A DNA stretch of 64,000 nucleotides from the NCBI GenBank assembly GCA_964473455.1, contig CAYYQX010000004.1, forward strand, positions 27,965 to 91,964, written 5' to 3'. The stretch comes from an uncultured Muribaculaceae bacterium (GTDB lineage: Bacteria > Bacillota_I > Bacilli_A > RF39 > UBA660). Shown piece by piece: positions 1-64,000 of this stretch (position 1 is the stretch's first letter; each line of letters opens with the position of its first letter). The position numbers and the translations under genes are program-made. The notes beneath the pieces were generated by a model. The model saw nothing but the letters and a program-made list of their open reading frames with translations. It was not told the DNA's origin and made no database searches.

Positions 1-147
1 ATAGTAGGTGGGGGAGACACTGCAGCCGCAGTTATCAATTTTGGTTATAAGAAATATATGACCCATATTTCAACTGGTGGTGGCGCCTTTTTGGAATTAA
101 TCGAAGGAAAAAGTTTGCCTGGAATAGAGATTATAGATGAAAAATAA
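1..147 (+). CDS. pgk: Phosphoglycerate kinase, C-terminal fragment (gene begins upstream of the window)
   Basis: Frame 1 translates to ...[48 protein letters not shown], the conserved PGK C-terminus. tpiA follows, as in the gap-pgk-tpi operon. Confidence 0.85.
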
Positions 148-1171
148 TAAAAGAATAATAAATTTAATAATTCTTTTTATAGTGATTGCTTTAGTTATGT
201 ATTTTGCTTTAAAAGATGATTTTACTGGAGTAATTAAGCAACTTACAAACATAAATATTGTATATTTGGGGCTAGGATTACTGTTTTTAGCTGTGTCTTT
301 AATATTTAGAAGTCTAATATTTTATAGATTAGTTAAAAGATTTAATAAGGATTATACTTTTGCCAATTCATTTAAACTTAGAGTCATTACTCAATTATTT
401 GATGCGATAACTCCATTCGCATCTGGTGGTCAACCGTATCAAGTATATGACTTAAAAAAACACAACGTTTCCTTAACAAACGGAGCCAATGTTGTTGTAG
501 AAGATTTTATCATATTCCAGATAGCATACATTATATTAAGCGTTTTTGTATTAGTATATAATTATTTTTTTCATGTTTTTTCAACAATTGACTTTTTAAA
601 GACGTTAGTAATAATAGGATTTTGTATCAATTTATTTATATTTTCTACAATATTACTATTGTCTTTTAGTAAGAATATTAGTAAGGCAATTATGAAATTT
701 GGAATAATGTGTCTAAATGCGCTTGGAATTGTAAAAGATAAACAAAAACAATACGAAAGATGGGAAATAAGCATAGAAAGCTATAATGCTAATTTTAAGT
801 TATTATTTCAAAATAAAAAAGAATTAATAAATTTATCTTTCATGTCAATAATATCAGTTGGTTTTCTATATGCTATACCATTTTTTATAGTACTAGGAGC
901 TGGATATAAAGATTTAAGTTTTGTTGATTCTTTTGTTGCTACAACGCATACGATGATTGCCGCTTCTTTTGTTCCAATACCAGGTGGGACAGGCGGTATG
1001 GAATATGCTTTTTCTGAAATTTATAATAATTTCATCATAGGTCCTACTTTAGTTGCAGTTCTACTTACTTGGCGTTTTATAACATACTATCTAGGAATGA
1101 TTTTAGGATCAATTCTACTAATGTTTAATAGAAAAAAAAGGAGATGTTATGAAAAAATTAGTAATAGCTAA
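137..1171 (+). CDS. UPF0104 / lysylphosphatidylglycerol-synthase-TM-like (flippase-like) integral membrane protein
   Basis: 344 aa with multiple TM helices. Motifs [13 protein letters not shown] and [13 protein letters not shown] are typical of the MprF-TM/UPF0104 family. It overlaps the pgk stop by 11 nt and the tpiA start by 23 nt. Confidence 0.6.
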
Positions 1172-1838
1172 TATGAAAATGAACCTTTTATTGTCAGAAA
1201 TACAAGAATATGTTAGTAAAATAAAACACGAAAACAATGTTATTATATGTCCAACAAGTATATATATTCCTTATTTTTCTTCATTTAACGTTGGTATTCA
1301 AAATGTATTTTACGAAAATAACGGTTCTTATACAGGAGAAATTTCTCCAAAACAAGCAAAAAGTCTTGGCGTTAATTACGCTATAATTGGTCACAGTGAG
1401 AGAAGAAGACTGTTTGAAGAAACAAACCAAATAATAAATAAGAAGATCAAAAAGGCTTTAGAAAATGATTTAAAAGTTATTTTGTGTATTGGAGAACAAG
1501 AAGGACAAAATTTAATTGAAACACTAAATACACAACTAGAAGAATGCTTAAAAGAACTTGAAAGTGTTACAAAAATAATAGTAGCCTATGAACCTGTTTG
1601 GGCAATTGGAACACAAAAAACCCCAACTATGGAACAAATATCCAAAACAATACAATATATAAAAGACTATATATATGGTAAATATGAAACCAGCATACTT
1701 GTTTTATATGGTGGAAGCGTTAGTAAAGATAACATCGAAGAGTTAAACAAAATAGAAAACGTAGATGGATTTCTGGTTGGAACAGCAGCCAAAAGTATTA
1801 ATGAACTTAATAAAATAATAGAAGTTACTAACAGGTAA
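1149..1838 (+). CDS. tpiA: Triosephosphate isomerase
   Basis: NMKMN, AIIGHSERR, YEPVWAIGTQKTPT and YGGSV motifs. RBS aaggag upstream. Confidence 0.9.
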   Translation: MKKLVIANMKMNLLLSEIQEYVSKIKHENNVIICPTSIYIPYFSSFNVGIQNVFYENNGSYTGEISPKQAKSLGVNYAIIGHSERRRLFEETNQIINKKIKKALENDLKVILCIGEQEGQNLIETLNTQLEECLKELESVTKIIVAYEPVWAIGTQKTPTMEQISKTIQYIKDYIYGKYETSILVLYGGSVSKDNIEELNKIENVDGFLVGTAAKSINELNKIIEVTNR

Positions 1839-1855
1839 CTTTTTTTAGGAGAAAA

Positions 1856-2554
1856 ATGGGAAAAATAAAAGTACTAATAATTGAAGATAATGAAAAACTA
1901 ATTGAAGAAATGAAAAAACATTTTAAAAATACAAACATAGAAATTGTTTATTCTGCAAATAATGGTGAATATGGTTTAGATTTAATAAATAAAAAAACAG
2001 ACTACGATGTGGTTATATTAGACTTAGTTATGCCGGATAAAGATGGATTATACGTTCTTGAAAATATTAAAAAAAAGATATTTAACAAAATCATTGTTTC
2101 TACAAGCAACAATTCACCTTATATAATAAATAAAGTGAGTTCATATGGCATCCCTTATTATTTATTAAAGCCTTATGATTTAACTATTTTAGAAAAAAGA
2201 ATATATGAAATAAGCGAAGCAAAAAGTAAATTAAATAATATAACAAAATTACTACATGAATTTGGTCTTCCTTCACATTTAAAGGGTAGTCAGTATTTAG
2301 AGGGGATTATAAATGAAGTGTATAATTCAAATACGGCAATAAAAGATGCTTATGAAAGTGTAGCTAAAAACTTAAATACAACTCCACAAAAAATAGAGCG
2401 CACAATACGTTACGCAATAGAAATAGGTTTTAATAGAGCAAACATTAGCTTTGTGGAGGAGAGTTTTGGCTCAAGCATTGATGCATTTAAAGGAAAACCA
2501 ACTAACACTGAGTTTTTATGGACTGTTGTAAATATGTTAAAATTAAAAAATTGA
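1856..2554 (+). CDS. spo0A: Spo0A-like response regulator (receiver domain plus Spo0A C-terminal DNA-binding domain)
   Basis: Receiver domain with phospho-acceptor context VVILDLVMPDKDG. C-terminus RTIRYAIEIGF...GKPTNTEFLWTVVNML matches the Spo0A_C signature (B. subtilis ...KPTNSEFIAMVADKL). RBS aggaga. Confidence 0.65.
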   Translation: MGKIKVLIIEDNEKLIEEMKKHFKNTNIEIVYSANNGEYGLDLINKKTDYDVVILDLVMPDKDGLYVLENIKKKIFNKIIVSTSNNSPYIINKVSSYGIPYYLLKPYDLTILEKRIYEISEAKSKLNNITKLLHEFGLPSHLKGSQYLEGIINEVYNSNTAIKDAYESVAKNLNTTPQKIERTIRYAIEIGFNRANISFVEESFGSSIDAFKGKPTNTEFLWTVVNMLKLKN

Positions 2555-2654
2555 AGTAAATAATCATCAAGAATTTTTGTGTTTACTTAAACAATTTCTA
2601 AAAATGGAGTGTAAATGTGCGCCAATCATATCAAACAAATGTATGTAAAAAGTA

Positions 2655-2683
2655 TTGACAAGCATTATATTCTATTATACAAT
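2655..2683 (+). promoter_or_regulatory. Sigma-A type promoter upstream of recA
   Basis: TTGACA (2655-2660), 17-nt spacer, TACAAT (2678-2683). No GAAC-N4-GTTC LexA box in the 150 nt upstream of recA. Confidence 0.5.
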
Positions 2684-2709
2684 TGTAATGTAATAGAGGA
2701 GGACTTAAA

Positions 2710-3720
2710 GTGAACAAGCAAGATAAAACTTTAGATCAAGTTTTAAGTGACATAGAAAAACAATTTGGCAAAGGCTCAATAATGAAGTTAGGCGATAATG
2801 AGTTTAAAAAAATAGATACTGTTTCTAGTGGTTCAATATCACTAGATATCGCTCTTGGAATAGGTGGTTATCCTAAAGGAAGAATTATAGAGATATATGG
2901 CCCCGAAGCGTCTGGAAAAACAACGTTTGCGTTGCATGCTATTGCCGAAGTGCAAAAAAAAGGAGGCAGAGCAGCTTTTATTGATGCTGAAAACTCTTTG
3001 GATCCACAGTATGCTGCTAAAGTAGGAGTTAACATTGATGAATTACTGTTATCGCAACCAGATAACGGAGAACAAGCACTTGAAATATGTGAAGCTTTAG
3101 TTAGAAGCGGAGCTATTAGTATTGTTGTTATTGATTCGGTTGCGGCTTTAGTTCCTAAAGCAGAAATCGAAGGAGAAATGGGAGACTCTCATATGGGTCT
3201 TCAAGCAAGGTTAATGAGCCAAGCTCTTAGAAAGTTAACGGCAATCATTAATAAAACAAATACAATTGCTATTTTTATAAATCAATTAAGAGAAAAGGTT
3301 GGAATTGTTTTTGGAAATCCGGAAACTACTCCTGGTGGTAGAGCACTAAAATTTTACTCTTCAGTAAGATTAGATATTAGAAGAGCAGAGCAGATAAAAT
3401 CAGAAACTCAAATAACAGGAAATAAAACAACAATAAAAGTTGTAAAAAACAAAATGGCGCCGCCTTTTAAAACTTGTACAGTAGATATATTATATGGTGA
3501 AGGAGTATCAAGAGAAGGAGAAATATGTGACTTGGCAACTGAAGCTAAAATAATTGAAAAATCAGGTGCTTGGTATTCTTATAGTGGAAACAGAATAGGT
3601 CAAGGAAGAGACAATGTTAGAGATTTATTTAAAAAAGATCAAAAATTAAGAGAAGAAATAGAGAAAAAAGTTAGACAATTTTATAATATTGATAAAGAAG
3701 ATGTTAAAGATAAAAAGTAA
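2710..3720 (+). CDS. recA: Recombinase RecA
   Basis: GPEASGKTT Walker A, FIDAEN and GGRALKFY motifs. GTG start 7 nt after RBS gaggagg. Confidence 0.95.
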
Positions 3721-3781
3721 ACATCTTTTTATTTGTTTACAAAGGTATGCATTTTATTTATAATGAGAATGGTGAAGCTTT

Positions 3782-4876
3782 ATGGCAATTTATATTCATA
3801 TTCCTTTTTGTAATCAACTTTGTTCTTATTGTGCGTTTTGTAAAATGATATATAACGCTTCTTGGGCAGATAAATATTTAGATGCTTTAAGAAAAGAAAT
3901 AGAAAAAAATTATCAAAAAGAAGAAATAAATACTATTTATATAGGCGGTGGAACTCCAAGTTCATTAACTATTTTTCAACTAAAAAAATTATTTGAGATA
4001 ATAAGTGTATTTAAGTTAAAAAAAGATGTTGAATTTACTTTTGAATGCAACGTTGGTGATTTAACAAAAGAAAAAATTGATTTATTATATAGTAACGGAG
4101 TTAATAGGCTAAGTATTGGACTACAAAGTTTTAGTAAGAAGAATTTGGATTTTTTAAACAGAAGTCACACTTATAAAACAGTAAAGCAAACAATAAAATT
4201 AATTAAAAAAATAGGTTTTAAAAACATTAATCTAGATTTAATGTACGCTATTCCTAAACAAACAATAAAAGATTTAGGGAAAGATTTAAAGAAATTTCTA
4301 AAATTAAAAGTTAGTCATATTTCAACATATTCTCTTATGATCGAACCAAACACAGTACTTTTTAATAAAAAAATAAAGCCAGTGGATGAAGAGTTGGATT
4401 TTAAAATGTATAAAAAGATTAAAAAAACATTAGAAAAAAATAACTATATTCATTATGAGATTAGTAATTATAGTCAAAGAGGATATGAATCAAAACACAA
4501 CTTAACTTATTGGAATAACAATAAGTATTATGGTTTTGGTTTAGGCTCATCAGGGTACTTAAACAATGTGCGTTATGAGAATACAAAATCACTAAAAAAT
4601 TACTTTGAAGAAAAATTTAAAGCTAAAGAAGAAATATTAGATAAAAATGCTGAAATAGTTTATGAATTAATACTTGGGTTTAGAAAAATTAAGGGAATAA
4701 ACCTAACTTTTTTTAACAAAGAATATAACATTTTATTACAGGAGAATGCAATAATAAGAAAGTTACTACAAGAGAAAAAATTAATCATTGATAAAGATAA
4801 CATCTACATTAATCAAAAATATTTATATACTTCAAATGAAATTTTATTAGAACTTGTTGAGGAGACTTACTTTTAG
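3782..4876 (+). CDS. hemW: Radical SAM family heme chaperone HemW (HemN-like)
   Basis: YIHIPFCNQLCSYCAFC radical-SAM CxxxCxxC motif and GGGTPS motif. C-terminal HemN_C-like region. Confidence 0.8.
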   Translation: MAIYIHIPFCNQLCSYCAFCKMIYNASWADKYLDALRKEIEKNYQKEEINTIYIGGGTPSSLTIFQLKKLFEIISVFKLKKDVEFTFECNVGDLTKEKIDLLYSNGVNRLSIGLQSFSKKNLDFLNRSHTYKTVKQTIKLIKKIGFKNINLDLMYAIPKQTIKDLGKDLKKFLKLKVSHISTYSLMIEPNTVLFNKKIKPVDEELDFKMYKKIKKTLEKNNYIHYEISNYSQRGYESKHNLTYWNNNKYYGFGLGSSGYLNNVRYENTKSLKNYFEEKFKAKEEILDKNAEIVYELILGFRKIKGINLTFFNKEYNILLQENAIIRKLLQEKKLIIDKDNIYINQKYLYTSNEILLELVEETYF

Positions 4877-4980
4877 AAAAGTAAGTTATTTCCGTTCTTT
4901 ACATTCATGGCTTAACCCTGTATAATGTTTATAGTAAAGAGTATTAGAAGTATTAATTTGAAGACCTTAAGGAGTAAATT

Positions 4981-5979
4981 ATGGAAGATATTGAAGTTGT
5001 TGAAATAGATGAAAGCAAACCAGAAAAAGAAGAATTCAGCGTTATCAAGACATATGGTGAGGAACTTGTTTCTAAAAAATATATAACAAATCCAGCTATT
5101 GCCAGAGATGACGAAATAAAAAAACTAATGTTAGTTTTATTAACTCCAGAAAAGTCTGCTCTTTTAACAGGTAAAGCTGGTATAGGTAAGACCGCTATTG
5201 TAGAAGGACTTGCTTATTTAATTCAAAGAGATGAAGTGCCTGATGCACTTAAAGGTTATAAAATAATAAAAATAAATTCAAATTCCTTGGTTGGAACGGT
5301 TATTTTAAATAACACTGAAGAAATGGCAATAAATATTTTGATGAGAGAACTAAAAGGACTTTCTAAAATGATTCTGTTTATCGATGAAGTTCACACTTTA
5401 ATTGGTGGTAGAGAAGCTGGCCCAATGGATCTTGCCAACATTTTAAAACCGGCCTTAGATAGAGGAGATATGAAGGCAATAGGTGCGACAACTACGGCTG
5501 AATATGAAGCCTACATAGTTAGAGATAGGGCTTTCTTACGAAGATTTGAAAGAATAGAAGTTTTAGAGCCAAGCCTAGAAACAACTGTTGAAATTCTTAT
5601 GAAAAGTATTCCAAAATATGAGTATAAAACAAAAGCCCATATAAAATATACTAACTTTATAACAGAAATGCTTATAACAGCTATTGTTTCTGCAACGGGG
5701 CCTTTTAAAAGAGTGTATGGGTTAGCTGCGATGTATCCAGATGTTGCTTTTTCAGTACTTGCGGCAGCCTTTTCTCAAGCGGTTTACGCTAACAGAGATG
5801 AAGTTACGATATTAGACTTTTATAATGCGATTAAAACTAGTAAAAGAATATATCCCGACTCAATTGTCAAAGAATTAAAGATATTTAGGGATAAATTTAA
5901 GCAAATTTGTGAAGAATTTAATATTGTTTTACCAGAAGTTACAATAGAAGAAATTAGAGTTATAGAGAGTGATTTTTAA
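4981..5979 (+). CDS. Stand-alone Clp/Hsp100 D1-type AAA+ ATPase domain protein (no N-domain, M-domain or D2)
   Basis: LLTGKAGIGKTAIVEGLA (Walker A, compare ClpB LIGEPGVGKTAIVEGLA), ILFIDEVHTLIGG (Walker B) and GATTTAEYEAYIVRDRAFLRRFERIEV (sensor region). Only 332 aa. RBS aaggag. Confidence 0.6.
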   Translation: MEDIEVVEIDESKPEKEEFSVIKTYGEELVSKKYITNPAIARDDEIKKLMLVLLTPEKSALLTGKAGIGKTAIVEGLAYLIQRDEVPDALKGYKIIKINSNSLVGTVILNNTEEMAINILMRELKGLSKMILFIDEVHTLIGGREAGPMDLANILKPALDRGDMKAIGATTTAEYEAYIVRDRAFLRRFERIEVLEPSLETTVEILMKSIPKYEYKTKAHIKYTNFITEMLITAIVSATGPFKRVYGLAAMYPDVAFSVLAAAFSQAVYANRDEVTILDFYNAIKTSKRIYPDSIVKELKIFRDKFKQICEEFNIVLPEVTIEEIRVIESDF

Positions 5980-6107
5980 ATCCCTGAGGTTATCAAATTT
6001 TATTAAAAATATAAACTTTATAAAAAAAAGTTTATGTAAAACGATTATGTGTTTACAAAACAAATAAAAAATGATAACATTAATTAAGAATAGAAAGAGG
6101 ATGTAGT

Positions 6108-6641
6108 ATGTTGGACTTTGTTGAACAAAATTACGTTTGGTTTATTGGTGGAGCAATATTCATTGTTTTAATAGTAATAGGGTATATTGCTGAACAAACA
6201 GATTTTGGTCACAAAAAAATCGAAAGAAAAGCAAAACCTGAAGAACCAATCAACAAAAAAGAAGTAATTAAGGAAATAAAAGAAACAAAAGAGTTTGAAA
6301 ATATCAAACTTAATGATGTTGTATATAAAGGAACAGAAGCAAAGGCTGAAGAAGTAAAAAAAGTAGAAGATATTTCAACTATTAAAAATGAACCTGTAAA
6401 ACCTAATATACCATTTAATAATGATAAGAAAACAGAACCAATTAAAAATGATAATAAACAATTTAAAGAAGAAAAAAAGGATATCCCTTTCAATAATAAT
6501 GTTAAGGTAGAAAATAAAGATATTAAAGAAAACAACAAAGATATTGAAAGTGAAGATCAAAGTGTTTGGGAAAAACCAACTGTAGAAGTTGAACCAAAAA
6601 AAGAAGAAATTACTACTGAAGAAGATATTTGGGATTTTTAA
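6108..6641 (+). CDS. Hypothetical membrane-anchored Lys/Glu-rich low-complexity protein
   Basis: N-terminal TM helix (VWFIGGAIFIVLIVIGYI) followed by K/E-rich low complexity with a repeated IPFNN motif. RBS agagga. Confidence 0.45.
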   Translation: MLDFVEQNYVWFIGGAIFIVLIVIGYIAEQTDFGHKKIERKAKPEEPINKKEVIKEIKETKEFENIKLNDVVYKGTEAKAEEVKKVEDISTIKNEPVKPNIPFNNDKKTEPIKNDNKQFKEEKKDIPFNNNVKVENKDIKENNKDIESEDQSVWEKPTVEVEPKKEEITTEEDIWDF

Positions 6642-6718
6642 AAACAATTTTATTGTTTTTTTTTATTTAATGTCTTGTTTTATTTGGTTGGTTATTGTAT
6701 AATTGTCCATGTTGAAAT

Positions 6719-6795
<77 letters not shown>

Positions 6796-6810
6796 TAAAT
6801 TGTAATTAAA

Positions 6811-6833
6811 CACTCCTTAGGAGTGCTTTTTTA
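6811..6833 (+). terminator. Rho-independent terminator after tRNA-Arg
   Basis: cactccttaggagtg hairpin followed by a T-run. Confidence 0.7.
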
Positions 6834-6906
6834 TAAGTAGTATTCATAACTTGACTTCTTTCTTAAAAAGAATTAGAATAAAAAATTAATAGGAGGAAAT
6901 AACGTT

Positions 6907-8148
6907 ATGAATTGGAATCTAAAAAGTAAATTGAAAATTGAAGCTTTTTCCCAAGAAAATTTAACAAGACTAATACAAGATAATAGTCAAATATTAAAAA
7001 AAGAAATCGATTCAACTGCCGAAATTGCAATTGTTGTGAAACCAAATATTGATTGGGATGAATGCCCAAGAGAAGTCATAACTGAATTCTCGGTTCCGGC
7101 ATTTTATATTCCAATAGAGGAATATGAAAATTTTTTTCCGGTGCACAAGGAAGAAATTGAAATGCTCAAAGAACTTTTAAGCATTCAAAAAAATGCCTCT
7201 CAGGATGATCCTAATGAAGCTCATCATTTTGGAACAATTATTTTTATGAAACTTATAACAGCTTATGCAAAATTAGAACAATTAAGTAAAAAACTGGAAA
7301 GTGTACAAGACCCCACTAAATACGGTTTTATTAAACGTGTATTAGATTACGTGGTGAGAGATATTACATCAAAGCTTAAACACACGAAGATTGTATGGGA
7401 ATATAAAGAATGGACTGTCGGTAATGACTTTAAAAGATACGATGAAGCATACTTGTTAGACTTGAATGGTGGGAAAAAATTATTTGATGAAGCCAGCAAA
7501 GAAACTTTAAACAAAGACGTTTTTGCTTTCATTGAAAATTATTTAGAAGAAGCAAAAAAAGAAGAAGAATCGAAACCTATTTATCACGAAACAGTCAAAG
7601 TAGAGAGAAAACCTATTTCATTAATCTTAAGTAGTGATGATATTGCTCGAAACTCAGCAACTGTGTATTATCAAATTATAAAAGAACTAGCAACATTAGA
7701 TGAAGATGACGGAGCTATTCACTTTCAGTCTCTTCAGAGCTTTATTTGGAAAATGGATGAAATGAAAGAAGCTAACCAATTTATTGATGTTGAATTGATT
7801 ATTATTGATTCGGCGCCTCCATATTTCGCACATCCAACTTTGGAACAATTTCAATTGATGAAGAAATATGGAATATATAATTATGGATTAACAAGAAGCG
7901 GATTAGATTATGATAACGGCTGTATTAAAGACATTAAAGGCATTTTAAGGTTAATAAAAGGAGAATATCCAGAATTGCCTTTACCAATAGTAATATCAGA
8001 TGGTTCTGTAAAAAAATCGCTTGAATATTCAGAAAATGAATGTATAGCAATATGTTCGAGTGATTATGACGAACACGACGATAAAGTAATAAAAGCACGT
8101 CAGCATTTATTAAAAAGGCAGCAAGAAAAAGAATGTATGACAATATAA
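6907..8148 (+). CDS. Hypothetical protein (413 aa, no recognisable domain)
   Basis: Long ORF with a strong RBS (aggagga). Sits between tRNA-Arg and dnaG. No TM, no motif I can recognise. Confidence 0.5.
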   Translation: MNWNLKSKLKIEAFSQENLTRLIQDNSQILKKEIDSTAEIAIVVKPNIDWDECPREVITEFSVPAFYIPIEEYENFFPVHKEEIEMLKELLSIQKNASQDDPNEAHHFGTIIFMKLITAYAKLEQLSKKLESVQDPTKYGFIKRVLDYVVRDITSKLKHTKIVWEYKEWTVGNDFKRYDEAYLLDLNGGKKLFDEASKETLNKDVFAFIENYLEEAKKEEESKPIYHETVKVERKPISLILSSDDIARNSATVYYQIIKELATLDEDDGAIHFQSLQSFIWKMDEMKEANQFIDVELIIIDSAPPYFAHPTLEQFQLMKKYGIYNYGLTRSGLDYDNGCIKDIKGILRLIKGEYPELPLPIVISDGSVKKSLEYSENECIAICSSDYDEHDDKVIKARQHLLKRQQEKECMTI

Positions 8149-8207
8149 GAAGAAAAAAAGGAAATTGATCCTTTTTTTTTGTATATATCATTAGGGAGTT
8201 CTATAAT

Positions 8208-9923
8208 ATGGAAATGATTAGTGAACAAAAGTTAAATGAAATAAGAAAAAGCGTTGACATAGTAGACATTATTTCAGAATACGTTCCTCTTACTAAAAGA
8301 GGCAAAAACTTTTTTGGAATATGTCCTTTTCACAATGACAACAATCCTTCAATGAGCGTTTCTAACGAAAAACAAATATATAAGTGTTTTTCTTGTGGCG
8401 CTAGTGGAAACGTTTTTACTTTCTTACAAAATTATGAAAACATAACCTTTATTGAAGCAGTCAAAAAGGTTGCTGACAAAGCTAACATTGATTTAAATAT
8501 AAATACAAAAGTAAAACAAAATAAAAATGAAAAATTATATGAAATTTATAATACATCTTTAAAGCTATATCAAAATAACATTAATACAAAAGAAGGCCTA
8601 GAAGCAAAAGAGTACTTAAAAAAAAGAAAAATAGATGAAGATTTAATCAAAGAATTTGAAATAGGATTATCTTTAAAAAACAATAAGGTATTAACTGAAA
8701 TGTTAATTAAAAAAGGTTTTAGCTATGAGGACATCAATAAAAGTGGACTGGCCGTCAAAAACGATTTTGGTTATTCAGACATTTACTATGATCGAATAAT
8801 GTTTCCTCTGCACGATCTAAACGGCAAAGTAGTAGGTTATAGTGGTAGAGTCTACAACAAAGAAGATCAGTCAAAATACATAAACACAAGAGAAACCGAA
8901 ATATTTAAAAAAGGCGAGCTTTTATATAATTCTCATCGCGCAAAAGACCATATTAGAAAAGAAGACTCTGTTATAATAGTTGAAGGCTTTATGGACGTTA
9001 TAAGGTGTTTCTCTATTGGAGTGAAAAATTGTATTGCGCTTATGGGAACATCAATGACTAAGACACAAGCAAATTTAATTAGAAAATTGAGTAGAAATGT
9101 TATTCTATGTTTTGACGGGGATGCGGCAGGAGAAAAGGCAACAGAAAGCGCTAGTATGGAATTCATCAATATGGGGATAACTCCAAAAATAATTAGATTA
9201 GAAGAGAATTTAGACCCGGATGACTATATTATTAAAAAAGGCACTGAAAAATTTAAAGAAAAATTAACCAATCCTATGACAGTAACAGACTTTAAATTAA
9301 ATTATTATAAAAAAGGAAAAAATCTTAGCCAAGCAGAAGATCAAGCAGCTTATATAAATGAAGTAATCAAATCATTAAATGAAATAGATGATGATATTTT
9401 ACGAGAAATAACTTTAAATAAAATAAGTGAAGAAGCCAAAATAGATATTAATTTGTTGAAAAGTAAAATAGTCAAACAAGAAAAAAAAGAAGAAGTAAAT
9501 AAACAAATAAAACTAAATAAATATCAGAAAGCCGAAATGTTCTTGTTATATTATATGGCCAATAGTAATGAAGTTGCTAAAATGTATGAACACAAACTAG
9601 GTTATTTACCAACAAAAGAATACAGGGAACTTGCTAGAAGTATAGTTAACTTTTATGAAGATAATGCGGATGGAATAATAGCGGATTTAATAAACTACTT
9701 AGATGAGGATTTATTAAAAACATTAAATACGCTTTTAGACTTAAATTTAAAAGACAACTATTCTTTAGAAGAAATAAACGACTATATTGAAACAATTAAT
9801 GAATACAATGTAAAAAATGAAATTCAAAGATTAAGAGGCAAATTAAAAGAAGCAGACTTTCAAGAACAAGAAGAAATATTAAAAAAAATAGTTGAATTAA
9901 TAGGAGTAGAAAATGATAAATGA
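8208..9923 (+). CDS. dnaG: DNA primase
   Basis: CHC2 zinc finger [13 protein letters not shown]...[15 protein letters not shown] region EGFMDV...FDGDAAG. Located upstream of sigA (MMS operon arrangement). Confidence 0.95.
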
Positions 9924-10983
9924 AATCAAAACCTTTGAAGATAGAAAAAAAGAACTAATTAAAATTGGACAAATAAATGGATTTATTACATACGAAGATT
10001 TAGCAAAAAAATTAAAAGGCTTAGAGCTTGATTCAGACGAACTAGATGATTTATATAATTCTCTTAGAGAAAATGATATAGAAATAAAGGCCGAAGAGGA
10101 AGATGACGGGAAACCTTTGGTTTTAGAGGATAATATTCTTACAAAAGATTTAACTATAAATGACCCGGTTAGAATGTATTTGAAAGAAATTGGCCAAATA
10201 AAATTATTAACGACCGAAGAAGAATTAAATTTAGCAGATCGAATAATAAAAGGGGAACAACGCGCAAAAGACATCCTAGCAGAGTCCAACTTAAGACTTG
10301 TTGTTAGTATTGCCAAACGTTATGTTGGAAGAGGAATGCTTTTTCTAGATTTGATTCAAGAAGGAAACATAGGGCTTATGAAAGCCGTTGAAAAATTTGA
10401 TGTTTCTAAAGGATACAAATTTAGTACATATGCCACATGGTGGATAAGACAAGCAATTACAAGAGCTATCGCAGATCAAGCAAGAACAATTAGAGTTCCT
10501 GTTCACATGGTAGAAACTATTAATAAATTAGCTAGAATCCAAAGACAAATGACTTTAGAGTTAAATAGGGAACCAACAGAAGAAGAACTTGCTAAAAAAA
10601 TGGAAACTTCTGTTGAAAAAATACGAGAAATATTTAAAGTTAGTCAAGATCCAGTAAGTTTAGAAACACCAATTGGTGAAGAAGACGACACTCACTTGGC
10701 TGATTTTATTCCTGATGAAAGAAATACTAGCCCGGAAGATTTTACCATAAATGAATTATTAAAGGATGAAATATCAGATGTTTTGTTAACTTTAACTGAA
10801 AGAGAAGAAAAGGTTATTCGTCTTCGTTTTGGTCTAGATGATGGAAAACCTATGACATTAGAAGAGGTAGGACAACTATTTGGGGTTACAAGAGAAAGAA
10901 TTAGGCAAATTGAAGCTAAAGCCCTAAGAAAACTAAAACATCCGTCAAGAAGTAGAAAACTTAAAGATTATTTATCTAGTTAA
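9913..10983 (+). CDS. sigA: RNA polymerase primary sigma factor (sigma-70/SigA)
   Basis: Region 2 [18 protein letters not shown] and [32 protein letters not shown]. Region 4 [15 protein letters not shown]. Overlaps the dnaG end by 11 nt. Confidence 0.95.
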
Positions 10984-10997
10984 ATAATCTTTTTTTT
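10966..10997 (+). terminator. Rho-independent terminator at the sigA 3' end
   Basis: gattattta-tctagt-taaataatc perfect 9-bp stem followed by tttttttt. Confidence 0.75.
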
Positions 10998-11070
10998 GTC
11001 AGTTTCAAAACTATTTTCTTAATTTATAAAATATGTTATACTAATTAAGAATAATAAAGGAGGATTTCTA

Positions 11071-13065
11071 ATGAAAAACATTTTGCGCATATTTTATAAA
11101 ATTATTAGATTTCCCCTATTAGTTATAAGGTTATTTTTCTTAGGAATTTTTAAAACTTTAAAAACATTTAGCGAATTAATTTATAATACTATAAAGTATT
11201 TTATCTATGGAGTAGTTTTTATTTCACACATCCTATATAGTATTATAAGTAAATTTATAAAGTATTTTACTTATGGAATAGTTTACATATTTGTCGTAAT
11301 GTATGTTTTATTTAAAAAAACAGGGCAATATTTATTATATTCTTTGGTTGTACTTAGTTTTATATTTTATAAAATTATTAAATACTTTTTATATGGAACT
11401 TACTTTCCGTTTGTTTTTGTTGTTGAAAAAAAACGCATAATTAGTGATAAAAACAGAGCTAAAAAAGAAAAGTTAAGAATAGAAAAAATAAAAGCTAAAA
11501 TAGAAAAGAAAGCTCAAAGACAAAGACAAGAAGAAGCAAGAGTAATAGAAAAAACAAGAATTTTAGATAAGAAAAAAGAGCTTAGAGACCAAGAGAAAAA
11601 AAGAAAACAGAGTCTTGAATTTATTAATGAAAATGTTTCAATAGAAGACATAGGCTTTAAATATAGATTGAAACAAGCATCTAATGTCTTTAATAACTTA
11701 CCTGAAAAGATCAAAAAGAAGTTAAAAAGCTGGTATGAAAATTTATCTTTCATCAAAGCTAGAAAGAACCGTTTTGATATAGAAAGACAAGAACTTCTAA
11801 TTAATTTTGAAGGTGAAGACGCTGTTAAGAGTACTAGAAAAATCCCATACGAGTATGTTGTTAAAACAAGTGATGGAAAAATCATTAGAGGGCATTATGA
11901 AGCTTTTTCAAAAGTCGAAGTTCACTCGTTTTTACTAAGTGAAAACTATGTTGTTTATAGTATAAAAACTTCACGTTGGATTCAGATAAAATATGGCAGA
12001 AAAGCAAATTCGAGAATGAAATTTAAAGTAAAAGATTTAGTTTTCTTTTTGACACAATTGTCAACATATATTAAATCGGGTATAACATTAGTTGAAGCTC
12101 TTAGAATTTTATCAAGACAATATAAAAATAAGCAATATAAGCAAGCAATTAGAAACATTATTTATGAGCTTACAATGGGTGAGAATTTTAGTAATGCGAT
12201 GGAAAAACAAGGAATGGCTTTTCCAAAACTACTTATCAACATGGTAAAAGCGTCTGAAATGACAGGGGAACTTCCAGAAGCTCTTGATGATATGGCTGAT
12301 TATTATACAGAGGCGGATAAAACAAGAAAACAAATGATAACAGCTATGACATACCCAGTTATAATTTTTGTTTTAGCTACTGCAGTTATCGTCTTTGTTC
12401 TATTATATGTAGTTCCAAAATTTACTGATATTTATTCTTCAATGGAAGGAACACAAATACCTGACTTTACAAAATTTGTAATGAATGCTAGTGCGTTTAT
12501 TAAAGAAAACGTTTTAAAAATACTTATAGTATTAGTAGTTTTATTAATAGCTGCTAGATATTTATACATATATATAAAATCATTTAAGACTATGATTCAA
12601 TGGATATTAATGCATATTCCGGTATTTGGAAATGTTATCATTTATAATGAAGTAACAATGTTTACTAAAACTTTTGCTTCTCTTTTAAAACACAACGTAT
12701 TTATTACTGAAAGTATGGAAATATTAACAAAGCTAACAAGCAATGAAATTTACAAAATGATAATATTAGATACTATTTCCAACTTAGCTCACGGAGATAA
12801 ATTGTCTTTATCATTTAAAAATCATTGGGCTTTTCCAATTCCAGCGTATGAAATGCTAGTAACGGGGGAAAAGACAGGAGAGTTGCCTGAAATGATGGCA
12901 AAAGTATCTTCATATTACCAGGAGTTACACAAAAACTCTGTGACTAGAATAAAAACTTTTGTTGAGCCAATATTAATTATATTTTTAACAGTTGTTGTTG
13001 GAGCAATTATTCTAGCTATAGTATTGCCGATGTTTAGCTTATATCAACAAGTTCAAGGCATGTAG
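11071..13065 (+). CDS. Type II secretion / type IV pilus platform protein (GspF/PilC/ComGB family) with an unusual ~300-aa N-terminal membrane plus coiled-coil extension
   Basis: The C-terminal ~350 aa carry two T2SSF repeats (FKVKDLVFFLTQLSTYIKSGITLVEALRIL...; ...LLKHNVFITESMEILTK...). The N-terminal region has 4 TM helices with a thrice-repeated IKYF(I/L)YG motif, then a K/E/R-rich coiled coil. Confidence 0.7.
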   Translation: MKNILRIFYKIIRFPLLVIRLFFLGIFKTLKTFSELIYNTIKYFIYGVVFISHILYSIISKFIKYFTYGIVYIFVVMYVLFKKTGQYLLYSLVVLSFIFYKIIKYFLYGTYFPFVFVVEKKRIISDKNRAKKEKLRIEKIKAKIEKKAQRQRQEEARVIEKTRILDKKKELRDQEKKRKQSLEFINENVSIEDIGFKYRLKQASNVFNNLPEKIKKKLKSWYENLSFIKARKNRFDIERQELLINFEGEDAVKSTRKIPYEYVVKTSDGKIIRGHYEAFSKVEVHSFLLSENYVVYSIKTSRWIQIKYGRKANSRMKFKVKDLVFFLTQLSTYIKSGITLVEALRILSRQYKNKQYKQAIRNIIYELTMGENFSNAMEKQGMAFPKLLINMVKASEMTGELPEALDDMADYYTEADKTRKQMITAMTYPVIIFVLATAVIVFVLLYVVPKFTDIYSSMEGTQIPDFTKFVMNASAFIKENVLKILIVLVVLLIAARYLYIYIKSFKTMIQWILMHIPVFGNVIIYNEVTMFTKTFASLLKHNVFITESMEILTKLTSNEIYKMIILDTISNLAHGDKLSLSFKNHWAFPIPAYEMLVTGEKTGELPEMMAKVSSYYQELHKNSVTRIKTFVEPILIIFLTVVVGAIILAIVLPMFSLYQQVQGM

Positions 13066-13079
13066 TAAGGGGATAGAAA

Positions 13080-13847
13080 ATGAATACGATATATACGATT
13101 TACTTTTTTATACTTGGGATTGTTTTTGGTTCATTCTTCAATGTTGTAGGCTATAGGCTTCCAAAAGAACAGTCTATCGTAAATCCTCCATCTCACTGCC
13201 CAAAGTGTAATCATAAATTGAAATTTTTGGAATTAATTCCAATTTTTTCTTTTTTAATTCAAGGTGGAAAGTGTAGAAATTGTAAACAAAAGATATCTTG
13301 GTTTTATACGATATTTGAACTTTTAACAGGTGTTTTATTTGCTTTAGCCTATCTAAGATTTGGAATATCTAATGAGTTAATCACAGCGCTTGTCTTTATT
13401 TCTATGTCCATAATAATTATAATAAGCGACTATCAAACATTTATTATTCCTGATGAGATTTTGGTTTTTGCAGGATGTTTTTTCTTAACATTTATTCTAG
13501 TTAATTCAGGTGTTGATCAATTTTTAATTTCTTTATTATCGGGAATTATATCTTTTCTTATAATGTATGCTTTAAAGAAAGTAGGAGACTTGTCTTTTAA
13601 AAAAGAATCTATGGGTGGTGGGGACTTAAAACTAATGTTTATCTTTGGTATTGTTTTTGGTTACCAGCTTTCTATTGTAGTCTTGTTTTTGGCTTCCATA
13701 ATTGGTCTTCCAATATCTATTATTATATTAAAAATTAAAAAAACGAATATTATTCCATTTGGTCCGTTTTTATGTATTGCTGCGCTTATTTTGTTGTTTT
13801 TCAACTTTAATTTTAACGATTTAATTAACTACCTTTTTTACTCTTAA
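13080..13847 (+). CDS. Prepilin peptidase (A24 family, PilD/ComC)
   Basis: N-terminal zinc tetracysteine CPKC...CRNC. Multi-TM. Aspartate-containing motifs (IIISDYQTFIIPDE; GGGDLKLM). Sits directly downstream of the PilC-like gene. Confidence 0.85.
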   Translation: MNTIYTIYFFILGIVFGSFFNVVGYRLPKEQSIVNPPSHCPKCNHKLKFLELIPIFSFLIQGGKCRNCKQKISWFYTIFELLTGVLFALAYLRFGISNELITALVFISMSIIIIISDYQTFIIPDEILVFAGCFFLTFILVNSGVDQFLISLLSGIISFLIMYALKKVGDLSFKKESMGGGDLKLMFIFGIVFGYQLSIVVLFLASIIGLPISIIILKIKKTNIIPFGPFLCIAALILLFFNFNFNDLINYLFYS

Positions 13848-13848
13848 G

Positions 13849-13880
13849 AAAAAACTAGATTTTTCTAGTTTTTTGTTTTA
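13849..13880 (+). terminator. Rho-independent terminator after the prepilin peptidase gene
   Basis: aaaactag-attttt-ctagtttt hairpin plus T-run. Confidence 0.7.
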
Positions 13881-13908
13881 CAATATTAATTGTTGTAAAA
13901 CATTTTAT

Positions 13909-13985
13909 GTCCTTGTAACTCAGTTGGATAGAGTATCCCCCTCCTAAGGGGAAAGTCGGCAGTTCAAATCCGCCCAAGGACACCA
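13909..13985 (+). tRNA. tRNA-Arg (anticodon CCT)
   Basis: Acceptor gtccttg/caaggac, D-arm, anticodon stem tcccc/gggga with loop ctcctaa (CCT), T-loop ttcaaat, 3' CCA encoded. Confidence 0.85.
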
Positions 13986-14027
13986 AAAATTTGTATTTAT
14001 TAGATATAAAAACAGGGAGGTTTTAAG

Positions 14028-14600
14028 ATGATTACAATAGAACTATTAAAAAGAGAAAGTTTTGGAGACGGCAGCTGTGATGCAACTTATGGTATTAATA
14101 GTGAAACAGTCACTTGCCGAGTAGATAATTTTTCGGTAGACCCAATATCAGTTTTAACTTATGTATTAGATAAAAAAAACATTGGCTATTGTGTAGAACA
14201 AAATAACGAAAAATTGTATCCTTGGAAAGTAAAAAGAATATTTATAAATACCGAAGATAAAAAATATATAATAATCCTTTTACAAACAATTATGATTGAT
14301 AGATGTATACCAAATGTTTCTGCACCTGAAAGAAGGGGATGGCCTCGCTTTGTGAATGGCGTTTATAACATACCTTTAGATGAAGCGGTTTCTATATCTG
14401 AGCAGCTTTTACCTTTTCCAGCAACACTTGAGGAGCAAGAAGAAGCTTTAAAAAAGCAAAAGGAAGGTAAAATTATACATTTGGAGTATACGCCATCTTA
14501 TGTTTATAGGTTAAGACAGCATTCAATAGTAAGAGCTTGTGGGAACTGTTACTCGTTACATACTGATGATCCAAAAGTGAACACACTAATAAAGAAATAG
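14028..14600 (+). CDS. Hypothetical protein (190 aa), tRNA-adjacent
   Basis: Strong RBS gggagg. Locally higher GC than its surroundings. No recognisable domain. Followed by an aatgtac...gtacatt hairpin terminator (~14625-14650). Confidence 0.5.
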   Translation: MITIELLKRESFGDGSCDATYGINSETVTCRVDNFSVDPISVLTYVLDKKNIGYCVEQNNEKLYPWKVKRIFINTEDKKYIIILLQTIMIDRCIPNVSAPERRGWPRFVNGVYNIPLDEAVSISEQLLPFPATLEEQEEALKKQKEGKIIHLEYTPSYVYRLRQHSIVRACGNCYSLHTDDPKVNTLIKK

Positions 14601-14703
14601 TGGTGTCAAACTAGATGCAACTAAATGTACAATAGTACATTTTTTGTTTGAAAAACAGTAAAAATATATTATAATATAGTTGCTTAGATTAGGAAGTGTA
14701 TTT

Positions 14704-15648
14704 ATGGAAAAAATTAGTATTGTAGTCCCTTGCTATAATGAAGAAGAAACAATAGATATTTTTTATGAAGAAATAAGTAAAATTATCAAAAAAATGAAGA
14801 AAGTTTCTTTTGAACTTGTTTTTGTAGATGATGGCTCAAAAGATAAGACTCTTGACAAATTAAAGCTTTTGGCAAAAAAAGATAAAATAGTAAAGTTTAT
14901 CTCTTTTTCAAGAAACTTTGGCAAAGAAGCCGGAATATTTGCCGGATTTGAGTACGCTACAGGAGACTATATAGCTACAATGGACGTTGATTTACAAGAT
15001 CCTCCTTATTTATTAGAAGAAATGTATGAAACTATTAAGCAAGGCGAATTTGACTGTATAGGAACAAGAAGCATTAGTAGAAATGGCTATTCTTTTTTAA
15101 GAAAAATATACACCAAATGGTTTTATAAACTTATTAGTAAAATGTCTAAAACTACAATGGTTGATGGAGCCAGAGACTTTAGGCTTATGACTAGACAAAT
15201 GGTTAATGCGATACTATCTATGAAAGAATATAACAGATATTCTAAAGGGATATTTGCTTGGGTGGGTTTTAAAACCAAATGGATTACCTTTGAAAATCAA
15301 GATAGAGTTGCTGGAACAACCAAATGGAACTTCTTTTCTCTTTTTGGTTACGCGATAGACGGAATTGTAGGATTTTCGACAAAACCTCTTTTGATTTCAG
15401 CTTTTTTAGGAATAATTTTATTCCTTTTAGCTTTTATTTTCGTGATAGTAATTATAGTTAAGACAATTTGTCTTGGCGACCCAGTAGGCGGTTGGCCAAG
15501 CCTTGCATGTATTATTTTATTTATTGGCGGCGCTCAGTTATTTTGCCTTGGAATAGTAGGAGAGTATTTAGCAAAAACATATTTAGAAACAAAAAAAAGA
15601 CCAATCTATATTATTAAGGAAACAGAAAATGGTAAAAAAATATTATAA
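14704..15648 (+). CDS. GT2 family polyprenyl-phosphate glycosyltransferase (GtrB/CsbB/DPM1-like)
   Basis: SIVVPCYNEE...VFVDDGSKD...DVDLQDPP (DXD) motifs and two C-terminal TM helices. I chose the ATG at 14704 (RBS aggaag) rather than the TTG at 14680 in the ORF track. Confidence 0.8.
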   Translation: MEKISIVVPCYNEEETIDIFYEEISKIIKKMKKVSFELVFVDDGSKDKTLDKLKLLAKKDKIVKFISFSRNFGKEAGIFAGFEYATGDYIATMDVDLQDPPYLLEEMYETIKQGEFDCIGTRSISRNGYSFLRKIYTKWFYKLISKMSKTTMVDGARDFRLMTRQMVNAILSMKEYNRYSKGIFAWVGFKTKWITFENQDRVAGTTKWNFFSLFGYAIDGIVGFSTKPLLISAFLGIILFLLAFIFVIVIIVKTICLGDPVGGWPSLACIILFIGGAQLFCLGIVGEYLAKTYLETKKRPIYIIKETENGKKIL

Positions 15649-16042
15649 AAAATATGAAGAACTTATAAAATATTTAATATTTGGAGTTTTAACTACTCTT
15701 GTTAGTTTAGGAGTATATTATTTGTGTACTCTTTCTTTTTTGTCTGCAGATAATCCTTTTGAACTACAAATCGCCAATATTATTTCTTTTGTAATAGCGG
15801 TAACTTTTGCTTATATTACAAATAGAAAATATGTTTTTAAAAGCAAAACAAAAAACATTGTCAAAGAAGTTTCAAGTTTTTTTTCTTCAAGAATAGTTGT
15901 TTTAATATTTGATATGCTTTTTATGTTTGTATTTGTAACAGTTCTTAAACTAAATGATCAAGTAATAAAAATAGTTGACCAAGTTTTTATAATTGTTTTA
16001 AACTATATATTAAGTAAATTTCTAGTTTTTAGAAGGAAATGA
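15629..16042 (+). CDS. GtrA-family small membrane protein (putative lipid-linked sugar flippase)
   Basis: 137 aa with 4 TM helices. The YLIFGVLTTLVSLGVYYL pattern is typical of GtrA (PF04138). Overlaps the GT2 gene. Confidence 0.7.
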   Translation: MVKKYYKKYEELIKYLIFGVLTTLVSLGVYYLCTLSFLSADNPFELQIANIISFVIAVTFAYITNRKYVFKSKTKNIVKEVSSFFSSRIVVLIFDMLFMFVFVTVLKLNDQVIKIVDQVFIIVLNYILSKFLVFRRK

Positions 16043-16620
16043 GTATGATAGAAGATATAAAAGGGTTTGCAAAAGCAAATAAGATTCCAATTATGGAAGA
16101 AGAAGGTATTTTGTTTTTAACTAAATACATAAAAGAAAACAAAATTTCAAGCATACTAGAAATAGGGACCGCAATAGGGTATTCTTCTATTAAAATGGCT
16201 CTAGTTGATAAAGACATTAAAATAGTAACTCTTGAAAGAGATGTAGAAAGATACAGGTTGGCTCAAAAAAACATTAATGATTTAAATTTAAGCAATCAAA
16301 TTGAAGTGATAAACGAAGATGCTTTGGAGTATACTACAAGCAGTACTTTTGATTTAATTTTTATTGATGCGGCTAAAAGCCAGTCATTAAAGTTTTTTGA
16401 AAAGTTCAAAAACAATTTAAATAACAAAGGAACAATAATAACTGATAATATCTATTTTCACGGTTTGACATATAGTAGTGAACTCTTATCTAGAAATTTA
16501 AGAGGGATGACAAGAAAGATAAGAGAATATGTTGAATTTTTAAAAAACAATGAAGAATTCGAAACGGAAATATTAAATATAGGAGATGGACTGGCTGTTA
16601 GTAAAAGGAGGAAAGTGTGA
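16039..16620 (+). CDS. trmR: Class I SAM-dependent O-methyltransferase (family 3), probably tRNA 5-hydroxyuridine methyltransferase TrmR/YrrM
   Basis: ILEIGTAIGYS SAM-binding motif and FDLIFIDAAK. Followed, as in the B. subtilis yrrM-yrrN-yrrO cluster, by two U32 peptidase genes. Confidence 0.65.
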   Translation: MSMIEDIKGFAKANKIPIMEEEGILFLTKYIKENKISSILEIGTAIGYSSIKMALVDKDIKIVTLERDVERYRLAQKNINDLNLSNQIEVINEDALEYTTSSTFDLIFIDAAKSQSLKFFEKFKNNLNNKGTIITDNIYFHGLTYSSELLSRNLRGMTRKIREYVEFLKNNEEFETEILNIGDGLAVSKRRKV

Positions 16621-18038
16621 AAAAGAAACATATAATTTTATTGATTTTAGGAGCTCTTTTTTTATTGTCAGTTTCTTTTCACAATAACCTATGGTTTGAT
16701 GAAGCATATACAGTAGCCTTGGTTCAACACAACCTTTTTGATATGGTAAAAATATCTATAGGTGATGTTCACCCGCCTCTTTACTATGTATTATTGAAAT
16801 TATTTACGTTGGTTTTTTCAAATAGTATTATCGCCTTAAGAATCTTCTCGGCTTTAGGAATGATTACTCTTTCGGTTATAGGTTATACACATATAAGAAA
16901 AATATTTAATGAAAAAATAGGAATTATTTTTAGTTTTCTAACTATTTTTACGCCAATAATATTAAGTTATAGTAATGAGATTAGAATGTATTCTTGGGTA
17001 GCTGTATTTGTTTTAATGAGTGGAATATATGCTTATTTAATATCACTTAAACAAAGTAAAAAAAATCTAATTTTATTTTTGATTTTCAGTTTACTTGCCG
17101 CTTATACTCATCATTATGGTTTAATTAGTATAGTTGTTATAAATGTTATATTGATGATGGACATATTAAAAAACAAAAAAGAGATTAAAAAATGGTTAAT
17201 AATGGCAATTTCCGAAGTAATATTGTTCATTCCGGGTATTATTATTTTTCTTTCACAAGCAACAAATGTCGCCAAAGAATTTTGGATTAGGGTAGCTTAT
17301 CCTGATGTTTTCTTTGATATTTTAAAGTTCAATCTTATAGGATCAATAGAAAATAAAATAATAGATATATTTGTTATTATATTCGCTGTTTTAACACTAG
17401 TATATCTAATAATAAAACTTAAACAAAATTATCAAAACCGTAATCCTTTCTTTTTAGGGTTAATAGTATACATAACAGTAATTTGTATATCTCTTTTACT
17501 TTCTATTATATCGGGAGTTTTTATTGCCAGATATACACTCCCTATGTTTGGTTTATTAACACTATTTATTTCTTATATTCTTTCACTAGAAAAGAAGAAG
17601 TATATTCGTGTTATAGTAGTAATGATTCTTTTGTCATTAAGCTTTATTAACGCATTTAACTTGTATAAAAACAATTACAACGAAAAAAACCAGGATTTAG
17701 AATTATTTTTTGAACAAGAGATTATGATAGAAGACGTTTTTGTATATAAAAATATTGGAATAGGGGCGATAGTAGCTGTTACTTGCCCAAACAACACGCA
17801 ATATTTTTACAATATGGAAAATTGGAATATTGATGAAGCATATAAGGCTTTTGGCCCACAAATGACCACAATTGAGAGCTTAGAAGAAATTAACTATGAT
17901 ACAATATGGGTAGTTGAAGAACAAGCGGGAATTCTATTAGATATATATTTAGAAGAAGGATACATAATAGAAGAACAACACACTATTCACCAACCTTATC
18001 AAGATGTTTATTTTGTATTTACTAAACTTACAAAATAG
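16617..18038 (+). CDS. GT-C family membrane glycosyltransferase (PMT_2/ArnT-like; GtrC-type partner of the GT2/GtrA pair)
   Basis: 473 aa, about 11 TM helices. N-terminal WFDEAYT acidic motif typical of GT-C (family 39/83) enzymes. GTG start after RBS aaggagga; overlaps trmR by 4 nt. Confidence 0.6.
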   Translation: MKKKHIILLILGALFLLSVSFHNNLWFDEAYTVALVQHNLFDMVKISIGDVHPPLYYVLLKLFTLVFSNSIIALRIFSALGMITLSVIGYTHIRKIFNEKIGIIFSFLTIFTPIILSYSNEIRMYSWVAVFVLMSGIYAYLISLKQSKKNLILFLIFSLLAAYTHHYGLISIVVINVILMMDILKNKKEIKKWLIMAISEVILFIPGIIIFLSQATNVAKEFWIRVAYPDVFFDILKFNLIGSIENKIIDIFVIIFAVLTLVYLIIKLKQNYQNRNPFFLGLIVYITVICISLLLSIISGVFIARYTLPMFGLLTLFISYILSLEKKKYIRVIVVMILLSLSFINAFNLYKNNYNEKNQDLELFFEQEIMIEDVFVYKNIGIGAIVAVTCPNNTQYFYNMENWNIDEAYKAFGPQMTTIESLEEINYDTIWVVEEQAGILLDIYLEEGYIIEEQHTIHQPYQDVYFVFTKLTK

Positions 18039-18049
18039 AAAGGACAGTT

Positions 18050-18898
18050 GTGAGAAAGATATTATTAGTTTTAAGTAATATTAAACAAATAAAAGAGACT
18101 GAAAAATTAGTTGATGGCTATATTATTCCGGTGAAAGATTTAGCTACCAATTATCTTTTTTATTTTCAAATGAAAGACATATTAAAATTAAAGCAAACAA
18201 CAAAAAAAGAAATTTTCATTTCTTTAAATAAAAATATGCATAACTGCGACATTAAATTTTTAAAAGAGATGTTATTAAAATTAAATAAACTAAATATAAA
18301 AGGAATTCTATATTACGATGTTGCTGTCTTAAATTTGGTACAAGAATTAAACTTAAAACTTAATTTAGTTTTTTCTCAAGAGCACGCTGTTGTTAATTCC
18401 AATATTATAAATTTCTATTACGATGAAGGTGTCAAGTATGCTTATTTATCTAGTGAACTAAATCAATTAGAAATAAAAAACATCATAAAAAACACCAAAA
18501 GCAAGCTTATGTTAAATATCTTTGGCTATACGCCTATATTTACATCTATTAGACCTCTAGTTGACAATTACTTAAAAAGCTTTGGTTTAAAAGATAAGTC
18601 AAAAGTAAATTATCTTTTAAGCAACGACAAAAAATATCCGATTGTTAGAGGTGAAAATACAACAATCTTTTCTGCCAATATACTAAACGGCTTAGAAGAG
18701 TTTTTGAAATTAGATGTTGCTTACTTTGTAGTTAACAGTTTTAATATTGAAGATAAAAAACTATTAGAAACATTAAAAATTTTTAAAAATATAAATAAAA
18801 ATAATTTAATGGAAGGTAATAAAAAACTAAATGAATTGTTTAACAATTTAGACAAAGCTTTTTTATACAAAAAAGCTACATATAAGGTGACAAAATGA
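18050..18898 (+). CDS. U32 family peptidase-like protein (YrrN/TrhP1-like, tRNA U34 hydroxylation)
   Basis: Family resemblance to U32 N-terminal domains. Sits directly before the YrrO-like paralogue and after trmR. Confidence 0.5.
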   Translation: MRKILLVLSNIKQIKETEKLVDGYIIPVKDLATNYLFYFQMKDILKLKQTTKKEIFISLNKNMHNCDIKFLKEMLLKLNKLNIKGILYYDVAVLNLVQELNLKLNLVFSQEHAVVNSNIINFYYDEGVKYAYLSSELNQLEIKNIIKNTKSKLMLNIFGYTPIFTSIRPLVDNYLKSFGLKDKSKVNYLLSNDKKYPIVRGENTTIFSANILNGLEEFLKLDVAYFVVNSFNIEDKKLLETLKIFKNINKNNLMEGNKKLNELFNNLDKAFLYKKATYKVTK

Positions 18899-20073
18899 GA
18901 GTAGAATTATTAGCGCCAGCTGGCGATTTTGAAAAATTAGTATGGGCTATTAATTATGGAGCGGATGCTGTTTATTTTGGTGGCTCAAAGTTTAATATGA
19001 GAGCTAACGCTAAAAACTTTACTATTAGTGAAATAAAAAAAAGTGTAGAATTTGCTCACAAAAAAGGCAAAAAAGTTTATGTTACGGTAAATGTCTTCAT
19101 GCACGATGAGGAAATAAAAAGCATTGTTGCCTATTTAAAAAAGCTAGAGAGCCTAAACGTAGATGCAGTAATTATTAGTGATCCAGCTATTATCAAAATA
19201 GCTAGAGAAAATACAAAACTAGATATTCATTTGTCAACGCAACAATCAACATTAAATTTTGAAGCAATAAAGTTTTGGAAAAAACAAGGTATTAAAAGAA
19301 TTATCCTTGGAAGAGAATTAAGTAAATCTGAAATAAAAGAAATTACTGACAAAACAGACATTGAAATTGAAACGTTTATTCATGGTTCGATGTGTGCAGG
19401 CTATAGTGGCAGATGTGTGTTATCAAATATATTTACAAATAGAGACGCAAATAGAGGAGGATGTGCGCAGGTATGTCGTTGGGATTTTACTCTTTTAGAT
19501 GAATTTAGTAATGCAATAAAAGCTGAGAAGCCTTTCTCTTTATGTGCCAAGGACTTGTCTTTATTAAAGGTGTTACCAGAAATGATAGAATCTGGTATAA
19601 CTAGTTTTAAAATAGAAGGTAGAATGCGTTCTATTTATTATATCGCAACCGTAGTTAGTACTTATAGAAAAGCAATCGATAATTATTATCAAAAAAGCTA
19701 CAAATATGATAAAAATTTACAAAAAACATTAGATAATTGTTCAAACAGAGATTCGATAGTCCAATTCTTTAATAAAAATATGGGCCCAGAATGCCAGTAT
19801 TACAACGGAAGAGAAGAACAATCAAATCAAGACTTTATTGGAGTGATTTTAGATTATAAAAATAATTTGGCAACTATCGAACAGAGAAATTATTTTGAAA
19901 AAGGAGATAAAGTTGAAGTATTTGGACCAAAAACGAATATTGAAATAGTAATAGATAAGATTTATGATGAAGAAAATAATTTGATAACTATTGTTAATCA
20001 TCCCCAACAGATTGTTAAGGTGGAAATAAAAGGCCTTGTATTTAAAGGAGATTTGTTAAGAATAAAAAAATAA
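18895..20073 (+). CDS. U32 family peptidase (YrrO/TrhP2-like)
   Basis: U32 signature ETFIHGSMCAGYSGRCVLS. N-terminus MRVELLAPAGDFEKLVWAINYGADAVYFGG is typical of U32 collagenase-like proteins. Confidence 0.75.
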   Translation: MRVELLAPAGDFEKLVWAINYGADAVYFGGSKFNMRANAKNFTISEIKKSVEFAHKKGKKVYVTVNVFMHDEEIKSIVAYLKKLESLNVDAVIISDPAIIKIARENTKLDIHLSTQQSTLNFEAIKFWKKQGIKRIILGRELSKSEIKEITDKTDIEIETFIHGSMCAGYSGRCVLSNIFTNRDANRGGCAQVCRWDFTLLDEFSNAIKAEKPFSLCAKDLSLLKVLPEMIESGITSFKIEGRMRSIYYIATVVSTYRKAIDNYYQKSYKYDKNLQKTLDNCSNRDSIVQFFNKNMGPECQYYNGREEQSNQDFIGVILDYKNNLATIEQRNYFEKGDKVEVFGPKTNIEIVIDKIYDEENNLITIVNHPQQIVKVEIKGLVFKGDLLRIKK

Positions 20074-20143
20074 AAAAATCAATTTGACAAAAGAAAAGAT
20101 ATGTAGTATTATTTTTTAGACTTATTTAAAGAGGTGAGATTGT

Positions 20144-20614
20144 ATGGCAGAAAAAAAAGATATATTTTTAACAGCCGAAGGCTTAGACAAATTAAGAAAA
20201 GAATTAGAATATTTAAAGTTTGAAAAAAGAGAAGAAGTAATAGAAAAGCTTAAAGAAGCAAGGGCTTTAGGAGACTTGTCAGAGAACGCGGAATATGATT
20301 CTGCCAGAAACGAACAAGCTCAAGTAGAGTCTAGAATTGCTGATATAGAAGCAAAGATAGAGAACGCGACTATTATAAAAGCAGTGAAGACTGATAAAGT
20401 TAGAATAGGTACTAATGTTAAGATAGAATATGTTGAAGATAAAGAACTTGAAGAATATTCTATTGTTGGTTCTAGCGAAGCAGATCCTTTTAATAACAAA
20501 ATATCTAATGAATCACCAATTGCCAAAGCAATAATGGGATTGATGATAGGACAAACAGCTAAAGTCGAAAGCCCTAGTGGTAAATACTTAGTAAAAATTG
20601 TTGAAATTTCATAA
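20144..20614 (+). CDS. greA: Transcription elongation factor GreA
   Basis: LTAEGLDKLRKELEYL, ...ALGDLSENAEYDSAR and a C-terminal FKBP-like domain. aaactac-aaaa-gtagttt terminator follows (20620-20645). Confidence 0.9.
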   Translation: MAEKKDIFLTAEGLDKLRKELEYLKFEKREEVIEKLKEARALGDLSENAEYDSARNEQAQVESRIADIEAKIENATIIKAVKTDKVRIGTNVKIEYVEDKELEEYSIVGSSEADPFNNKISNESPIAKAIMGLMIGQTAKVESPSGKYLVKIVEIS

Positions 20615-20699
20615 AAACTACAAAAGTAGTTTTTTCTTTTGAAAATATTGTCAAAATATAAAAAATAATATATACTAGTTAAGTACTTAAGGAGGAAAT

Positions 20700-21950
20700 A
20701 TGGAAAAAACAATAGACATAGAAATAAGCGGAAAAGAGTGGCAAGAAGCTCTTGAAGAAGCTTTTCAACACGAAAACAAGAAAGCAAAAATTGATGGTTT
20801 TAGAGCTGGAAAGGCTCCAAAAGATATATTTTTAAAAAAATATGGAGTAGAATCTTTATTTAATGAAGCAGTTAATGTTGCTTTAGAAGTTGCCTATAAA
20901 AAAATGGTTAAAGAAAATAAAGACTTAGATTTAGTAGCGGAACCAAAAGTAAGCATAAAATCAATAACAGAAAAAGAAGTAGTTCTATCTTTTGCGTTAG
21001 TTACTAGACCAGAAGTAAAACTTGGTAAATATAAAAACTTAGGTGTTAAACAAGATAAGGTAGAAGTTACAAAAAAAGAAATAGATGAAGAAATCGAACA
21101 TTTAAAAAGTCATTATGCTGAGATAATTACCAAAGAAGGTAAAATAGAAAACAATGATACAGCTGTAATTGATTTTGAAGGATTTTTAAATGGTGTTGCG
21201 TTTTCTGGTGGTAAAGGAAGTAATTATTCATTAAAAATAGGTTCTAATTCTTTTATCCCTGGTTTTGAAGAACAACTAATTGGGATGGTAAAGGATGAAG
21301 AAAAGGAAATAACTGTTACTTTTCCATCTGATTATCACGATGAAAAATTAAAGGGGCAAAAAACAACCTTTAAAATAAAAATAAATGAAGTTAAAGCAAC
21401 TGTAATACCAGAAATTGGTAAGGCTTTCTTTGAAGACCTTGGTATGGAAGGAATAGATACAATAGAGGCTTTAGAAAAACAAGTTAAAGAAAATATTAAA
21501 TTGAAAAAAGAAAGTGACGCTGAAAACAAATACATCGACGAAGTACTTGCTAAAGCAGGAGAGAACACTAAAGTTGAAATTCCAGATGTCATGATAGAAG
21601 ATGAACTAGCTAGAATGCTAGAACAATATAAACAAAATTTAAGCATGCAAGGTTTAACAATTGAACAATTCTATCAATTTACAAAATCAAACGAAGAAGA
21701 CTTAAAACAAAAACTAAAACCTGAAGCCAACAATAGAGTTAAATACAGATTGATGCTAGAAGAAATAGCTAAAAAAGAAAAAGTAGAAATACCTGATGCA
21801 GTAGCTAAAGAAGAAGCGAAAAAACTAGCTGATAAATATCAAATGGCTGAAAGCGAATTTTTAAAATCTTTTGGTGGACTTGATATGATTAAGTATGATT
21901 TGAAAATGAGAAAAGCAATAGAAATATTAAAGGAAAATAAAAAAGACTAA
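20700..21950 (+). CDS. tig: Trigger factor
   Basis: GFRAGKAPKDIF ribosome-binding motif and IPGFEEQLIGM PPIase domain. Terminator aaaagactaattagtcttttttt at the 3' end. Confidence 0.9.
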   Translation: MEKTIDIEISGKEWQEALEEAFQHENKKAKIDGFRAGKAPKDIFLKKYGVESLFNEAVNVALEVAYKKMVKENKDLDLVAEPKVSIKSITEKEVVLSFALVTRPEVKLGKYKNLGVKQDKVEVTKKEIDEEIEHLKSHYAEIITKEGKIENNDTAVIDFEGFLNGVAFSGGKGSNYSLKIGSNSFIPGFEEQLIGMVKDEEKEITVTFPSDYHDEKLKGQKTTFKIKINEVKATVIPEIGKAFFEDLGMEGIDTIEALEKQVKENIKLKKESDAENKYIDEVLAKAGENTKVEIPDVMIEDELARMLEQYKQNLSMQGLTIEQFYQFTKSNEEDLKQKLKPEANNRVKYRLMLEEIAKKEKVEIPDAVAKEEAKKLADKYQMAESEFLKSFGGLDMIKYDLKMRKAIEILKENKKD

Positions 21951-21962
21951 TTAGTCTTTTTT

Positions 21963-22115
21963 TTAATTCTCTTTATTTCTATATTTTAACGCGTATGCTA
22001 AATAACCGACGTTTAAAACAACGGTGTCGTTATTTTTGTTTTTCAGCACAATAACTTTTTTAAATTTCTTGTATGGATGATTGTATGTTACAAAAACATT
22101 TGAATTATTATTCAT
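21963..22115 (-). CDS. Candidate small basic protein (50 aa), not in the ORF track
   Basis: Minus-strand ORF MNNNSNVFVTYNHPYKKFKKVIVLKNKNNDTVVLNVGYLAYALKYRNKEN. Its own TTGACT-17-TATAAT promoter and a GGGGG RBS 7 nt before the ATG, divergent from ffh. No homolog recognised. Confidence 0.3.
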   Translation of the reverse strand: MNNNSNVFVTYNHPYKKFKKVIVLKNKNNDTVVLNVGYLAYALKYRNKEN

Positions 22116-22193
22116 AATATACCCCCGAGTAATGTATTATATATAAAACTTATCAAAAAGTCAATATTATGCTATAATTAGAAAGGTGATTTT

Positions 22194-23489
22194 ATGTTTG
22201 AAAGCTTATCAGAAAACTTACAAGAAGCGATAAAAAAAATAAAAGGTTATGGCAAAATCTCTGAAGAAAATATTACTGAAATTACAAGAGATGTAAGATT
22301 AGCTTTGTTAGAAGCGGACGTTAATTATATAGTAGTTAAAGAATTTATAAATAATATTAAAATAAAAGCTCTTGGTGAAGAAGTGATAAAGTCATTAAAA
22401 CCAAGTGAAGTTTTTGTAAAGATTTTGAAGGACGAATTAATTAAAATTTTAGGCGAAAATAAAAAAGATATAAATTTAAATGGGAACCCAAATATATTAA
22501 TGCTGATTGGTCTTCAAGGTTCAGGTAAAACAACAACGATAGCTAAATTAGCAAGTATGCTAAGAAAAAAGTATAAAAAAAATCCTTTATTAGTTGCTTG
22601 TGATATATATAGGCCAGCTGCGATAGACCAATTGAAACAACTGGGCAAGGAATTAAATATAGAAGTTTTTAGTGAAGCTAAAAAGCCTACTGAAATAGCT
22701 GTTGATGCAGTAGATTATGCTAAAAAGAATAATTATGATTATGTTTTGATAGATACAGCTGGAAGGCTTCATATTGATGAAGTTTTAATGAATGAATTAA
22801 AAGAAATAAGTGAAAGCACAAAAGCAGACGAAGTCTTACTTGTTATTGATAGTATGATAGGACAAGATGCGATTAATGTTATAGAAGGTTTTAATAATAA
22901 TTTACCTTTAACGGGTGCAATTTTGACAAAAATGGATGGAGATTCCAAGGGTGGTGTTGCTCTTTCAATAAAGCATTTGACTAATATACCTATTAAGTTT
23001 ATTGGGACTAGTGAAAAACTAGACGGATTAGAAGAGTTTTATCCTGAAAGAATGGCATCTAGGATTTTAGGCGAAGGGGATTTGATGTCAATTGTTGAAA
23101 AGGTTGAAAACGTTATTGACAAAGAAGAAGCAAGTGAAACGGCTAAAAAGATGCAAAAAGGTAAGTTTGACTTGGAAGACTTTTTAAACCAATTAAAACA
23201 AATTAAAAAACTTGGCTCAATAGAAAATATTATTAAAATGTTGCCTGGAGTTCCAAAAGAGTTAAAGGGTGCTAAAGTAGATCCTAAGCAACTTGGTCAT
23301 GTTGAAGCTATAATCCAATCTATGACCAAAAACGAAAGAAAAGACCCAAGTATTTTAAAAGCTAGTAGAAAAATTAGAATAGCTAAAGGATCGGGTAGAA
23401 GTGTCGAAGAAGTAAACAGGCTTTTAAAACAATTTGAACAGATGAAACTAATGATGAAAAATTTAAAAAACGGTAATTTTAAAATTTAA
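22194..23489 (+). CDS. ffh: Signal recognition particle protein Ffh (SRP54)
   Basis: NG domain GLQGSGKTTT and DTAGRLH. Methionine-rich M domain at the C-terminus. Confidence 0.95.
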   Translation: MFESLSENLQEAIKKIKGYGKISEENITEITRDVRLALLEADVNYIVVKEFINNIKIKALGEEVIKSLKPSEVFVKILKDELIKILGENKKDINLNGNPNILMLIGLQGSGKTTTIAKLASMLRKKYKKNPLLVACDIYRPAAIDQLKQLGKELNIEVFSEAKKPTEIAVDAVDYAKKNNYDYVLIDTAGRLHIDEVLMNELKEISESTKADEVLLVIDSMIGQDAINVIEGFNNNLPLTGAILTKMDGDSKGGVALSIKHLTNIPIKFIGTSEKLDGLEEFYPERMASRILGEGDLMSIVEKVENVIDKEEASETAKKMQKGKFDLEDFLNQLKQIKKLGSIENIIKMLPGVPKELKGAKVDPKQLGHVEAIIQSMTKNERKDPSILKASRKIRIAKGSGRSVEEVNRLLKQFEQMKLMMKNLKNGNFKI

Positions 23490-23920
23490 TTAAAAGGACT
23501 TGTTTTTTTTTTATAATCGTGCTATAGTAAAATTACTTAATTAAGATAGCGGAGTTCTTATGAAAAATATTTAGTTTAATATATTTATTTGATTATTTAC
23601 TTTTGCTAATACGAATAATATTTCTAAAAATTTATTATTCTAATCTTAGTTAAGTAAGTATTTTCACAATTGTGAGCAAGAGAGAAACTTGCGAGGAAAG
23701 GTTCCCGTAAAGTGCTGATAACATTTTATTGATTATTATAGTTAGTTTAGATGTTAATTATTATTAATATTTATTACTAAATTATAATGGTTGGAATTTT
23801 TTCTCAAAAAACTTAAAACGATTTGTTTTATCAGAATAGGTCGTTTTTTATTGCCCCAAAAACGAACAAATGTATTTACAATGGTTTAATTATATTATAT
23901 AATTTTTTTAGGAGATCAAT

Positions 23921-25876
23921 ATGATAAGCAAACCAAAAACACTAAAATTATTAGAAAAGCTAAATATAAGAACAGATACTGAACTGTTAGAATATTATCC
24001 TTTTAGATACGATATTATTCAAAGAAGTGATATTAATAGTCTTAGTCAAGACGATAATATCACGATAGATGGTATAGTAGAAGGAGTTCCTTTAGTTTAT
24101 TATATAAGTAGAAATTTAAATAAAATGACTTTTAAAATAAATGCTTCAGATAATTTATATAACGTAATTATTTATAATAGAGCTTTTTACAAGAGTAATA
24201 TAAAAAGTGGAATTACTGTGACTGTTATAGGAAAATTTGACAAAATACATAATACAATAGTGGCAAGCAACATGGAATTAAAACCATTAAATGAAATTCC
24301 AAGAATAAGTCCAATTTACCACACAACTCTTGGTATAACTAGTAAACAGATTAATTATTATGTTAAAAAAGTAAAGTTAAAGCTGGAAGAATTATTACCA
24401 AAATATCTGGTTGAAAAATATAAATTATATTCGAAAAACAAAAGTGTTTTTATAGTTCACAATCCAACAGATGTAAACACTTTAAAAAAAGCTCGATTGA
24501 CTTTAAAGTATGAAGAATTATTTTTATTCATGTTGAAAGTGAATTATTTAAGATTAAATAAAAACATTATTGGTTTAAAAAGAAGAGAGTGCAAAACAGA
24601 AGTAGAAGATTTGATAAGTCATTTACCTTTTGAACTAACAAAAGATCAAAAAACGGCAATAGATGAAATATATGAAGACTTAATAAGCAACAAAAGAATG
24701 AATAGATTGCTACAAGGGGATGTTGGTAGTGGAAAAACCATTGTTAGTTTTATTGCTACATATATAAACTTTTTAAGCGGATATCAAACAGCCTTAATGG
24801 CTCCAACTGAAATACTTGCTCTTCAACACTACAACAATGCCAAAAGGCTTTTTGGCAAAGATGTTAAGATAGGTTTATTAACGGGAAAGCTAAAGTTAAA
24901 AGAGAAACAAGAAATATATAAAAAACTAAATCAGGGAGAAATAGATGTTATAATCGGAACGCATGCTCTTTTTACTAATAATGTTGAATATAAAAACTTA
25001 GGTTTAGTAATAACAGATGAGCAACACCGTTTTGGGGTTTTACAAAGACTGAATTTAAAAAACAAAGGAATGATACCAGATATTTTATATATGAGTGCGA
25101 CCCCAATTCCAAGAACGTATGCTTTGACTTTATACGGAGATATGGATGTTTCAAATATAAAAACAATGCCAAAAGGTAGAAAAGAAATTATAACTTTGAT
25201 AAAAAAAGAAAATGAAATGAAAGATGTTTTAAAACTGATTCATCAAGAGCTTCTTTTAAAACATCAAATATATGTAATTGCTCCTTTAATAGAAGAAAGT
25301 GAAAAAGTAGATTTACAAAATGTTTATGATTTAGCAGAAAAGTTTAATCAAGCTTTTGGTAAAATATGTAGTATTGGGATTATGCACGGCAAAATGAGTA
25401 ATGCTGAAAAAGATAAGACAATGGATAAATTTAAAAAAAACGAGATATCAATTTTAATCTCAACAACAGTTATTGAAGTTGGAGTAGATGTTCCTAACGC
25501 TACGACAATGGTTATATTTGATAGTTTTAAATTTGGTCTTTCAACGCTTCACCAATTAAGAGGAAGAGTTGGCAGAAGTGATTTACAATCTTATTGCGTT
25601 TTAATAACCAATAAAGATAGAAAAAGGTTAGATATCCTTGTAGAAACAAATGATGGTTTTAAAATAAGCGAAGAAGATTTTTTATTAAGAGGAAGTGGCG
25701 ACATGTTTGGCTTTAAGCAAAGTGGCGATATGAATTTTAAAATAGCTAACATTAAAATGGATTATGAGTTATTATTAAAAGCTAAAGAAGATAGTTTAAA
25801 ATATTTAGAAAGTAAAGAATATTTAAATAACGAAAGTATCAAAAAAATGTTAATAGTGGATACAGATTTAAATTAA
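23921..25876 (+). CDS. recG: ATP-dependent DNA helicase RecG
   Basis: Wedge domain followed by helicase motifs GDVGSGKT, DEQHRFG and QLRGRVGR. Confidence 0.9.
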   Translation: MISKPKTLKLLEKLNIRTDTELLEYYPFRYDIIQRSDINSLSQDDNITIDGIVEGVPLVYYISRNLNKMTFKINASDNLYNVIIYNRAFYKSNIKSGITVTVIGKFDKIHNTIVASNMELKPLNEIPRISPIYHTTLGITSKQINYYVKKVKLKLEELLPKYLVEKYKLYSKNKSVFIVHNPTDVNTLKKARLTLKYEELFLFMLKVNYLRLNKNIIGLKRRECKTEVEDLISHLPFELTKDQKTAIDEIYEDLISNKRMNRLLQGDVGSGKTIVSFIATYINFLSGYQTALMAPTEILALQHYNNAKRLFGKDVKIGLLTGKLKLKEKQEIYKKLNQGEIDVIIGTHALFTNNVEYKNLGLVITDEQHRFGVLQRLNLKNKGMIPDILYMSATPIPRTYALTLYGDMDVSNIKTMPKGRKEIITLIKKENEMKDVLKLIHQELLLKHQIYVIAPLIEESEKVDLQNVYDLAEKFNQAFGKICSIGIMHGKMSNAEKDKTMDKFKKNEISILISTTVIEVGVDVPNATTMVIFDSFKFGLSTLHQLRGRVGRSDLQSYCVLITNKDRKRLDILVETNDGFKISEEDFLLRGSGDMFGFKQSGDMNFKIANIKMDYELLLKAKEDSLKYLESKEYLNNESIKKMLIVDTDLN

Positions 25877-25944
25877 ATTATTAAAATCATCATTATTTGT
25901 TAACAAAAAACAAAAAAGTGTGTTATAATATGGTTACAAACAGC

Positions 25945-25968
25945 AAGAGTGGAGATTTCTCCACTCTT
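25945..25968 (+). promoter_or_regulatory. Perfect 10-bp stem-loop in the rimP-nusA leader (candidate attenuator)
   Basis: aagagtggag-attt-ctccactctt lies between a TATAAT (25925-25930) and the rimP RBS. It is followed by a weak U tract (ctttaaatt). Confidence 0.4.
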
Positions 25969-25990
25969 TAAATTAGAAGGGAATAAATTT

Positions 25991-26239
25991 ATGGATATAG
26001 AAAAGATAAAAAAAACTTTAAAACCAATTATTGAAAATGAAGGTTATGTTTTAGATAGCCTAACTTTTGAAAAAGAAGGAAAACTTAATTTTCTAAGAGT
26101 TGTTATTGATAAAGATGGTATATTAGAAATCGAAGATTGTGTTAAAGTAAGCAATTTAATTAACCCAATACTAGATAAACAAGACCCAATAAAAGAAAAT
26201 TACATACTAGATGTTTGTACAAAAGAAGAGGAGAACTAA
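25991..26239 (+). CDS. rimP: Ribosome maturation factor RimP, N-terminal domain only (83 aa)
   Basis: MDIEKIKKTLKPIIENEGYVLDSLTFEKEGKLNFLRVVIDKDGILEIEDCVKVSNLINPILDKQDPIKENYILDV matches the RimP N-domain (B. subtilis YlxS ...ENYFLEVSSPG). A stop follows immediately and nusA starts 2 nt later. The C-terminal domain is absent. Confidence 0.65.
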   Translation: MDIEKIKKTLKPIIENEGYVLDSLTFEKEGKLNFLRVVIDKDGILEIEDCVKVSNLINPILDKQDPIKENYILDVCTKEEEN

Positions 26240-26240
26240 G

Positions 26241-27332
26241 ATGAATACAGAAGAATTTAAAAAAGCTCTTCAATTACTAATTGAAGAAAAAGGAATTAGC
26301 GAAGATTATATTTATAGTGCGTTAGAACTAGCCCTAATCTCAGCTTATAAAAAAAACTATAACTCACTTCCTAATGTTAGAGTAGAATTTGATAGAAAAA
26401 CTGGAGAAATTCACTTATTTTCTTTCTTAACAGTTAAAAAAGAAAGTGAAAAAGATGAGGAAGGTAATTTAACTTTTGATAGTAGAATAGATATAACTCT
26501 TGCTAAAGCAAAAAAAATCGTTCCAAATATAAAATATGGAGAAACTATTGAACAAGAAATAACTCCAAAAGACTTTGGACGTGTTGCTGCCGCAACAGCT
26601 AAGCAAGTTATAATTCAAAAGATAAGAGAAGCAGAAAAAAACAATATTATAGAAGCTTTTCAAGATAAACAAGATGAATTAGTTACAGGCATAGTAGCTA
26701 TGGAAGATGCTTATAATTATTACATTGATTTAGGAAAAGCTCAAGGGCTTCTTCCAAAGTCAGAAATGATTCCTGATGAAAAAATAGTTATGGGAGCAAA
26801 CATAAAAGTTTATATTACAAAAGTAGAAAGTGGCCCAAAAGGACCAGTTATAATCTTATCTCGTAAACACTATAATTTTGTTAAAAGACTATTTGAACTT
26901 GAAATACCTGAAGTTAATGAAGGGATTATAGTCGTATATAGTGTTGCAAGAGAAGCAGGCATAAGAACAAAGGTGGCTGTTTATTCTGAAAACTCGAAAG
27001 TTGATCCAATAGGCTCATGTGTAGGTGAAAGGGGTTCTAGAATTGCTAACATTTTAAAAGAGTTAAATGGTGAGCGCATAGATGTTATTAGATATACAAA
27101 AGAGCCAAGTGAGTTTATTGCTAACGCTCTTTCTCCTGCTAAGAACGTTCATGTTTTAATAACTGATGTTAAGAAGCAAGAGTCAATTGTAATAGTAGAC
27201 GATGATAATTTTTCTCTAGCTCTTGGTAAAAAGGGAGTAAATGTTAAGCTAGCATCCAAACTAACACATCACAAAATAGATGTTAAAACATTTGACCAGG
27301 CAAAAGAGATGGGGATTAATTTAATCGCCTAA
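26241..27332 (+). CDS. nusA: Transcription termination/antitermination factor NusA
   Basis: N-terminal domain, S1 and KH domains (GxxG: GSCVGERGSRIANI). RBS agaggag 7 nt upstream of the ATG at 26241. Confidence 0.9.
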   Translation: MNTEEFKKALQLLIEEKGISEDYIYSALELALISAYKKNYNSLPNVRVEFDRKTGEIHLFSFLTVKKESEKDEEGNLTFDSRIDITLAKAKKIVPNIKYGETIEQEITPKDFGRVAAATAKQVIIQKIREAEKNNIIEAFQDKQDELVTGIVAMEDAYNYYIDLGKAQGLLPKSEMIPDEKIVMGANIKVYITKVESGPKGPVIILSRKHYNFVKRLFELEIPEVNEGIIVVYSVAREAGIRTKVAVYSENSKVDPIGSCVGERGSRIANILKELNGERIDVIRYTKEPSEFIANALSPAKNVHVLITDVKKQESIVIVDDDNFSLALGKKGVNVKLASKLTHHKIDVKTFDQAKEMGINLIA

Positions 27333-27341
27333 GGAGGTAAT

Positions 27342-27599
27342 ATGAAAGTAAAAAAAGTACCTATGAGAACCTGCACTGTAACAAGAGAAAAATTACCTAA
27401 AAAAGATCTTGTTAGAGTTGTAAGAACTCCAGAGGATACCGTTATAATTGACATAAATGGTAAAGCAAATGGTAGAGGAGCTTACCTAAAAAAAGACATT
27501 GAAGTTTTTAGAAAAGCTAAAAAAAGCCAAGTTTTAAACCGTCATTTAGAAATAGAAGTTCCAGATAAAATATACGAAGAACTAGAAAAATTAATATAG
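27342..27599 (+). CDS. rnpM: YlxR/RnpM family RNA-binding protein (DUF448)
   Basis: PMRTCTVTREKLPKKDLVRVV...GRGAY motif. Canonical position between nusA and infB. Confidence 0.8.
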   Translation: MKVKKVPMRTCTVTREKLPKKDLVRVVRTPEDTVIIDINGKANGRGAYLKKDIEVFRKAKKSQVLNRHLEIEVPDKIYEELEKLI

Positions 27600-27614
27600 G
27601 AAGAGGTGAGATTT

Positions 27615-29702
27615 ATGATGAGTGTTTTAGAATATGCCAAAGATATTGGTAGACCCGTAGAAGAAGTATTAAAAAAATGCAAAGAATTACATATTAGTGT
27701 CACTAATGAAGATGATTTATTAGATGAAGATGCGATTACTGAATTAGATAATACCTTAAACAGTGAAGAAGTTTTAGATGGTATAGTAGAAAAGATAATT
27801 GAAAAAAAAGACATTGAAGTTGACAATACAATCAAAAAAGAAAAACTAAAAAAGAAACCTGTTTATCAGACTAGAAAAAAACAAGAAGATTTAGCAATCA
27901 AGAAAAAAGCGATGTATAAAAACAAAGAGAAACTAGTTTCTAATACTCCTGTTGATACAGGAAAGATTGTGTCTTACAAAGAAAATATGACTATATCGGA
28001 ACTTGCTAAAAACTTAGGCGTAAATGCAGCTGAATTATTAAAAAAATTGTTTGATTTAGGTGTTGTAGCAAACGTTAATACAACTATTAACTTTGAAAAC
28101 GCTGAAATTTTAGTGGTTGATTATGGTAAAGAATTAAAAAAAGAAGAAACACTAGATGTTACAAATTTTGAAGATTTTGAAATTAAAGATGAAAAAGAAA
28201 GTTTAGTTTCAAGACCTCCAGTTGTAACAATAATGGGGCATGTCGACCACGGTAAAACAACTTTGTTAGATTACATTAAAAAAACAAAAGTTGCTGAAAC
28301 AGAGGCTGGTGGAATAACACAAGCAATTAGTGCTTATCAGGTGGATGTTAATGGCAAAAAAATAACTTTTATTGATACTCCAGGGCATGCCGCTTTTACT
28401 GAAATGCGTGCAAGAGGAGCAAAAGTAACGGATATTATCATAATTATCGTTGCTGCAGATGATGGCGTTATGCCTCAAACAAGAGAGGTTATTGATCACG
28501 CTAAAGCAGCTAATGTTCCAATAATTGTAGCTATTAATAAGATAGACATTAAAGGAATAAAACTTGATAAAATAATGCAAGATTTGTCTGATTGCGGTCT
28601 TATGCCTGATTCTTGGGGAGGAGATACTTTATATAATAAAATATCTGCCAAAACAGGTGAAGGTGTAGATGAGTTACTTGAAAACATTTTGCTTATTAGT
28701 GAAATGCAAGATTATAAGGCAAACCCAAACAGATATGCTGTTGGAACAGTTATTGAAACAAGATTAGATAAACAAGTTGGTCCAGTAGTAGTAGCGTTAA
28801 TAGAAAATGGAACATTAAGACTAGGGGATCCAATAGTTGTAGGAAACTTTTATGGAAAAGTTCGAACATTAAAAAATGATGTAGCCAAAGAAATAATGGA
28901 AGCAACGCCTTCAACTCCAGTTGAAGTAATAGGACTAAATGGAGTTCCTGTTGCTGGAGATAAGTTTATGGCTTTTGAATCAGAAAAGGAAGCTAGAAAA
29001 GTTTCTGAACAAAGAGCTTTAAAAAGTAAAGAAAAAGAATTAAAATGCAAAAGTAATGAAAGCTTAGATGATTTATTTTCTAAACTGCAAGAAGGTATTA
29101 AAGAACTAAACATTATTATAAAAACAGATGTTCATGGTTCGAGCGAAGCAGTAAAAGCATCTCTTGAAAAATTAAAAAGTGATAATGTTAGAATAAAAAT
29201 TGTTAGAAGTGGTGTAGGAAACATTACAGAAAGTGATGTTGTTCTTGCTAAAGCAACGAGATCTATTCTAATTGGTTTTAATGTCAAACCAAATGTTTTA
29301 GTTAGTTCTTATGCTAAAGAAAACTGCGTTGAAATAAAAATATATGATATTATTTATAAAATGATTGAAGATATTGAATCAGCGTTAAATGGGATGTTAG
29401 ATCCAGTATATGAAGAAAAAATAATTGGATCAGCTCAAGTTAGAAAAATATTTAAATTTTCAAAAACAGGTATTATAGCCGGTTCTTATGTAACTGATGG
29501 ATATATTAAAAGCAATAGCTTAGTTAGAGTTATGAGAGGTGGAGTAGTAATACACACTGGTAAAATTAACTCTATTCAAAGAGAAAAAGATAAAGTTAAT
29601 GAAATTAAAAAAGGCTTAGAATGTGGATTAACAGTAGAAGCCTATGATGATATTAAAGTTGATGATGTATTAGAGTGTTATGAAATGGTTCAGGTAAAAT
29701 AA
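27615..29702 (+). CDS. infB: Translation initiation factor IF-2
   Basis: G domain [24 protein letters not shown] and NKID. ATG at 27615 follows RBS aggaagaggtg. No ylxQ (L7Ae) gene between ylxR and infB. Confidence 0.95.
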
Positions 29703-29706
29703 AAAA

Positions 29707-29729
29707 GAAAGGGTTAAACCTTTCTTTTT
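29707..29729. terminator. Bidirectional rho-independent terminator between infB (+) and lexA (-)
   Basis: gaaagg-gttaaa-cctttc hairpin with T-runs on both strands. Confidence 0.7.
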
Positions 29730-30345
29730 AAAAACTCCTATATAAGCCAATAGCTTTTCCTAAAATAATTACTGTATTTAGAATAATTGGTTCCATATTA
29801 TCGTTTTCTGGCTGCAATCTGATGTGGTCTTTTTCTTTATAAAATCTTTTAAGTGTAACCTCATTATCAGTGGTCAGTGCAACTATAATATCGCCATTTC
29901 TAGCATCGTTCTTTCTTTCTACAATAACTATATCTCCATCAAATATTCCGGCATTAATCATGCTCTCACCGCTAACATTCAAAGAAAATACTTCTTTTCC
30001 TTTAGGAATTAAATAAGCTGGAATTGAAAAAAATTCATTTGGTCTTTCAATAGCTTCAATTGGGTTTCCAGCCGTAATTTTTCCTAATAGTGGTATTTCT
30101 ACAACATCATTTTCTTTTTTTAAATATTCGTTGTCTACCAGAACTTCAATTGTTCTGTTTTTAGCATCTTCTTTTCTAATAAAACCTTTTTTTGATAGAC
30201 ATTCTAAATGGGCCTGAACTGTTGCTGGAGAATTAACACTAATTGCTTTTCCAATCTCTCTTACTGTAGGTGGATAGCCATGAGATGCAATATAGCTTTT
30301 TACAAAACTTAATACATCACTTTGACGTTTAGTTAAATTTTCCAT
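29728..30345 (-). CDS. lexA: LexA repressor
   Basis: N-terminal wHTH (LTKRQSDVLSFV...GYPPTVREIG), Ala-Gly cleavage site context (GKITAGNPIEA), S24 peptidase Ser and Lys (SGESM ... KRF). Start at the ATG 5 nt downstream of a GGAGG RBS, not the upstream extension in the ORF track. Confidence 0.9.
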   Translation of the reverse strand: MENLTKRQSDVLSFVKSYIASHGYPPTVREIGKAISVNSPATVQAHLECLSKKGFIRKEDAKNRTIEVLVDNEYLKKENDVVEIPLLGKITAGNPIEAIERPNEFFSIPAYLIPKGKEVFSLNVSGESMINAGIFDGDIVIVERKNDARNGDIIVALTTDNEVTLKRFYKEKDHIRLQPENDNMEPIILNTVIILGKAIGLYRSF

Positions 30346-30392
30346 TGTACCTCCTAACTGTACACATCTTAACACAAAAGTTTGTTCTTGTC

Positions 30393-30404
30393 AAACAAAT
30401 GTTT
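30393..30404. promoter_or_regulatory. Imperfect LexA-like palindrome at the lexA -35 element
   Basis: AAACAAATGTTT (AAC-N4-GTT core) immediately adjacent to the lexA TTGACA (minus strand). Candidate autoregulatory site. Confidence 0.35.
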
Positions 30405-30420
30405 ATGAAACGATTGACAC

Positions 30421-30434
30421 GAACCTTAGTTCGT
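30421..30434. promoter_or_regulatory. LexA operator (Cheo box), perfect consensus
   Basis: CGAACCTTAGTTCG matches CGAAC-N4-GTTCG. It lies in the spacer of a TTGACA(30414-30419)...TAGTAT promoter for the divergent small gene, 76 nt upstream of the lexA start. Confidence 0.75.
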
Positions 30435-30466
30435 GATAGTATATGTTTGTATAGAGGAGGTATTTA

Positions 30467-30610
30467 TGAAAAAGCTTTTAGAAAATTTATTCCTTGTTGG
30501 TGTTTTAGTTTTTATATTAGGTTTTGTTTATATAAAAAGTGAACCAAAAGACAGCCTTGTTATAAATGAAACAATAAATGAAGAAGTAATAATTTATAAT
30601 ACAAAATAAA
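30467..30610 (+). CDS. Small single-pass membrane protein (47 aa) divergent from lexA; candidate SOS-induced cell-division inhibitor (YneA/SosA-like)
   Basis: MKKLLENLFLVGVLVFILGFVYIKSEPKDSLVINETINEEVIIYNTK. RBS gaggagg 6 nt upstream. The promoter overlaps the perfect Cheo box. Position divergent from lexA and upstream of tkt, as yneA in B. subtilis. Not in the ORF track (below length cutoff). Confidence 0.55.
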
Positions 30611-30668
30611 ACTTTATCTTTTATAAAATAGTTGATATAATTATTTTATGAAAATAGAGGTGTTTTTC

Positions 30669-32612
30669 ATGGATATAAAAATAGTTAACAATATTAAAAC
30701 GTTAGCCGTTGAAATGATTAACAAAGCAGGAAGCGGGCATACGGGCATTGCTCTTTCTGCTGCCCCAATTTTATATACTTTGTATAGTAGACATATTAAT
30801 ATTGAACCTAATCAACCAAATTGGATCAATCGAGATAGATTTGTTATGTCAGCAGGGCATGGATCTGCTCTTTTATATGCAACACTTTATTTTGCTGGAT
30901 ATAATATTAGTTTAGAGGATTTAAAACAATTTAGGCAAATAGATTCTAAAACGCCAGGACATCCAGAATTTGGAATAACTAGTGGAGTTGACGCCACAAC
31001 TGGTCCTTTAGGCCAAGGGTTAGGAACTGCTGTTGGTATGGCTTTAGCTTCTAAAATATTAGGTGATAAATATACTCTAAGTAATGGAATAAAAGATAAT
31101 ACTTCCTTAATCAACTACAAGGTATATGTTTTGTGTAGTGATGGAGATTTAATGGAAGGAGTAAGCTATGAAGCTGCTTCTCTTGCCGGAACACTTAATT
31201 TAGATAATTTAATTGTTTTGTACGATTCAAACAAAGTGAGTTTAGATGGCGATACTTCAAACACATTTACTGAAAATGTTATAGATAGATTCAAGGCAAT
31301 GGGTTGGTATACAGACCAAGTAAGAAATGGCTCTGATATAAATGAAATAGATGAAGCAATAGATGAAGCTAAGATGTCAGGAAGACCTTCTTTTATTGAA
31401 ATAAAGACAATAATTGGTAAAGGCACTAAATATGAGGGAACAAGTAAAGCTCATGGTCTTAGTTTAAATGATGAAGAAGTGTTAGAGATAAAAAGAAGAC
31501 TAGATATTCCTTTAGAACCTTTTTATGTTAATGAAGAAGCAGTAAGCTTTTTTAGAAGTACAGTAAAAAGTAGAAGTAATTATAAAGAGTGGAGCTTAAA
31601 TTTACAAAGATATTTAGAGTTTAATAAATTAGAAAAGCTTGATTTTTCAAGTGAAATAAATTTATTGGATTTAAAAATGGAATCAGACAAAAATACAACA
31701 AGAGATCTTAATCATATTGTTATGCAGGAAATTGGAAAAAGACTAGATAACTTTATTGGTGGCAGTGCCGATCTTAGAAGTAGTACAAGAGCTTATTTTG
31801 ATAACTTCGACGATATAAAAGACAGCCATTATAAAGGTAAAAACATTTGGTTTGGTGTTAGAGAACATGTAATGGGAGCAGTGCTTAATGGCCTTGCTTT
31901 ATCAAACATAAGATGCTTTGGCTCAACTTTTTTAGCTTTTTCAGATTACTTAAAACCAGCCATTAGAATGTCAGCCATAATGAATTTACCTGTAACTTAT
32001 ATATTTTCACATGATTCTGTTTCAATAGGAGAAGATGGACCAACGCATCAACCAATTGAGCAATTATCAAGTCTTAGAATGATTCCAAACTTAGATGTCT
32101 TTAGACCAGCTGATTTAAATGAATTAATAGGCTGTTGGAATGTGATTTTAAATAAACAAAACCCAAGTGCGTTAGTAATTTCTAAAGAAGTAATAAAAGA
32201 AGTACCAACAGATACAAGGATGACTATGAAGGGTGCTTATATAATTAAAAAAGAAGAAGATAGGCTTGACGGAATAATTATAGCGACAGGCTCAGAAGTT
32301 CATAAGGCATATTTTATTGCCAAGAAATTATATGAAGAGAAAAGGTTAAGTATTAGGGTTATTAGTATGCCATCAGTTAGTCTTTATAAAAAACAAAATA
32401 TAGAGTATAAAAATGAATTATTTCCTGTTGGTAAAAAAGTAATAGTAATAGAAGCGGGAGCTTCTGGTGCGTGGTATGAATTTGTATATAATAAAAATTA
32501 TTTATTAACGCTTGATGAATTTGGAGCTTCTGGTAAAAGTGAAGATGTTTTAAAAAAGTTTAACTTTGATTATGAAAGCCTTAAAAATCGTGTAGAAAGA
32601 CTATTAAAATAA
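30669..32612 (+). CDS. tkt: Transketolase
   Basis: GSGHTGIALSAAPILYTLY, SAGHGSALLYATLYFAGY, TPGHPE and GPLGQGLGTAVGMALA. ATG at 30669 follows RBS gaggtg. Confidence 0.9.
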   Translation: MDIKIVNNIKTLAVEMINKAGSGHTGIALSAAPILYTLYSRHINIEPNQPNWINRDRFVMSAGHGSALLYATLYFAGYNISLEDLKQFRQIDSKTPGHPEFGITSGVDATTGPLGQGLGTAVGMALASKILGDKYTLSNGIKDNTSLINYKVYVLCSDGDLMEGVSYEAASLAGTLNLDNLIVLYDSNKVSLDGDTSNTFTENVIDRFKAMGWYTDQVRNGSDINEIDEAIDEAKMSGRPSFIEIKTIIGKGTKYEGTSKAHGLSLNDEEVLEIKRRLDIPLEPFYVNEEAVSFFRSTVKSRSNYKEWSLNLQRYLEFNKLEKLDFSSEINLLDLKMESDKNTTRDLNHIVMQEIGKRLDNFIGGSADLRSSTRAYFDNFDDIKDSHYKGKNIWFGVREHVMGAVLNGLALSNIRCFGSTFLAFSDYLKPAIRMSAIMNLPVTYIFSHDSVSIGEDGPTHQPIEQLSSLRMIPNLDVFRPADLNELIGCWNVILNKQNPSALVISKEVIKEVPTDTRMTMKGAYIIKKEEDRLDGIIIATGSEVHKAYFIAKKLYEEKRLSIRVISMPSVSLYKKQNIEYKNELFPVGKKVIVIEAGASGAWYEFVYNKNYLLTLDEFGASGKSEDVLKKFNFDYESLKNRVERLLK

Positions 32613-33124
32613 TGGAAGAAATAGATATATTAGATAAATCTGGTAATAAGCTAGGGCTTAGTTTACCTCTAGAAGAAGTTCATAAAAAAGGTTTGTGGCA
32701 CGAAGCTATTCATATAATTGTCTTAAATAATAATAAAGTTTTTCTGCAGAAAAGATCAGATAGGATGATAACGTTTCCAAACATATGGGATATTTCTGTT
32801 GGGGGACATGTTAGTTCAGGGGAAGAGGCTTTAACTGCCGCTAAAAGAGAATTTTTTGAAGAGTTAGGACTAAATCCAGAAGAATATGAATTTGATTTTG
32901 CAAAAAGATATCAAGAACAATTGGTATATAATGATACTGCGATTAATGAATATGTTGATTTATACGTTGTAAAAATTGATGGTGTTATAAACTTTAACAT
33001 TAGTTCAAAGGAAATAAAAGAAGTTAAATGGGCTTCTAAAAGCGAACTTAATCAAATGATTACAAACAAAGACATTATCTACCACGAATATGATTATCAA
33101 ATATTAAACGAATTATTGAAATAA
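32612..33124 (+). CDS. NUDIX hydrolase
   Basis: Nudix box GGHVSSGEEALTAAKREFFEELGL. Overlaps the tkt stop by 1 nt. Confidence 0.8.
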   Translation: MEEIDILDKSGNKLGLSLPLEEVHKKGLWHEAIHIIVLNNNKVFLQKRSDRMITFPNIWDISVGGHVSSGEEALTAAKREFFEELGLNPEEYEFDFAKRYQEQLVYNDTAINEYVDLYVVKIDGVINFNISSKEIKEVKWASKSELNQMITNKDIIYHEYDYQILNELLK

Positions 33125-33175
33125 CTTTACTAATTAAGTAATCTTTAGTACCATTAATACAGGAGGAAATAAAAT

Positions 33176-33391
33176 ATGGAATTATTTTTAGATATAGTAA
33201 AAATCCTTGGAGGATTAATAGTAGGGGCAGTTATAGGGTTTTTTCTTGCAAGATCTTATATGCAAAGGTATATGAAAAAAAACCCACCAATCAATGAACA
33301 AATGATAAAAGCGATGATGATGCAGATGGGAAGAACACCTAGTCAAAAACAAGTTAATCAAATGATGAAACAAATGACTAAATATATGTAG
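33176..33391 (+). CDS. yneF: UPF0154 family small membrane protein YneF
   Basis: MELFLDIVKILGGLIVGAVIGFFLARSYMQRYMKKNPPINEQMIKAMMMQMGRTPSQKQVNQMMKQM is closely similar to B. subtilis YneF. Terminator hairpin caaatgacta...tagtcatttg plus T-run at the 3' end. Confidence 0.85.
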   Translation: MELFLDIVKILGGLIVGAVIGFFLARSYMQRYMKKNPPINEQMIKAMMMQMGRTPSQKQVNQMMKQMTKYM

Positions 33392-33467
33392 TCATTTGTT
33401 TTTTCTGTTGACAATTTTATTTAAAAAATGTAAAATAACAGTTATTGTTTAAAAAGAAGGAGAAAAT

Positions 33468-33914
33468 ATGAGTATAACAGTAAGACAAGCAAAGGCAGTA
33501 GCTGAAAAAAAAGCTTATTATAAGGCTCTTTATGATGGGCAAAGTGATGATTCTTTTTCAGACAAAGCAAAAGAATATTATGACAAACTAAACTATTATT
33601 CAAGTTTCGATAATCTTGATGTAGCTAAGCCGCAAGATAATGATTCAGTTCAAGTAGGATCAGTAATTAGATTAAAAATGCCAAATAACAACATTTTTAG
33701 CTTTGAAATTGTTGATACGGTTATACATGGCATTGATGCAGTAGGCTCAGTTATATCGACCAAAAGCTCTCTTGGGCAAGTTATTTTAGGTAAAGAAAAA
33801 GGGCAAAAATTTACTTTTTTAAATGGAACGCAAGAAAACAAAATAAAAATTCTAGAAATTTCAGGATATGAAGAACCAGAATTAGGACACCAAAAAGTTA
33901 TTGAAAAAGTTTAA
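33468..33914 (+). CDS. Gre-factor C-terminal-domain-like protein (Rnk/GreA-CTD family)
   Basis: The C-terminal half VISTKSSLGQVILGKEKGQKFTF...KIKILEIS resembles the GreA/GreB FKBP-like domain (SPIGKALLGKKVGD...EILEI). The N-terminal half is not recognised. Confidence 0.45.
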   Translation: MSITVRQAKAVAEKKAYYKALYDGQSDDSFSDKAKEYYDKLNYYSSFDNLDVAKPQDNDSVQVGSVIRLKMPNNNIFSFEIVDTVIHGIDAVGSVISTKSSLGQVILGKEKGQKFTFLNGTQENKIKILEISGYEEPELGHQKVIEKV

Positions 33915-33938
33915 TAACTTTTTTTATTGTTCAACACC

Positions 33939-33952
33939 CAAACATATGTTAT
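33939..33952. promoter_or_regulatory. LexA-like palindrome overlapping the uvrA promoter -10
   Basis: caAACATATGTTat has the perfect AACATATGTT core of the Cheo consensus (CGAACATATGTTCG). It is embedded in TTGTTC(33927-33932)-17-TATAAT(33950-33955). Confidence 0.45.
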
Positions 33953-33978
33953 AATAAAAAAGTGGAAGAAGTGATATT

Positions 33979-36798
33979 ATGGACAACATAATAATAAAAG
34001 GTGCCAGAGAAAACAATTTAAAAAACATTGATTTAGTTTTGCCAAAAAATAAATTAATAGTTATGACAGGTGTAAGTGGAAGCGGTAAAAGCTCCCTTGC
34101 TTTTGATACTATATATGCCGAAGGAGAAAGAAGATACATTGAAAGTCTAAACGCTTATGCTAGACAGTTCTTAGGCAACTTTAATAAACCAGACGTTGAT
34201 ACTATAGAAGGTTTAAGTCCAGCTATAAGTATCGATCAAAAATCAACCAACAAAAATCCTAGAAGTACTGTTGGAACAGTTACTGAAATATACGATTATT
34301 TAAGACTTTTGTATGCCAAAATAGGTGTACCTTATTGTCCTACTCATAAAAAGCCAATTAAAAGTCAGAGTATTGAAGAAATGACTTCACAAATATTAAA
34401 AACAGAGCCAAATACCAAAATTAGAATATTGAGCCCTGTTATTTATGGAGAAAAAGGAACACAAAAGGAAATACTTGAAGATTTAAGAAAAGATGGGTTT
34501 GCCAGAGTAATAATTGATAAAAGTGAATATGAATTATCTGATGAGATAGAACTAGACAAAAACAAAAAACATACTATTTTAGTTGTAGTAGATAGATTAA
34601 TTATGAAAGAAGATATTAGAAGTAGGCTATATGAAGCAATAGAAGTTGCTACTAGATTGTCAAAAGGGAAATGTATAGTTGACATTATTGGTGACAAAGA
34701 AATTGTGATGAGCGAGAAGTATGCCTGCCCTGAATGCGACTTTAGTTTGCCAGAGTTAGAACCAAGAATCTTTTCTTTTAATGCGCCATATGGAGCTTGT
34801 GAAGAATGCAAAGGACTTGGAGTAAAATTCAAAGTTGATGAGGAATTAGTTATTCCAGATAAAAACAAAACATTAAGAGAAGGTGCTATAAAAGCGATAA
34901 ACTTAAATGATATTGGGAATATTATTTACACGCAAATAAATACAGTTTGTGAGTATTATAAAATTAATATGGATATTCCAGTAAAAAAAATACCTAAAGA
35001 GAAAATGGACATATTACTTTATGGAACTCCTGAAAAAATAGAGTTTGAATATACTTCCAAAGTTGGTAGTATGCGAAAAACAAAAGAAAACTATGAAGGA
35101 ATAATTACTAACTTAGAAAGACGATATATTGAAACAAAAAGTGAATGGATAAGAACTTGGATAGAGAACTTTATGACTGAAAATGTTTGTCCAAAATGTA
35201 ATGGGGCAAGACTAAAAAGTGAAGTTTTATCTGTTTTAATAAACAACAAGAATATTTATGAAATAACAAAATTAAGTATTAGTGAATTAAAAGAATTTTT
35301 TACACATTTAGAACTAACAAATACCGAAAAAGAAATAAGTGATTTAATTATTAAAGAGATAAATTCAAGACTAGAGTTTTTAATAAACGTTGGACTTGAT
35401 TATTTGACTTTAAGCAGAACTGCCGCAACTTTATCAGGTGGAGAAGCTCAAAGAATTAGACTGGCTACCCAAATAGGTTCAAGATTAACTGGTGTTTTAT
35501 ATGTTTTAGATGAACCAAGCATTGGTCTTCATCAAAGAGACAATGACAGATTAATAAAGTCAATGATGGATATGAGAGATTTAGGAAACACCTTAATAGT
35601 AGTAGAACACGATTTCGACACTATGTTGAAGGCAGACTATTTAGTAGATATTGGTCCAGGTGCGGGCATTCATGGCGGGAATGTCGTTGCTGCAGGCACT
35701 CCAATTGAAGTTATGAATAATCCAAACAGTTTAACCGGAAGATATTTAAAAGGTGAATTAAAAATAGAAGTTCCCCAAAAAAGAAGAACAAGCAATAAGT
35801 TTTTAGAAATTATTGGTGCTGAAGAAAACAATCTAAAAAATATAAATATAAAATTTCCTTTAGGCACTTTTGTTTGTGTAACAGGAGTTAGTGGTAGTGG
35901 TAAAAGTTCCCTTGTAAATGAAATAGTATATAAAGCTGTCTATAATAATTTATACAAAAATAAAGAGAAGATAGGGAAACATAAAACAATTAAGGGAATG
36001 CAAGAAATAGATAAAGCCGTTGATATTTCACAAAATCCAATAGGCAGAACTCCAAGAAGCAACCCTGTTACTTATACTGGAGTATTTGATGACATCAGAA
36101 CTGTTTTTGCAAATACAAAAGAAGCTAAAATAAGAGGATATAAAAAAGATAGATTTTCTTTCAACATTAAAGGTGGAAGATGTGAAGCTTGTTTTGGAGA
36201 TGGCGTTAAAAAAATAGAAATGCATTTTTTGCCAGATGTTTATGTACCTTGTGAGGTATGCAATGGCACACGTTATAATAAAGAAACATTAAGCATAAAA
36301 TATAAAGGTAAAAATATCTATGATGTTTTGGAAATGCGTGTTGAAGAAGCATTAGAATTCTTTGAAAATGTGCCAAAAGTTAAAGATAAACTTCAAATGC
36401 TGATGGATGTTGGGCTTTCTTATGTTAAATTAGGACAAAGTTCGACGACTTTATCTGGTGGTGAAGCAGCTCGAATAAAACTGGCAAAAGAACTTCAAAA
36501 AAAACCAACAGGGAAAAGTTTGTTTATTCTTGATGAACCAACAACCGGATTACATGCTGATGATATTAAAAAACTGCTTGTAATTTTAAACAGAATAGTA
36601 GATAATGGAGATACAGTATTAGTGATTGAGCACAACTTAGATGTAATCAAAGTTTCTGACTATATAATTGACTTGGGCCCTGAAGGTGGAGACAAAGGCG
36701 GCTTTTTAGTAGCTAATGGAACACCTGAAGAAGTAGCGCAAATAAAGAACAGTTATACAGGCAATTATTTAAAAGAAGTATTAAAAAAAAATAATTAA
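33979..36798 (+). CDS. uvrA: Excinuclease ABC subunit A
   Basis: Two ABC ATPase modules (GVSGSGKSSLAF; GVSGSGKSSLVN), zinc fingers CPEC...CEEC and CEAC...CEVC, LSGGEAQR signature motifs. Confidence 0.95.
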   Translation: MDNIIIKGARENNLKNIDLVLPKNKLIVMTGVSGSGKSSLAFDTIYAEGERRYIESLNAYARQFLGNFNKPDVDTIEGLSPAISIDQKSTNKNPRSTVGTVTEIYDYLRLLYAKIGVPYCPTHKKPIKSQSIEEMTSQILKTEPNTKIRILSPVIYGEKGTQKEILEDLRKDGFARVIIDKSEYELSDEIELDKNKKHTILVVVDRLIMKEDIRSRLYEAIEVATRLSKGKCIVDIIGDKEIVMSEKYACPECDFSLPELEPRIFSFNAPYGACEECKGLGVKFKVDEELVIPDKNKTLREGAIKAINLNDIGNIIYTQINTVCEYYKINMDIPVKKIPKEKMDILLYGTPEKIEFEYTSKVGSMRKTKENYEGIITNLERRYIETKSEWIRTWIENFMTENVCPKCNGARLKSEVLSVLINNKNIYEITKLSISELKEFFTHLELTNTEKEISDLIIKEINSRLEFLINVGLDYLTLSRTAATLSGGEAQRIRLATQIGSRLTGVLYVLDEPSIGLHQRDNDRLIKSMMDMRDLGNTLIVVEHDFDTMLKADYLVDIGPGAGIHGGNVVAAGTPIEVMNNPNSLTGRYLKGELKIEVPQKRRTSNKFLEIIGAEENNLKNINIKFPLGTFVCVTGVSGSGKSSLVNEIVYKAVYNNLYKNKEKIGKHKTIKGMQEIDKAVDISQNPIGRTPRSNPVTYTGVFDDIRTVFANTKEAKIRGYKKDRFSFNIKGGRCEACFGDGVKKIEMHFLPDVYVPCEVCNGTRYNKETLSIKYKGKNIYDVLEMRVEEALEFFENVPKVKDKLQMLMDVGLSYVKLGQSSTTLSGGEAARIKLAKELQKKPTGKSLFILDEPTTGLHADDIKKLLVILNRIVDNGDTVLVIEHNLDVIKVSDYIIDLGPEGGDKGGFLVANGTPEEVAQIKNSYTGNYLKEVLKKNN

Positions 36799-36809
36799 GG
36801 AGGATTTTT

Positions 36810-37211
36810 ATGACAGACGAAGAAGTTTTACAAAAAGCTTTAATGATTGTTGATAAAAACAAATATGCTTTTCTTGGAACAATGGGTTTAGAAAAATATC
36901 CAAACATCAGAATAATGTCTAAAATTAAAAACGAAGGATTAAAAAAGTTTTATTTTAGTACTAGAAGTACATCCTTAAAAGTTAAACAAATTAAGAAAAA
37001 CAAAAGAGGATGTATATACTTTTATGATCAAGAAACATACCAAACAGTTATGTTAGAAGGCATATTTAAGGTTGAAGCCAACACTCTTTTATCAATAGCT
37101 GAAATATATGCTATAGATGAGCACGATCCGTTTGATTATTTAACAATTGTTTTTGAGACAAAAACAATTAATTTCTATAGTAGTTATGAAACTACAAATA
37201 TAAATATTTGA
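36810..37211 (+). CDS. Pyridoxamine 5'-phosphate oxidase-like (split-barrel FMN-binding) family protein
   Basis: 133 aa. ...AFLGTMGLEKYPNIRIMS...GCIYFYDQETYQTVMLEG pattern resembles PNPOx-like/general stress protein 26. RBS aaggagg. Confidence 0.45.
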   Translation: MTDEEVLQKALMIVDKNKYAFLGTMGLEKYPNIRIMSKIKNEGLKKFYFSTRSTSLKVKQIKKNKRGCIYFYDQETYQTVMLEGIFKVEANTLLSIAEIYAIDEHDPFDYLTIVFETKTINFYSSYETTNINI

Positions 37212-37300
37212 CAATTATTTTTATAACAAATTGTCATAAGTTCTTTTGACTTTTAAAATATAGTGTGCTAGAATAAATTTTAGATAACATGGAGGATAAA

Positions 37301-37702
37301 ATGGGATTTAGCTTTAAGAAACTCTTTGCCGAGAAACAAGAATCTTTTGTCAATGGTGGAGATGAGTTTTACGAAATAAAAACAGATGCGTTAATGGAAG
37401 AAGGCGGCAGTAAAATGATTCTTCTGGAACCAAGAGCGTATTCTGAAAGTCAACAAATTGCTGATTATCTTAAAAAAAGAAACACAGTTGTTGTTAATTT
37501 AAAAAGAGTAACATCAGATCAAGCAAAAAGAATAGTAGATTTTTTGTCTGGAACTATTTATGCTTTAAATGGTGACCTACAAAAAATAGGCGGAGGCATA
37601 TTCTTATGTACTCCAAATAATATGGCTGTTCAAGGAAAGATAACAGAAGAAAAAGAAGGAAAAGGAATTCACGATAACGACGATATAAATATCGAGTGGT
37701 AA
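37301..37702 (+). CDS. sepF: Cell division protein SepF
   Basis: [66 protein letters not shown] is the conserved SepF (DUF552) core. ATG at 37301 after RBS ggagg. Confidence 0.9.
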
Positions 37703-37721
37703 AACATTTAGAGGTGGAAAT

Positions 37722-38210
37722 ATGAAAAAATTTACAATTGTAAGTCAAGGTTACGATAAAGATGAAGTAAATTCTTTTCTTGACGAACTTATTGTTAGAT
37801 TTGAAAAAATGATTAAAGAGATAAACGAAAAAAACGATATGATTTCCACTTTAAGAATGGACCTTTCTAAAAACGGATTTAGTCCTGAATTAGAAAGAGA
37901 AAACAAAAACCTAAAAGATAAAGTTGAACAATATAAAGCAATGGAAGAAACATTAAATAAAGCCATATTAATGGCTCAAAAAACTTCTGATCAAATGAGA
38001 TTAACTGCTCATAATGAAGCAGAAGTAATAACTACAGAAGCTAGAAGTAATGCGAACAGAATCGTAAATGATGCTTTAATGAAAGCAGATAAAGTTCAAG
38101 TAGAAGCAGATACATTAAGAAGAAACTTAATTGTATTTAAAAGAAGACTAAGAAGTGTTATTGAAACACAATTAGATCTTGTAGATGATATTGAAAAAAT
38201 AGAATTATAA
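37722..38210 (+). CDS. divIVA: Cell division protein DivIVA
   Basis: N-terminal GYDKDEVNSFLDEL lipid-binding/DivIVA motif followed by coiled coil. Position sepF-divIVA-ileS as in Bacilli. Confidence 0.85.
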   Translation: MKKFTIVSQGYDKDEVNSFLDELIVRFEKMIKEINEKNDMISTLRMDLSKNGFSPELERENKNLKDKVEQYKAMEETLNKAILMAQKTSDQMRLTAHNEAEVITTEARSNANRIVNDALMKADKVQVEADTLRRNLIVFKRRLRSVIETQLDLVDDIEKIEL

Positions 38211-38235
38211 CAAATGACGAAGACAAGTATATTAA

Positions 38236-38416
38236 TAGTTATTAAGAGAGTTAGTGTTTGGTGAAAACTAATTAACAATTAATATACAAATCACTTCTGA
38301 TGTTTTTTGCCAAAACAAAAACGTGTAGCTTGCGTTAAAAGTATGGAGGTAATAGACATTACAAAATAAGGTGGTACCGCGAAGTTTCGCCCTTATATGT
38401 GATGTTTTTATTTTAG
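38236..38416 (+). promoter_or_regulatory. T-box riboswitch leader (Ile specifier) of ileS
   Basis: Stem I with AGAGA (38245-38249) and distal gguGAAAACUAAu. Candidate specifier AUC-A at 38290-38293. Conserved T-box sequence AAUAAGGUGGUACCGCG (38366-38381). Hairpin plus U-rich tract before the ileS RBS. Confidence 0.8.
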
Positions 38417-38437
38417 AATAATAATTAAGGAGAAAAT

Positions 38438-41400
38438 ATGTTTAAAATGTTAAGCAGTCAAAAAGTAAATGAAGTAGAAGAATCTATCTTAAAAAAATGG
38501 GAAGCAGAAGATATACTAAATAAAACAATTGAAAACCGTAGTAAAGATAAAAACTTTGTTTTTTATGATGGACCTGCAACAGCCAATGGTTTTCCTGGCC
38601 TACACCACATGATGGCTAAATTTTTAAAAGATACTTTTTGTAAATATAAAACAATGCAAGGGTATCGAGTTTTAAGAAAAGTGGGTTGGGATACTCATGG
38701 TCTTCCAGTAGAAGTAGAAGTAGAAAAAAAACTAGGTTTTAACAGTAAAAATGAAATTGAAAAATATGGTATTAAAGAGTTCAATGAAGAATGTAGGAAA
38801 ATAGTTTGGCAAAATGAAGAAGCTTTTTCTAATTTAACAAAAAAAATGGGACAATTTATTGATCTTGATAATCCATATGTAACGTATGACAATAATTATA
38901 TTGAAACAGAATGGTATATACTAAAAAGATTTTTTGAAGAAGGCTTGTTTTATGAAGGCGTCAAAATCCTTCCATATTGTCCTAGATGTGAGACAGGACT
39001 AGCTAGCCACGAAGTAGCCCAAGGCTATAAAGAAATAGCTGTAGAAACAGTCATTGTTCCAATGAAGAAAAAAGATGAAGATGTTTATTTTTTGGTTTGG
39101 ACTACAACTCCTTGGACTCTTCTTGCCAATGTTGCAATTTGCGTTAATCCAAATGAAGAATATGTTAAAGTGGAAAGTAAAGGGCTAAAGTTCATTCTAG
39201 CTGAAAAACTAACTAAAACTGTTTTAGGAGAAGAATATACAGTCTTAGAAAAGTACAAAGGAAAAGAACTTGAAAACATTGAATACGAACAACTATTACC
39301 TTTCTTAAAAGTTGATAGAAAAGCTTTTTATGTGACATGTGATTCTTACGTTACAATGGAAGATGGAACAGGAATAGTTCATATAGCTCCCTCTTTTGGT
39401 GAGGATGATTCTAAGGTTGCTAAAAAATATAATTTACCTTATTTAAATCCAGTAGGCGAAGATGGAAAATACACTGAAGGGCCTTTTAAAGGTATGCTTG
39501 TATTTGATGCGGATGTTGAAGTTATAAAATACTTAAGAGAAAATAACAAACTATTTAAAAAGCAGAGAATGATGCATAATTATCCACATTGTTGGAGATG
39601 TGGGACCCCTTTAATATATTATTCAAAACCAAGTAAATATTTAGAAGTAACAAAAATAAAAGACAAAATTATTGAAGCCAACAATACAGTTAATTGGTAT
39701 CCTGCTTATGTTGGAGAAAAAAGATTTGGGAATTGGTTAGAAAACCTTAATGATTGGGCAATATCTAGAAATAGATACTGGGGAACACCACTTCCTCTTT
39801 GGACTTGTTCTTGTGGTCATAAAGAAATGATTGGTTCAAGGCAAGAACTAATAGAAAAAGCAATTGAAAAAATAGATGATACAATCGAATTACATAGGCC
39901 TTATGTTGATGAAGTCCATTTGAGATGTTCTAAATGTGGTGGGGTTATGACTAGAACAACAGATGTAATAGACTGTTGGTTTGATTCGGGTTCGATGCCT
40001 TTTAGTCAGTATCACTATCCTTTTGAAAACAAAAAATTATTTGAAAATCAATTTCCAGCTGACTTCATCTGTGAAGGAATAGATCAAACAAGAGGATGGT
40101 TTTACTCTCTTCTTGTTATAGCTGTGTTTTTAAAAGGAGTTAGTCCATATAAAAACGTTTTAGTAAATGATTTATTGTTAGACAGTGAAGGAAAAAAGAT
40201 GTCTAAGAGTAAAGGAAATATAGTTGAACCTTTCACAACTATGAAAGAATACGGTGCGGATACAGTAAGATGGTATTTACCATATGTTTCTCCTGTTTGG
40301 ACACCTTTAAAGTTTGACTTAGAAGGATTAAAAGAAGTGTATTCAAAGTTCTTTAATCCGCTTAAAAATTCCTATAATTTTTTTGCTATATACGCTAATA
40401 CAGATGAAATAAACATTGATGAATGTAATTGTAGTTATGATGAACTAGAAGAAATAGATAAATGGATGATTTCAAAATACAATAGACTAGTAAAATATGT
40501 AACAGAAGCATATGAGGAATATGATTTGAATAAAGTTGTTCGCGCAGTAACAGACTTTACTTCAGAAGATTTATCTAACTGGTATATTAGGAGAAATAGA
40601 AAAAGATTTTGGGGAAGTACTTTAGACAACAGTAAAAAAGCCGTTTATAAAACAACATATGATGTGCTAGTTGGCATCTCAAAATTAATCGCTCCAATCG
40701 CGCCTTTTATATCAGAAGAAATATATATGAATTTAACAAATGAAGTTTCAGTTCATCTTGCTGACTTTCCAAAATACGATGAAAAGTTAATAGACAATCA
40801 TATTGAAAAGAGAATGGACTTAGTTAGAAACTTAATCAGTATTGGTAGAAAAGCCAGAGAAGACTTGAAAATCAAAGTAAGGCAGCCTCTTTCCCTAGCT
40901 ATATTAGATGGTAATAACAAGGGTTTGATTGAAGACTTAGTGCCTCTAATAAAAGAAGAATTAAATCTTAAAGAAGTTGTTTTTGAACACGACTTAGGAA
41001 AATATATGAACTTTAAAGTTGTTCCAAACTTTAAGGTTGTTGGTAAAGAATTAGGCTCTAAAGTAAAAGCTTTTACCGAAATCTTAAATCAAATAGACTT
41101 AATTAGTATTAATAAACTTAATAATAATGAAACTATTACTGTTGATTTAGAAGGTGAGGTCAATGTTACAAAAGAAATGGTTGAAATTAGAATATCTTCT
41201 AAAGAGGGCTTTAATGTTGGAATGGAAGGCAATAACTTTTTAATTTTAAATACAGACTTAACAGAAGAGCTAATCCTTGAAGGAAATGCCAGAGAAATCG
41301 TTTCAAAAGTTCAACAAATGAGGAAAAGTAAAGACTTTAATGTCATAGATAGAATAAATATTTTTTATAGGAGTGACGTTGAAATAGATAAAACTTTTAT

Positions 41401-41527
41401 GCAGTTTGAAAATTATATTAAAGAAGAAACTTTAGCTCTTAATATAATTAAAAAAGAACAGTTAAGTCTTATGGAAGACATTAATGGGCATGAAGTTTAT
41501 TTAGATGTTGAAAAAGTAGAAAAATAA
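38438..41527 (+). CDS. ileS: Isoleucine--tRNA ligase
   Basis: 1029 aa. Class I motifs (PGLHHM HIGH-variant; KMSKSKGN). Editing domain. C-terminal zinc-less type-2-like extension. Terminator hairpin gtagaaaa...ttttctac at the stop. Confidence 0.95.
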   Translation: MFKMLSSQKVNEVEESILKKWEAEDILNKTIENRSKDKNFVFYDGPATANGFPGLHHMMAKFLKDTFCKYKTMQGYRVLRKVGWDTHGLPVEVEVEKKLGFNSKNEIEKYGIKEFNEECRKIVWQNEEAFSNLTKKMGQFIDLDNPYVTYDNNYIETEWYILKRFFEEGLFYEGVKILPYCPRCETGLASHEVAQGYKEIAVETVIVPMKKKDEDVYFLVWTTTPWTLLANVAICVNPNEEYVKVESKGLKFILAEKLTKTVLGEEYTVLEKYKGKELENIEYEQLLPFLKVDRKAFYVTCDSYVTMEDGTGIVHIAPSFGEDDSKVAKKYNLPYLNPVGEDGKYTEGPFKGMLVFDADVEVIKYLRENNKLFKKQRMMHNYPHCWRCGTPLIYYSKPSKYLEVTKIKDKIIEANNTVNWYPAYVGEKRFGNWLENLNDWAISRNRYWGTPLPLWTCSCGHKEMIGSRQELIEKAIEKIDDTIELHRPYVDEVHLRCSKCGGVMTRTTDVIDCWFDSGSMPFSQYHYPFENKKLFENQFPADFICEGIDQTRGWFYSLLVIAVFLKGVSPYKNVLVNDLLLDSEGKKMSKSKGNIVEPFTTMKEYGADTVRWYLPYVSPVWTPLKFDLEGLKEVYSKFFNPLKNSYNFFAIYANTDEINIDECNCSYDELEEIDKWMISKYNRLVKYVTEAYEEYDLNKVVRAVTDFTSEDLSNWYIRRNRKRFWGSTLDNSKKAVYKTTYDVLVGISKLIAPIAPFISEEIYMNLTNEVSVHLADFPKYDEKLIDNHIEKRMDLVRNLISIGRKAREDLKIKVRQPLSLAILDGNNKGLIEDLVPLIKEELNLKEVVFEHDLGKYMNFKVVPNFKVVGKELGSKVKAFTEILNQIDLISINKLNNNETITVDLEGEVNVTKEMVEIRISSKEGFNVGMEGNNFLILNTDLTEELILEGNAREIVSKVQQMRKSKDFNVIDRINIFYRSDVEIDKTFMQFENYIKEETLALNIIKKEQLSLMEDINGHEVYLDVEKVEK

Positions 41528-41569
41528 AGTTTTCTACTTTTGTGATATTATATTGATAAGGAGGAATAT

Positions 41570-41962
41570 ATGAATAAAAAAGTAAAAGACTTTACAAATG
41601 AATTTAAAACTTTTATTTCTAAAGGCAACGTTTTAGACTTAGCTGTTGCAGTTATTTTAGGAGGAGCTTTTGGAAAGATAATAACATCTCTTGTTAATGA
41701 TGTTATTATGCCAATTATTGGAATCATATTAGGAGGAATTCATTTTTCTAATTTGTCTATTAGTGTAGGTGGCGCAAACATTATGTATGGTTCTTTCATT
41801 CAACAAATAGTTGATTTCTTAATTATTGCTTTTTGTATATTTGTTTTAGTTAAAGCCCTAAATAAAGTACAAAAGAAAAAAGAAGTAAAAAAAGAAGCGG
41901 AAAAAGAAGAAGTAACTTTATTAAAAGAAATAAGAGATTTATTAAAAAACAAAAAAGCCTAA
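41570..41962 (+). CDS. mscL: Large-conductance mechanosensitive channel MscL
   Basis: [40 protein letters not shown] is the canonical MscL N-terminus and TM1. K/E-rich C-terminal helix. Confidence 0.9.
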
Positions 41963-42619
41963 TTAGGCTTTTTCTATTGTAATAGTATAAAAACTTTTTC
42001 CTCGATATTTATTTTCAAAAAAATCATCACTACTATTGTAGGTAAATACAGTTAAAGTAATAGGGGACTTTACTTGACTTATGTCAGTGCTTGGAACATA
42101 TAACTTTATGTTTGTCAAAAGAGTAGTACTATTAAATCCACTCATTTCAACATGGCTATACCTTGCTCCTTTTGTTTGATGTAAGCTGTCATATAAATAA
42201 ATGAAAATATAAGGTGAAAAATAATACATATCACTTGGATCTAGAACAGTTTTTTCTAAGAAAGTTCCATCATTTAAATAAAAGGAAATATAGTAACCAA
42301 TCTTATAATTATCAATGTTAGGATAATTGGAGTATTTTGCCCAAGCATCTTGATAATAGGAATAACTTATATGTTCTTCATTTGAGTAAATAGCGGTAAA
42401 TGTTGCAATGTCAGTTTGTGGTGTTAAAGGGGTTTTATAATTAGTAATTAAATTTCCACTTTTATATAATCCAACTGTTATAGGATTTAAATCAATATAA
42501 GTAGAGTCGGGGAATATAATTTGTTCATTAGTTTCTTTTTTCTCACTACTATTAAAATAAAGTAAAATGCCAGAACCAATAAATAAAATAATTATCCAAA
42601 ATATAAGTAACTTTTTCAT
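41963..42619 (-). CDS. Hypothetical exported or membrane-anchored protein (218 aa, Tyr/Asn/Ser-rich)
   Basis: N-terminal signal/TM (LLIFWIIILFIGSGILLYF). Shares a bidirectional terminator (aaaagcctaattaggcttttt) with mscL. RBS ggtgag. Confidence 0.5.
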   Translation of the reverse strand: MKKLLIFWIIILFIGSGILLYFNSSEKKETNEQIIFPDSTYIDLNPITVGLYKSGNLITNYKTPLTPQTDIATFTAIYSNEEHISYSYYQDAWAKYSNYPNIDNYKIGYYISFYLNDGTFLEKTVLDPSDMYYFSPYIFIYLYDSLHQTKGARYSHVEMSGFNSTTLLTNIKLYVPSTDISQVKSPITLTVFTYNSSDDFFENKYRGKSFYTITIEKA

Positions 42620-42674
42620 TCTCTCACCGTATATATTATATCTTAAAATAGAGAAACGTGCTATAATTAATTAG

Positions 42675-44045
42675 GTGATAAAATTGATACAAGTAGATTC
42701 AAGAAGAATAAAAAAAGGCGATACTTTTGTAGCTCTAAGAGGTATATCAGGAGATGGACATAAGTTCATTGAAACAGCTATTAATAATGGAGCAGTTAAA
42801 GTAATAGCTGAAGAGGGTAATTATAGTGTTGAGACTTTAATAGTAGAAGATACTAGAAAATACTTAACTGATTATTTAACAACAACTTATAAAACAATGC
42901 TTGAAGATATGACAATAATAGGCATAACAGGCACAAACGGGAAATCAACTACAGCGCATCTTATTTATCAAGCACTAAATTTAATGGGTAAAAAATGTTC
43001 TTATATTGGAACAATTGGGTTTTTTATTGCAGACAGAAAAATTGAACTTCCAAGTTTACCTAATACAACACCAGATATTTTAGAACTATATCAAATGTTT
43101 GAAGAAAGCTATAATAATGGTTATAAATATGTTGCAATGGAAGTTAGCAGTCAAGCTTTAGCTGTTGATAGAGTAAAAAAAATTAAATTTGACTATACTA
43201 TTTTTACAAACATTTCAGAAGAACATCTTAATCTACACGGAACTATGGAAAAATATATTCAAGCAAAACAAATTTTGTTTAAAGAATTTAACAGTGTTGC
43301 TTTAATTAACTATGATGATTTAGAAAAAGACAAATTTGTATTTGCCAATAATAAAAATTTTTTCTTTGGTTTTAATGGTGGAGATTTAAAAATAAGTAAT
43401 TATGGATTAGAAAGTGATAAAACGACAATTGAATATATTTATCAAAATAAAACATATAAAATCGCAAGTAACTTAATTGGTAAATATAATATATATAATA
43501 TGATTGCGACTATTTTGTTATTAATAAAATTAAACATCAATATTGATGAAATAAATAGAGTAGTGCAAGAGCTAAAGTCACCAGAAGGCAGAATGGAAAA
43601 AATAAGCTATAAAAACAATTTAATTATTATTGATTATGCTCATACACCAAAAGGCCTAAAAAGTTTACTTGACACAATTCAAAATGTTAATCATAACAAC
43701 ACATATGCAGTTTTTGGTTGTGCGGGAGAAAGAGATCGTAGTCAAAGAAGCGTTATGGCAAACACTATAATGGCAAACGTCACTAAATTAATTATTACTA
43801 ATGATGATCCTCATGAAGAAGATCCAAATCAAATTGTAAGCGATATGGTAAAAGAAGGACGTCATAATAATTATGAAATTTGCTTAGATAGAAGTAAGGC
43901 TATTGAAAAAGCTATTGCACTTTTAAAAGGAAATGATATCTTATTAATTCTTGGTAAAGGTCATGAAGAGTATATGATAGTAGGTAAAGAAAAAGTTCCT
44001 TTTAATGATAAAAAAGAGGTTGTAAAGTACATTAACAATATTTAG
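42675..44045 (+). CDS. murE: UDP-N-acetylmuramoyl-L-alanyl-D-glutamate--diamino-acid ligase MurE
   Basis: DSRRIKKGDTFVALRG, GITGTNGKSTT P-loop and C-terminal FGCAGERDRSQR...TNDDPHEEDP. GTG start only 7 codons before the DSR motif and 7 nt after a TATAAT; no RBS is visible, so the transcript may be leaderless or the start uncertain. Confidence 0.8.
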   Translation: MIKLIQVDSRRIKKGDTFVALRGISGDGHKFIETAINNGAVKVIAEEGNYSVETLIVEDTRKYLTDYLTTTYKTMLEDMTIIGITGTNGKSTTAHLIYQALNLMGKKCSYIGTIGFFIADRKIELPSLPNTTPDILELYQMFEESYNNGYKYVAMEVSSQALAVDRVKKIKFDYTIFTNISEEHLNLHGTMEKYIQAKQILFKEFNSVALINYDDLEKDKFVFANNKNFFFGFNGGDLKISNYGLESDKTTIEYIYQNKTYKIASNLIGKYNIYNMIATILLLIKLNINIDEINRVVQELKSPEGRMEKISYKNNLIIIDYAHTPKGLKSLLDTIQNVNHNNTYAVFGCAGERDRSQRSVMANTIMANVTKLIITNDDPHEEDPNQIVSDMVKEGRHNNYEICLDRSKAIEKAIALLKGNDILLILGKGHEEYMIVGKEKVPFNDKKEVVKYINNI

Positions 44046-44098
44046 AAAATATTGTTTTTTCTTTGATTTTGTGATATGGTTTTACTATAGGAGGAATA

Positions 44099-44410
44099 AT
44101 GAAAAGTAGAAAGGGAATGTGGGAACTAATCATCTTACTATTGTTATTAGTAGGCTGTGCGGTGTATTACTTTATTTATCTTGAAACTAGAGATGAAAAC
44201 TTAGTAAATGAATTAGATAATCATTTTGAAGAAATAAATACAATTGTAGAAGAAGATGAAGTAATTGATGAAGATACAACAGGAGAAATAGATAGCGAAT
44301 TAACAGAAGATGAAGTAGATTTAGATAATGTTGAAGCGAGTTTAGATTCATTATTGAACAGTTTAGATGATATTGAAACAGAAGAAGAAAATATAGGAAA
44401 TGAGGAATAA
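44099..44410 (+). CDS. Hypothetical TM-anchored acidic protein (103 aa)
   Basis: N-terminal TM WELIILLLLLVGCAVYYFIYL followed by a D/E-rich tail. RBS aggagga. Confidence 0.45.
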   Translation: MKSRKGMWELIILLLLLVGCAVYYFIYLETRDENLVNELDNHFEEINTIVEEDEVIDEDTTGEIDSELTEDEVDLDNVEASLDSLLNSLDDIETEEENIGNEE

Positions 44411-44419
44411 GGAGGAAAT

Positions 44420-44932
44420 ATGAAAAAGAAAGGTTTAATTTTAATAGGATTATTATTATTTGTGGCAATGCCTATCGTTTATGCCCAAAACACTAGTGCT
44501 GGAAGCGACAATGGAAATTCGGTAACTGCAGGGAATGAAAATGCCGGAAGTGAAAATGGAAATTCTGATACAACTTCTGGTAATTCTAGTCAAGAACTGA
44601 AAGATTTAAGAGTTATAATTAGAACTCAAGCTCAAGAATTAACAGCTTTGAGAATTCAATTACAGGCAAAGATTGTTGAACAAAAACAAGTTTTAACACA
44701 ATATAGAAATCAAGAGAGTCTAACGACAGAACAAAGAGCCGAAGTAAAAGCTATGATTCAAACTATGAGCCAGTTTCGCGAACAGTTAAACCAAGAATAT
44801 CAAAATGCTACTAAAGCATTAAATTCATATAGAATTGGGGCAGCCGAAGATAAAGTTGCAGCTCTAAACGGAATAATAGAATCACAACAAGCAAGAAAAA
44901 CTTTACTAACAAATATAATTAATAGTTTATAA
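44420..44932 (+). CDS. Hypothetical secreted coiled-coil protein (170 aa)
   Basis: Signal peptide LILIGLLLFVAMPIVYAQ, then a G/N/S-rich segment, then a Q-rich coiled coil. RBS aggagga. Bidirectional terminator aaacgagtatttactcgttt follows. Confidence 0.45.
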   Translation: MKKKGLILIGLLLFVAMPIVYAQNTSAGSDNGNSVTAGNENAGSENGNSDTTSGNSSQELKDLRVIIRTQAQELTALRIQLQAKIVEQKQVLTQYRNQESLTTEQRAEVKAMIQTMSQFREQLNQEYQNATKALNSYRIGAAEDKVAALNGIIESQQARKTLLTNIINSL

Positions 44933-44942
44933 AAACGAGTAT

Positions 44943-45893
44943 TTACTCGTTTTTTAATATATCTTTAATTTTTTCTGTGTTTTTAAAATTCAATTTTGCT
45001 ATTTCATTTAACTTATCAAAGCCAAACGTTTTAACAATTTTAGCCCCAACTTCATCTACTAAGTTACTGGCTCCTTTGGGAATAGCAATACCTAAATCTT
45101 TACTTATTTTGTTACACTCTTGAATAAATATAAATCTACTAATAATTGATGCTGCCGCAACACTTAAACACTTATCTTCACCTTTAGTAAGAAAAGTTAT
45201 TCCTCTTACAATGTTACTGCTTTCTTTCAAATAGTTATAGTAAACAAAGGGTTTTGCAAACTCATCGACTACAATATAATCATACACATAATCTTTATTG
45301 ATTAAATTACTTAAAACATTATTGTGCAGAATAGCTTTTAATTTATTCATGTTGTTTTCTTTACTGTATTTTTTATTATATTCACTGTTTGATAAAACAA
45401 GACTACTATAAGGAATTTGTTTAATTAATTTAGGAACTATTTCTAGTATTTTTTCATCTGTTAATTTTTTAGAATCTTTAATACCTAAATTTTCTAAAGA
45501 TTTAATATCTTCTTTTTTGACATAACAACTAGTTACAACAATAGGTCCAAAAAAATCTCCTGTTCCAACTTCATCAGATCCAATTGTACTAGCGTAATAT
45601 ACTTGAATTTCTTTTTTCAATTCTTCTTTTTTTTCTTTTTTATCTTCACTGTTTTTAACATCGACTTTTTTGTCTGGATTAAGGTGTTTTTCCATTTCCA
45701 TCCACATATTAGCGTCAATGTCAGCAGACAAACCTTGAAACACAGCTTTATTAGATTCATATAGTGTCACAACGGTGTCTTCTTCATCAGCTTGAAAAAG
45801 AGCATAAGCTGGTGTTTTAAGTCTTTTTTTATCTTGAAAATACTTCATCATTTTCTCTTTAGTATTGTCGCTAATTTTTAAAGTTATAGTCAT
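44943..45893 (-). CDS. rnhC: Ribonuclease HIII
   Basis: RNase HII/HIII catalytic core (DEVGTGDFFGPIVV; DSKKL) with the ~90-aa N-terminal extension typical of RNase HIII. rnhC-cvpA neighbourhood as in B. subtilis (rnhC-zapA-yshB). Confidence 0.8.
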   Translation of the reverse strand: MTITLKISDNTKEKMMKYFQDKKRLKTPAYALFQADEEDTVVTLYESNKAVFQGLSADIDANMWMEMEKHLNPDKKVDVKNSEDKKEKKEELKKEIQVYYASTIGSDEVGTGDFFGPIVVTSCYVKKEDIKSLENLGIKDSKKLTDEKILEIVPKLIKQIPYSSLVLSNSEYNKKYSKENNMNKLKAILHNNVLSNLINKDYVYDYIVVDEFAKPFVYYNYLKESSNIVRGITFLTKGEDKCLSVAAASIISRFIFIQECNKISKDLGIAIPKGASNLVDEVGAKIVKTFGFDKLNEIAKLNFKNTEKIKDILKNE

Positions 45894-45968
45894 ATTATGT
45901 CAACTCCTACTTTAATTTTAGCACATTTTTTACAAAATATGCTACAATAATAATAGAGGTGAATTTAT

Positions 45969-46685
45969 ATGAATATAGTTGATGCTGGAATCATTATATT
46001 ACTTATGCTTGGAGCTGTGCTTGGATTCAAAAGAGGCATCACTAAACAAATCGCAATAGGAATTGGTTCTGTTGGCATAATTGTTTTGGCTTTTATGTTA
46101 AAAACACCAGTGTCCAATTTTTTATATCAAAGGTTACCATTTTTTGATTTTTGGGGAATATTTAAAGGCGTAACTGCCCTTAATATTCTACTATACGAAG
46201 TAATAGCTTTTTTAATAGTACTAGCGGCTCTTTCTATCGTTTTAAAATTTGTGATTTTCGCAACTAGTGTGTTTGAAAAACTATTAAATGCCACTATCGT
46301 TCTTGGAATTCCATCTAAAATACTAGGTATGGTTGTTGGAATTGTACAATACTATATTATTGTCTTTGCTATTTTGTTCGTAATTAGCTTACCCATTATT
46401 AATTTAGATTTTATTAGTCAATCAAAATGGAAAGATACAATTTTAAATAATACGCCAGTACTTACGACAATATCTAAAGATACAACAGTTGTGTTTGACG
46501 AATTTAAGGGATTAAAAGAAAAATATGAGGCCGATTCTAGTTCAAATGAATTTAACTTAGAAGCAATGGATTTGTTTTTAAAGTATAATGTAATAGAAGT
46601 AGAGTCAGTTGAGTCTTTAATGGAAAAAGGTAAAATTAACATTGACGGATTAGATGAAGTATTAGAAAAATATAGGGAGGAATAA
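45969..46685 (+). CDS. cvpA: CvpA family membrane protein (colicin V production protein homolog)
   Basis: MNIVDAGIIILLMLGAVLGFKRGITKQ is the typical CvpA N-terminus. 4 TM helices. Acidic C-terminal tail. Confidence 0.75.
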   Translation: MNIVDAGIIILLMLGAVLGFKRGITKQIAIGIGSVGIIVLAFMLKTPVSNFLYQRLPFFDFWGIFKGVTALNILLYEVIAFLIVLAALSIVLKFVIFATSVFEKLLNATIVLGIPSKILGMVVGIVQYYIIVFAILFVISLPIINLDFISQSKWKDTILNNTPVLTTISKDTTVVFDEFKGLKEKYEADSSSNEFNLEAMDLFLKYNVIEVESVESLMEKGKINIDGLDEVLEKYREE

Positions 46686-46687
46686 AT

Positions 46688-46987
46688 ATGATAAAACATG
46701 TAAATGAAAAAGAATTTAGAGAAGAAGTAAAAGGAGAATTAGTTTTAGTAGACTTTTTTGCTGATTGGTGTATGCCGTGCAAAATGCTTGGCCCAATTTT
46801 AGAAAAAATGGCAAATGATTATAACATAATTAAAGTAAATATTGATGAAAATCAAAGCTTAGCGCAAGAACTAGGTATCATGAGTATACCAACATTAATG
46901 ATTTATAGTAAGGGTAATGTAATGGATACAAAGATGGGTTTAATGCCTGAAGAAGAAATTAAATCTTGGTTAGAAAAAAACAAATAA
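46688..46987 (+). CDS. Thioredoxin family protein
   Basis: VLVDFFADWCMPCKM active site (WCxPC) and the cis-Pro context SIPTL. 99 aa. Confidence 0.8.
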   Translation: MIKHVNEKEFREEVKGELVLVDFFADWCMPCKMLGPILEKMANDYNIIKVNIDENQSLAQELGIMSIPTLMIYSKGNVMDTKMGLMPEEEIKSWLEKNK

Positions 46988-47066
46988 AAAGTGTAAACCT
47001 TGACAAGTTTACTTGCAATTAAACGGTTTTTTTGAGATTATGTATTATAGAAATGGGGTAATTATT

Positions 47067-48215
47067 ATGCCGACTACTGAAGAAATAGAAATAGAAAAAG
47101 CAAAAGAAGAAGCAAAAGAAAAAGAAAGATTAGCTAGAATTGCAAAAATGGAAGCAGAAATAAAAGAGAGGCTTAAAAAAGCAGCCGACTTTAAAGAAAG
47201 CATGCAAAGGAAGTTAGATTCAGTTAAAGACAAAATCGCACCAGAATTGTTAAACAATCCTAGATTTTTAAAAGCTTTTAATGGGGAGTTAGAAGGTATT
47301 GGCTACTTTAGTGGCAGAGACACAAGTTATTTGACTAATGTTGTTGTTTCAGCAGATGGGAAGTCAGTTACTATTGATTCTGGTCAAACTTATCCAAATA
47401 AACAAAGCAATCCTGAATTAAGTGATAACGCTGAATATAGTTCAACAACCATCTCTTTAGGTGAAAAAAATGATATGCAGGTTGTTAGTTCAAAAGGAAC
47501 CTTATATCATGTAGATGGTTATAAGAAAGCTGTTACAGATCCAACAAAAAAAGCAGAGTATGCTCGTTTAGAAAGTGAAGGCTTTAAGACTATATTGGTT
47601 ACAAACTATCGTCAAGAAATTTACGATCAAAATGGTATTGAATATTCGATAAGCGATTTTTCAGATCAATATCCATTTAAAGACGAGTATAGGGATATAA
47701 TCTTAAATAAAGAAATTTTAACTTATTCTCATAAACCAACATTTTCCTCTGGCCTTCTACCTGGATTACCAAATCATACTTGGAGCGCAAGCGCGCAAAC
47801 CATTAGCCGTACCGATGAAAATCTTGGAGTTTGTACTGTCTTAAAGGGAGAAGGAATGAATTCTAATGGCAATAAAGGTGTAAAATATAGCCAAGGAATT
47901 TATCCTGTAAATACAGAATATCCAGAAAACTTAAGTGTAATTCCAAATCCTTTAATGATTGGTCAAGGTAACGGAGCTTATGTTGGAACTGATTATGCCG
48001 GAACTACTGGGCAAAGAATGGAAGATGTATTAAAAGATGCGGCTTTATCTTTTGAAGAAAATTTAGAAACTTCTAAAACAAAAGAATATTCCCCAGAAAC
48101 ATATCGAGTTTTAAAAAATAAGTTAGCTATTGCAAATGCACAATATCGTACTAGTAGTAATATCCAACCAGTTGTCGAAGAAGCAGAAATGGCTAACGCA
48201 GGAGCGCAAAGATAA
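47067..48215 (+). CDS. Hypothetical protein (about 383 aa; N-terminal K/E coiled coil plus an unrecognised globular domain)
   Basis: ATG at 47067 (MPTTEEIEIEKAK...). The ORF track starts at a TTG at 47013 in the same frame. GC is higher than the flanking genes. Terminator gcgcaa...ttgcgc plus T-run at the stop. Confidence 0.5.
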   Translation: MPTTEEIEIEKAKEEAKEKERLARIAKMEAEIKERLKKAADFKESMQRKLDSVKDKIAPELLNNPRFLKAFNGELEGIGYFSGRDTSYLTNVVVSADGKSVTIDSGQTYPNKQSNPELSDNAEYSSTTISLGEKNDMQVVSSKGTLYHVDGYKKAVTDPTKKAEYARLESEGFKTILVTNYRQEIYDQNGIEYSISDFSDQYPFKDEYRDIILNKEILTYSHKPTFSSGLLPGLPNHTWSASAQTISRTDENLGVCTVLKGEGMNSNGNKGVKYSQGIYPVNTEYPENLSVIPNPLMIGQGNGAYVGTDYAGTTGQRMEDVLKDAALSFEENLETSKTKEYSPETYRVLKNKLAIANAQYRTSSNIQPVVEEAEMANAGAQR

Positions 48216-48352
48216 ATTGCGCTTTTTTAAACAAAATTCTTGCAATAAGTCTTTATATACTGTATATTAGTTATGTACTTAAATCTTGGATTAAACATTT
48301 CTCCAATATTTATTCTAGGATCTAAGCAAATTATTATTGAAAGGAGAAACAA

Positions 48353-48622
48353 ATGGCTTTAACAAAAGACAAAACAAGTGAAATTGTTAAGAATTTTTCT
48401 AAAGATGAAAAAAACACTGGATCTATTGAAGTACAAATCGCTCTTTTAACAGAAAAGATTAATGCTTTAACAGCCCACATGACTTTACACAAAAGTGATT
48501 TTCACTCTAGAAGAGGTCTTGAAAAAATGGTAAGTAAAAGAAAAAGTTTACTACAATACTTATTAACAACAGATCTTGCAAAATACAGAATTGTAATAAA
48601 AAAACTAGGATTAAGAAAATAA
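48353..48622 (+). CDS. rpsO: 30S ribosomal protein S15
   Basis: [15 protein letters not shown]...[21 protein letters not shown]...[11 protein letters not shown]. rpsO-pnp arrangement. Terminator gacactctttttagtgtc follows. Confidence 0.95.
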
Positions 48623-48665
48623 AGTTGGACACTCTTTTTAGTGTCTTTTATTTTGAGGAGTAAAA

Positions 48666-50798
48666 ATGAAAAAAATATTTGAATTAGAATTTTATGGAAA
48701 ACAAATAATTGTTGAAACAGGCGAACTAGCTAAACAAGCAGATGGAGCTGTATTAGTAAGATACGGAGACACTGTAGTTTTAGCGACGGTTGTTGTAAAA
48801 AAAGAAGCAGATTTACTATCTGACTTTTTCCCACTAATGGTTGTTTATAATGAAAAACTTTATTCAGTAGGTAAAATACCAGGTGGTTTTATTAAGCGAG
48901 AAGGAAGACCAACTGATGCGGCAACTCTTGCTGCTAGAATGATTGATAGACCAATGAGACCGATGTTTAAAGATAACTTTAAGAATGAAGTTCAAATAGT
49001 TAATACTATTTTATCTGTTGATACAGATAACTCACCGGAGCTAACAGCGATGTTAGCGTCTTCTCTTGCAACTTCAATCTCACAAGTTCCATTTGACGGA
49101 CCAATTGCTGGAGTAAAAGTAGGCTATATTAATAAAGAATTCGTCATTAATCCAACTCCAAAACAATTAGAAGAATCATTAATTGATTTGACTGTTGCAG
49201 GAAATATTGATGCCATCAACATGGTTGAAGCAGGAGCTAAAGAAGCAAGCGAAGAAGTAATTTTAAATGCTTTAATGGCAGGACATGAAGCAATTAAACA
49301 ATTAATTGAATTTCAAAAAACAATAACTAAAGAAGTTGGAAAAACTGATATGGAATATGAACTTCTTGAAATGACTGAAAGCTTTAAAAAAGAAATTAGA
49401 GATCTTGTTGAAAAAGATTTAGATCAAGCTTTAAGAATAAAAGAAAAACTTGAAAAATATGAAAAGATTACAAAAATAAAAGAAGATGTAGTTTTAAAAT
49501 ATAGTGCAAGTTATAGTCAAGAAAAAGACAACTGTACACTAGAAGAATTGATTAAAAAAGTAAAACTAGTTTTAGAAGAAATAGAATACGATGTTTTTAG
49601 AAAGATAGTTGTAGTTGAAAAAGTAAGAGCAGATGGTAGAAAAATGACTGAGATAAGACCTCTTTCAACTGCTATTGATCTTCTTCCAAGAACACATGGA
49701 TCAGCCCTATTTACAAGAGGTGAAACCCAAGTTCTCGCAACAACAACACTAGGTGCTTTAGGAGAACATCAAATACTTGATGGGCTTAGTTTAGAAGATG
49801 AAAAAAGATTTATGTTACATTATAACTTCCCGCCATTTTCAGTAGGCGAGACAGGAAGATATGGCGCACCAGGTAGAAGAGAAATAGGTCATGGCTCATT
49901 AGGAGAGAAAGCTCTTCTACAAGTTATGCCAGATGAAGCAACTTTCCCTTATACTGTTAGAGTAGTTTCTGAAGTATTAGAAAGTAATGGTTCATCTAGT
50001 CAAGCAACAATATGCGCAGGTTGTATGAGTTTAATGGCGGCTGGTGTTCCTATTAAAGAAACAGTTGCTGGAATTGCGATGGGACTTATTACTAAAGATG
50101 ACAAATATACCATTTTAACTGATATTCAAGGACTTGAGGATCACTTAGGTGATATGGATTTTAAGGTAGCAGGTACAAGAAATGGAATATGTGCCCTACA
50201 AATGGACATCAAAATAAAAGGGATAACTAAAAAAATCCTTAAAGAAGCTCTTCTTCAAGCAAAAGAAGCTCGTATGGAAATAATTGATGTTATGGAAAAA
50301 GAGATAAAAACACCAAGAAGTGAAGTAAGTAAATATGCTCCAAAAACAGTAACATTTATGATTGATCCAAATAAGATAAAAGAAGTTATTGGAAGAGGCG
50401 GAGAAATGATTACTAAAATCATTTGTGAAGCATCTAATGTTACTTCTGTAACAGATATTAATGCAGTTAAGGTAGATTTAGAAGATGATGGTAGAGTTAT
50501 TATTTATCACACTAATAAAGAAATAATAGAAAAGACTGCTAATATGATAAGAGACATTATAAAAGAAGTAGAGATTGGTAAAGTTTATACAGGTAGAGTT
50601 GTAAAAGTTGAAGACTTTGGTTGTTTTGTAGAACTTTGGCCAGGATGTGAAGGCCTTGTTCATGTCTCACAACTTGCTGAAGAAAGAGTAGAAAAACCAA
50701 GTGATATAGTTAAAGTAAATGATGAAATGATAGTAAAAGCAATAGGATTTGATAAAAGAGGCAAACTTAATTTATCTAGAAAAGAAGCATTGAAATAA
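48666..50798 (+). CDS. pnp: Polyribonucleotide nucleotidyltransferase (PNPase)
   Basis: Two RNase PH domains, KH (GRGGEMITKI) and S1 (VYTGRVVKVEDFGCFVEL) domains. 710 aa. Confidence 0.95.
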   Translation: MKKIFELEFYGKQIIVETGELAKQADGAVLVRYGDTVVLATVVVKKEADLLSDFFPLMVVYNEKLYSVGKIPGGFIKREGRPTDAATLAARMIDRPMRPMFKDNFKNEVQIVNTILSVDTDNSPELTAMLASSLATSISQVPFDGPIAGVKVGYINKEFVINPTPKQLEESLIDLTVAGNIDAINMVEAGAKEASEEVILNALMAGHEAIKQLIEFQKTITKEVGKTDMEYELLEMTESFKKEIRDLVEKDLDQALRIKEKLEKYEKITKIKEDVVLKYSASYSQEKDNCTLEELIKKVKLVLEEIEYDVFRKIVVVEKVRADGRKMTEIRPLSTAIDLLPRTHGSALFTRGETQVLATTTLGALGEHQILDGLSLEDEKRFMLHYNFPPFSVGETGRYGAPGRREIGHGSLGEKALLQVMPDEATFPYTVRVVSEVLESNGSSSQATICAGCMSLMAAGVPIKETVAGIAMGLITKDDKYTILTDIQGLEDHLGDMDFKVAGTRNGICALQMDIKIKGITKKILKEALLQAKEARMEIIDVMEKEIKTPRSEVSKYAPKTVTFMIDPNKIKEVIGRGGEMITKIICEASNVTSVTDINAVKVDLEDDGRVIIYHTNKEIIEKTANMIRDIIKEVEIGKVYTGRVVKVEDFGCFVELWPGCEGLVHVSQLAEERVEKPSDIVKVNDEMIVKAIGFDKRGKLNLSRKEALK

Positions 50799-50887
50799 TA
50801 AAAATAAAAGCAAATATAACTTATTTGTTTTTTATTTACTAATTCACATATAAATGCTATAATTCTTGTAGAAAAGAGGGTATATAT

Positions 50888-52030
50888 ATGGAAAACAAAG
50901 AAGATTTGAAAATAAATAAAAAAAATGTCAATGATTTAGTTAGTACATTAAAAAAAATAGCTAACATTTTCTACATATTAATCATTATATTTGTAATATA
51001 TGGAGGATTAATTTTACTAAAGGAAATAGGTATTCTATCTTTTTTAGGAACAATATTAAAAGTTCTTATGCCACTTTTCATTGGAATTCTTATTGCTTGG
51101 CTATTTAGTCCGACAGTAAAGTTTTTCATGAAGAAAAAACTAAACAGATTCTTTTCTGTCATAATTGTTTATGCCATATTATTAGGAATTATTGGCTTGG
51201 TTTTAGGAATGTTAATACCTACATTATCTGATCAAGTAAAAGACTTTGTAAATATTATTCCAACAGCTTTTGAAACTGTAAAAGGCTGGTTTGATGGTGT
51301 ATTTGATACTTTAAGCAAGATAGATGGATTTGACATTACAGGTGTTAGAGACAACATATTTAAGAGTATAGAAACATATGGTACAAATCTAGTTAGTACA
51401 TTACCTACAACAATATTTACAACAGTATCTTCATTATTGTCGGCTGTTGGTGTGTTCTTATTAGGATTAATTATCGGCTTTTATATTTTAATTAGTTATG
51501 AAAATGTAATAGACGTATTTGAATTTTTACCAAATAAAATTAGAAAAGATGCTAAAAACGTAGTAACTGTTGTCGATAGCTCTTTAAGAAAGTTTTTACG
51601 AGGAATACTAATTGACGCGAGCCTATTGTTTGTTGTTTCTGCTATAGCGTTTTGGCTAGTTGGATTAAAAGCGCCACTTTTATTTGCTTTGTTTTGCGCA
51701 ATTACAAATATTATTCCATTCATTGGACCATATATTGGTGGTGTACCAGCCGTGATTGTCGCCTTTTCACAAAGTACTACCCTTGGAATAGCCGTATTAA
51801 TTACAATAGTTGTAATACAACTTATTGAAAGTAATTTGCTTCAACCAATTATTATGTCTAGATCAACTAAATTGCACCCAGTTACAATAATGATAGGACT
51901 TCTTGTTATGGGATATTTCTTTGGAATATTTGGTATGCTTATTTCAACGCCAGTAATAACAATAATCAAATCTATTTATATGTATTTTAGTGAAAAATAT
52001 AAATTTGACTTTTTAAACTTTATTAAATAA
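50888..52030 (+). CDS. AI-2E family transporter (UPF0118/PerM-like)
   Basis: 380 aa, about 8 TM helices. The architecture, including the ...QLIESNLLQPIIMSRSTKLHPV segment, is typical of PF01594. Confidence 0.7.
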   Translation: MENKEDLKINKKNVNDLVSTLKKIANIFYILIIIFVIYGGLILLKEIGILSFLGTILKVLMPLFIGILIAWLFSPTVKFFMKKKLNRFFSVIIVYAILLGIIGLVLGMLIPTLSDQVKDFVNIIPTAFETVKGWFDGVFDTLSKIDGFDITGVRDNIFKSIETYGTNLVSTLPTTIFTTVSSLLSAVGVFLLGLIIGFYILISYENVIDVFEFLPNKIRKDAKNVVTVVDSSLRKFLRGILIDASLLFVVSAIAFWLVGLKAPLLFALFCAITNIIPFIGPYIGGVPAVIVAFSQSTTLGIAVLITIVVIQLIESNLLQPIIMSRSTKLHPVTIMIGLLVMGYFFGIFGMLISTPVITIIKSIYMYFSEKYKFDFLNFIK

Positions 52031-52046
52031 AAATAAAGGAGTTAAT

Positions 52047-52592
52047 ATGAATTTTGTTAATAAAAAACCGCAAATAATTATATTAACAGGTAAAGCAGGT
52101 AGCGGGAAAAGTAAAACCGCTAGCCTTTTTATAAATGCCTATAAAAATAAAAAAGCTATTAGTTTAGCTTATTCTAGTTATTTAAAATCAATTGCTAAAA
52201 ATGTTTTAGCTTGGGATGGTAACGATAAAACTAAGCCCAGAACTTTTCTCCAAGATCTTGGAAATAAATTAATAAGAAAAATCAATAAAAGTTTTCTTAT
52301 TAACAGAATGATAGAAGACATAAAAGTATATTCATACTTTTATGATGTTATAATTATATCGGATGCGCGATTCGTTGAAGAAATAGAGTCAATTAAAAGT
52401 ATTTATAAAAAAGTTTTAGTCATTAAAATAACTAGAGATAAAAAGAACAATTTAACAGAAAAGCAAAGCAAGGATATAACAGAAACCGCTTTAGACAAGT
52501 ATAAATTATATGATTATATAATTGAAAACAATGGTTCAGTCAAAAAATTAGAAGAAAAAGTAAAACAAATAGTTGGGAATGATAATAAATGA
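52047..52592 (+). CDS. P-loop deoxynucleoside-monophosphate kinase-like protein (phage T4 gp1-like family)
   Basis: IIILTGKAGSGKSKTA Walker A. Overall order of motifs (..ISDARFVEEIE..VLVIKITRD..ITETALD..YIIENNGSVKKLEEKV) parallels T4 dNMP kinase (..PDTRQDHEMD..VIHVVRPG..ITEAGLP..ITNDGSLEELFSKI). Confidence 0.5.
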   Translation: MNFVNKKPQIIILTGKAGSGKSKTASLFINAYKNKKAISLAYSSYLKSIAKNVLAWDGNDKTKPRTFLQDLGNKLIRKINKSFLINRMIEDIKVYSYFYDVIIISDARFVEEIESIKSIYKKVLVIKITRDKKNNLTEKQSKDITETALDKYKLYDYIIENNGSVKKLEEKVKQIVGNDNK

Positions 52593-54340
52593 ATTTAAGA
52601 ACTTTATATATAGATTTTTTTATAAGTAAAAATCACAAACAAATTCCAAGTGCGCCAGTAGTACCAGAGAATGATCCTTCAGTACTATTTAATACGGCAG
52701 GAATGCAACCATTGATCCCTTATTTAATGGGAAAGGCACATCCTTATGGAACAAGGCTTTGTGACTATCAAAAGTGCATTAGAACCACTGATTTAGATGC
52801 GATTGGCGATAAAACGCACCACACTTTTTTTGAGATGTTAGGTAATTGGAGTTTGGGTGATTATTTTAAAGAAGAAAGTATTAATTACAGTTTTGAATTT
52901 TTAACTAAAGTTTTAAAAATTCCTGTTGAAAAATTAGCTGTAACTGTTTTTGATGGAAATAAAGAAGTTCCAAGAGATGATGTTTCCGCTAATGTTTGGA
53001 TGAATTTAGGCATTCCAAAAGAAAGAATAGCGTACCTTGGAGTAGAAGACAATTTTTGGATAGCAGGAGATACTGGCCCATGTGGACCTGACACAGAAAT
53101 ATTTTATTTTAGAAGTAATGATGAAATTCCAAAAGTATATGATCCAAAAGACTCTAGATGGGTTGAGATTTGGAACAATGTTTTTATGGAGTACTATAAA
53201 GATGATAATGGATCTGTAACTCTTTTAGACAAGAAAAATGTTGATACAGGAATGGGTTATGAACGAACAGTGGCTGTTTTAGAAGGTGTTGATGACAATT
53301 ATAAAACCAGTATATGGTTACCAATAATTAAAACAATTGAAGAAGTCTCTAATAAAAGCTACGTTGGTAATGAAATTTCTATGCGTATTATTGCCGATCA
53401 CATTAGGGCTTCTGTATTTATAAGCGCTGATAATTCTGGCATTAAGCCATCTAATACTGATCAAGGTTATATTTTAAGAAGATTAATTAGAAGAAGTATT
53501 AGACATGCTAAAAAGCTAGAAATTGATATTAATAGTAATTGGGAAGAAAAAATTGCTTTAAAGGTAATTGAAGAATATAAAGAATACTATGAAGAACTTA
53601 TTAAAAACAAAGAAATTGTTTTAAAAGTTTTAAGAGAAGAAAAAGAAAAATTTAATAAAACATTAGAAAAAGGATTAAAAGAATTTTTAAAGATAGTTGA
53701 AGATATTTTTGATAATAAATTAAATAAAGATTTAGCTTTTAGACTATATGATACATATGGCTTTCCAATCGAACTAACTGTTGAACTTGCTAGAGAAAAA
53801 GGTATTGAAGTAGATACAGAAGGATTTAAAGAGAAATTTAAAATTCATCAAGAATTATCTAGATCTAATTCAACAGAAAAGTTTAAAGGGGGCTTAGCTT
53901 CAAGCGGAGTAGAAGAAACACAGTATCACACTGTAACGCATCTTTTAAACGCAGCTTTAAAAAAAGTTGTTGGATTAGATGTTCATCAAAGAGGAAGCAA
54001 TATTACAAAAGAAAGATTACGTTTTGACTTTTCTTGTAATCACAAATTAAGTGATGAGGAAATAAAAAAAGTCGAGGAACTAGTTAATAAATGGATAGAT
54101 ATGGCTATTCCAGTCACAATGATTGAAATGAAGAAAGAAGAAGCTATCAAAAGTGGTGCTGAATGTATGTTTATTGAAAAGTACCCTGACATAGTAACAG
54201 TATATTTTATAGGAGATATTTCCAAAGAACTTTGTGGTGGGCCACATGTTGGTAACACAAAAGAATTAGGACATTTTAAAATAATTAAAGAAGAAGCTAG
54301 TAGTGCGGGTGTTAGAAGAATAAAAGCTATTTTAGAATAA
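52589..54340 (+). CDS. alaS: Minimal alanyl-tRNA synthetase (catalytic, tRNA-recognition and editing domains; no C-Ala domain), 583 aa
   Basis: LRTLYIDFF, NDPSVLFNTAGM, FFEMLGNWSLGDYFK, WIAGDTGPCGPDTEIF, DTGMGYERTVAVLEG, ADHIRASVF...GYILRRLIRRSIR and LYDTYGFP, then the editing core HTVTHLLNAAL...CGGPHV. Overlaps the upstream kinase-like gene by 4 nt. Confidence 0.75.
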   Translation: MNLRTLYIDFFISKNHKQIPSAPVVPENDPSVLFNTAGMQPLIPYLMGKAHPYGTRLCDYQKCIRTTDLDAIGDKTHHTFFEMLGNWSLGDYFKEESINYSFEFLTKVLKIPVEKLAVTVFDGNKEVPRDDVSANVWMNLGIPKERIAYLGVEDNFWIAGDTGPCGPDTEIFYFRSNDEIPKVYDPKDSRWVEIWNNVFMEYYKDDNGSVTLLDKKNVDTGMGYERTVAVLEGVDDNYKTSIWLPIIKTIEEVSNKSYVGNEISMRIIADHIRASVFISADNSGIKPSNTDQGYILRRLIRRSIRHAKKLEIDINSNWEEKIALKVIEEYKEYYEELIKNKEIVLKVLREEKEKFNKTLEKGLKEFLKIVEDIFDNKLNKDLAFRLYDTYGFPIELTVELAREKGIEVDTEGFKEKFKIHQELSRSNSTEKFKGGLASSGVEETQYHTVTHLLNAALKKVVGLDVHQRGSNITKERLRFDFSCNHKLSDEEIKKVEELVNKWIDMAIPVTMIEMKKEEAIKSGAECMFIEKYPDIVTVYFIGDISKELCGGPHVGNTKELGHFKIIKEEASSAGVRRIKAILE

Positions 54341-54350
54341 AGAGGAGTTT

Positions 54351-55199
54351 ATGAGAAAGTTTATTGCGAGTATTTTGTCTTTTTCACTATTTTCAGTAAT
54401 GACGGGAGTAATTTTATTTACGGCATTTCAAACTATATTGACAAAAGATACTATTGACGACTATTTAACAAAAGTAGATGTTTTAGAACTAGACATTGGT
54501 TCTATAAGTAACAGTGAAAGCAAAACATTAAAAGAAGTATTGATTGAGTCTATGAGTGGTAACGAAGTTTTAAATGACGCTACAACTGATGTTGTTGAAA
54601 GTGATGAATTTAAGACGGCTGTTAATGATTTTTTTGGTGATGCCTTGGGTTATATTGTTTTAAACGAAGATAAACCTATTTTTGATGTAACAGAAATAAA
54701 AGAAATAGTTTTGGCAGAAGAAAAAGTAAAACAATATACAAGTGTTTTTGGAACTTCAGCCGTTGAAGCAGTAATTGATGATTTTGGAGTTCAAGTAACA
54801 AATATAGTACCCAATAGAAACGAAATAAGTAATATTGATAAAGTAGACGCAGCCTTAAGTTTATTAAATACGGTAAAACCATATTTGTATTTATCTCTTA
54901 TTGGCCTTGCACTTTTAATTATTTTGGTTTTATGGTCAATAAAGAGTGGATTTATAACTGTTGGTGTTATATCTTTAGTTACTGGGGCTATGTTTACTGG
55001 TATAAGTTTGCTTAAGGAACAAATATATAGTTTGGTAAGTGATAAAATAGAAAATGCTAATAATATTGTTAAACCTTTATTTGATATTTTTATGGAAATA
55101 CTACAAAAAACAAGCTTAATATATTTAATAGTAGGAGCAGTATTAATTATTCTTGGAGTGATAATAAGCATATTTTATAAAAGTTCAGTAGAAAATTGA
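54351..55199 (+). CDS. Hypothetical membrane protein (282 aa; N-terminal TM, extracytoplasmic domain, 2 C-terminal TMs)
   Basis: Hydropathy pattern and RBS agaggag. No recognisable domain. Confidence 0.45.
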   Translation: MRKFIASILSFSLFSVMTGVILFTAFQTILTKDTIDDYLTKVDVLELDIGSISNSESKTLKEVLIESMSGNEVLNDATTDVVESDEFKTAVNDFFGDALGYIVLNEDKPIFDVTEIKEIVLAEEKVKQYTSVFGTSAVEAVIDDFGVQVTNIVPNRNEISNIDKVDAALSLLNTVKPYLYLSLIGLALLIILVLWSIKSGFITVGVISLVTGAMFTGISLLKEQIYSLVSDKIENANNIVKPLFDIFMEILQKTSLIYLIVGAVLIILGVIISIFYKSSVEN

Positions 55200-55261
55200 C
55201 AAATCAAATTATAAATATTATAATTAAAACGTAAAAGCAGTGATATAGGACAAGATTATTA

Positions 55262-55431
55262 ATAATTTATTTAATAGAGAGTTAGTGGCAGGTGAAAACT
55301 AACAATAAATTTAATAATTACTACCTATTAGTAAAGTTTAATAAACTTCGGGTAAAACCCGTTATAAATTTAAGAGACCAAAGTAGGATGGTACCGCGTA
55401 ATAACGCTCCTTTTATAGGAGCTTTTTTATT
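55262..55431 (+). promoter_or_regulatory. T-box riboswitch leader (Thr specifier) controlling dut-thrS
   Basis: Stem I AGAGAG (55276-55281) and gguGAAAACUAAc, near-identical to the ileS leader. Specifier region uuACUACCua (ACU/ACC, Thr). T-box AGUAGGAUGGUACCGCG (55382-55398). Terminator gctcc-ttttata-ggagc plus UUUUUUAUU (55406-55430) ends 13 nt before the dut ATG. Confidence 0.8.
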
Positions 55432-55443
55432 GGAAAGGAAAAC

Positions 55444-55929
55444 ATGAGAAGATTTGAAAAAATAAGTTTTGAACAGTTTAAAAAAGATGTAAAAGATGAT
55501 ATAGTTTTATATGAAGAATACAAGTTGCCCAAAAGAGCTACAAAACACAGTTGTGGATATGATTTTTTTAGTTTATATGATTTTACAATCAAACCAGGAG
55601 ATATTTTAAAAATACCAACGGGTGTTAAAATAAGCATGAATGAAGGTGACATGTTCATGATTGTTGTTAGAGGAAGTCAAGGATTTAAATACAACGTTAG
55701 AATGTGTAACCAAGTTGGTATATTTGAAAAAGACTACTACAACAATGAAACTAATGAAGGGCATGCTTGGTTAAGATTACAAAACGAAGGTGATATTGAC
55801 TATGTTGTTAAAAAAGGCGATGCTATATGCCAAGGATTATTTACGATATTTTTGAAAGTTGAAGACGAAGAAGAAATAGAAATTGAAAGAAAGGGTGGAT
55901 TTGGATCCACTGATGGCGAGAAAAAATGA
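55444..55929 (+). CDS. dut: dUTP diphosphatase (trimeric dUTPase family)
   Basis: Motifs ATKHSCGYDF (I), VVRGSQG (II), GIFEKDYY (III), AICQGLF (IV) and ERKGGFGSTD (V). The stop overlaps the thrS start (ATGA). Confidence 0.8.
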   Translation: MRRFEKISFEQFKKDVKDDIVLYEEYKLPKRATKHSCGYDFFSLYDFTIKPGDILKIPTGVKISMNEGDMFMIVVRGSQGFKYNVRMCNQVGIFEKDYYNNETNEGHAWLRLQNEGDIDYVVKKGDAICQGLFTIFLKVEDEEEIEIERKGGFGSTDGEKK

Positions 55930-57653
55930 ATATAAAAGAAAATGAAAAATTAAATCTTCTAAACCACAGTTGTGCGCATTTACTTGCTCATGCTGTTAAG
56001 AATCTTTATCCTAAAGCTATGTTTTGGGTAGGGCCAGTTATTGAAGAAGGTTTTTACTATGATATTGACTTAGGAGATAATGTAATAACAGAAGATGATT
56101 TAGAAATAATCGAAAGAGAAATGAAAAAGATTTCTAAGGATAATAAACTTATTAAACGAATTGAGTTGTCAAAAGAAGAAGCCTTAGAAATGTTTAAAAA
56201 TGATCCATATAAACTAGATTTAATAAGTAAAATGGAAGATAATATTTCAGCTTATAAACAAGATGATTTTATTGATCTTTGTAGAGGACCTCATGTAGAA
56301 AGTACAAAGCTTTTAAAAAACTTCAAATTATTAAAAGTAAGTGGAGCTTATTTTAAGGGGGATTCTAATAACAAAATGCTTCAAAGAATATATGGAATAT
56401 GTTTTGAAACTGAAGAAGACTTAAATAAACATTTAGCGTTTTTAGAAGAAGCTAAAAAAAGAGATCATAAAAAACTAGGCAAAGAATTAGAACTTTTTAT
56501 GATGAGTGAATATGGTCCGGGCTTCCCATTCTTTTTACCAAAAGGAATGATAGTTAGGAATATATTAGAAAAATTTTGGTATGATGAGCATACAAAAGCT
56601 GGATATCAATTTATCAAAACACCAATAATGTTAGATAAGACTTTATGGGAGTTGTCAGGTCACTGGAATAATTATAAAGAAAATATGTATACTAGTGAGA
56701 TTGATGACAAAGTTTTTGCGATTAAGCCAATGAACTGTCCAGGAGGAATGCTAGTATATAAAAATAATCTACACTCATATAAAGAATTTCCTATAAGAGT
56801 TGGTGAATTAGGTTTGGTTCACAGACATGAAGCAAGTGGAGCTTTAAATGGATTATTTAGAGTTAGGGCTTTCACTCAAGATGATGCTCACATTTTTATG
56901 ACGGAAGAACAAATGGAAAGTGAAATCATTGGGCTTTTAAAATTTGTAGATATTATGTATGGAACTTTTGGATTAGAGTATTCTATAGAACTTTCAACAA
57001 GGCCAGAGGAAAAATATATTGGTAGTATTGAAATTTGGGACAAATCTGAAAAAATATTAGGAGAAGCATGTCATAAAGCAGGGAAAGAATTTAAAATAAA
57101 TAAAGGAGACGGAGCCTTTTATGGTCCTAAACTTGATTTACACATTAAAGATTCTTTAGGTAGAATGTGGCAATGTGGAACTATTCAACTTGATATGAAT
57201 TTACCTGAAAGATTTGATTTGACTTATATTGATAATGATGGCAGTAAAAAAAGACCAATTATGCTGCACAGAGTAATATTTGGTTCAATAGAAAGATTTA
57301 TTGGAATATTAATCGAACATTATGCAGGAGCTTTTCCAACTTGGTTAGCGCCTGTTCAAATAAACATTATTCCTGTAAATAACGATTATCATTTATCTTA
57401 TGCAAACGAGATTAAAGAAGCTTTATTGAAAAACAATTTTAGAGTAGAACTATATGATAGAAATGAAAAATTAAGTTATAAAATGAGAGATAGTCAAGTT
57501 AAGAAAATACCTTTTACTTTAATATTGGGAGATAAAGAAGTAAATGATAAAACAGTTAGTTATAGGTGTCTAGGAAACAATGAAACAATCACTTTAAATA
57601 TTAAAGATTTTATCGATATGATTAAGTTTGTTGTTGAGAATAAAGAAAAGTAA
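55926..57653 (+). CDS. thrS: Threonine--tRNA ligase (no N-terminal TGS domain)
   Basis: Begins at the editing domain HSCAHLLAHAV. Class II catalytic core (FRVRAFTQDDAHIF; GLEYSIELSTRPE; HRVIFGSIERFIGILIEH) and anticodon-binding domain. 575 aa. Confidence 0.9.
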   Translation: MNIKENEKLNLLNHSCAHLLAHAVKNLYPKAMFWVGPVIEEGFYYDIDLGDNVITEDDLEIIEREMKKISKDNKLIKRIELSKEEALEMFKNDPYKLDLISKMEDNISAYKQDDFIDLCRGPHVESTKLLKNFKLLKVSGAYFKGDSNNKMLQRIYGICFETEEDLNKHLAFLEEAKKRDHKKLGKELELFMMSEYGPGFPFFLPKGMIVRNILEKFWYDEHTKAGYQFIKTPIMLDKTLWELSGHWNNYKENMYTSEIDDKVFAIKPMNCPGGMLVYKNNLHSYKEFPIRVGELGLVHRHEASGALNGLFRVRAFTQDDAHIFMTEEQMESEIIGLLKFVDIMYGTFGLEYSIELSTRPEEKYIGSIEIWDKSEKILGEACHKAGKEFKINKGDGAFYGPKLDLHIKDSLGRMWQCGTIQLDMNLPERFDLTYIDNDGSKKRPIMLHRVIFGSIERFIGILIEHYAGAFPTWLAPVQINIIPVNNDYHLSYANEIKEALLKNNFRVELYDRNEKLSYKMRDSQVKKIPFTLILGDKEVNDKTVSYRCLGNNETITLNIKDFIDMIKFVVENKEK

Positions 57654-57734
57654 TACTTTTCTTTATTTTAAATATTATCAGTTTTAAATTAACAAAAAAT
57701 ATGCTATAATTTATAAGGAAAGTAGGTAAATTAT

Positions 57735-58145
57735 ATGCGTTGTAAAAGATGCGGTTCAAATATTAGTTTCGATAATGAGATATGTCCTGGATGTGGAAAA
57801 TCTCTTGTTTTACTTAAAGGAGATAATGAAATAGAGTTTGATGATAAAGTAGAAATAAAAGTCGAAAATATAAAGGACGCTACGCCTAAAAACGCTAGTG
57901 TAAATGAAATAGTTGAAGAAAAAGTTGTGGAAGATGTTTTTGGAGAAGCCCTAAAAGAAAGTTCTGGGGAAGTTACTCCTATCCCAAAACTAGAAGGTTT
58001 GAAGCAAGTCTTTGATAAAAAAGAAGATATCGCAGAAGAGAAAAAATCAAAAAACTGGCTAGTCTTAGTACTAATAATAGTAGTAATTGCTATTGGCGCA
58101 ATTGTTTTTATAAAATATGGTCAAACAATACTTGATAAAATATAA
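57735..58145 (+). CDS. Hypothetical zinc-ribbon protein with a C-terminal TM anchor
   Basis: CKRCGS...CPGCGK zinc ribbon at the N-terminus, acidic linker, C-terminal TM WLVLVLIIVVIAIGAIVFI. Confidence 0.5.
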   Translation: MRCKRCGSNISFDNEICPGCGKSLVLLKGDNEIEFDDKVEIKVENIKDATPKNASVNEIVEEKVVEDVFGEALKESSGEVTPIPKLEGLKQVFDKKEDIAEEKKSKNWLVLVLIIVVIAIGAIVFIKYGQTILDKI

Positions 58146-58160
58146 AAAAGAGGTGAAATT

Positions 58161-58700
58161 ATGTATAATTTAGGAAACGTAGAAAATAAAATGAATCAAG
58201 TTTTAGACAATTTAGAATCAAGGTTTTTAAACATTAGAGCAGGAAGAGCAAATCCCGGAATATTAAAAGATGTTGTTGTGTCTTATTATGGAGTAGAAAC
58301 TCCTTTAGTTAGTCTTGCCACAATATCGATTCCTGAAGCAAGACAAATATGTATTAGACCATTTGATAAATCTTGTCTATCAGGCATTGAAAAAGGCATT
58401 TATGAAGCTAATGTTGGATTAACTCCTAATAATAACGGCGAAGTCATTATATTAAATATCCCAGCTCTAACAGAAGAAACAAGAAAAGAATATGTCAAAC
58501 AAGCCAAAGCAATGGTAGAAGAAGCAAGAATTGCTTTAAGAAACGTTAGACAGGATGCAAATAATGATATTAAAAAATCTTTATTGACAGAAGATGAAAA
58601 AAAAGAAGGGGAAGAAAACGTTCAAGAATTAATTAACAAATATAACAAAATGATTGATCTTAGTTTAAAGGAAAAAGAGCACGAATTAATGACAGTTTAA
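58161..58700 (+). CDS. frr: Ribosome recycling factor
   Basis: FLNIRAGRANPGILKDVVVSYYGVETPL...RKEYVKQAKAMVEEARIALRNVRQDAN. Terminator aaagatataa-aat-tatatcttt plus T-run follows. No pyrH upstream. Confidence 0.9.
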   Translation: MYNLGNVENKMNQVLDNLESRFLNIRAGRANPGILKDVVVSYYGVETPLVSLATISIPEARQICIRPFDKSCLSGIEKGIYEANVGLTPNNNGEVIILNIPALTEETRKEYVKQAKAMVEEARIALRNVRQDANNDIKKSLLTEDEKKEGEENVQELINKYNKMIDLSLKEKEHELMTV

Positions 58701-58755
58701 GGAACAAAAGATATAAAATTATATCTTTTTTTATGCTATAATAAAATTGGTGAGA

Positions 58756-60021
58756 ATGATGTTAGAAATAATTAATGAAAAAAGACTAGGACAAGAACTT
58801 ACAAAAGAAGAAATAAATTTTTTTGTCGAAAATTATACAAAAGATTTAATCCCTGATGATCAGATGAGTAATCTTTTAATGGCTATATGTGCTAATGGCA
58901 TGACTGATGATGAAACTATTAATTTAACAGATGCTATGATCAATTCGGGGGATGTTTATAGTTTTAATGAAGAAAATATGGTAGACAAACATTCAACTGG
59001 TGGGGTTGGAGACAAAACAACATTAATTTTAGGACCAATTGTTGCTAGCCTTGGAATAAAGGTTTGTAAGATGAGCGGTAAAAGTTTAGGATTTACTGGA
59101 GGCACAATAGATAAGTTAGAAGCTATTCCAAACTTTAACGTTAATTTAAGTGAGGAAGAAGTATTAAGTAACCTTGATAAAGTTGGCTTAGTTATAACAA
59201 GTCAAACAAAAAACTTAGTTCCGGCTGATAAAAAGATATATGCTTTAAGAGACATTAGCGGGACAACAGAATCTATCCCACTTATAGCTTCATCTATCAT
59301 GAGTAAGAAAATAGCCTCAGGTAGTAAAAAAATAGTAATAGATTTAAAAGTTGGCAAAGGTGCTTTAATAAAAACAATTGAAGAAGCTAGAAAACTGGCT
59401 AATTTATTGATTAAAATAGGTAAGCACTATAACTGCCAAGTAGTTTGTGTTTTAACAAATATGGATTATCCATTAGGAACAAGTATAGGAAATGCTTTAG
59501 AAGTTAAGGAAGCAGAAGAATTCTTAAAAGGAAATAGAAGTAAAGACTTAGAAGACCTTATATATGTTCTTGCTTCTCATATGGTTAGCTTGGGTTTAAA
59601 TATAAGCTTAGATGAAGCCTTAATTAAAGTAAAAGAAACACTTGAAAATAAAAGAGCTTTAAATAAATTTTATGAATTTATTAAGGCACAAAAAGGCAAA
59701 ATTGAAAAATTAGAAATATCAGAAAAAATGTTTTCTGTAAAAAGCCCATATACGGGGTTTGTAGACAATGTGGATGCTAAAAAAATAGGCGAGTTAGTTA
59801 AAAACATTGGAGCCGGAAGAAAAACAAAAGATGATACAATTGATTATACTGTTGGATTTGTTTTAAATAAAAAAGTAGGCGATTATGTTTTACAGGACGA
59901 AGAACTAGTAAAAGTATATTTAAATAAAATAGATTTAAAGATTGCCGATATTGTTGATTGCTTTCATATTGACAATACCCTAGGGGATTTAAAACCAATG
60001 ATTTATGAAATTATAAAATAA
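58756..60021 (+). CDS. pdp: Pyrimidine-nucleoside (thymidine) phosphorylase
   Basis: HSTGGVGDKTTLILGPIVASLGI...KMSGKSLGFTGGTIDKLE. Start taken at the MM codons by alignment with B. subtilis Pdp (MRMVDIIIKKQNGKELTTEEIQFF) rather than the upstream TTG in the ORF track. Confidence 0.85.
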   Translation: MMLEIINEKRLGQELTKEEINFFVENYTKDLIPDDQMSNLLMAICANGMTDDETINLTDAMINSGDVYSFNEENMVDKHSTGGVGDKTTLILGPIVASLGIKVCKMSGKSLGFTGGTIDKLEAIPNFNVNLSEEEVLSNLDKVGLVITSQTKNLVPADKKIYALRDISGTTESIPLIASSIMSKKIASGSKKIVIDLKVGKGALIKTIEEARKLANLLIKIGKHYNCQVVCVLTNMDYPLGTSIGNALEVKEAEEFLKGNRSKDLEDLIYVLASHMVSLGLNISLDEALIKVKETLENKRALNKFYEFIKAQKGKIEKLEISEKMFSVKSPYTGFVDNVDAKKIGELVKNIGAGRKTKDDTIDYTVGFVLNKKVGDYVLQDEELVKVYLNKIDLKIADIVDCFHIDNTLGDLKPMIYEIIK

Positions 60022-60025
60022 AGCT

Positions 60026-60214
60026 TTAACAAATAAATTAAGTTGTGATATAATGTAAGTAGAAGTAATTTATATATAATTTAATATTTAAAAAATTAAT
60101 AAACAAAGAGGTTGTAAATTTATATATATAAATTATAAAACAAAAAACATTTCAATCATTTTTACAAAAGCGTTGTATTTTAAGGCTAAAACACTTATAT
60201 CTATAAGTGTTTTT
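60026..60214 (+). promoter_or_regulatory. Promoter plus hairpin/T-run defining a ~150-nt leader or candidate sRNA upstream of the nrd operon
   Basis: TTAACA(60026-60031)-17-TATAAT(60049-60054) with an upstream TG (extended -10). No ORF follows. A 9-bp perfect palindrome ACACTTATA-tc-TATAAGTGT (about 60187-60206) is followed by TTTTTTTT. A related AAAACACTTGTATGT repeats at about 60284-60298. Confidence 0.4.
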
Positions 60215-60344
60215 TTTACACAAAAATGTTTTTAAATTAGAAAAGTAAAAAACAAAATGTAAAAATTAGTAAAAAAAAACATAAAACACTTGTATGTTTT
60301 TTTGTGGTGTGATATCCTTTACTTAAGGTAGGAGGGGAAACACA

Positions 60345-62195
60345 ATGGAAGAATTAATAGTTGTTAAAAGAAGTGGTCAAAGAGTAAAATTTGATGGTAT
60401 TAAGATTGCTATCGCAATTAAAAAAGCCTTCGATAGTGTTAACCGTAATTACCAAGAAGAGGAAATCAATAAAGTTTATGAAAGCACTTTAAAATACATT
60501 ACTTTAGTATATAAAGATAGAAAGACAATCAACGTTGAAGATATTCAAGATATGATTGAAACTATCTTAAAAAACGAAAAGTATATAGAAGTATATAAAG
60601 AGTTTTCTGAATATAGAAAAAAAAGAGCTGAATCAAGAAAAGCTTTCAGTGAAAAAAAAGAACACAAATTTGTAAAAGTTATTGAGCAAACAAACAGTAT
60701 GAACAAAAGAATGGAAACTCCATATAAAATGCTTAAAAAGTTTGGAGAAAATATTTCTCTTGAATACACCAAATCTTATATTATTGATAGTAAATATGTT
60801 AGAGCTCACGATGAAGGAAGAATTTTTATTCACAACTTTTCTTATTTTAATTTAGGATTTCTCGGTTCAACGCATATAAAATTAGAAAATTGTCTTCAAA
60901 ATAATAACTGTTTCTTTGATATACTATTTAAATTAATAAATGCTAAAAAAGAAATCAAAGGAGAAATTGCCATTGATAATATTGACGTTTTATTAAACGA
61001 ACATCTTTTAGAACTTTTCAAACAAAAATTTATTGACAAACTAAAGAATTATCTCCAAATAAATGATTATTTAGAACTTGTTAGATTTGCCGATATAGTT
61101 CAAAGAATAAAAGATCAAAAAGAAATAAATCTAGTAAATTGTAATGATATTTTGCCAAACGAAAGAGTAAAAAAAATATTTGATAGTTCTTACAACGAAG
61201 CTTTAAACGAAATAAATGAAATGTTAAAGCAAAATTTACAAAACATTATAGAGTTTTTAAACAAAGAAGATATCTTTACCATTACAACAGGAGAAATAAT
61301 TAACTCAAAAATAAATGAAGTATTATTAGATATTATAATAGAAAATAAAAAGTATGAAAACATATTTGTTATATATAAAGTAACTAAAAAAACCCCTGAT
61401 GTCATATATAATAAGATAGCTAATATCATAAATAGTAAGAAAAATATTAAGTTACACTTTATTGAAAACGATGTTATTAGTGAATTCTTTGCTAACGGAC
61501 AAAGAATAATTGATGCTAGTCCAACAGGAAGAAGTAATATTGGAAATATCTCAGTTAACTTGCCAAGAATAATTATGAAGTATAAAAAAGTAGAATTTTA
61601 TAAAAAACTAGATAACTTAATTAACTTTGCTGTCAACAATTTGGAATTTATCTTTGAACAAATAGGAGATAAAATAAAAGATAATTATCAAATACTATTT
61701 GATGGAACAATCTTAAATGATGAAAAATTAGAAAAAAAGCAAAAGATTAGAAAAGTAATTAAAACAGGGACTTTAAATATTAACTTAGTTGGTTTAAAAG
61801 AAAGTGCCAATATGTTAAATGAAAAAGAACTAGAAAGTACTATTTTTAAAATATTAAAACAAGTCAAAGTAAGACTAAATGAAGAGTCAAAAAAAAGTAA
61901 ATTGAATTATACCTTTAGTGCAATCAACAGTGAAGCGTCAACTTACTTTATCGATATTGACAAAACTGTTTATGGTACGTTAGATAAAATCACCAAAAAA
62001 GAAGCTTATGAAAATATTTGCTTTGTAAAATCAATTAAAGAAGCTGAAGTAGTAAGTGAGTACCAAAAAATGCTTACCGGTGGTAGTGAACTAGAAATGA
62101 TAATAGATGCTCCTTCCAAAGAAAAGATAATAGAAACGATTAAAAAACTAATTGAGAAAAACATTATTTTTGCTAATCTAAAGGTGACCAAATGA
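60345..62195 (+). CDS. NrdD-like protein with an N-terminal ATP-cone but without glycyl-radical and zinc-ribbon motifs (putative inactive class III RNR paralogue)
   Basis: ATP-cone VVKRSGQRVKFDGIKIAIAIKKAF. YVRAHDEGRIFIHNFSYFNLGFLGSTHI aligns with the bona fide NrdD downstream (IANAHRNCDIHIHDLSMLTGYCAGWSL), with the Cys replaced. The C-terminus ...YENICFVKSIK...ANLKVTK lacks both RVxGY and CxxC...CxxC. Strong RBS aggagggg. The stop overlaps nrdG. Confidence 0.6.
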   Translation: MEELIVVKRSGQRVKFDGIKIAIAIKKAFDSVNRNYQEEEINKVYESTLKYITLVYKDRKTINVEDIQDMIETILKNEKYIEVYKEFSEYRKKRAESRKAFSEKKEHKFVKVIEQTNSMNKRMETPYKMLKKFGENISLEYTKSYIIDSKYVRAHDEGRIFIHNFSYFNLGFLGSTHIKLENCLQNNNCFFDILFKLINAKKEIKGEIAIDNIDVLLNEHLLELFKQKFIDKLKNYLQINDYLELVRFADIVQRIKDQKEINLVNCNDILPNERVKKIFDSSYNEALNEINEMLKQNLQNIIEFLNKEDIFTITTGEIINSKINEVLLDIIIENKKYENIFVIYKVTKKTPDVIYNKIANIINSKKNIKLHFIENDVISEFFANGQRIIDASPTGRSNIGNISVNLPRIIMKYKKVEFYKKLDNLINFAVNNLEFIFEQIGDKIKDNYQILFDGTILNDEKLEKKQKIRKVIKTGTLNINLVGLKESANMLNEKELESTIFKILKQVKVRLNEESKKSKLNYTFSAINSEASTYFIDIDKTVYGTLDKITKKEAYENICFVKSIKEAEVVSEYQKMLTGGSELEMIIDAPSKEKIIETIKKLIEKNIIFANLKVTK

Positions 62196-62869
62196 TAATA
62201 AGTGGTATGCAAAAATTAACTCTTCTAGATTATCCAACCAAAACCGCTTGTATGATTTTTACGGGAGGTTGTAACTTTAACTGTTCTTATTGCCACAATT
62301 CATCTTTAATTAAAAACGAACAAACAAGTTTTATTAAAGAAGAAGAGGTATTAGAGTATCTAGAAAAAAGAAAAAAAGTATTAGATGGTCTTGTTATATC
62401 TGGTGGTGAACCAACAATTCAAGTCGGTCTAAAAAACTTTATTACTAAAGTAAAACAAATAGGTTTAAAAGTTAAACTAGATACTAATGGATATAACCCT
62501 AAAGTATTACAAGATTTAATTAACAACAACTTGTTAGATTATATAGCTATGGATATAAAAGGAGATTTTTTAGACTACGATGATATTTGTGGGAAAAAAA
62601 TAGATTCAAAAAAAATCCTTGAAAGTATAGAAATAATAAAAAAATCAAATATCGATCATGAATTTAGAACTACAATAATTAAGCAGTATCACACTATAGA
62701 TAAGATAAAAAAAATAAAGGAGTTAGTCAAAGATTCCAAATATTATCTTCAGAATTTTAAAATATCTAAAGAAGTTTTAAATAAAAATTTAACCCCATTT
62801 AGTGAAGAAGAATTAAATTTAATAAAAAAAGAAATAGAAGGCCTTAACATAATAGTTAGGGGATTATAG
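62192..62869 (+). CDS. nrdG: Anaerobic ribonucleoside-triphosphate reductase activating protein (radical SAM)
   Basis: FTGGCNFNCSYCHN radical-SAM cluster motif, GLVISGGEP SAM-binding motif. 225 aa. Confidence 0.85.
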   Translation: MIISGMQKLTLLDYPTKTACMIFTGGCNFNCSYCHNSSLIKNEQTSFIKEEEVLEYLEKRKKVLDGLVISGGEPTIQVGLKNFITKVKQIGLKVKLDTNGYNPKVLQDLINNNLLDYIAMDIKGDFLDYDDICGKKIDSKKILESIEIIKKSNIDHEFRTTIIKQYHTIDKIKKIKELVKDSKYYLQNFKISKEVLNKNLTPFSEEELNLIKKEIEGLNIIVRGL

Positions 62870-62878
62870 GAGAAGAAG

Positions 62879-64000
62879 ATGTACAAAGTAAGAAAAAGAG
62901 ATGGAAAAATAGTTCCGTTTGATATTAAGAGAATAAGTGAAGCAATAATAAAGGGTTTTGAAGCCGAAGAAAAAAAATACGATACAGATGTCATTGATTT
63001 TTTAGCTTTAAAAGTAACGGCTGATTTTGAACCAAAGATCAAAGACAATATTGTCGATGTTGAAGATATTCAAGATTCAGTTGAAGCAACTTTAATAAAG
63101 GGTGGATACGCCGAAGTTGCTAAAGCTTATATTCTATATCGAAGACTACACGATAAAATGCGTAATATGAAATCAACTATTTTAGATTATAAAGAACTAG
63201 TAAACAGTTATGTTAATGTAACAGACTGGCGAGTAAAAGAAAATTCAACAGTGACTTATTCTGTTGGAGGACTTATTCTTTCCAATTCAGGTGCCATAAC
63301 AGCTAATTATTGGTTAAGTGAAATATATGATGATGAGATAGCTAACGCTCATAGAAATTGTGATATTCATATCCACGATTTATCAATGTTAACAGGATAT
63401 TGTGCTGGGTGGAGTTTAAAGCAATTGATTAAAGAAGGTTTAGGTGGAGTTAGTGGCAAGATTACTTCAAGCCCTGCTAGACATTTAGGAACTTTATGTA
63501 ATCAAATGGTAAATTTCTTAGGTATTATGCAAAACGAATGGGCCGGAGCGCAAGCATTTTCTTCTTTCGATACTTATCTAGCGCCTTTTGTAAAAAAAGA
63601 CAACATGACATATAAAGAAGTAAAACAAGCTATTCAGTCTTTTGTTTATGGAGTAAACACACCAAGTCGTTGGGGAACACAACCTCCTTTTACAAATATT
63701 ACTTTAGATTGGACAGTTCCAAACGATTTAGCTGAACTTAACTGCTTAGTTGGTAGTGAGGAAATGGACTTTAAATACAAAGATTGTCAAAAAGAAATGG
63801 ACATGGTAAATAAAGCCTTTATCGATATTATGACTGAAGGAGACGCCAACGGTAGAGGATTTGAATATCCTATTCCAACATACTCTATAACTAAAGACTT
63901 TAAATTTGATGATACAGAAAATAATAAGATGTTATTTGAAATGACAGCGAAATATGGTACTCCTTATTTTTCAAACTATATTAACTCTGATATGGAGCCA
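62879..64000 (+). CDS. nrdD: Anaerobic ribonucleoside-triphosphate reductase NrdD (class III), N-terminal ~374 aa; continues beyond the window
   Basis: ATP-cone MYKVRKRDGKIVPFDIKRISEAI. Conserved NrdD segments CDIHIHDL, LTGYCAGWSL, NFLGIMQNEWAGAQAFSSFDTYLAPF and TQPPFTNITLDW. RBS aggaga. The ORF runs off the 3' end. Confidence 0.85.
   Translation, partial: MYKVRKRDGKIVPFDIKRISEAIIKGFEAEEKKYDTDVIDFLALKVTADFEPKIKDNIVDVEDIQDSVEATLIKGGYAEVAKAYILYRRLHDKMRNMKSTILDYKELVNSYVNVTDWRVKENSTVTYSVGGLILSNSGAITANYWLSEIYDDEIANAHRNCDIHIHDLSMLTGYCAGWSLKQLIKEGLGGVSGKITSSPARHLGTLCNQMVNFLGIMQNEWAGAQAFSSFDTYLAPFVKKDNMTYKEVKQAIQSFVYGVNTPSRWGTQPPFTNITLDWTVPNDLAELNCLVGSEEMDFKYKDCQKEMDMVNKAFIDIMTEGDANGRGFEYPIPTYSITKDFKFDDTENNKMLFEMTAKYGTPYFSNYINSDMEP

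Follow-up and report, generated by a model that had tools for sequence, protein, structure and literature searches.

Does the short open reading frame (ORF) transcribed divergently from lexA in the 64-kb stretch of DNA analyzed here (the window) encode an SOS inhibitor of cell division? In most non-enteric bacteria, it is small LexA-controlled membrane peptides that hold back division once DNA has been damaged. To our knowledge, only a handful of these (YneA, SosA, ChiZ, DivS, and SidA) have been studied, and since they have no sequence in common, new lineages are found by genomic logic. In the current study, we lean, with modest confidence, toward the reading that the small gene is a LexA-repressed bitopic division brake belonging to an unnamed lexA-adjacent family; division inhibition itself we infer from genomic position and from analogy with characterized peptides.

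The lexA locus and the small protein

The genes and the intergenic hairpin that define the locus are as follows.

29728 to 30345, minus strand: lexA, encoding the SOS repressor (205 aa plus stop)
30466 to 30609, plus strand: the small gene, 47 aa (ATG at 30466, stop at 30607 to 30609)
30612 to 30659, plus strand: an A-U-only hairpin, then GUGUUUUUC, between the small gene and tkt
30669 to 32612, plus strand: tkt (transketolase, by Pfam), the downstream neighbor
32612 to 33124: a NUDIX gene
33176 to 33391: yneF

The lexA product scored 228 bits against TIGR00498 (cutoff, 111), and has LexA_DNA_bind and Peptidase_S24 domains; its translation shows the Ser/Lys dyad (serine in GESM, lysine in LKRF) as well as the Ala-Gly site for cleavage, ITAGNP. 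The small gene lies 120 bp away in the divergent orientation. A first-pass annotation of this DNA had compared the order of lexA, the small gene, tkt, and yneF with the yneA locus of Bacillus subtilis, and the TIGR00498 and Pfam assignments bear this out. Every element that it described is present, although each of its coordinates was one base too high (the LexA box given as 30421 to 30434 lies at 30420 to 30433).

The small protein begins with MKKLLE (net charge, +1), continues into a transmembrane (TM) helix at about residues 7 to 23, and ends in an acidic tail of 24 aa, KSEPKDSLVINETINEEVIIYNTK (net charge, −2). The TM segment forms a single hydrophobic helix with a Kyte-Doolittle value of 2.58, and an AF2 model shows a helix at residues 3 to 24 followed by a low-confidence tail. 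The protein is thus predicted to be a bitopic membrane protein with an N-in/C-out orientation. The hairpin downstream of the gene has a folding energy of −15.3 kcal/mol (z = −3.15), and a G+C-based terminator scan called no terminator at this position. It may act as a weak terminator or attenuator, failing which transcription may read through into tkt.

Two putative LexA operators in a divergent pair of promoters

Sites in the lexA/small-gene intergenic region, and one related site elsewhere in the window, are listed below; the LexA-like sites carry no strand.

30366 to 30394, minus strand: lexA promoter (−35 TTGACA, 30394 to 30389; −10 TAAGAT, 30371 to 30366; TG extended)
30375 to 30388: CAAAAGTTTGTTCT, a third and weak LexA-like site, which fills the spacer of the lexA promoter
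30392 to 30405: LexA operator 2, CAAACAAATGTTTA, overlapping the lexA −35 hexamer
30414 to 30442, plus strand: small-gene promoter (−35 TTGACA, 30414 to 30419; TG, 30434 to 30435; −10 TAGTAT, 30437 to 30442)
30420 to 30433: LexA operator 1, an exact Cheo box, CGAACCTTAGTTCG
30454 to 30460, plus strand: Shine-Dalgarno sequence GAGGAGG, 5 nt upstream of the ATG, from sequence
2632 to 2645: CAAACAAATGTATG, a LexA-like box upstream of recA (gene identified by Pfam; GTG at 2710)

As the first-pass annotation had stated, a perfect LexA box sits within a TTGACA...TAGTAT spacer, followed by GAGGAGG and a 47-aa ORF with the peptide sequence that it gave. The box is the sole exact match in the window (0.01 expected; one exact match in 100 dinucleotide shuffles), the sole site with one mismatch or none, and the sole perfect GAAC-N4-GTTC. 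Operator 1 exactly fills the spacer between the −35 hexamer and the TG of the small-gene promoter, which has a 17-nt spacer, is TG extended, and matches the consensus at 10 of 12 positions (consensus scan). The lexA promoter likewise has a 17-nt spacer and 10 of 12 matches in the same kind of scan, and both of its hexamers are conserved in 13 relatives. Operator 2 is the predicted site of lexA autoregulation; its sequence GTCAAACA...TTTGTT shows little or no variation among the 13 aligned relatives, and its distance from operator 1 (28 bp) is the modal spacing among relatives.

When the window was scanned with a position weight matrix (PWM) trained on relatives, operator 1 ranked first (16.3 bits), operator 2 second (14.3 bits), and the recA-upstream box third (13.8 bits), and CAAAAGTTTGTTCT scored 9.4 bits; single-site scores overlap the shuffle maxima, and what persuades is solely where the three highest-ranking matches fall, two in the lexA region and one upstream of recA. 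CAAAAGTTTGTTCT, present only in the window and in L002 in the promoter alignment, is a doubtful site. The site upstream of recA suggests that, in this genome, the LexA-like motif is a marker of SOS genes. The matrix also recovered weaker recG and uvrA sites, whereas the strict LexA consensus had no match at the other SOS genes of the window.

In the 13 aligned relatives, the footprint running from TTGACA through the box and TG to the −10 hexamer is invariant, as is operator 2, whereas the flanks drift; TTGACA followed by the box, or by a CGAAC...GTAT variant, occurs at essentially all 45 loci of relatives. The LexA operator in the small-gene promoter is thus conserved, and LexA presumably binds it. 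The inferred leader of the small gene is only ~16 nt, with the GAGGAGG exposed, and judged by their motifs both the promoter and the ribosome site appear strong.

The small gene is conserved, selected, and tied to lexA

The relatives, gut metagenome-assembled genomes (MAGs) labeled Bacilli, Mollicutes, or Tenericutes, were found by collecting lexA loci, and 49 were assessable. The first-pass annotation had named conservation at the lexA-divergent position as a point on which its proposal could fail, and an ORF of the same build occupies that position in 43 of the 49. These ORFs encode 33 to 52 aa (43 to 52 aa in all but 3) and share a uniform architecture: an N terminus of ~8 aa at +2, a TM segment of ~18 aa with a core of 17 to 20 residues, and a polar tail of ~21 aa. 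The N terminus is more positively charged than the tail in 34 of 45 members. Each of the 13 close pairs gave a dN/dS value below 1 (range, 0.10 to 0.83), and nearly every relative has a Shine-Dalgarno-like motif ahead of its homologous ORF. The gene downstream of the small ORF differs, with at least 10 different genes found there among the relatives, and the LexA box is present in the promoter spacer regardless of which gene follows. All four family members picked by sequence alone proved to be divergent from lexA. The small gene is therefore real, under purifying selection, and tied to lexA rather than to tkt, which lies outside the lexA/small-gene module. The gene is missing in 5 of the 49 relatives and is therefore dispensable. 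A leader ORF for tkt was considered and rejected, given that the downstream gene varies among relatives.

These observations make it very improbable that the ORF is nonfunctional, be it a chance ORF, a leader ORF 5′ of tkt, or what is left of the N-terminal end of a decayed yneA gene. The ORF is admittedly very short and A+T rich, and there is no G+C-rich terminator before tkt, so that the LexA-controlled transcript may run into that gene. However, 43 of the 49 relatives keep it, as do some 117 clusters, among which no longer LysM-bearing form is seen; dN/dS is consistently below 1; the Shine-Dalgarno motifs are conserved; and the ORF stays with lexA while tkt is replaced. Nor does it have any profile similarity to YneA.

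Within the protein, conservation is highest in the TM segment and lowest in the tail, which evolves fast; the window protein and its relative L002 have nearly identical TM segments and different tails. This pattern bears on another possibility, that the protein is a secreted signaling peptide whose signal sequence is cleaved and whose ~22-aa tail is released after DNA damage. The sequence of n-region (MKK), hydrophobic core, and polar tail is compatible with such a precursor, as is the small residue (Ser) that often follows the core. Nevertheless, a core of 17 to 20 residues is of TM-anchor rather than signal-peptide length, no AXA or lipobox site is conserved, and it is the supposed signal that is most conserved and the supposed mature peptide that is least so. 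We find a released peptide scarcely credible.

An unnamed family

The first-pass annotation had described the gene as unannotated and likely to be missed, which turned out not to be so: gene callers found the exact 47-aa protein, along with many homologues, in NCBI and Logan records, where it is unnamed. The lexA-adjacent family of ~45-aa proteins to which it belongs is itself unnamed, with gene calls but with no Pfam or NCBIfam model and no literature. A single-sequence homology search returned only the window protein itself and one relative at 70% identity; the family emerged only after lexA loci had been gathered and a profile search carried out, which gave ~117 clusters at 50% identity. 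No longer, LysM-bearing form was found among 1.84 billion representatives.

Conserved positions in the family include K-K-F-G-G and a Tyr, with Lys, Gly, Tyr, and a mid-helix Gly noted in the TM helix; the window protein lacks the K-K-F-G-G and Tyr positions. In a leave-out HMM test it scored 13.8 bits, a score equaled or exceeded by 64 of 3,000 architecture-preserving shuffles (about 0.02). Its sequence thus places the window protein among the divergent members of the family. A C-terminal hydrophobic patch occurs in 61 of 105 members (e.g., ...EVIIYNTK, ...VVALNK, and ...IIAVNK), compared with 15 ± 3.5 in tail shuffles.

Searches of Pfam, NCBIfam, and PHROGs with the window protein and 43 relatives yielded scattered matches of the kind expected from TM noise, and no model matched more than two members. 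LysM was absent from the window protein, as the first-pass annotation had said, and from all 43 relatives, whereas 10 of 10 YneA-like controls matched. Homology to YneA was rejected (LysM is absent, and hhalign gave a probability of 0.8% for the family alignment against YneA-like proteins), and profile and curated-library searches detected no sequence homology to any proven division inhibitor.

Comparison with characterized SOS peptides

SosA of Staphylococcus aureus, like YneA, is a LexA-controlled, lexA-divergent division inhibitor with an N-in/C-out topology (Bojer et al. 2019, PMC6851548). It resembles the small family in being small and bitopic, with an N-terminal TM segment and an extracellular C-terminal part devoid of LysM (PMC6851548). 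Its extreme C terminus, rebuilt from the published primers as ...RDGKVFALIN, is a hydrophobic patch with an Asn and also resembles the C termini of the family; the last 10 residues of SosA govern its turnover, and their removal mimics a ctpA protease mutant (PMC6851548). The first-pass description of the protein as SosA-like accordingly stands for architecture but not beyond it. SosA is 77 aa long with a tail of ~47 aa, compared with 47 and 24 aa for the window protein, and when SosA was compared by means of fragments rebuilt from the primers in the supplement of PMC6851548, the membrane-proximal residues essential for its activity (Y40, E41, D44, and H45; fragment EMTDHQI) had no counterpart in the tail KSEPKDSLVINETINEEVIIYNTK. 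SosA is reported only in staphylococci, whereas the small family is found in MAGs of uncultured gut Bacilli or “Mollicutes.” Even within staphylococci, SosA proteins are only 25 to 60% identical (PMC6851548), and homology to the small family may therefore be undetectable.

B. subtilis YneA occupies the same slot (lexA / yneA ... tkt ... yneF), has a LexA box in its promoter, and is anchored by an N-terminal TM segment with its C terminus outside. Unlike YneA, the small proteins lack LysM and are less than half as long. The TM helix of YneA binds TM7 of FtsW, where SosA, ChiZ, and SidA also dock in AF3 models (PMC13396833). Inhibition by YneA is nevertheless delivered by its extracellular domain and not by the TM helix (PMC13396833). 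Because YneA needs LysM-peptidoglycan binding, the inhibitory step of the small proteins would have to differ. We note in this regard that in the small family it is the TM segment that is conserved, whereas the tail is short and fast evolving, which calls for some caution in reading these proteins as inhibitors of the same kind.

SidA, a 29-aa LexA-induced single-TM peptide of Caulobacter crescentus, blocks late division via FtsW/FtsN, and its size shows that so small a peptide can suffice. It comes, however, from a Gram-negative alphaproteobacterium, has no sequence relation to the small family, and is predicted to bind the opposite face of FtsW TM7; its gene is also not known to be adjacent to lexA. 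We regard the small family as an analogue of SosA and SidA in architecture.

TisB and DinQ of Escherichia coli offer a different precedent, as type I toxins of 27 to 29 aa with a single TM segment and LexA-boxed promoters. By this analogy, the small gene could encode an SOS-induced toxin that depolarizes or perturbs the membrane, leading to growth arrest or persistence. The small gene follows the same logic as tisB and dinQ (DinQ, PMC3567139), in that its LexA-boxed promoter drives a very short peptide with one TM segment; the family is most conserved in its TM segment and variable in its tail, and one member matches the model of the type I toxin YonT, albeit marginally (E = 0.1). That small LexA-controlled TM peptides can be membrane toxins is a caution for any inhibitor reading. 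However, TisB and DinQ are not known to be linked to lexA and come with antisense RNAs and long processed leaders, neither of which was seen at the small-gene locus: an Rfam scan for antitoxins or small RNAs gave nothing credible, the best promoter-like site on the antisense strand matches at only 9 of 12 positions (chance level), and only ~60 nt separates the small gene from the next gene. The ~16-nt leader with its strong, exposed Shine-Dalgarno sequence also contrasts with the long, structured leaders of type I toxins. Strict placement opposite lexA is a hallmark of checkpoint genes such as yneA and sosA rather than of tisB or dinQ, and a conserved polar tail of ~21 aa with a C-terminal motif suggests a specific extracellular interaction. 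We therefore consider a membrane toxin decidedly unlikely.

A possible route to division arrest

The damage induction, topology, division target, and degron that we assign to the small protein are putative, and the following scheme is offered in that spirit. In the undamaged cell, LexA dimers would sit on operator 1, in the spacer of the small-gene promoter, and on operator 2, at the lexA −35 hexamer; with both operators occupied, both divergent promoters would be shut. Upon DNA damage, activated RecA would trigger LexA self-cleavage, and the TG-extended promoter and strong ribosome site could then deliver a burst of the small peptide. Having entered the membrane, the peptide might use its TM helix to contact the late divisome, at the septal peptidoglycan synthase FtsW/PBP, and delay septation, as YneA, SosA, and SidA do. 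An extracellular protease of the PDZ or tail-specific type probably uses the C-terminal hydrophobic patch as its handle, and its action would end the arrest.

A target for such a brake appears to be at hand. SepF, DivIVA, and a Mur ligase are encoded by the organism, and genes near the loci of relatives include those for a sortase, Ddl, and an M23 peptidase; because of these, a wall-building divisome should be available to inhibit. Although labeled Mollicutes or Tenericutes, the clade is clearly wall building. No ftsW, pbp, or ctpA/PDZ-protease gene was found within the 64 kb of the window.

The features on which the division-brake reading draws (a real gene, a LexA operator, and a membrane helix) are themselves neutral as to function, and the family has no homology to any characterized protein. 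The product might, then, be a LexA-regulated membrane protein with some other role, e.g., in membrane proteolysis, transport, envelope stress signaling, or competence and pilus function, and not act on division directly. The slot opposite lexA is not always that of a division inhibitor, since in Lactobacillales it encodes a soluble YnzC/DUF896-like protein. Against this, the characterized small, bitopic, lexA-divergent proteins of Gram-positive bacteria (YneA, SosA, ChiZ, and DivS) are all division inhibitors, and the build of the small protein fits that class. In more distant Firmicutes (Lachnospiraceae and Tuberibacillus), the same slot encodes YneA-type proteins with TM and LysM segments, whereas the clade of the small family has no YneA-type gene at the lexA locus to do that job. 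We rate another membrane role as unlikely.

A bolder version of the division-brake proposal is that no SOS checkpoint effectors of Gram-positive bacteria are smaller than those of this clade-wide family, whose sequences would have no relation to YneA or SosA. Septal wall synthesis would be arrested by hardly more than a TM helix that docks on FtsW, and a short C-terminal tag would serve as an off-switch read by an extracellular PDZ protease. This we hold tentatively, and on balance it is somewhat doubtful. If true, the lexA-divergent slot of Firmicutes would have been refilled repeatedly by nonhomologous peptides converging on the same target, and the family would represent a minimal natural FtsW-inhibiting peptide. 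What is minimally needed for inhibition of FtsW-PBP is a current question following the 2026 work on YneA and FtsW, and inhibitors of ~45 aa with no peptidoglycan-binding domain would narrow the minimal needs for inhibiting the septal synthase. More immediately, the locus provides a division-inhibitor candidate for a large uncultured clade of low-GC Firmicutes from human and animal guts.

The compact and deeply conserved two-operator LexA switch could also provide these organisms with a defined SOS reporter.

A small gene opposite lexA and its operators

The 120 bp between lexA and the small gene that diverges from it, which encodes a 47-aa, predicted single-TM protein (MKKLLENLFLVGVLVFILGFVYIKSEPKDSLVINETINEEVIIYNTK), hold two promoters and three LexA-like sites.

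Features of the lexA/small-gene region
29728-30345, minus strand: lexA (TIGR00498, 228 bits; LexA_DNA_bind and Peptidase_S24 domains)
30371-30366, minus strand: lexA promoter -10, TG-TAAGAT
30375-30388: weaker third LexA-like site, filling the lexA promoter spacer
30394-30389, minus strand: lexA promoter -35, TTGACA, 17-nt spacer
30392-30405: operator 2, LexA-like box CAAACAAATGTTTA, overlapping the lexA -35 hexamer
30414-30419, plus strand: small-gene -35, TTGACA, directly abutting operator 1
30420-30433: operator 1, exact palindromic Cheo box CGAACCTTAGTTCG
30434-30435, plus strand: TG extension, one base before the -10
30437-30442, plus strand: small-gene -10, TAGTAT
30454-30460, plus strand: ribosome site GAGGAGG, 5 nt 5' of the ATG
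30466-30609, plus strand: small ORF, ATG at 30466, TAA at 30607-30609

In a consensus scan each promoter scored 10/12, that of the small gene with a TG extension, and direct reading of the LexA translation shows an Ala-Gly cleavage site and a Ser/Lys dyad. All of the elements that the first-pass annotation had named on the small-gene side are present, although every coordinate was one base too high. It had also called the gene unannotated, which is not the case: the exact protein is already called as a gene in an NCBI record (a 123,566-bp contig) as well as in Logan assemblies, and gene calls also exist for dozens of homologues; what the gene lacks is a name. An alternative GTG start at 30433, the form used for the relative P0002, falls within operator 1 and the -10 region; since this lies upstream of the likely transcription start, we take the 47-aa ATG form to be the correct one.

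The exact operator 1 box occurs once in 64 kb (0.01 expected), and it is both the sole match at one mismatch or fewer and the sole perfect GAAC-N4-GTTC in the window. A LexA position weight matrix trained only on the boxes of relatives ranked 30420 first (16.3 bits), followed by operator 2 at 30392 (14.3 bits) and a site at 2632 (13.8 bits). This last box (CAAACAAATGTATG, 2632-2645) lies just 5' of the recA promoter, TTGACA(2655)-17-TACAAT (recA, 2710-3720). The next match, a weaker site at 23863 (CGAACAAATGTATT), precedes recG (23921-25876), and uvrA (33979) has only a weak 7-bit site at 33939. Single-site scores overlap the maxima of shuffled sequence, and the argument therefore rests on the placement of the top three matches. 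Operators 1 and 2 are 28 bp apart, the modal spacing in relatives, where 10 of 16 loci (those with both boxes near consensus) have 28 to 29 bp; the third site is found only in the window and its closest relative. The arrangement gives firm support to a predicted LexA operator positioned where RNA polymerase must be occluded, and we strongly infer that the small gene is LexA repressed and SOS induced.

Conservation at the lexA-divergent position

A search with the LexA protein led to 80 fetched loci. In 50 of these (L003 to L052), LexA is 56 to 80% identical to that of the window; they come from gut metagenome-assembled genomes labelled uncultured Bacilli, Mollicutes, Tenericutes or Mycoplasmatota, one of them a Candidatus Pelethosoma filed under Mycoplasmatota incertae sedis. 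Absence of the ORF from this position in relatives had been named beforehand as grounds for rejecting the proposal. Among the 49 loci with enough upstream sequence, 43 carry an ATG-started divergent ORF of the same build, preceded by a Shine-Dalgarno-like motif and 33 to 52 aa long (43 to 52 aa in all but 3). The gene is absent from five of the 49 (L011, L016, L023, L033 and L039), and L046 has an atypical 31-aa TM ORF in the slot. The small ORF starts ca. 120 to 200 nt from the lexA start, except at two loci where the distances are 230 and 314 nt.

An alignment of 13 intergenic regions gave a clean phylogenetic footprint, in which the sequence between blocks drifts. Invariant or nearly so are the lexA -10 region, GTCAAACA...TTTGTT (operator 2 with the lexA -35) and, on the small-gene side, TTGACA-CGAA...GTTCG-TG-TA..AT. 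In loci that by strict consensus have operator 2 alone, the small-gene promoter still reads TTGACA-CGAACAAATGTAT(T), with a degenerate right half-box. A subfamily typified by P0004 (L019, L022, L027, L030 and L035) has two overlapping LexA-type boxes, CGAACAAATGTATT-TG-CGATATAATGTTCG, ca. 30 to 50 nt 5' of the small-gene ATG, with a -10 TATAAT embedded in the second; in these genomes the small gene is followed, ca. 4.4 kb downstream, by recA.

In about a dozen relatives the downstream neighbour is tkt; in the others at least ten other genes take that place, among them M16 peptidases, rpsB, rpsP, a miaB-like gene, glycosyltransferases and yneF. The small gene thus travels with lexA and not with tkt. 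That the ORF is noncoding, or a leader for the gene behind it, is very unlikely given this variation and the Nei-Gojobori dN/dS values, which were 0.10 to 0.83 in all 13 pairs of 50 to 99% identity (0.51 for the window against L002). The evidence firmly supports a genuine gene, under selection and linked to lexA, that encodes a predicted bitopic membrane peptide of ca. 45 aa.

In the window, the small gene is followed by tkt, a NUDIX gene, yneF (UPF0154), a gene for a GreA C-terminal-domain-only protein and uvrA. We take the B. subtilis order lexA-yneA-yneB-ynzC-tkt-yneE-yneF to be equivalent to the window's lexA / X / tkt ... yneF. Between the small gene and tkt, an A-U-only hairpin (30612-30659, plus strand; -15.3 kcal/mol, z = -3.15) precedes GUGUUUUUC and overlaps the ribosome site of tkt. 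It may act as a weak terminator or attenuator, or may block tkt translation on the SOS transcript. The GreA/GreB-type protein (148 aa, 33468-33914, plus strand), encoded between yneF and uvrA, lacks the N-terminal coiled coil; the canonical greA is at 20144-20614.

The protein family

A single-sequence search returned only the window protein itself and one 70% relative. A profile from the 43 locus-derived proteins found 100 clusters at E values of up to 1, of which 63 reached 0.001 or better; most are 43 to 52 aa long, and none has a name or Pfam domain. An exhaustive HMMER search of 1.84 billion representatives gave 117 clusters at an E value of ≤0.001, all short and none with an added domain. 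Four members chosen from the sequence search (P0004, P0086, P0013 and P0045) are all divergent from lexA in their own contigs, and P0004 appears in 513 blocks of the assembly collection.

Members are built alike, with an N terminus of ca. 8 aa (net +2), a hydrophobic helix of ca. 18 aa and then a polar tail, ca. 21 aa long (net ca. 0), a charge difference that favors a predicted N-in/C-out orientation. The family conserves Lys and Gly residues immediately ahead of the helix, a Tyr in its early part, Gly/Ser at its middle, Ile where it ends, Ser beyond it and, close to the C terminus, a Val/Ile pair. In 61 of 105 members the last 12 residues include a hydrophobic patch with a polar residue after it (15 ± 3.5 in tail shuffles). 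AlphaFold2, run with the family alignment, places a helix at residues 3 to 24 and gives the tail low confidence.

Within the family, the window protein is divergent. An HMM that left out this protein and its two closest relatives gave it 13.8 bits, a value reached or exceeded by 1 of 3,000 full shuffles and 64 of 3,000 architecture-preserving shuffles. Its tie to the family runs through L003, whose LexA is 80% and small protein 36% identical to those of the window, and whose small protein reaches 32 bits with the family HMM.

Comparison with known SOS division inhibitors

Among distant loci of the same fetch, those of Lachnospiraceae and Tuberibacillus have TM-plus-LysM proteins of 105 to 150 aa in the lexA-divergent slot (LysM match in 10 of 10 tested). 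The small family is shorter than YneA and SosA alike. It has no LysM, as the first-pass annotation had noted for the window protein: a search of that protein and its relatives gave no match. Nor is it detectably related to YneA, profile comparison with the YneA-like set showing no similarity (hhalign probability, 0.8%). In more distant Firmicutes (L053 to L082) the slot is filled differently by lineage, with a YnzC/DUF896-like soluble protein in Lactobacillales (Lactobacillus, Vagococcus and Bavariicoccus) and an acidic Cys-rich protein (MT.KYTEDDYCD...CDNCGKC) in several Clostridium species.

SosA is a 77-aa, lexA-divergent, LexA-controlled protein with a TM helix at residues 10 to 30, the C-terminal part being extracellular and devoid of LysM; its activity needs residues 40, 41, 44 and 45, and its turnover needs the last 10 residues (PMC6851548). 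From that paper's primers we rebuilt the fragments MFYNKYKN..., ...ISAHSE, EMTDHQI, TINKAYE and ...TNNSEQRDGKVFALIN. On these primer-rebuilt fragments, the SosA active motif has no counterpart in the window protein, and the two C termini share a hydrophobic patch plus Asn, a resemblance that is a lead and not a test. In YneA, the TM helix binds FtsW TM7 and LysM-peptidoglycan binding delivers the block; AlphaFold3 also puts SosA, ChiZ and SidA on FtsW, at low confidence (2026 study, PMC13396833).

We consider it highly probable that this is a real LexA-regulated membrane-protein gene. By analogy with the known inhibitors, we lean, by a modest degree, toward its product being the clade's division-delaying checkpoint effector, whose TM helix might dock on the septal synthase and whose C-terminal patch might serve protease-mediated recovery. 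An SOS-induced membrane protein with some other role seems to us unlikely, and a membrane toxin of the TisB/DinQ type slightly more so; against the latter, no antitoxin RNA or long leader is evident at the locus, and an Rfam scan gave no match. SOS inhibitors of this general kind are familiar, and specialists would anticipate some occupant of the lexA-divergent slot. The novelty lies in the family, which has no name and extends over a large clade of uncultured gut bacteria; relative to SosA, it is judged on the primer-rebuilt fragments.

Cell envelope and lineage of the host

Envelope and pilus genes in the window
11071-13847: 664-aa T2SSF-type protein and prepilin peptidase
37289-38210 and 42675-44045: SepF, DivIVA and Mur ligase

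These division and wall genes, together with the sortase, Ddl and M23 peptidase encoded nearby in relatives, indicate that septal peptidoglycan is built despite the "Mollicutes" labels; the organism is walled, contrary to that label on its relatives. It is also likely to produce a type IV or competence pilus. Strand bias in the window is strong, the only large minus-strand ORFs being lexA, 41963-42619 and 44943-45893 (RNase HIII-like). In L084 and L085, positions 1-3060, upstream of lexA, hold phage-like genes for a reverse transcriptase, a Phage_tail_APC protein and a CHAP+CW_7 lysin, which suggests a prophage or diversity-generating retroelement inserted beside the lexA locus. Finally, the window encodes a Spo0A homologue (1856-2554, plus strand; receiver domain and Spo0A_C, 82 bits), and the records of its relatives are filed under Mollicutes, Tenericutes or Mycoplasmatota. 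The homologue suggests that the clade has a sporulating or Spo0A-using Firmicute as its ancestor, or remains one today.

Follow-up and report, generated by a model that had tools for sequence, protein, structure and literature searches.

Directly upstream of nrdG and nrdD lies an intact reading frame for a relative of the class III ribonucleotide reductase (RNR) NrdD which retains an N-terminal ATP-cone, has lost the whole glycyl-radical domain and is, as judged from its motifs, a pseudoenzyme unable to reduce nucleotides. This protein, here called pseudo-NrdD, is under purifying selection and is found in the same position in about 37 loci. With belief and doubt evenly balanced, we propose that it would be an ATP/dATP-sensing accessory acting in trans on the NrdD/NrdG system, in which the dead barrel may serve as a dimeric scaffold.

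Gene layout and family membership

The features of the region are given in Table 1; the window is the whole stretch of DNA analysed, 64,000 nucleotides in length. The preliminary description had reported a strong ribosome-binding site and an overlap between the full-length frame and nrdG, and both are present, the pseudo-NrdD stop and the nrdG start sharing the tetranucleotide ATGA (62192–62195). The downstream genes, too, are what they were taken to be: the nrdG product scores 225.6 bits against TIGR02495 (cut-off 131), and the 373 residues of NrdD inside the window score 581 bits against NF006126. The C-terminus of the true NrdD falls beyond the window and had been assumed to be canonical, correctly so: the complete protein of the same genome (P0267, 774 aa; 100% identity with the window NrdD across 373 aa) scores 1129.6 bits (cut-off 548) and shows the motifs MCCRL and SRITGYY, a Zn ribbon and, at its C-terminus, a glutaredoxin-like domain with CPNC. 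The true NrdD also has an ATP-cone of its own (Pfam, 79 bits). A search of the window found no second ATP-cone protein such as NrdR and no free-standing glycyl-radical peptide. Recent horizontal transfer was considered and rejected, there being no compositional signal (GC3 0.17–0.21 in all operon genes and their neighbours).

Table 1. Features of the pseudo-NrdD region (coordinates are positions in the window).
Feature	Position	Strand	Remarks
Palindrome 1: AAAACACTTATA-tc-TATAAGTGTTTT	60188..60213	.	12-nt arms, 100% complementary, followed by a T run
Palindrome 2: AAAAAAACATAAAA-cac-TTGTATGTTTTTTT	60273..60303	.	14-nt arms, 93% complementary
Shine-Dalgarno AGGAGGGG	60329..60336	+	8 nt 5' of the pseudo-NrdD ATG
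Pseudo-NrdD ORF	60345..62195	+	616 aa, ATG start; ATP-cone and catalytically dead NrdD barrel (as judged from sequence), without glycyl-radical domain
ATP-cone, aa 5–95	60357..60629	+	Pfam; five nucleotide-ligand counterparts invariant
Linker/connector, aa 96–120 (SRKAFS.K..HKFVK.IE)	60630..60704	+	Most conserved segment, mean conservation 0.80; the NxN flap expected next is deleted
Degenerate alpha/beta barrel, aa 121–616	60705..62192	+	Ends where the glycyl-radical domain would begin
nrdG	62192..62869	+	Radical-SAM activase, NrdG2 type; start overlaps the pseudo-NrdD stop
True nrdD	62879..64000	+	5' 373 codons in the window, gene runs past the window end; MCCR-type

That pseudo-NrdD is a class III RNR relative bearing an ATP-cone at its N-terminus was borne out by profile and structure comparisons alike. 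The Pfam ATP-cone (PF03477) matches residues 5–95 with 48.2 bits (cut-off 25.8), and the Pfam NRDD profile (PF13597) matches with E 2e-26, the best stretch stopping at profile position 500 of 562. Scores against the NCBIfam NrdD equivalogs are far under every cut-off (NF005497, 151.9 against 764 bits; TIGR02487, 84.7 against 326 bits). An AlphaFold2 (AF2) model is confident (pLDDT 88.5, pTM 0.86), and its top Foldseek matches are the NrdD of Prevotella copri (PcNrdD; E 4e-27, TM 0.65–0.76), which is the best match in the PDB, followed by StNrdD and T4 NrdD. Pseudo-NrdD was also considered as an NrdR, and this identity was rejected, since it starts with the ATP-cone at residue 5, lacks a Zn ribbon and is 616 aa long.

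Loss of catalytic and substrate-binding elements

Missing elements were mapped with a motif table, a profile-profile alignment and correspondence through PcNrdD, for which the NxN flap, HxHD, the ATPAE loop and the beta-A Cys have been defined as NrdD motifs (PMC11226230). The pseudo-NrdD C-terminus falls roughly at the start of the PcNrdD glycyl-radical domain (residues 676–739), and this domain, Zn ribbon and Gly loop together, is wholly absent rather than mutated: the family alignment contains no RxxGY glycyl loop motif, and the Zn ribbon of four Cys/His that precedes the Gly loop is absent in all family members. The residues ICFV, formerly read as occupying the position of the radical Gly, belong elsewhere, since KEAYENICFVK aligns with DRDYYTNSNHVPVYYK inside the P. 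copri NrdD barrel. The thiyl Cys of the finger loop is lost, YMGCRTRV being paired with FFANGQRI by MAFFT and with KNIKL by hhalign, neither of which places a Cys there. Furthermore, the beta-A Cys is replaced, the NxN flap is deleted, the ATPAE phosphate loop reads AIN-SE, the specificity-site hairpin (KNGFSTGHGYLRTPNSIGS in the active relative L031) is deleted, and the R and Q of loop 2 are absent. The AH..I.IH block singled out in the preliminary description is indeed conserved, but it represents the HxHD triphosphate motif with F or Y in place of the first His (FIHN in the window protein; (F/Y)xH(N/D/Q) in the motif table). Alignment to HMMs and mapping through PcNrdD thus uphold the loss of the radical Gly, the thiyl Cys and the Zn ribbon that had been listed before, although that list was incomplete, wanting the NxN flap, the specificity-site hairpin, loop 2 and the ATPAE loop.

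Purifying selection and conservation of the ATP-cone

Pseudo-NrdD is under purifying selection, with dN/dS of 0.16–0.23 compared with 0.04–0.10 for NrdD, 0.08–0.39 for NrdG and 0.07–0.16 for TrxB. Constraint is unevenly distributed along the protein: dN/dS is 0.03–0.14 in the cone and linker and 0.18–0.27 in the barrel, and the cone and linker, with conservation of 0.74–0.80, are the most constrained part. Five residues of the cone (K8, R9, Y90, R94 and R98) correspond to the nucleotide ligands K7, R8, Y83, R87 and R91 of the PcNrdD ATP-cone (PMC11226230), and all five are retained without change across 31 sequences whose overall identity is only about 45%. Nearly all invariant residues of the barrel are inherited structural positions that are present in active relatives too, and no new motif was seen in the barrel.

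The family comprises about 60 clusters at 50% identity, of 600–675 aa and the same architecture, which align end to end; a single 90% cluster has 524 members of 636–639 aa. Reading frames are intact in more than 100 protein clusters and no frameshifts were seen in the approximately 37 loci with the order pseudo-NrdD, nrdG, nrdD, the lone shorter variant (L024, 564 aa) still having an open frame. One apparent disrupted copy, L076, proved to be a split NrdD of the active type, frameshifted in a metagenome-assembled genome (MAG), and has no bearing on the pseudo-NrdD family. The view that pseudo-NrdD is intact, selected and not decaying is hence sustained, even though across the same genomes its identity is 42–48%, compared with 81–86% for the neighbouring NrdD.

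Gene order and promoter region in other genomes

The three-gene arrangement recurs in related taxa, whether loci are reached from pseudo-NrdD, the true NrdD or NrdG. Every sufficiently long locus has pseudo-NrdD, an NrdG2-type activase, an MCCR-type NrdD with a Grx-like fusion and then, in all but one case, a TrxR-like gene. This order is shared by about 33 loci reached from pseudo-NrdD (all four genes are complete in 23), while pseudo-nrdG-nrdD is seen in both loci reached from the true NrdD and in both reached from NrdG homologues of 54–56% identity, the flanking genes differing among these last loci. Pseudo-NrdD is directly 5' of nrdG-nrdD in all of them, overlapping or abutting nrdG; the stop codon of pseudo-NrdD and the start codon of nrdG overlap in the window, L002 and L006 and are no more than 3 nt apart in L004. 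The label 'unusual' that had been given to this order takes the E. coli-type operon as its standard. Operon linkage is not universal for radical-less NrdD-type proteins, however, because two related copies (L051, L055) are not adjacent to any nrd gene.

Two palindromes precede the operon (Table 1). Palindrome 1 resembles an operator, and its sequence an NrdR box (ACAC...GTGT); palindrome 2 lies about 87 bp 3' of it and overlaps the likely -35 hexamer TTGTAT. An AATGT(T)8 element, the equivalent of palindrome 1, occupies the same relative site 5' of nearly all loci with the pseudo-NrdD operon, and is also found 5' of active-NrdD loci in related MAGs. The counterpart of palindrome 2 elsewhere is (A)8CATTGAC, with TTGAC as the -35, which gives a conserved upstream layout, found by reading the sequences, of AATGT(T)8 ... 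(A)8CATTGAC. Canonical NrdR boxes (ACAC-N8-GTGT) gave no consistent matches upstream of 23 operons, and the four matches to (A)8CATTG in the window, with 2.7 expected, are not significant.

Origin from a different NrdD subclass

Pseudo-NrdD had been regarded as a copy of its neighbour, but it is no recent duplicate and comes from a different subclass: it descends from the MGCR-type (formate-type) NrdD of related Bacilli MAGs, while the active enzyme next to it belongs to the MCCR type and is accompanied by another type of activase. The helix after the connector (EYTKSYILDNKYVRAHEEG) is like that of MGCR-type NrdDs and unlike that of the MCCR-type partner, and identity with the true NrdD is about 23% in a profile-profile alignment. 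Active MGCR NrdDs (P. copri NrdD, PDB 8P23; Bacilli MAG loci L031, L044 and L077) are about 30% identical to pseudo-NrdD and have promoters arranged in the same manner as that of its operon; unlike them, pseudo-NrdD is without the glycyl-radical domain, the thiyl Cys and the substrate and specificity-site elements, and scores under the NCBIfam cut-offs.

At 37 loci from related Bacilli MAGs no NrdD other than the MGCR type was found, and 33 of these loci encode the glycyl loop as an ORF of its own, about 50 aa long (split NrdD). The ancestor of pseudo-NrdD probably had this split layout, with a separate glycyl module. A glycyl-radical module separable from the barrel is likewise seen in GrcA/YfiD, the free-standing glycyl-radical protein of pyruvate formate-lyase; in both systems, however, the barrel stays catalytic and the module works in trans, whereas in pseudo-NrdD module and catalytic residues are both gone. 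Radical-less, cone-bearing relatives of NrdD arose several times.

A possible function in trans

Linkage in the operon, the invariance of the ATP-cone ligands and analogy suggest a regulatory, allosteric or scaffolding role. Pseudo-NrdD is the first cistron of an operon that would be expressed from the nrd promoter, together with the NrdG2-type activase, NrdD-Grx and usually a thioredoxin-reductase-like protein. Its cone would bind ATP or dATP; dATP, which in StNrdD and PcNrdD causes the cones to dimerise or tetramerise (PMC12662201; PMC11226230), may then drive cone-cone association or oligomerisation as in these active NrdDs, and pseudo-NrdD would act in trans on NrdD/NrdG, tuning activity or activation in response to the ratio of dATP to ATP, with the dead barrel as a possible dimeric scaffold. 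What we infer in this model is that the protein binds nucleotides, that it physically associates with NrdD or NrdG, and which way any regulation would run. Several observations sit uneasily with it: an extra sensor is not obviously needed, because the true NrdD has its own ATP-cone; the related radical-less copies L051 and L055 stand apart from nrd genes; and the constraint on the barrel (dN/dS about 0.2) goes beyond what the model specifies.

Two known proteins bear comparison with pseudo-NrdD. Yeast Rnr4 (Y4), which is paralogous to the class Ia radical-generating subunit Rnr2 but catalytically inactive, acts as a partner in folding and assembly; like pseudo-NrdD it is a dead RNR-subunit paralogue under selection, and it works with an active RNR, although it is a ferritin-like beta protein with no ATP-cone, and its heterodimer with Rnr2 is experimentally proven, while a complex of pseudo-NrdD with NrdD or NrdG is putative. 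NrdR, which represses transcription of nrd operons, similarly couples an ATP-cone to a non-catalytic output controlling ribonucleotide reduction, but in about 150 aa and with an N-terminal Zn-ribbon DNA-binding domain; pseudo-NrdD lacks such a domain and has a dead barrel of 500 aa.

The Rnr4 precedent, the selection on the barrel and the overlapping or abutting nrdG start (window, L002, L004, L006) would also suit a structural helper without nucleotide sensing, that is, a protein that scaffolds or chaperones NrdG or NrdD (stabilising the activase, for instance), or a frame that serves mainly in translational coupling of nrdG. We regard this as unlikely: the invariant ligands and the strong constraint on cone and linker are hard to explain for a helper that does not bind nucleotides, and a pure coupling function is ruled out by the constraint on the amino-acid sequence. 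An equally improbable explanation is neofunctionalisation outside ribonucleotide reduction, as an adenine-nucleotide sensor for another process or through a new, non-radical activity of the barrel; the orphan copies L051 and L055 and the multiple origins of such proteins speak for it, but the window's family is strictly linked to nrdG-nrdD and shares an nrd-type promoter with the active nrdD of related MAGs, and its invariant barrel residues are almost entirely ancestral. Less plausible again is a barrel heterodimer with the true NrdD, in which pseudo-NrdD would be the inactive half and fix half-of-sites behaviour. One monomer at a time is active in the PcNrdD dimer (PMC11226230), and the two genes are co-expressed; however, the proteins belong to different subclasses of low identity, the specificity-site hairpin and loop 2, which form the interface and communicate across it, are deleted, and the MGCR-like helix argues against simple pairing with an MCCR-type partner. 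A functionless relic, to which the loss of all catalytic motifs and the much faster evolution than the neighbouring NrdD might point, is highly improbable and already contradicted by the data, given the low dN/dS, the intact frames of about 37 loci and of over 100 protein clusters, the confident AF2 fold and the strong ribosome-binding site. Least credible is continued catalysis with a radical from a separately encoded glycyl peptide, as the split NrdDs of 33 of the 37 related loci might suggest, for the motif analysis already contradicts it (it finds no thiyl Cys, beta-A Cys, NxN flap, HxHD, ATPAE loop or Zn ribbon), the overlap with nrdG leaves no room for a small ORF, and the window holds neither a glycyl peptide nor the matching TIGR02491-type activase.

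Significance

Full-text searches of the searchable literature found no description of a radical-less NrdD pseudoenzyme, the papers that matched by keyword being unrelated, and we know of no other catalytic-subunit pseudoenzyme among RNRs. Allostery in class III RNR is taken to operate in cis, by way of the cone and connector that each enzyme itself possesses, and its structural basis has reportedly been seen only recently (PcNrdD in 2024, StNrdD in 2025). It is conceivable, although we hold it more doubtful than the model for the present operon, that radical-less ATP-cone NrdDs form an unrecognised class of trans-acting allosteric RNR subunits that have several origins in Firmicutes (one in these Bacilli MAGs, two or more in Clostridia, and others seen as orphan copies) and link the dATP/ATP ratio to the activity or activation of a separate active NrdD. 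Here, splitting of the resident formate-type NrdD may have been followed by loss of the glycyl peptide, and the remaining protein may have been put to a new use once a thioredoxin-type NrdD cassette took over catalysis.

Pseudo-NrdD-type proteins carry the database annotation 'anaerobic ribonucleoside-triphosphate reductase', and RNR counts in metagenomic surveys are inflated as a result. The split NrdDs indicate that the glycyl-radical loop of an RNR is workable as a separate polypeptide, which is of mechanistic interest for recognition by the activase. If the proposed role is correct, pseudo-NrdD would add a further layer, acting in trans, to the control of dNTP pools in Bacilli that are uncultured and abundant in gut and rumen.

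An NrdD paralogue heads the anaerobic RNR operon

The first gene of the anaerobic ribonucleotide reductase (RNR) operon encodes an NrdD paralogue, here called pseudo-NrdD, that cannot be a reductase. Its reading frame stands where the preliminary description had placed it (see table), and Pfam confirms the ATP-cone at residues 5–95 (48 bits, cut-off 25.8), together with an NRDD family match (E = 2e-26) whose best stretch stops at position 500 of the 562 in the profile. The protein scores far below the cut-off of all NCBIfam NrdD equivalog models (e.g. 151.9 bits versus 764). The strong ribosome-binding site and translational overlap already described are borne out by the Shine-Dalgarno sequence AGGAGGGG and by an ATGA shared by the stop codon and the nrdG start.

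Features of the window and of L-numbered loci (relatives in other MAGs); positions belong to the sequence named in the first column
Sequence	Feature	Position	Strand	Remarks
Window	pseudo-NrdD ORF	60345..62195	+	616 aa, ATG start
Window	Shine-Dalgarno of pseudo-NrdD	8 nt 5' of ATG	+	
Window	outer promoter elements	60188-60213, 60273-60303		inverted copies, ~85 bp apart
Window	T-box leader	38205-38397		107.8 bits; 5' of 1029-aa ORF 38438..41527
Window	two tRNA genes	6719-6792, 13909-13982		
L002	NrdD with Grx-like domain	10561..12888		
L002	thioredoxin-reductase-like gene	12890..13786		3' of NrdD-Grx
L031	split MGCR-type NrdD	5986..8259, 8282..8437		Clostridium sp. CAG:1000
L051	radical-less ORF	5905..8115		no nrd gene nearby
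L055	radical-less ORF	5989..7968		no nrd gene nearby
L076	split nrdD, broken	5986..8216		Mollicutes MAG
L078	radical-less ORF	5995..8052		Clostridia MAG
L080	radical-less ORF	5999..7615		Clostridia MAG
L081	NrdD-like ORF	5932..7962		676 aa; next ORF 7981..8421
L087	radical-less ORF	5995..7887		Clostridia MAG

Pseudo-NrdD was mapped onto Prevotella copri NrdD (PcNrdD), using the functional elements defined in PMC11226230, by direct alignment and with an active relative (L031) as a bridge, and further by profile-profile alignment against the true NrdDs of the operon and by a 40-sequence alignment. Comparison with NrdD models and structures upheld the motif losses first noted and lengthened the list. 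The thiyl cysteine of the finger loop is gone (FFANGQRI versus YMGCRTRV in active relatives), as is the whole glycyl-radical domain with its Zn ribbon and Gly loop, the C-terminus lying approximately where that domain would start; the segment ICFV, formerly assigned to the Gly position, was misaligned and sits within the barrel. Also lost are the beta-A cysteine, loop 2 including its Arg and Gln, and the ATPAE phosphate loop; the NxN flap above the active site and the s-site beta-hairpin are deleted, and the HxHD triphosphate motif is without its first His (FIHN in the window, (F/Y)xH(N/D/Q) across the family). The connector helix (HKFVK.IE) is retained, and the cone ligands K8, R9, Y90, R94 and R98 correspond to PcNrdD K7, R8, Y83, R87 and R91, all five being invariant in 31 sequences with only ~45% overall identity. 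An AlphaFold2 model (mean pLDDT 88.5, pTM 0.86) keeps the barrel fold, and its top Foldseek matches in the PDB are PcNrdD (E = 4e-27, TM 0.65–0.76), then the S. thermophilus, T4 and T. maritima NrdDs. Pseudo-NrdD is built from NrdD parts, but of the features that define a functional NrdD it keeps only the fold and the cone.

Both downstream genes are genuine. The nrdG product (225 aa) is a NrdG2-type activase (TIGR02495, 225.6 bits, cut-off 131), and the part of nrdD inside the window (373 codons) matches NF006126 with 581 bits. The proposal that this nrdD is canonical agrees with P0267, the full-length NrdD of the same genome (774 aa, 100% identical across 373 residues), which clears its cut-off (1129.6 bits versus 548); its finger loop reads MCCRL and its glycyl motif SRITGYY, and it has a Zn ribbon and, at the C-terminus, a CPNC glutaredoxin (Grx)-like domain. 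This fused CPxC domain, at residues ~695–774, is a weak match to TIGR02196 and recurs in L002.

A conserved operon under selection

Loci were reached from pseudo-NrdD, from true NrdD (L088, L089) and from NrdG homologues of 54–56% identity (L090, L091). From all three starting points the gene order regarded at first as unusual recurred at every locus: pseudo-NrdD (564–670 aa), nrdG (225–244 aa), then an nrdD (771–825 aa) of the MCCR type, named after its finger loop, with a fused Grx-like domain. Wherever the contig goes on, a thioredoxin-reductase (TrxR)-like gene of ~300 aa follows (TIGR01292, 298.7 bits, slightly below the cut-off of 343), with the sole exception of L091, and all four genes are complete in 23 loci. 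With the Grx-like fusion and the TrxR-like gene, the operon appears to supply its MCCR-type class III RNR with a reducing system of its own. Flanking genes vary between genomes (cotE neighbours the operon at one locus) and the cassette alone is conserved. By their titles, the source records are uncultured MAGs from gut and rumen, under the labels Bacilli, Mycoplasma/Tenericutes, Erysipelotrichaceae and Clostridium sp. CAG:914. Contigs with these low-GC, Bacilli-type nrd operons also occur under MAGs labelled 'uncultured Muribaculaceae' (Bacteroidota; L016, L019, L021, L034, L052, L055, L067) and 'Rickettsiales' (L053), labels that are probably binning or labelling errors.

A word-indexed search returned 120 clusters of pseudo-NrdD (601–660 aa, 41–48% identity, query aside), every one carrying both Pfam domains, and a profile search run exhaustively against 1.84 billion representatives returned ~60 clusters at 50% identity (600–675 aa), aligned end to end; a single 90% cluster comprises 524 members of 636–639 aa. 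Public annotation names these proteins 'anaerobic ribonucleoside-triphosphate reductase'. Between related loci, Nei-Gojobori dN/dS is 0.16–0.23 for pseudo-NrdD, and 0.04–0.10 for true NrdD, 0.08–0.39 for NrdG and 0.07–0.16 for the TrxR-like gene in the same genome pairs. Within the pseudo-NrdD gene it is 0.03–0.14 in the cone and linker and 0.18–0.27 in the barrel, and conservation by column is highest in three stretches: cone (0.74), linker (0.80) and residues 461–480 (0.88). No frameshifted copy was seen in ~37 loci, and the shorter L024 copy (564 aa) retains an open frame. The dN/dS values and intact frames support the earlier view that this is not a decaying pseudogene, and contradict its being a relic. 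Pseudo-NrdD is folded, selected and co-encoded with an active system, and its most constrained part is the ATP-cone with intact ligands.

The promoter comprises AATGT(T)8, a AAAATGTAAA element and (A)8CATTGAC, of which TTGAC is the −35, and this conserved layout recurs at equivalent places upstream of the operon in L002–L071 and of active nrdD in L026–L067. In L021 the outer elements are full 16-bp palindromes (ACATTGTTAACAATGT and ACATTGCAATTAATGT), which recall NrdR boxes but do not match the ACAC-N8-GTGT consensus. The T-box and tRNA genes elsewhere in the window are ordinary for a low-GC (28.7%) Bacilli chromosome.

Probable origin from MGCR-type enzymes

Another 37 species-level loci, in related Bacilli MAGs (e.g. 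Clostridium sp. CAG:1000), form a separate group with the same unusual promoter layout, and their MGCR-type NrdDs (757–809 aa) retain all catalytic motifs. These score 362–480 bits against the pseudo-NrdD profile and only 104–140 bits against that of true NrdD, and in a neighbour-joining tree, where long-branch effects are possible, pseudo-NrdDs and other radical-less forms are sister to them; the pseudo-NrdD family is nearer to MGCR-type enzymes than to the adjoining nrdD. Their activase is of the TIGR02491 type, that of the window of the TIGR02495 type, and among the 80 loci kept no assembly held both groups. In the simplest history, a resident MGCR-type nrdD would have lost its chemistry while keeping the first place in the operon, an nrdG2-nrdD(MCCR)-Grx-trxB set would have taken over catalysis, and the former activase would have been lost. 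GC3 is uniform over the operon genes (0.17–0.21), suggesting that none of this was recent.

The active MGCR-type NrdD is split in 33 of the 37 loci (L027–L075) and fused only in L044, L067 and L077. The large chain (757–809 aa) stops just past the Zn ribbon, and a separate ORF of ~50–60 aa with its own RBS bears the glycyl-radical motif (F.RIRRITGYLVGT), matches NrdD model PRK07111 over its final 36 positions (E = 2e-12) and is followed by a TIGR02491-type nrdG. We found no published account of a bacterial NrdD that is divided at this site. In L076 an active-type split nrdD is broken near the HxHD region into ORFs of 161 and 577 aa by a frameshift or deletion, either a fault of assembly or a true disruption of the gene.

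Further cone-bearing, radical-less NrdD relatives (630–736 aa) all end at NRDD profile position ~502–506, and motif loss varies in degree among them. Those of L078, L080, L087, L051 and L055 keep the ATP-cone and lack the finger-loop Cys and glycyl-radical domain. The first three lie beside active nrdD-nrdG in different gene orders and group with different active enzymes in the tree, which suggests repeated origins; the L055 ORF follows genes for an Abi-like protein and an HtrA-like protease. The L081 ORF has no glycyl-radical domain but retains HFHD and, in PMGCRSFL, the Cys of the finger loop; it may be another split enzyme with its C-terminal piece on the next ORF.

Proposed role

A regulatory role for pseudo-NrdD is plausible, and we give about even chances to its being a regulatory subunit of RNR, which would sense ATP/dATP and act in trans on NrdD or NrdG. 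In S. thermophilus NrdD and PcNrdD, dATP drives association of cones into dimers and tetramers, thereby restraining the connector (PMC12662201; PMC11226230). Carried on a dimeric scaffold, a free cone-plus-connector could enter such assemblies or compete in them. The model has weaknesses: true NrdD has its own cone; the post-connector helix resembles that of MGCR enzymes and not that of the partner, which favours homodimers over pairing through the barrel; and the related radical-less L051 and L055 ORFs lie away from nrd genes.

The other half of the probability is divided among a scaffold that acts independently of nucleotides, a role beyond RNR, a fixed heterodimer, a relic and an enzyme complemented in trans. 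The trans-complemented enzyme, like the relic, is contradicted by the data.

Radical-less NrdD relatives were not found described in the searchable full-text literature, including RNR phylogeny and insertion papers, an absence that is not proof. NrdR is comparable in pairing a cone with a non-catalytic output, but it has a DNA-binding Zn ribbon, which pseudo-NrdD lacks. The nearest logic is that of yeast Rnr4, a dead paralogue partnering an active RNR subunit, although Rnr4 belongs to a different subunit and class. Pseudo-NrdD is a pseudoenzyme derived from an RNR catalytic subunit.
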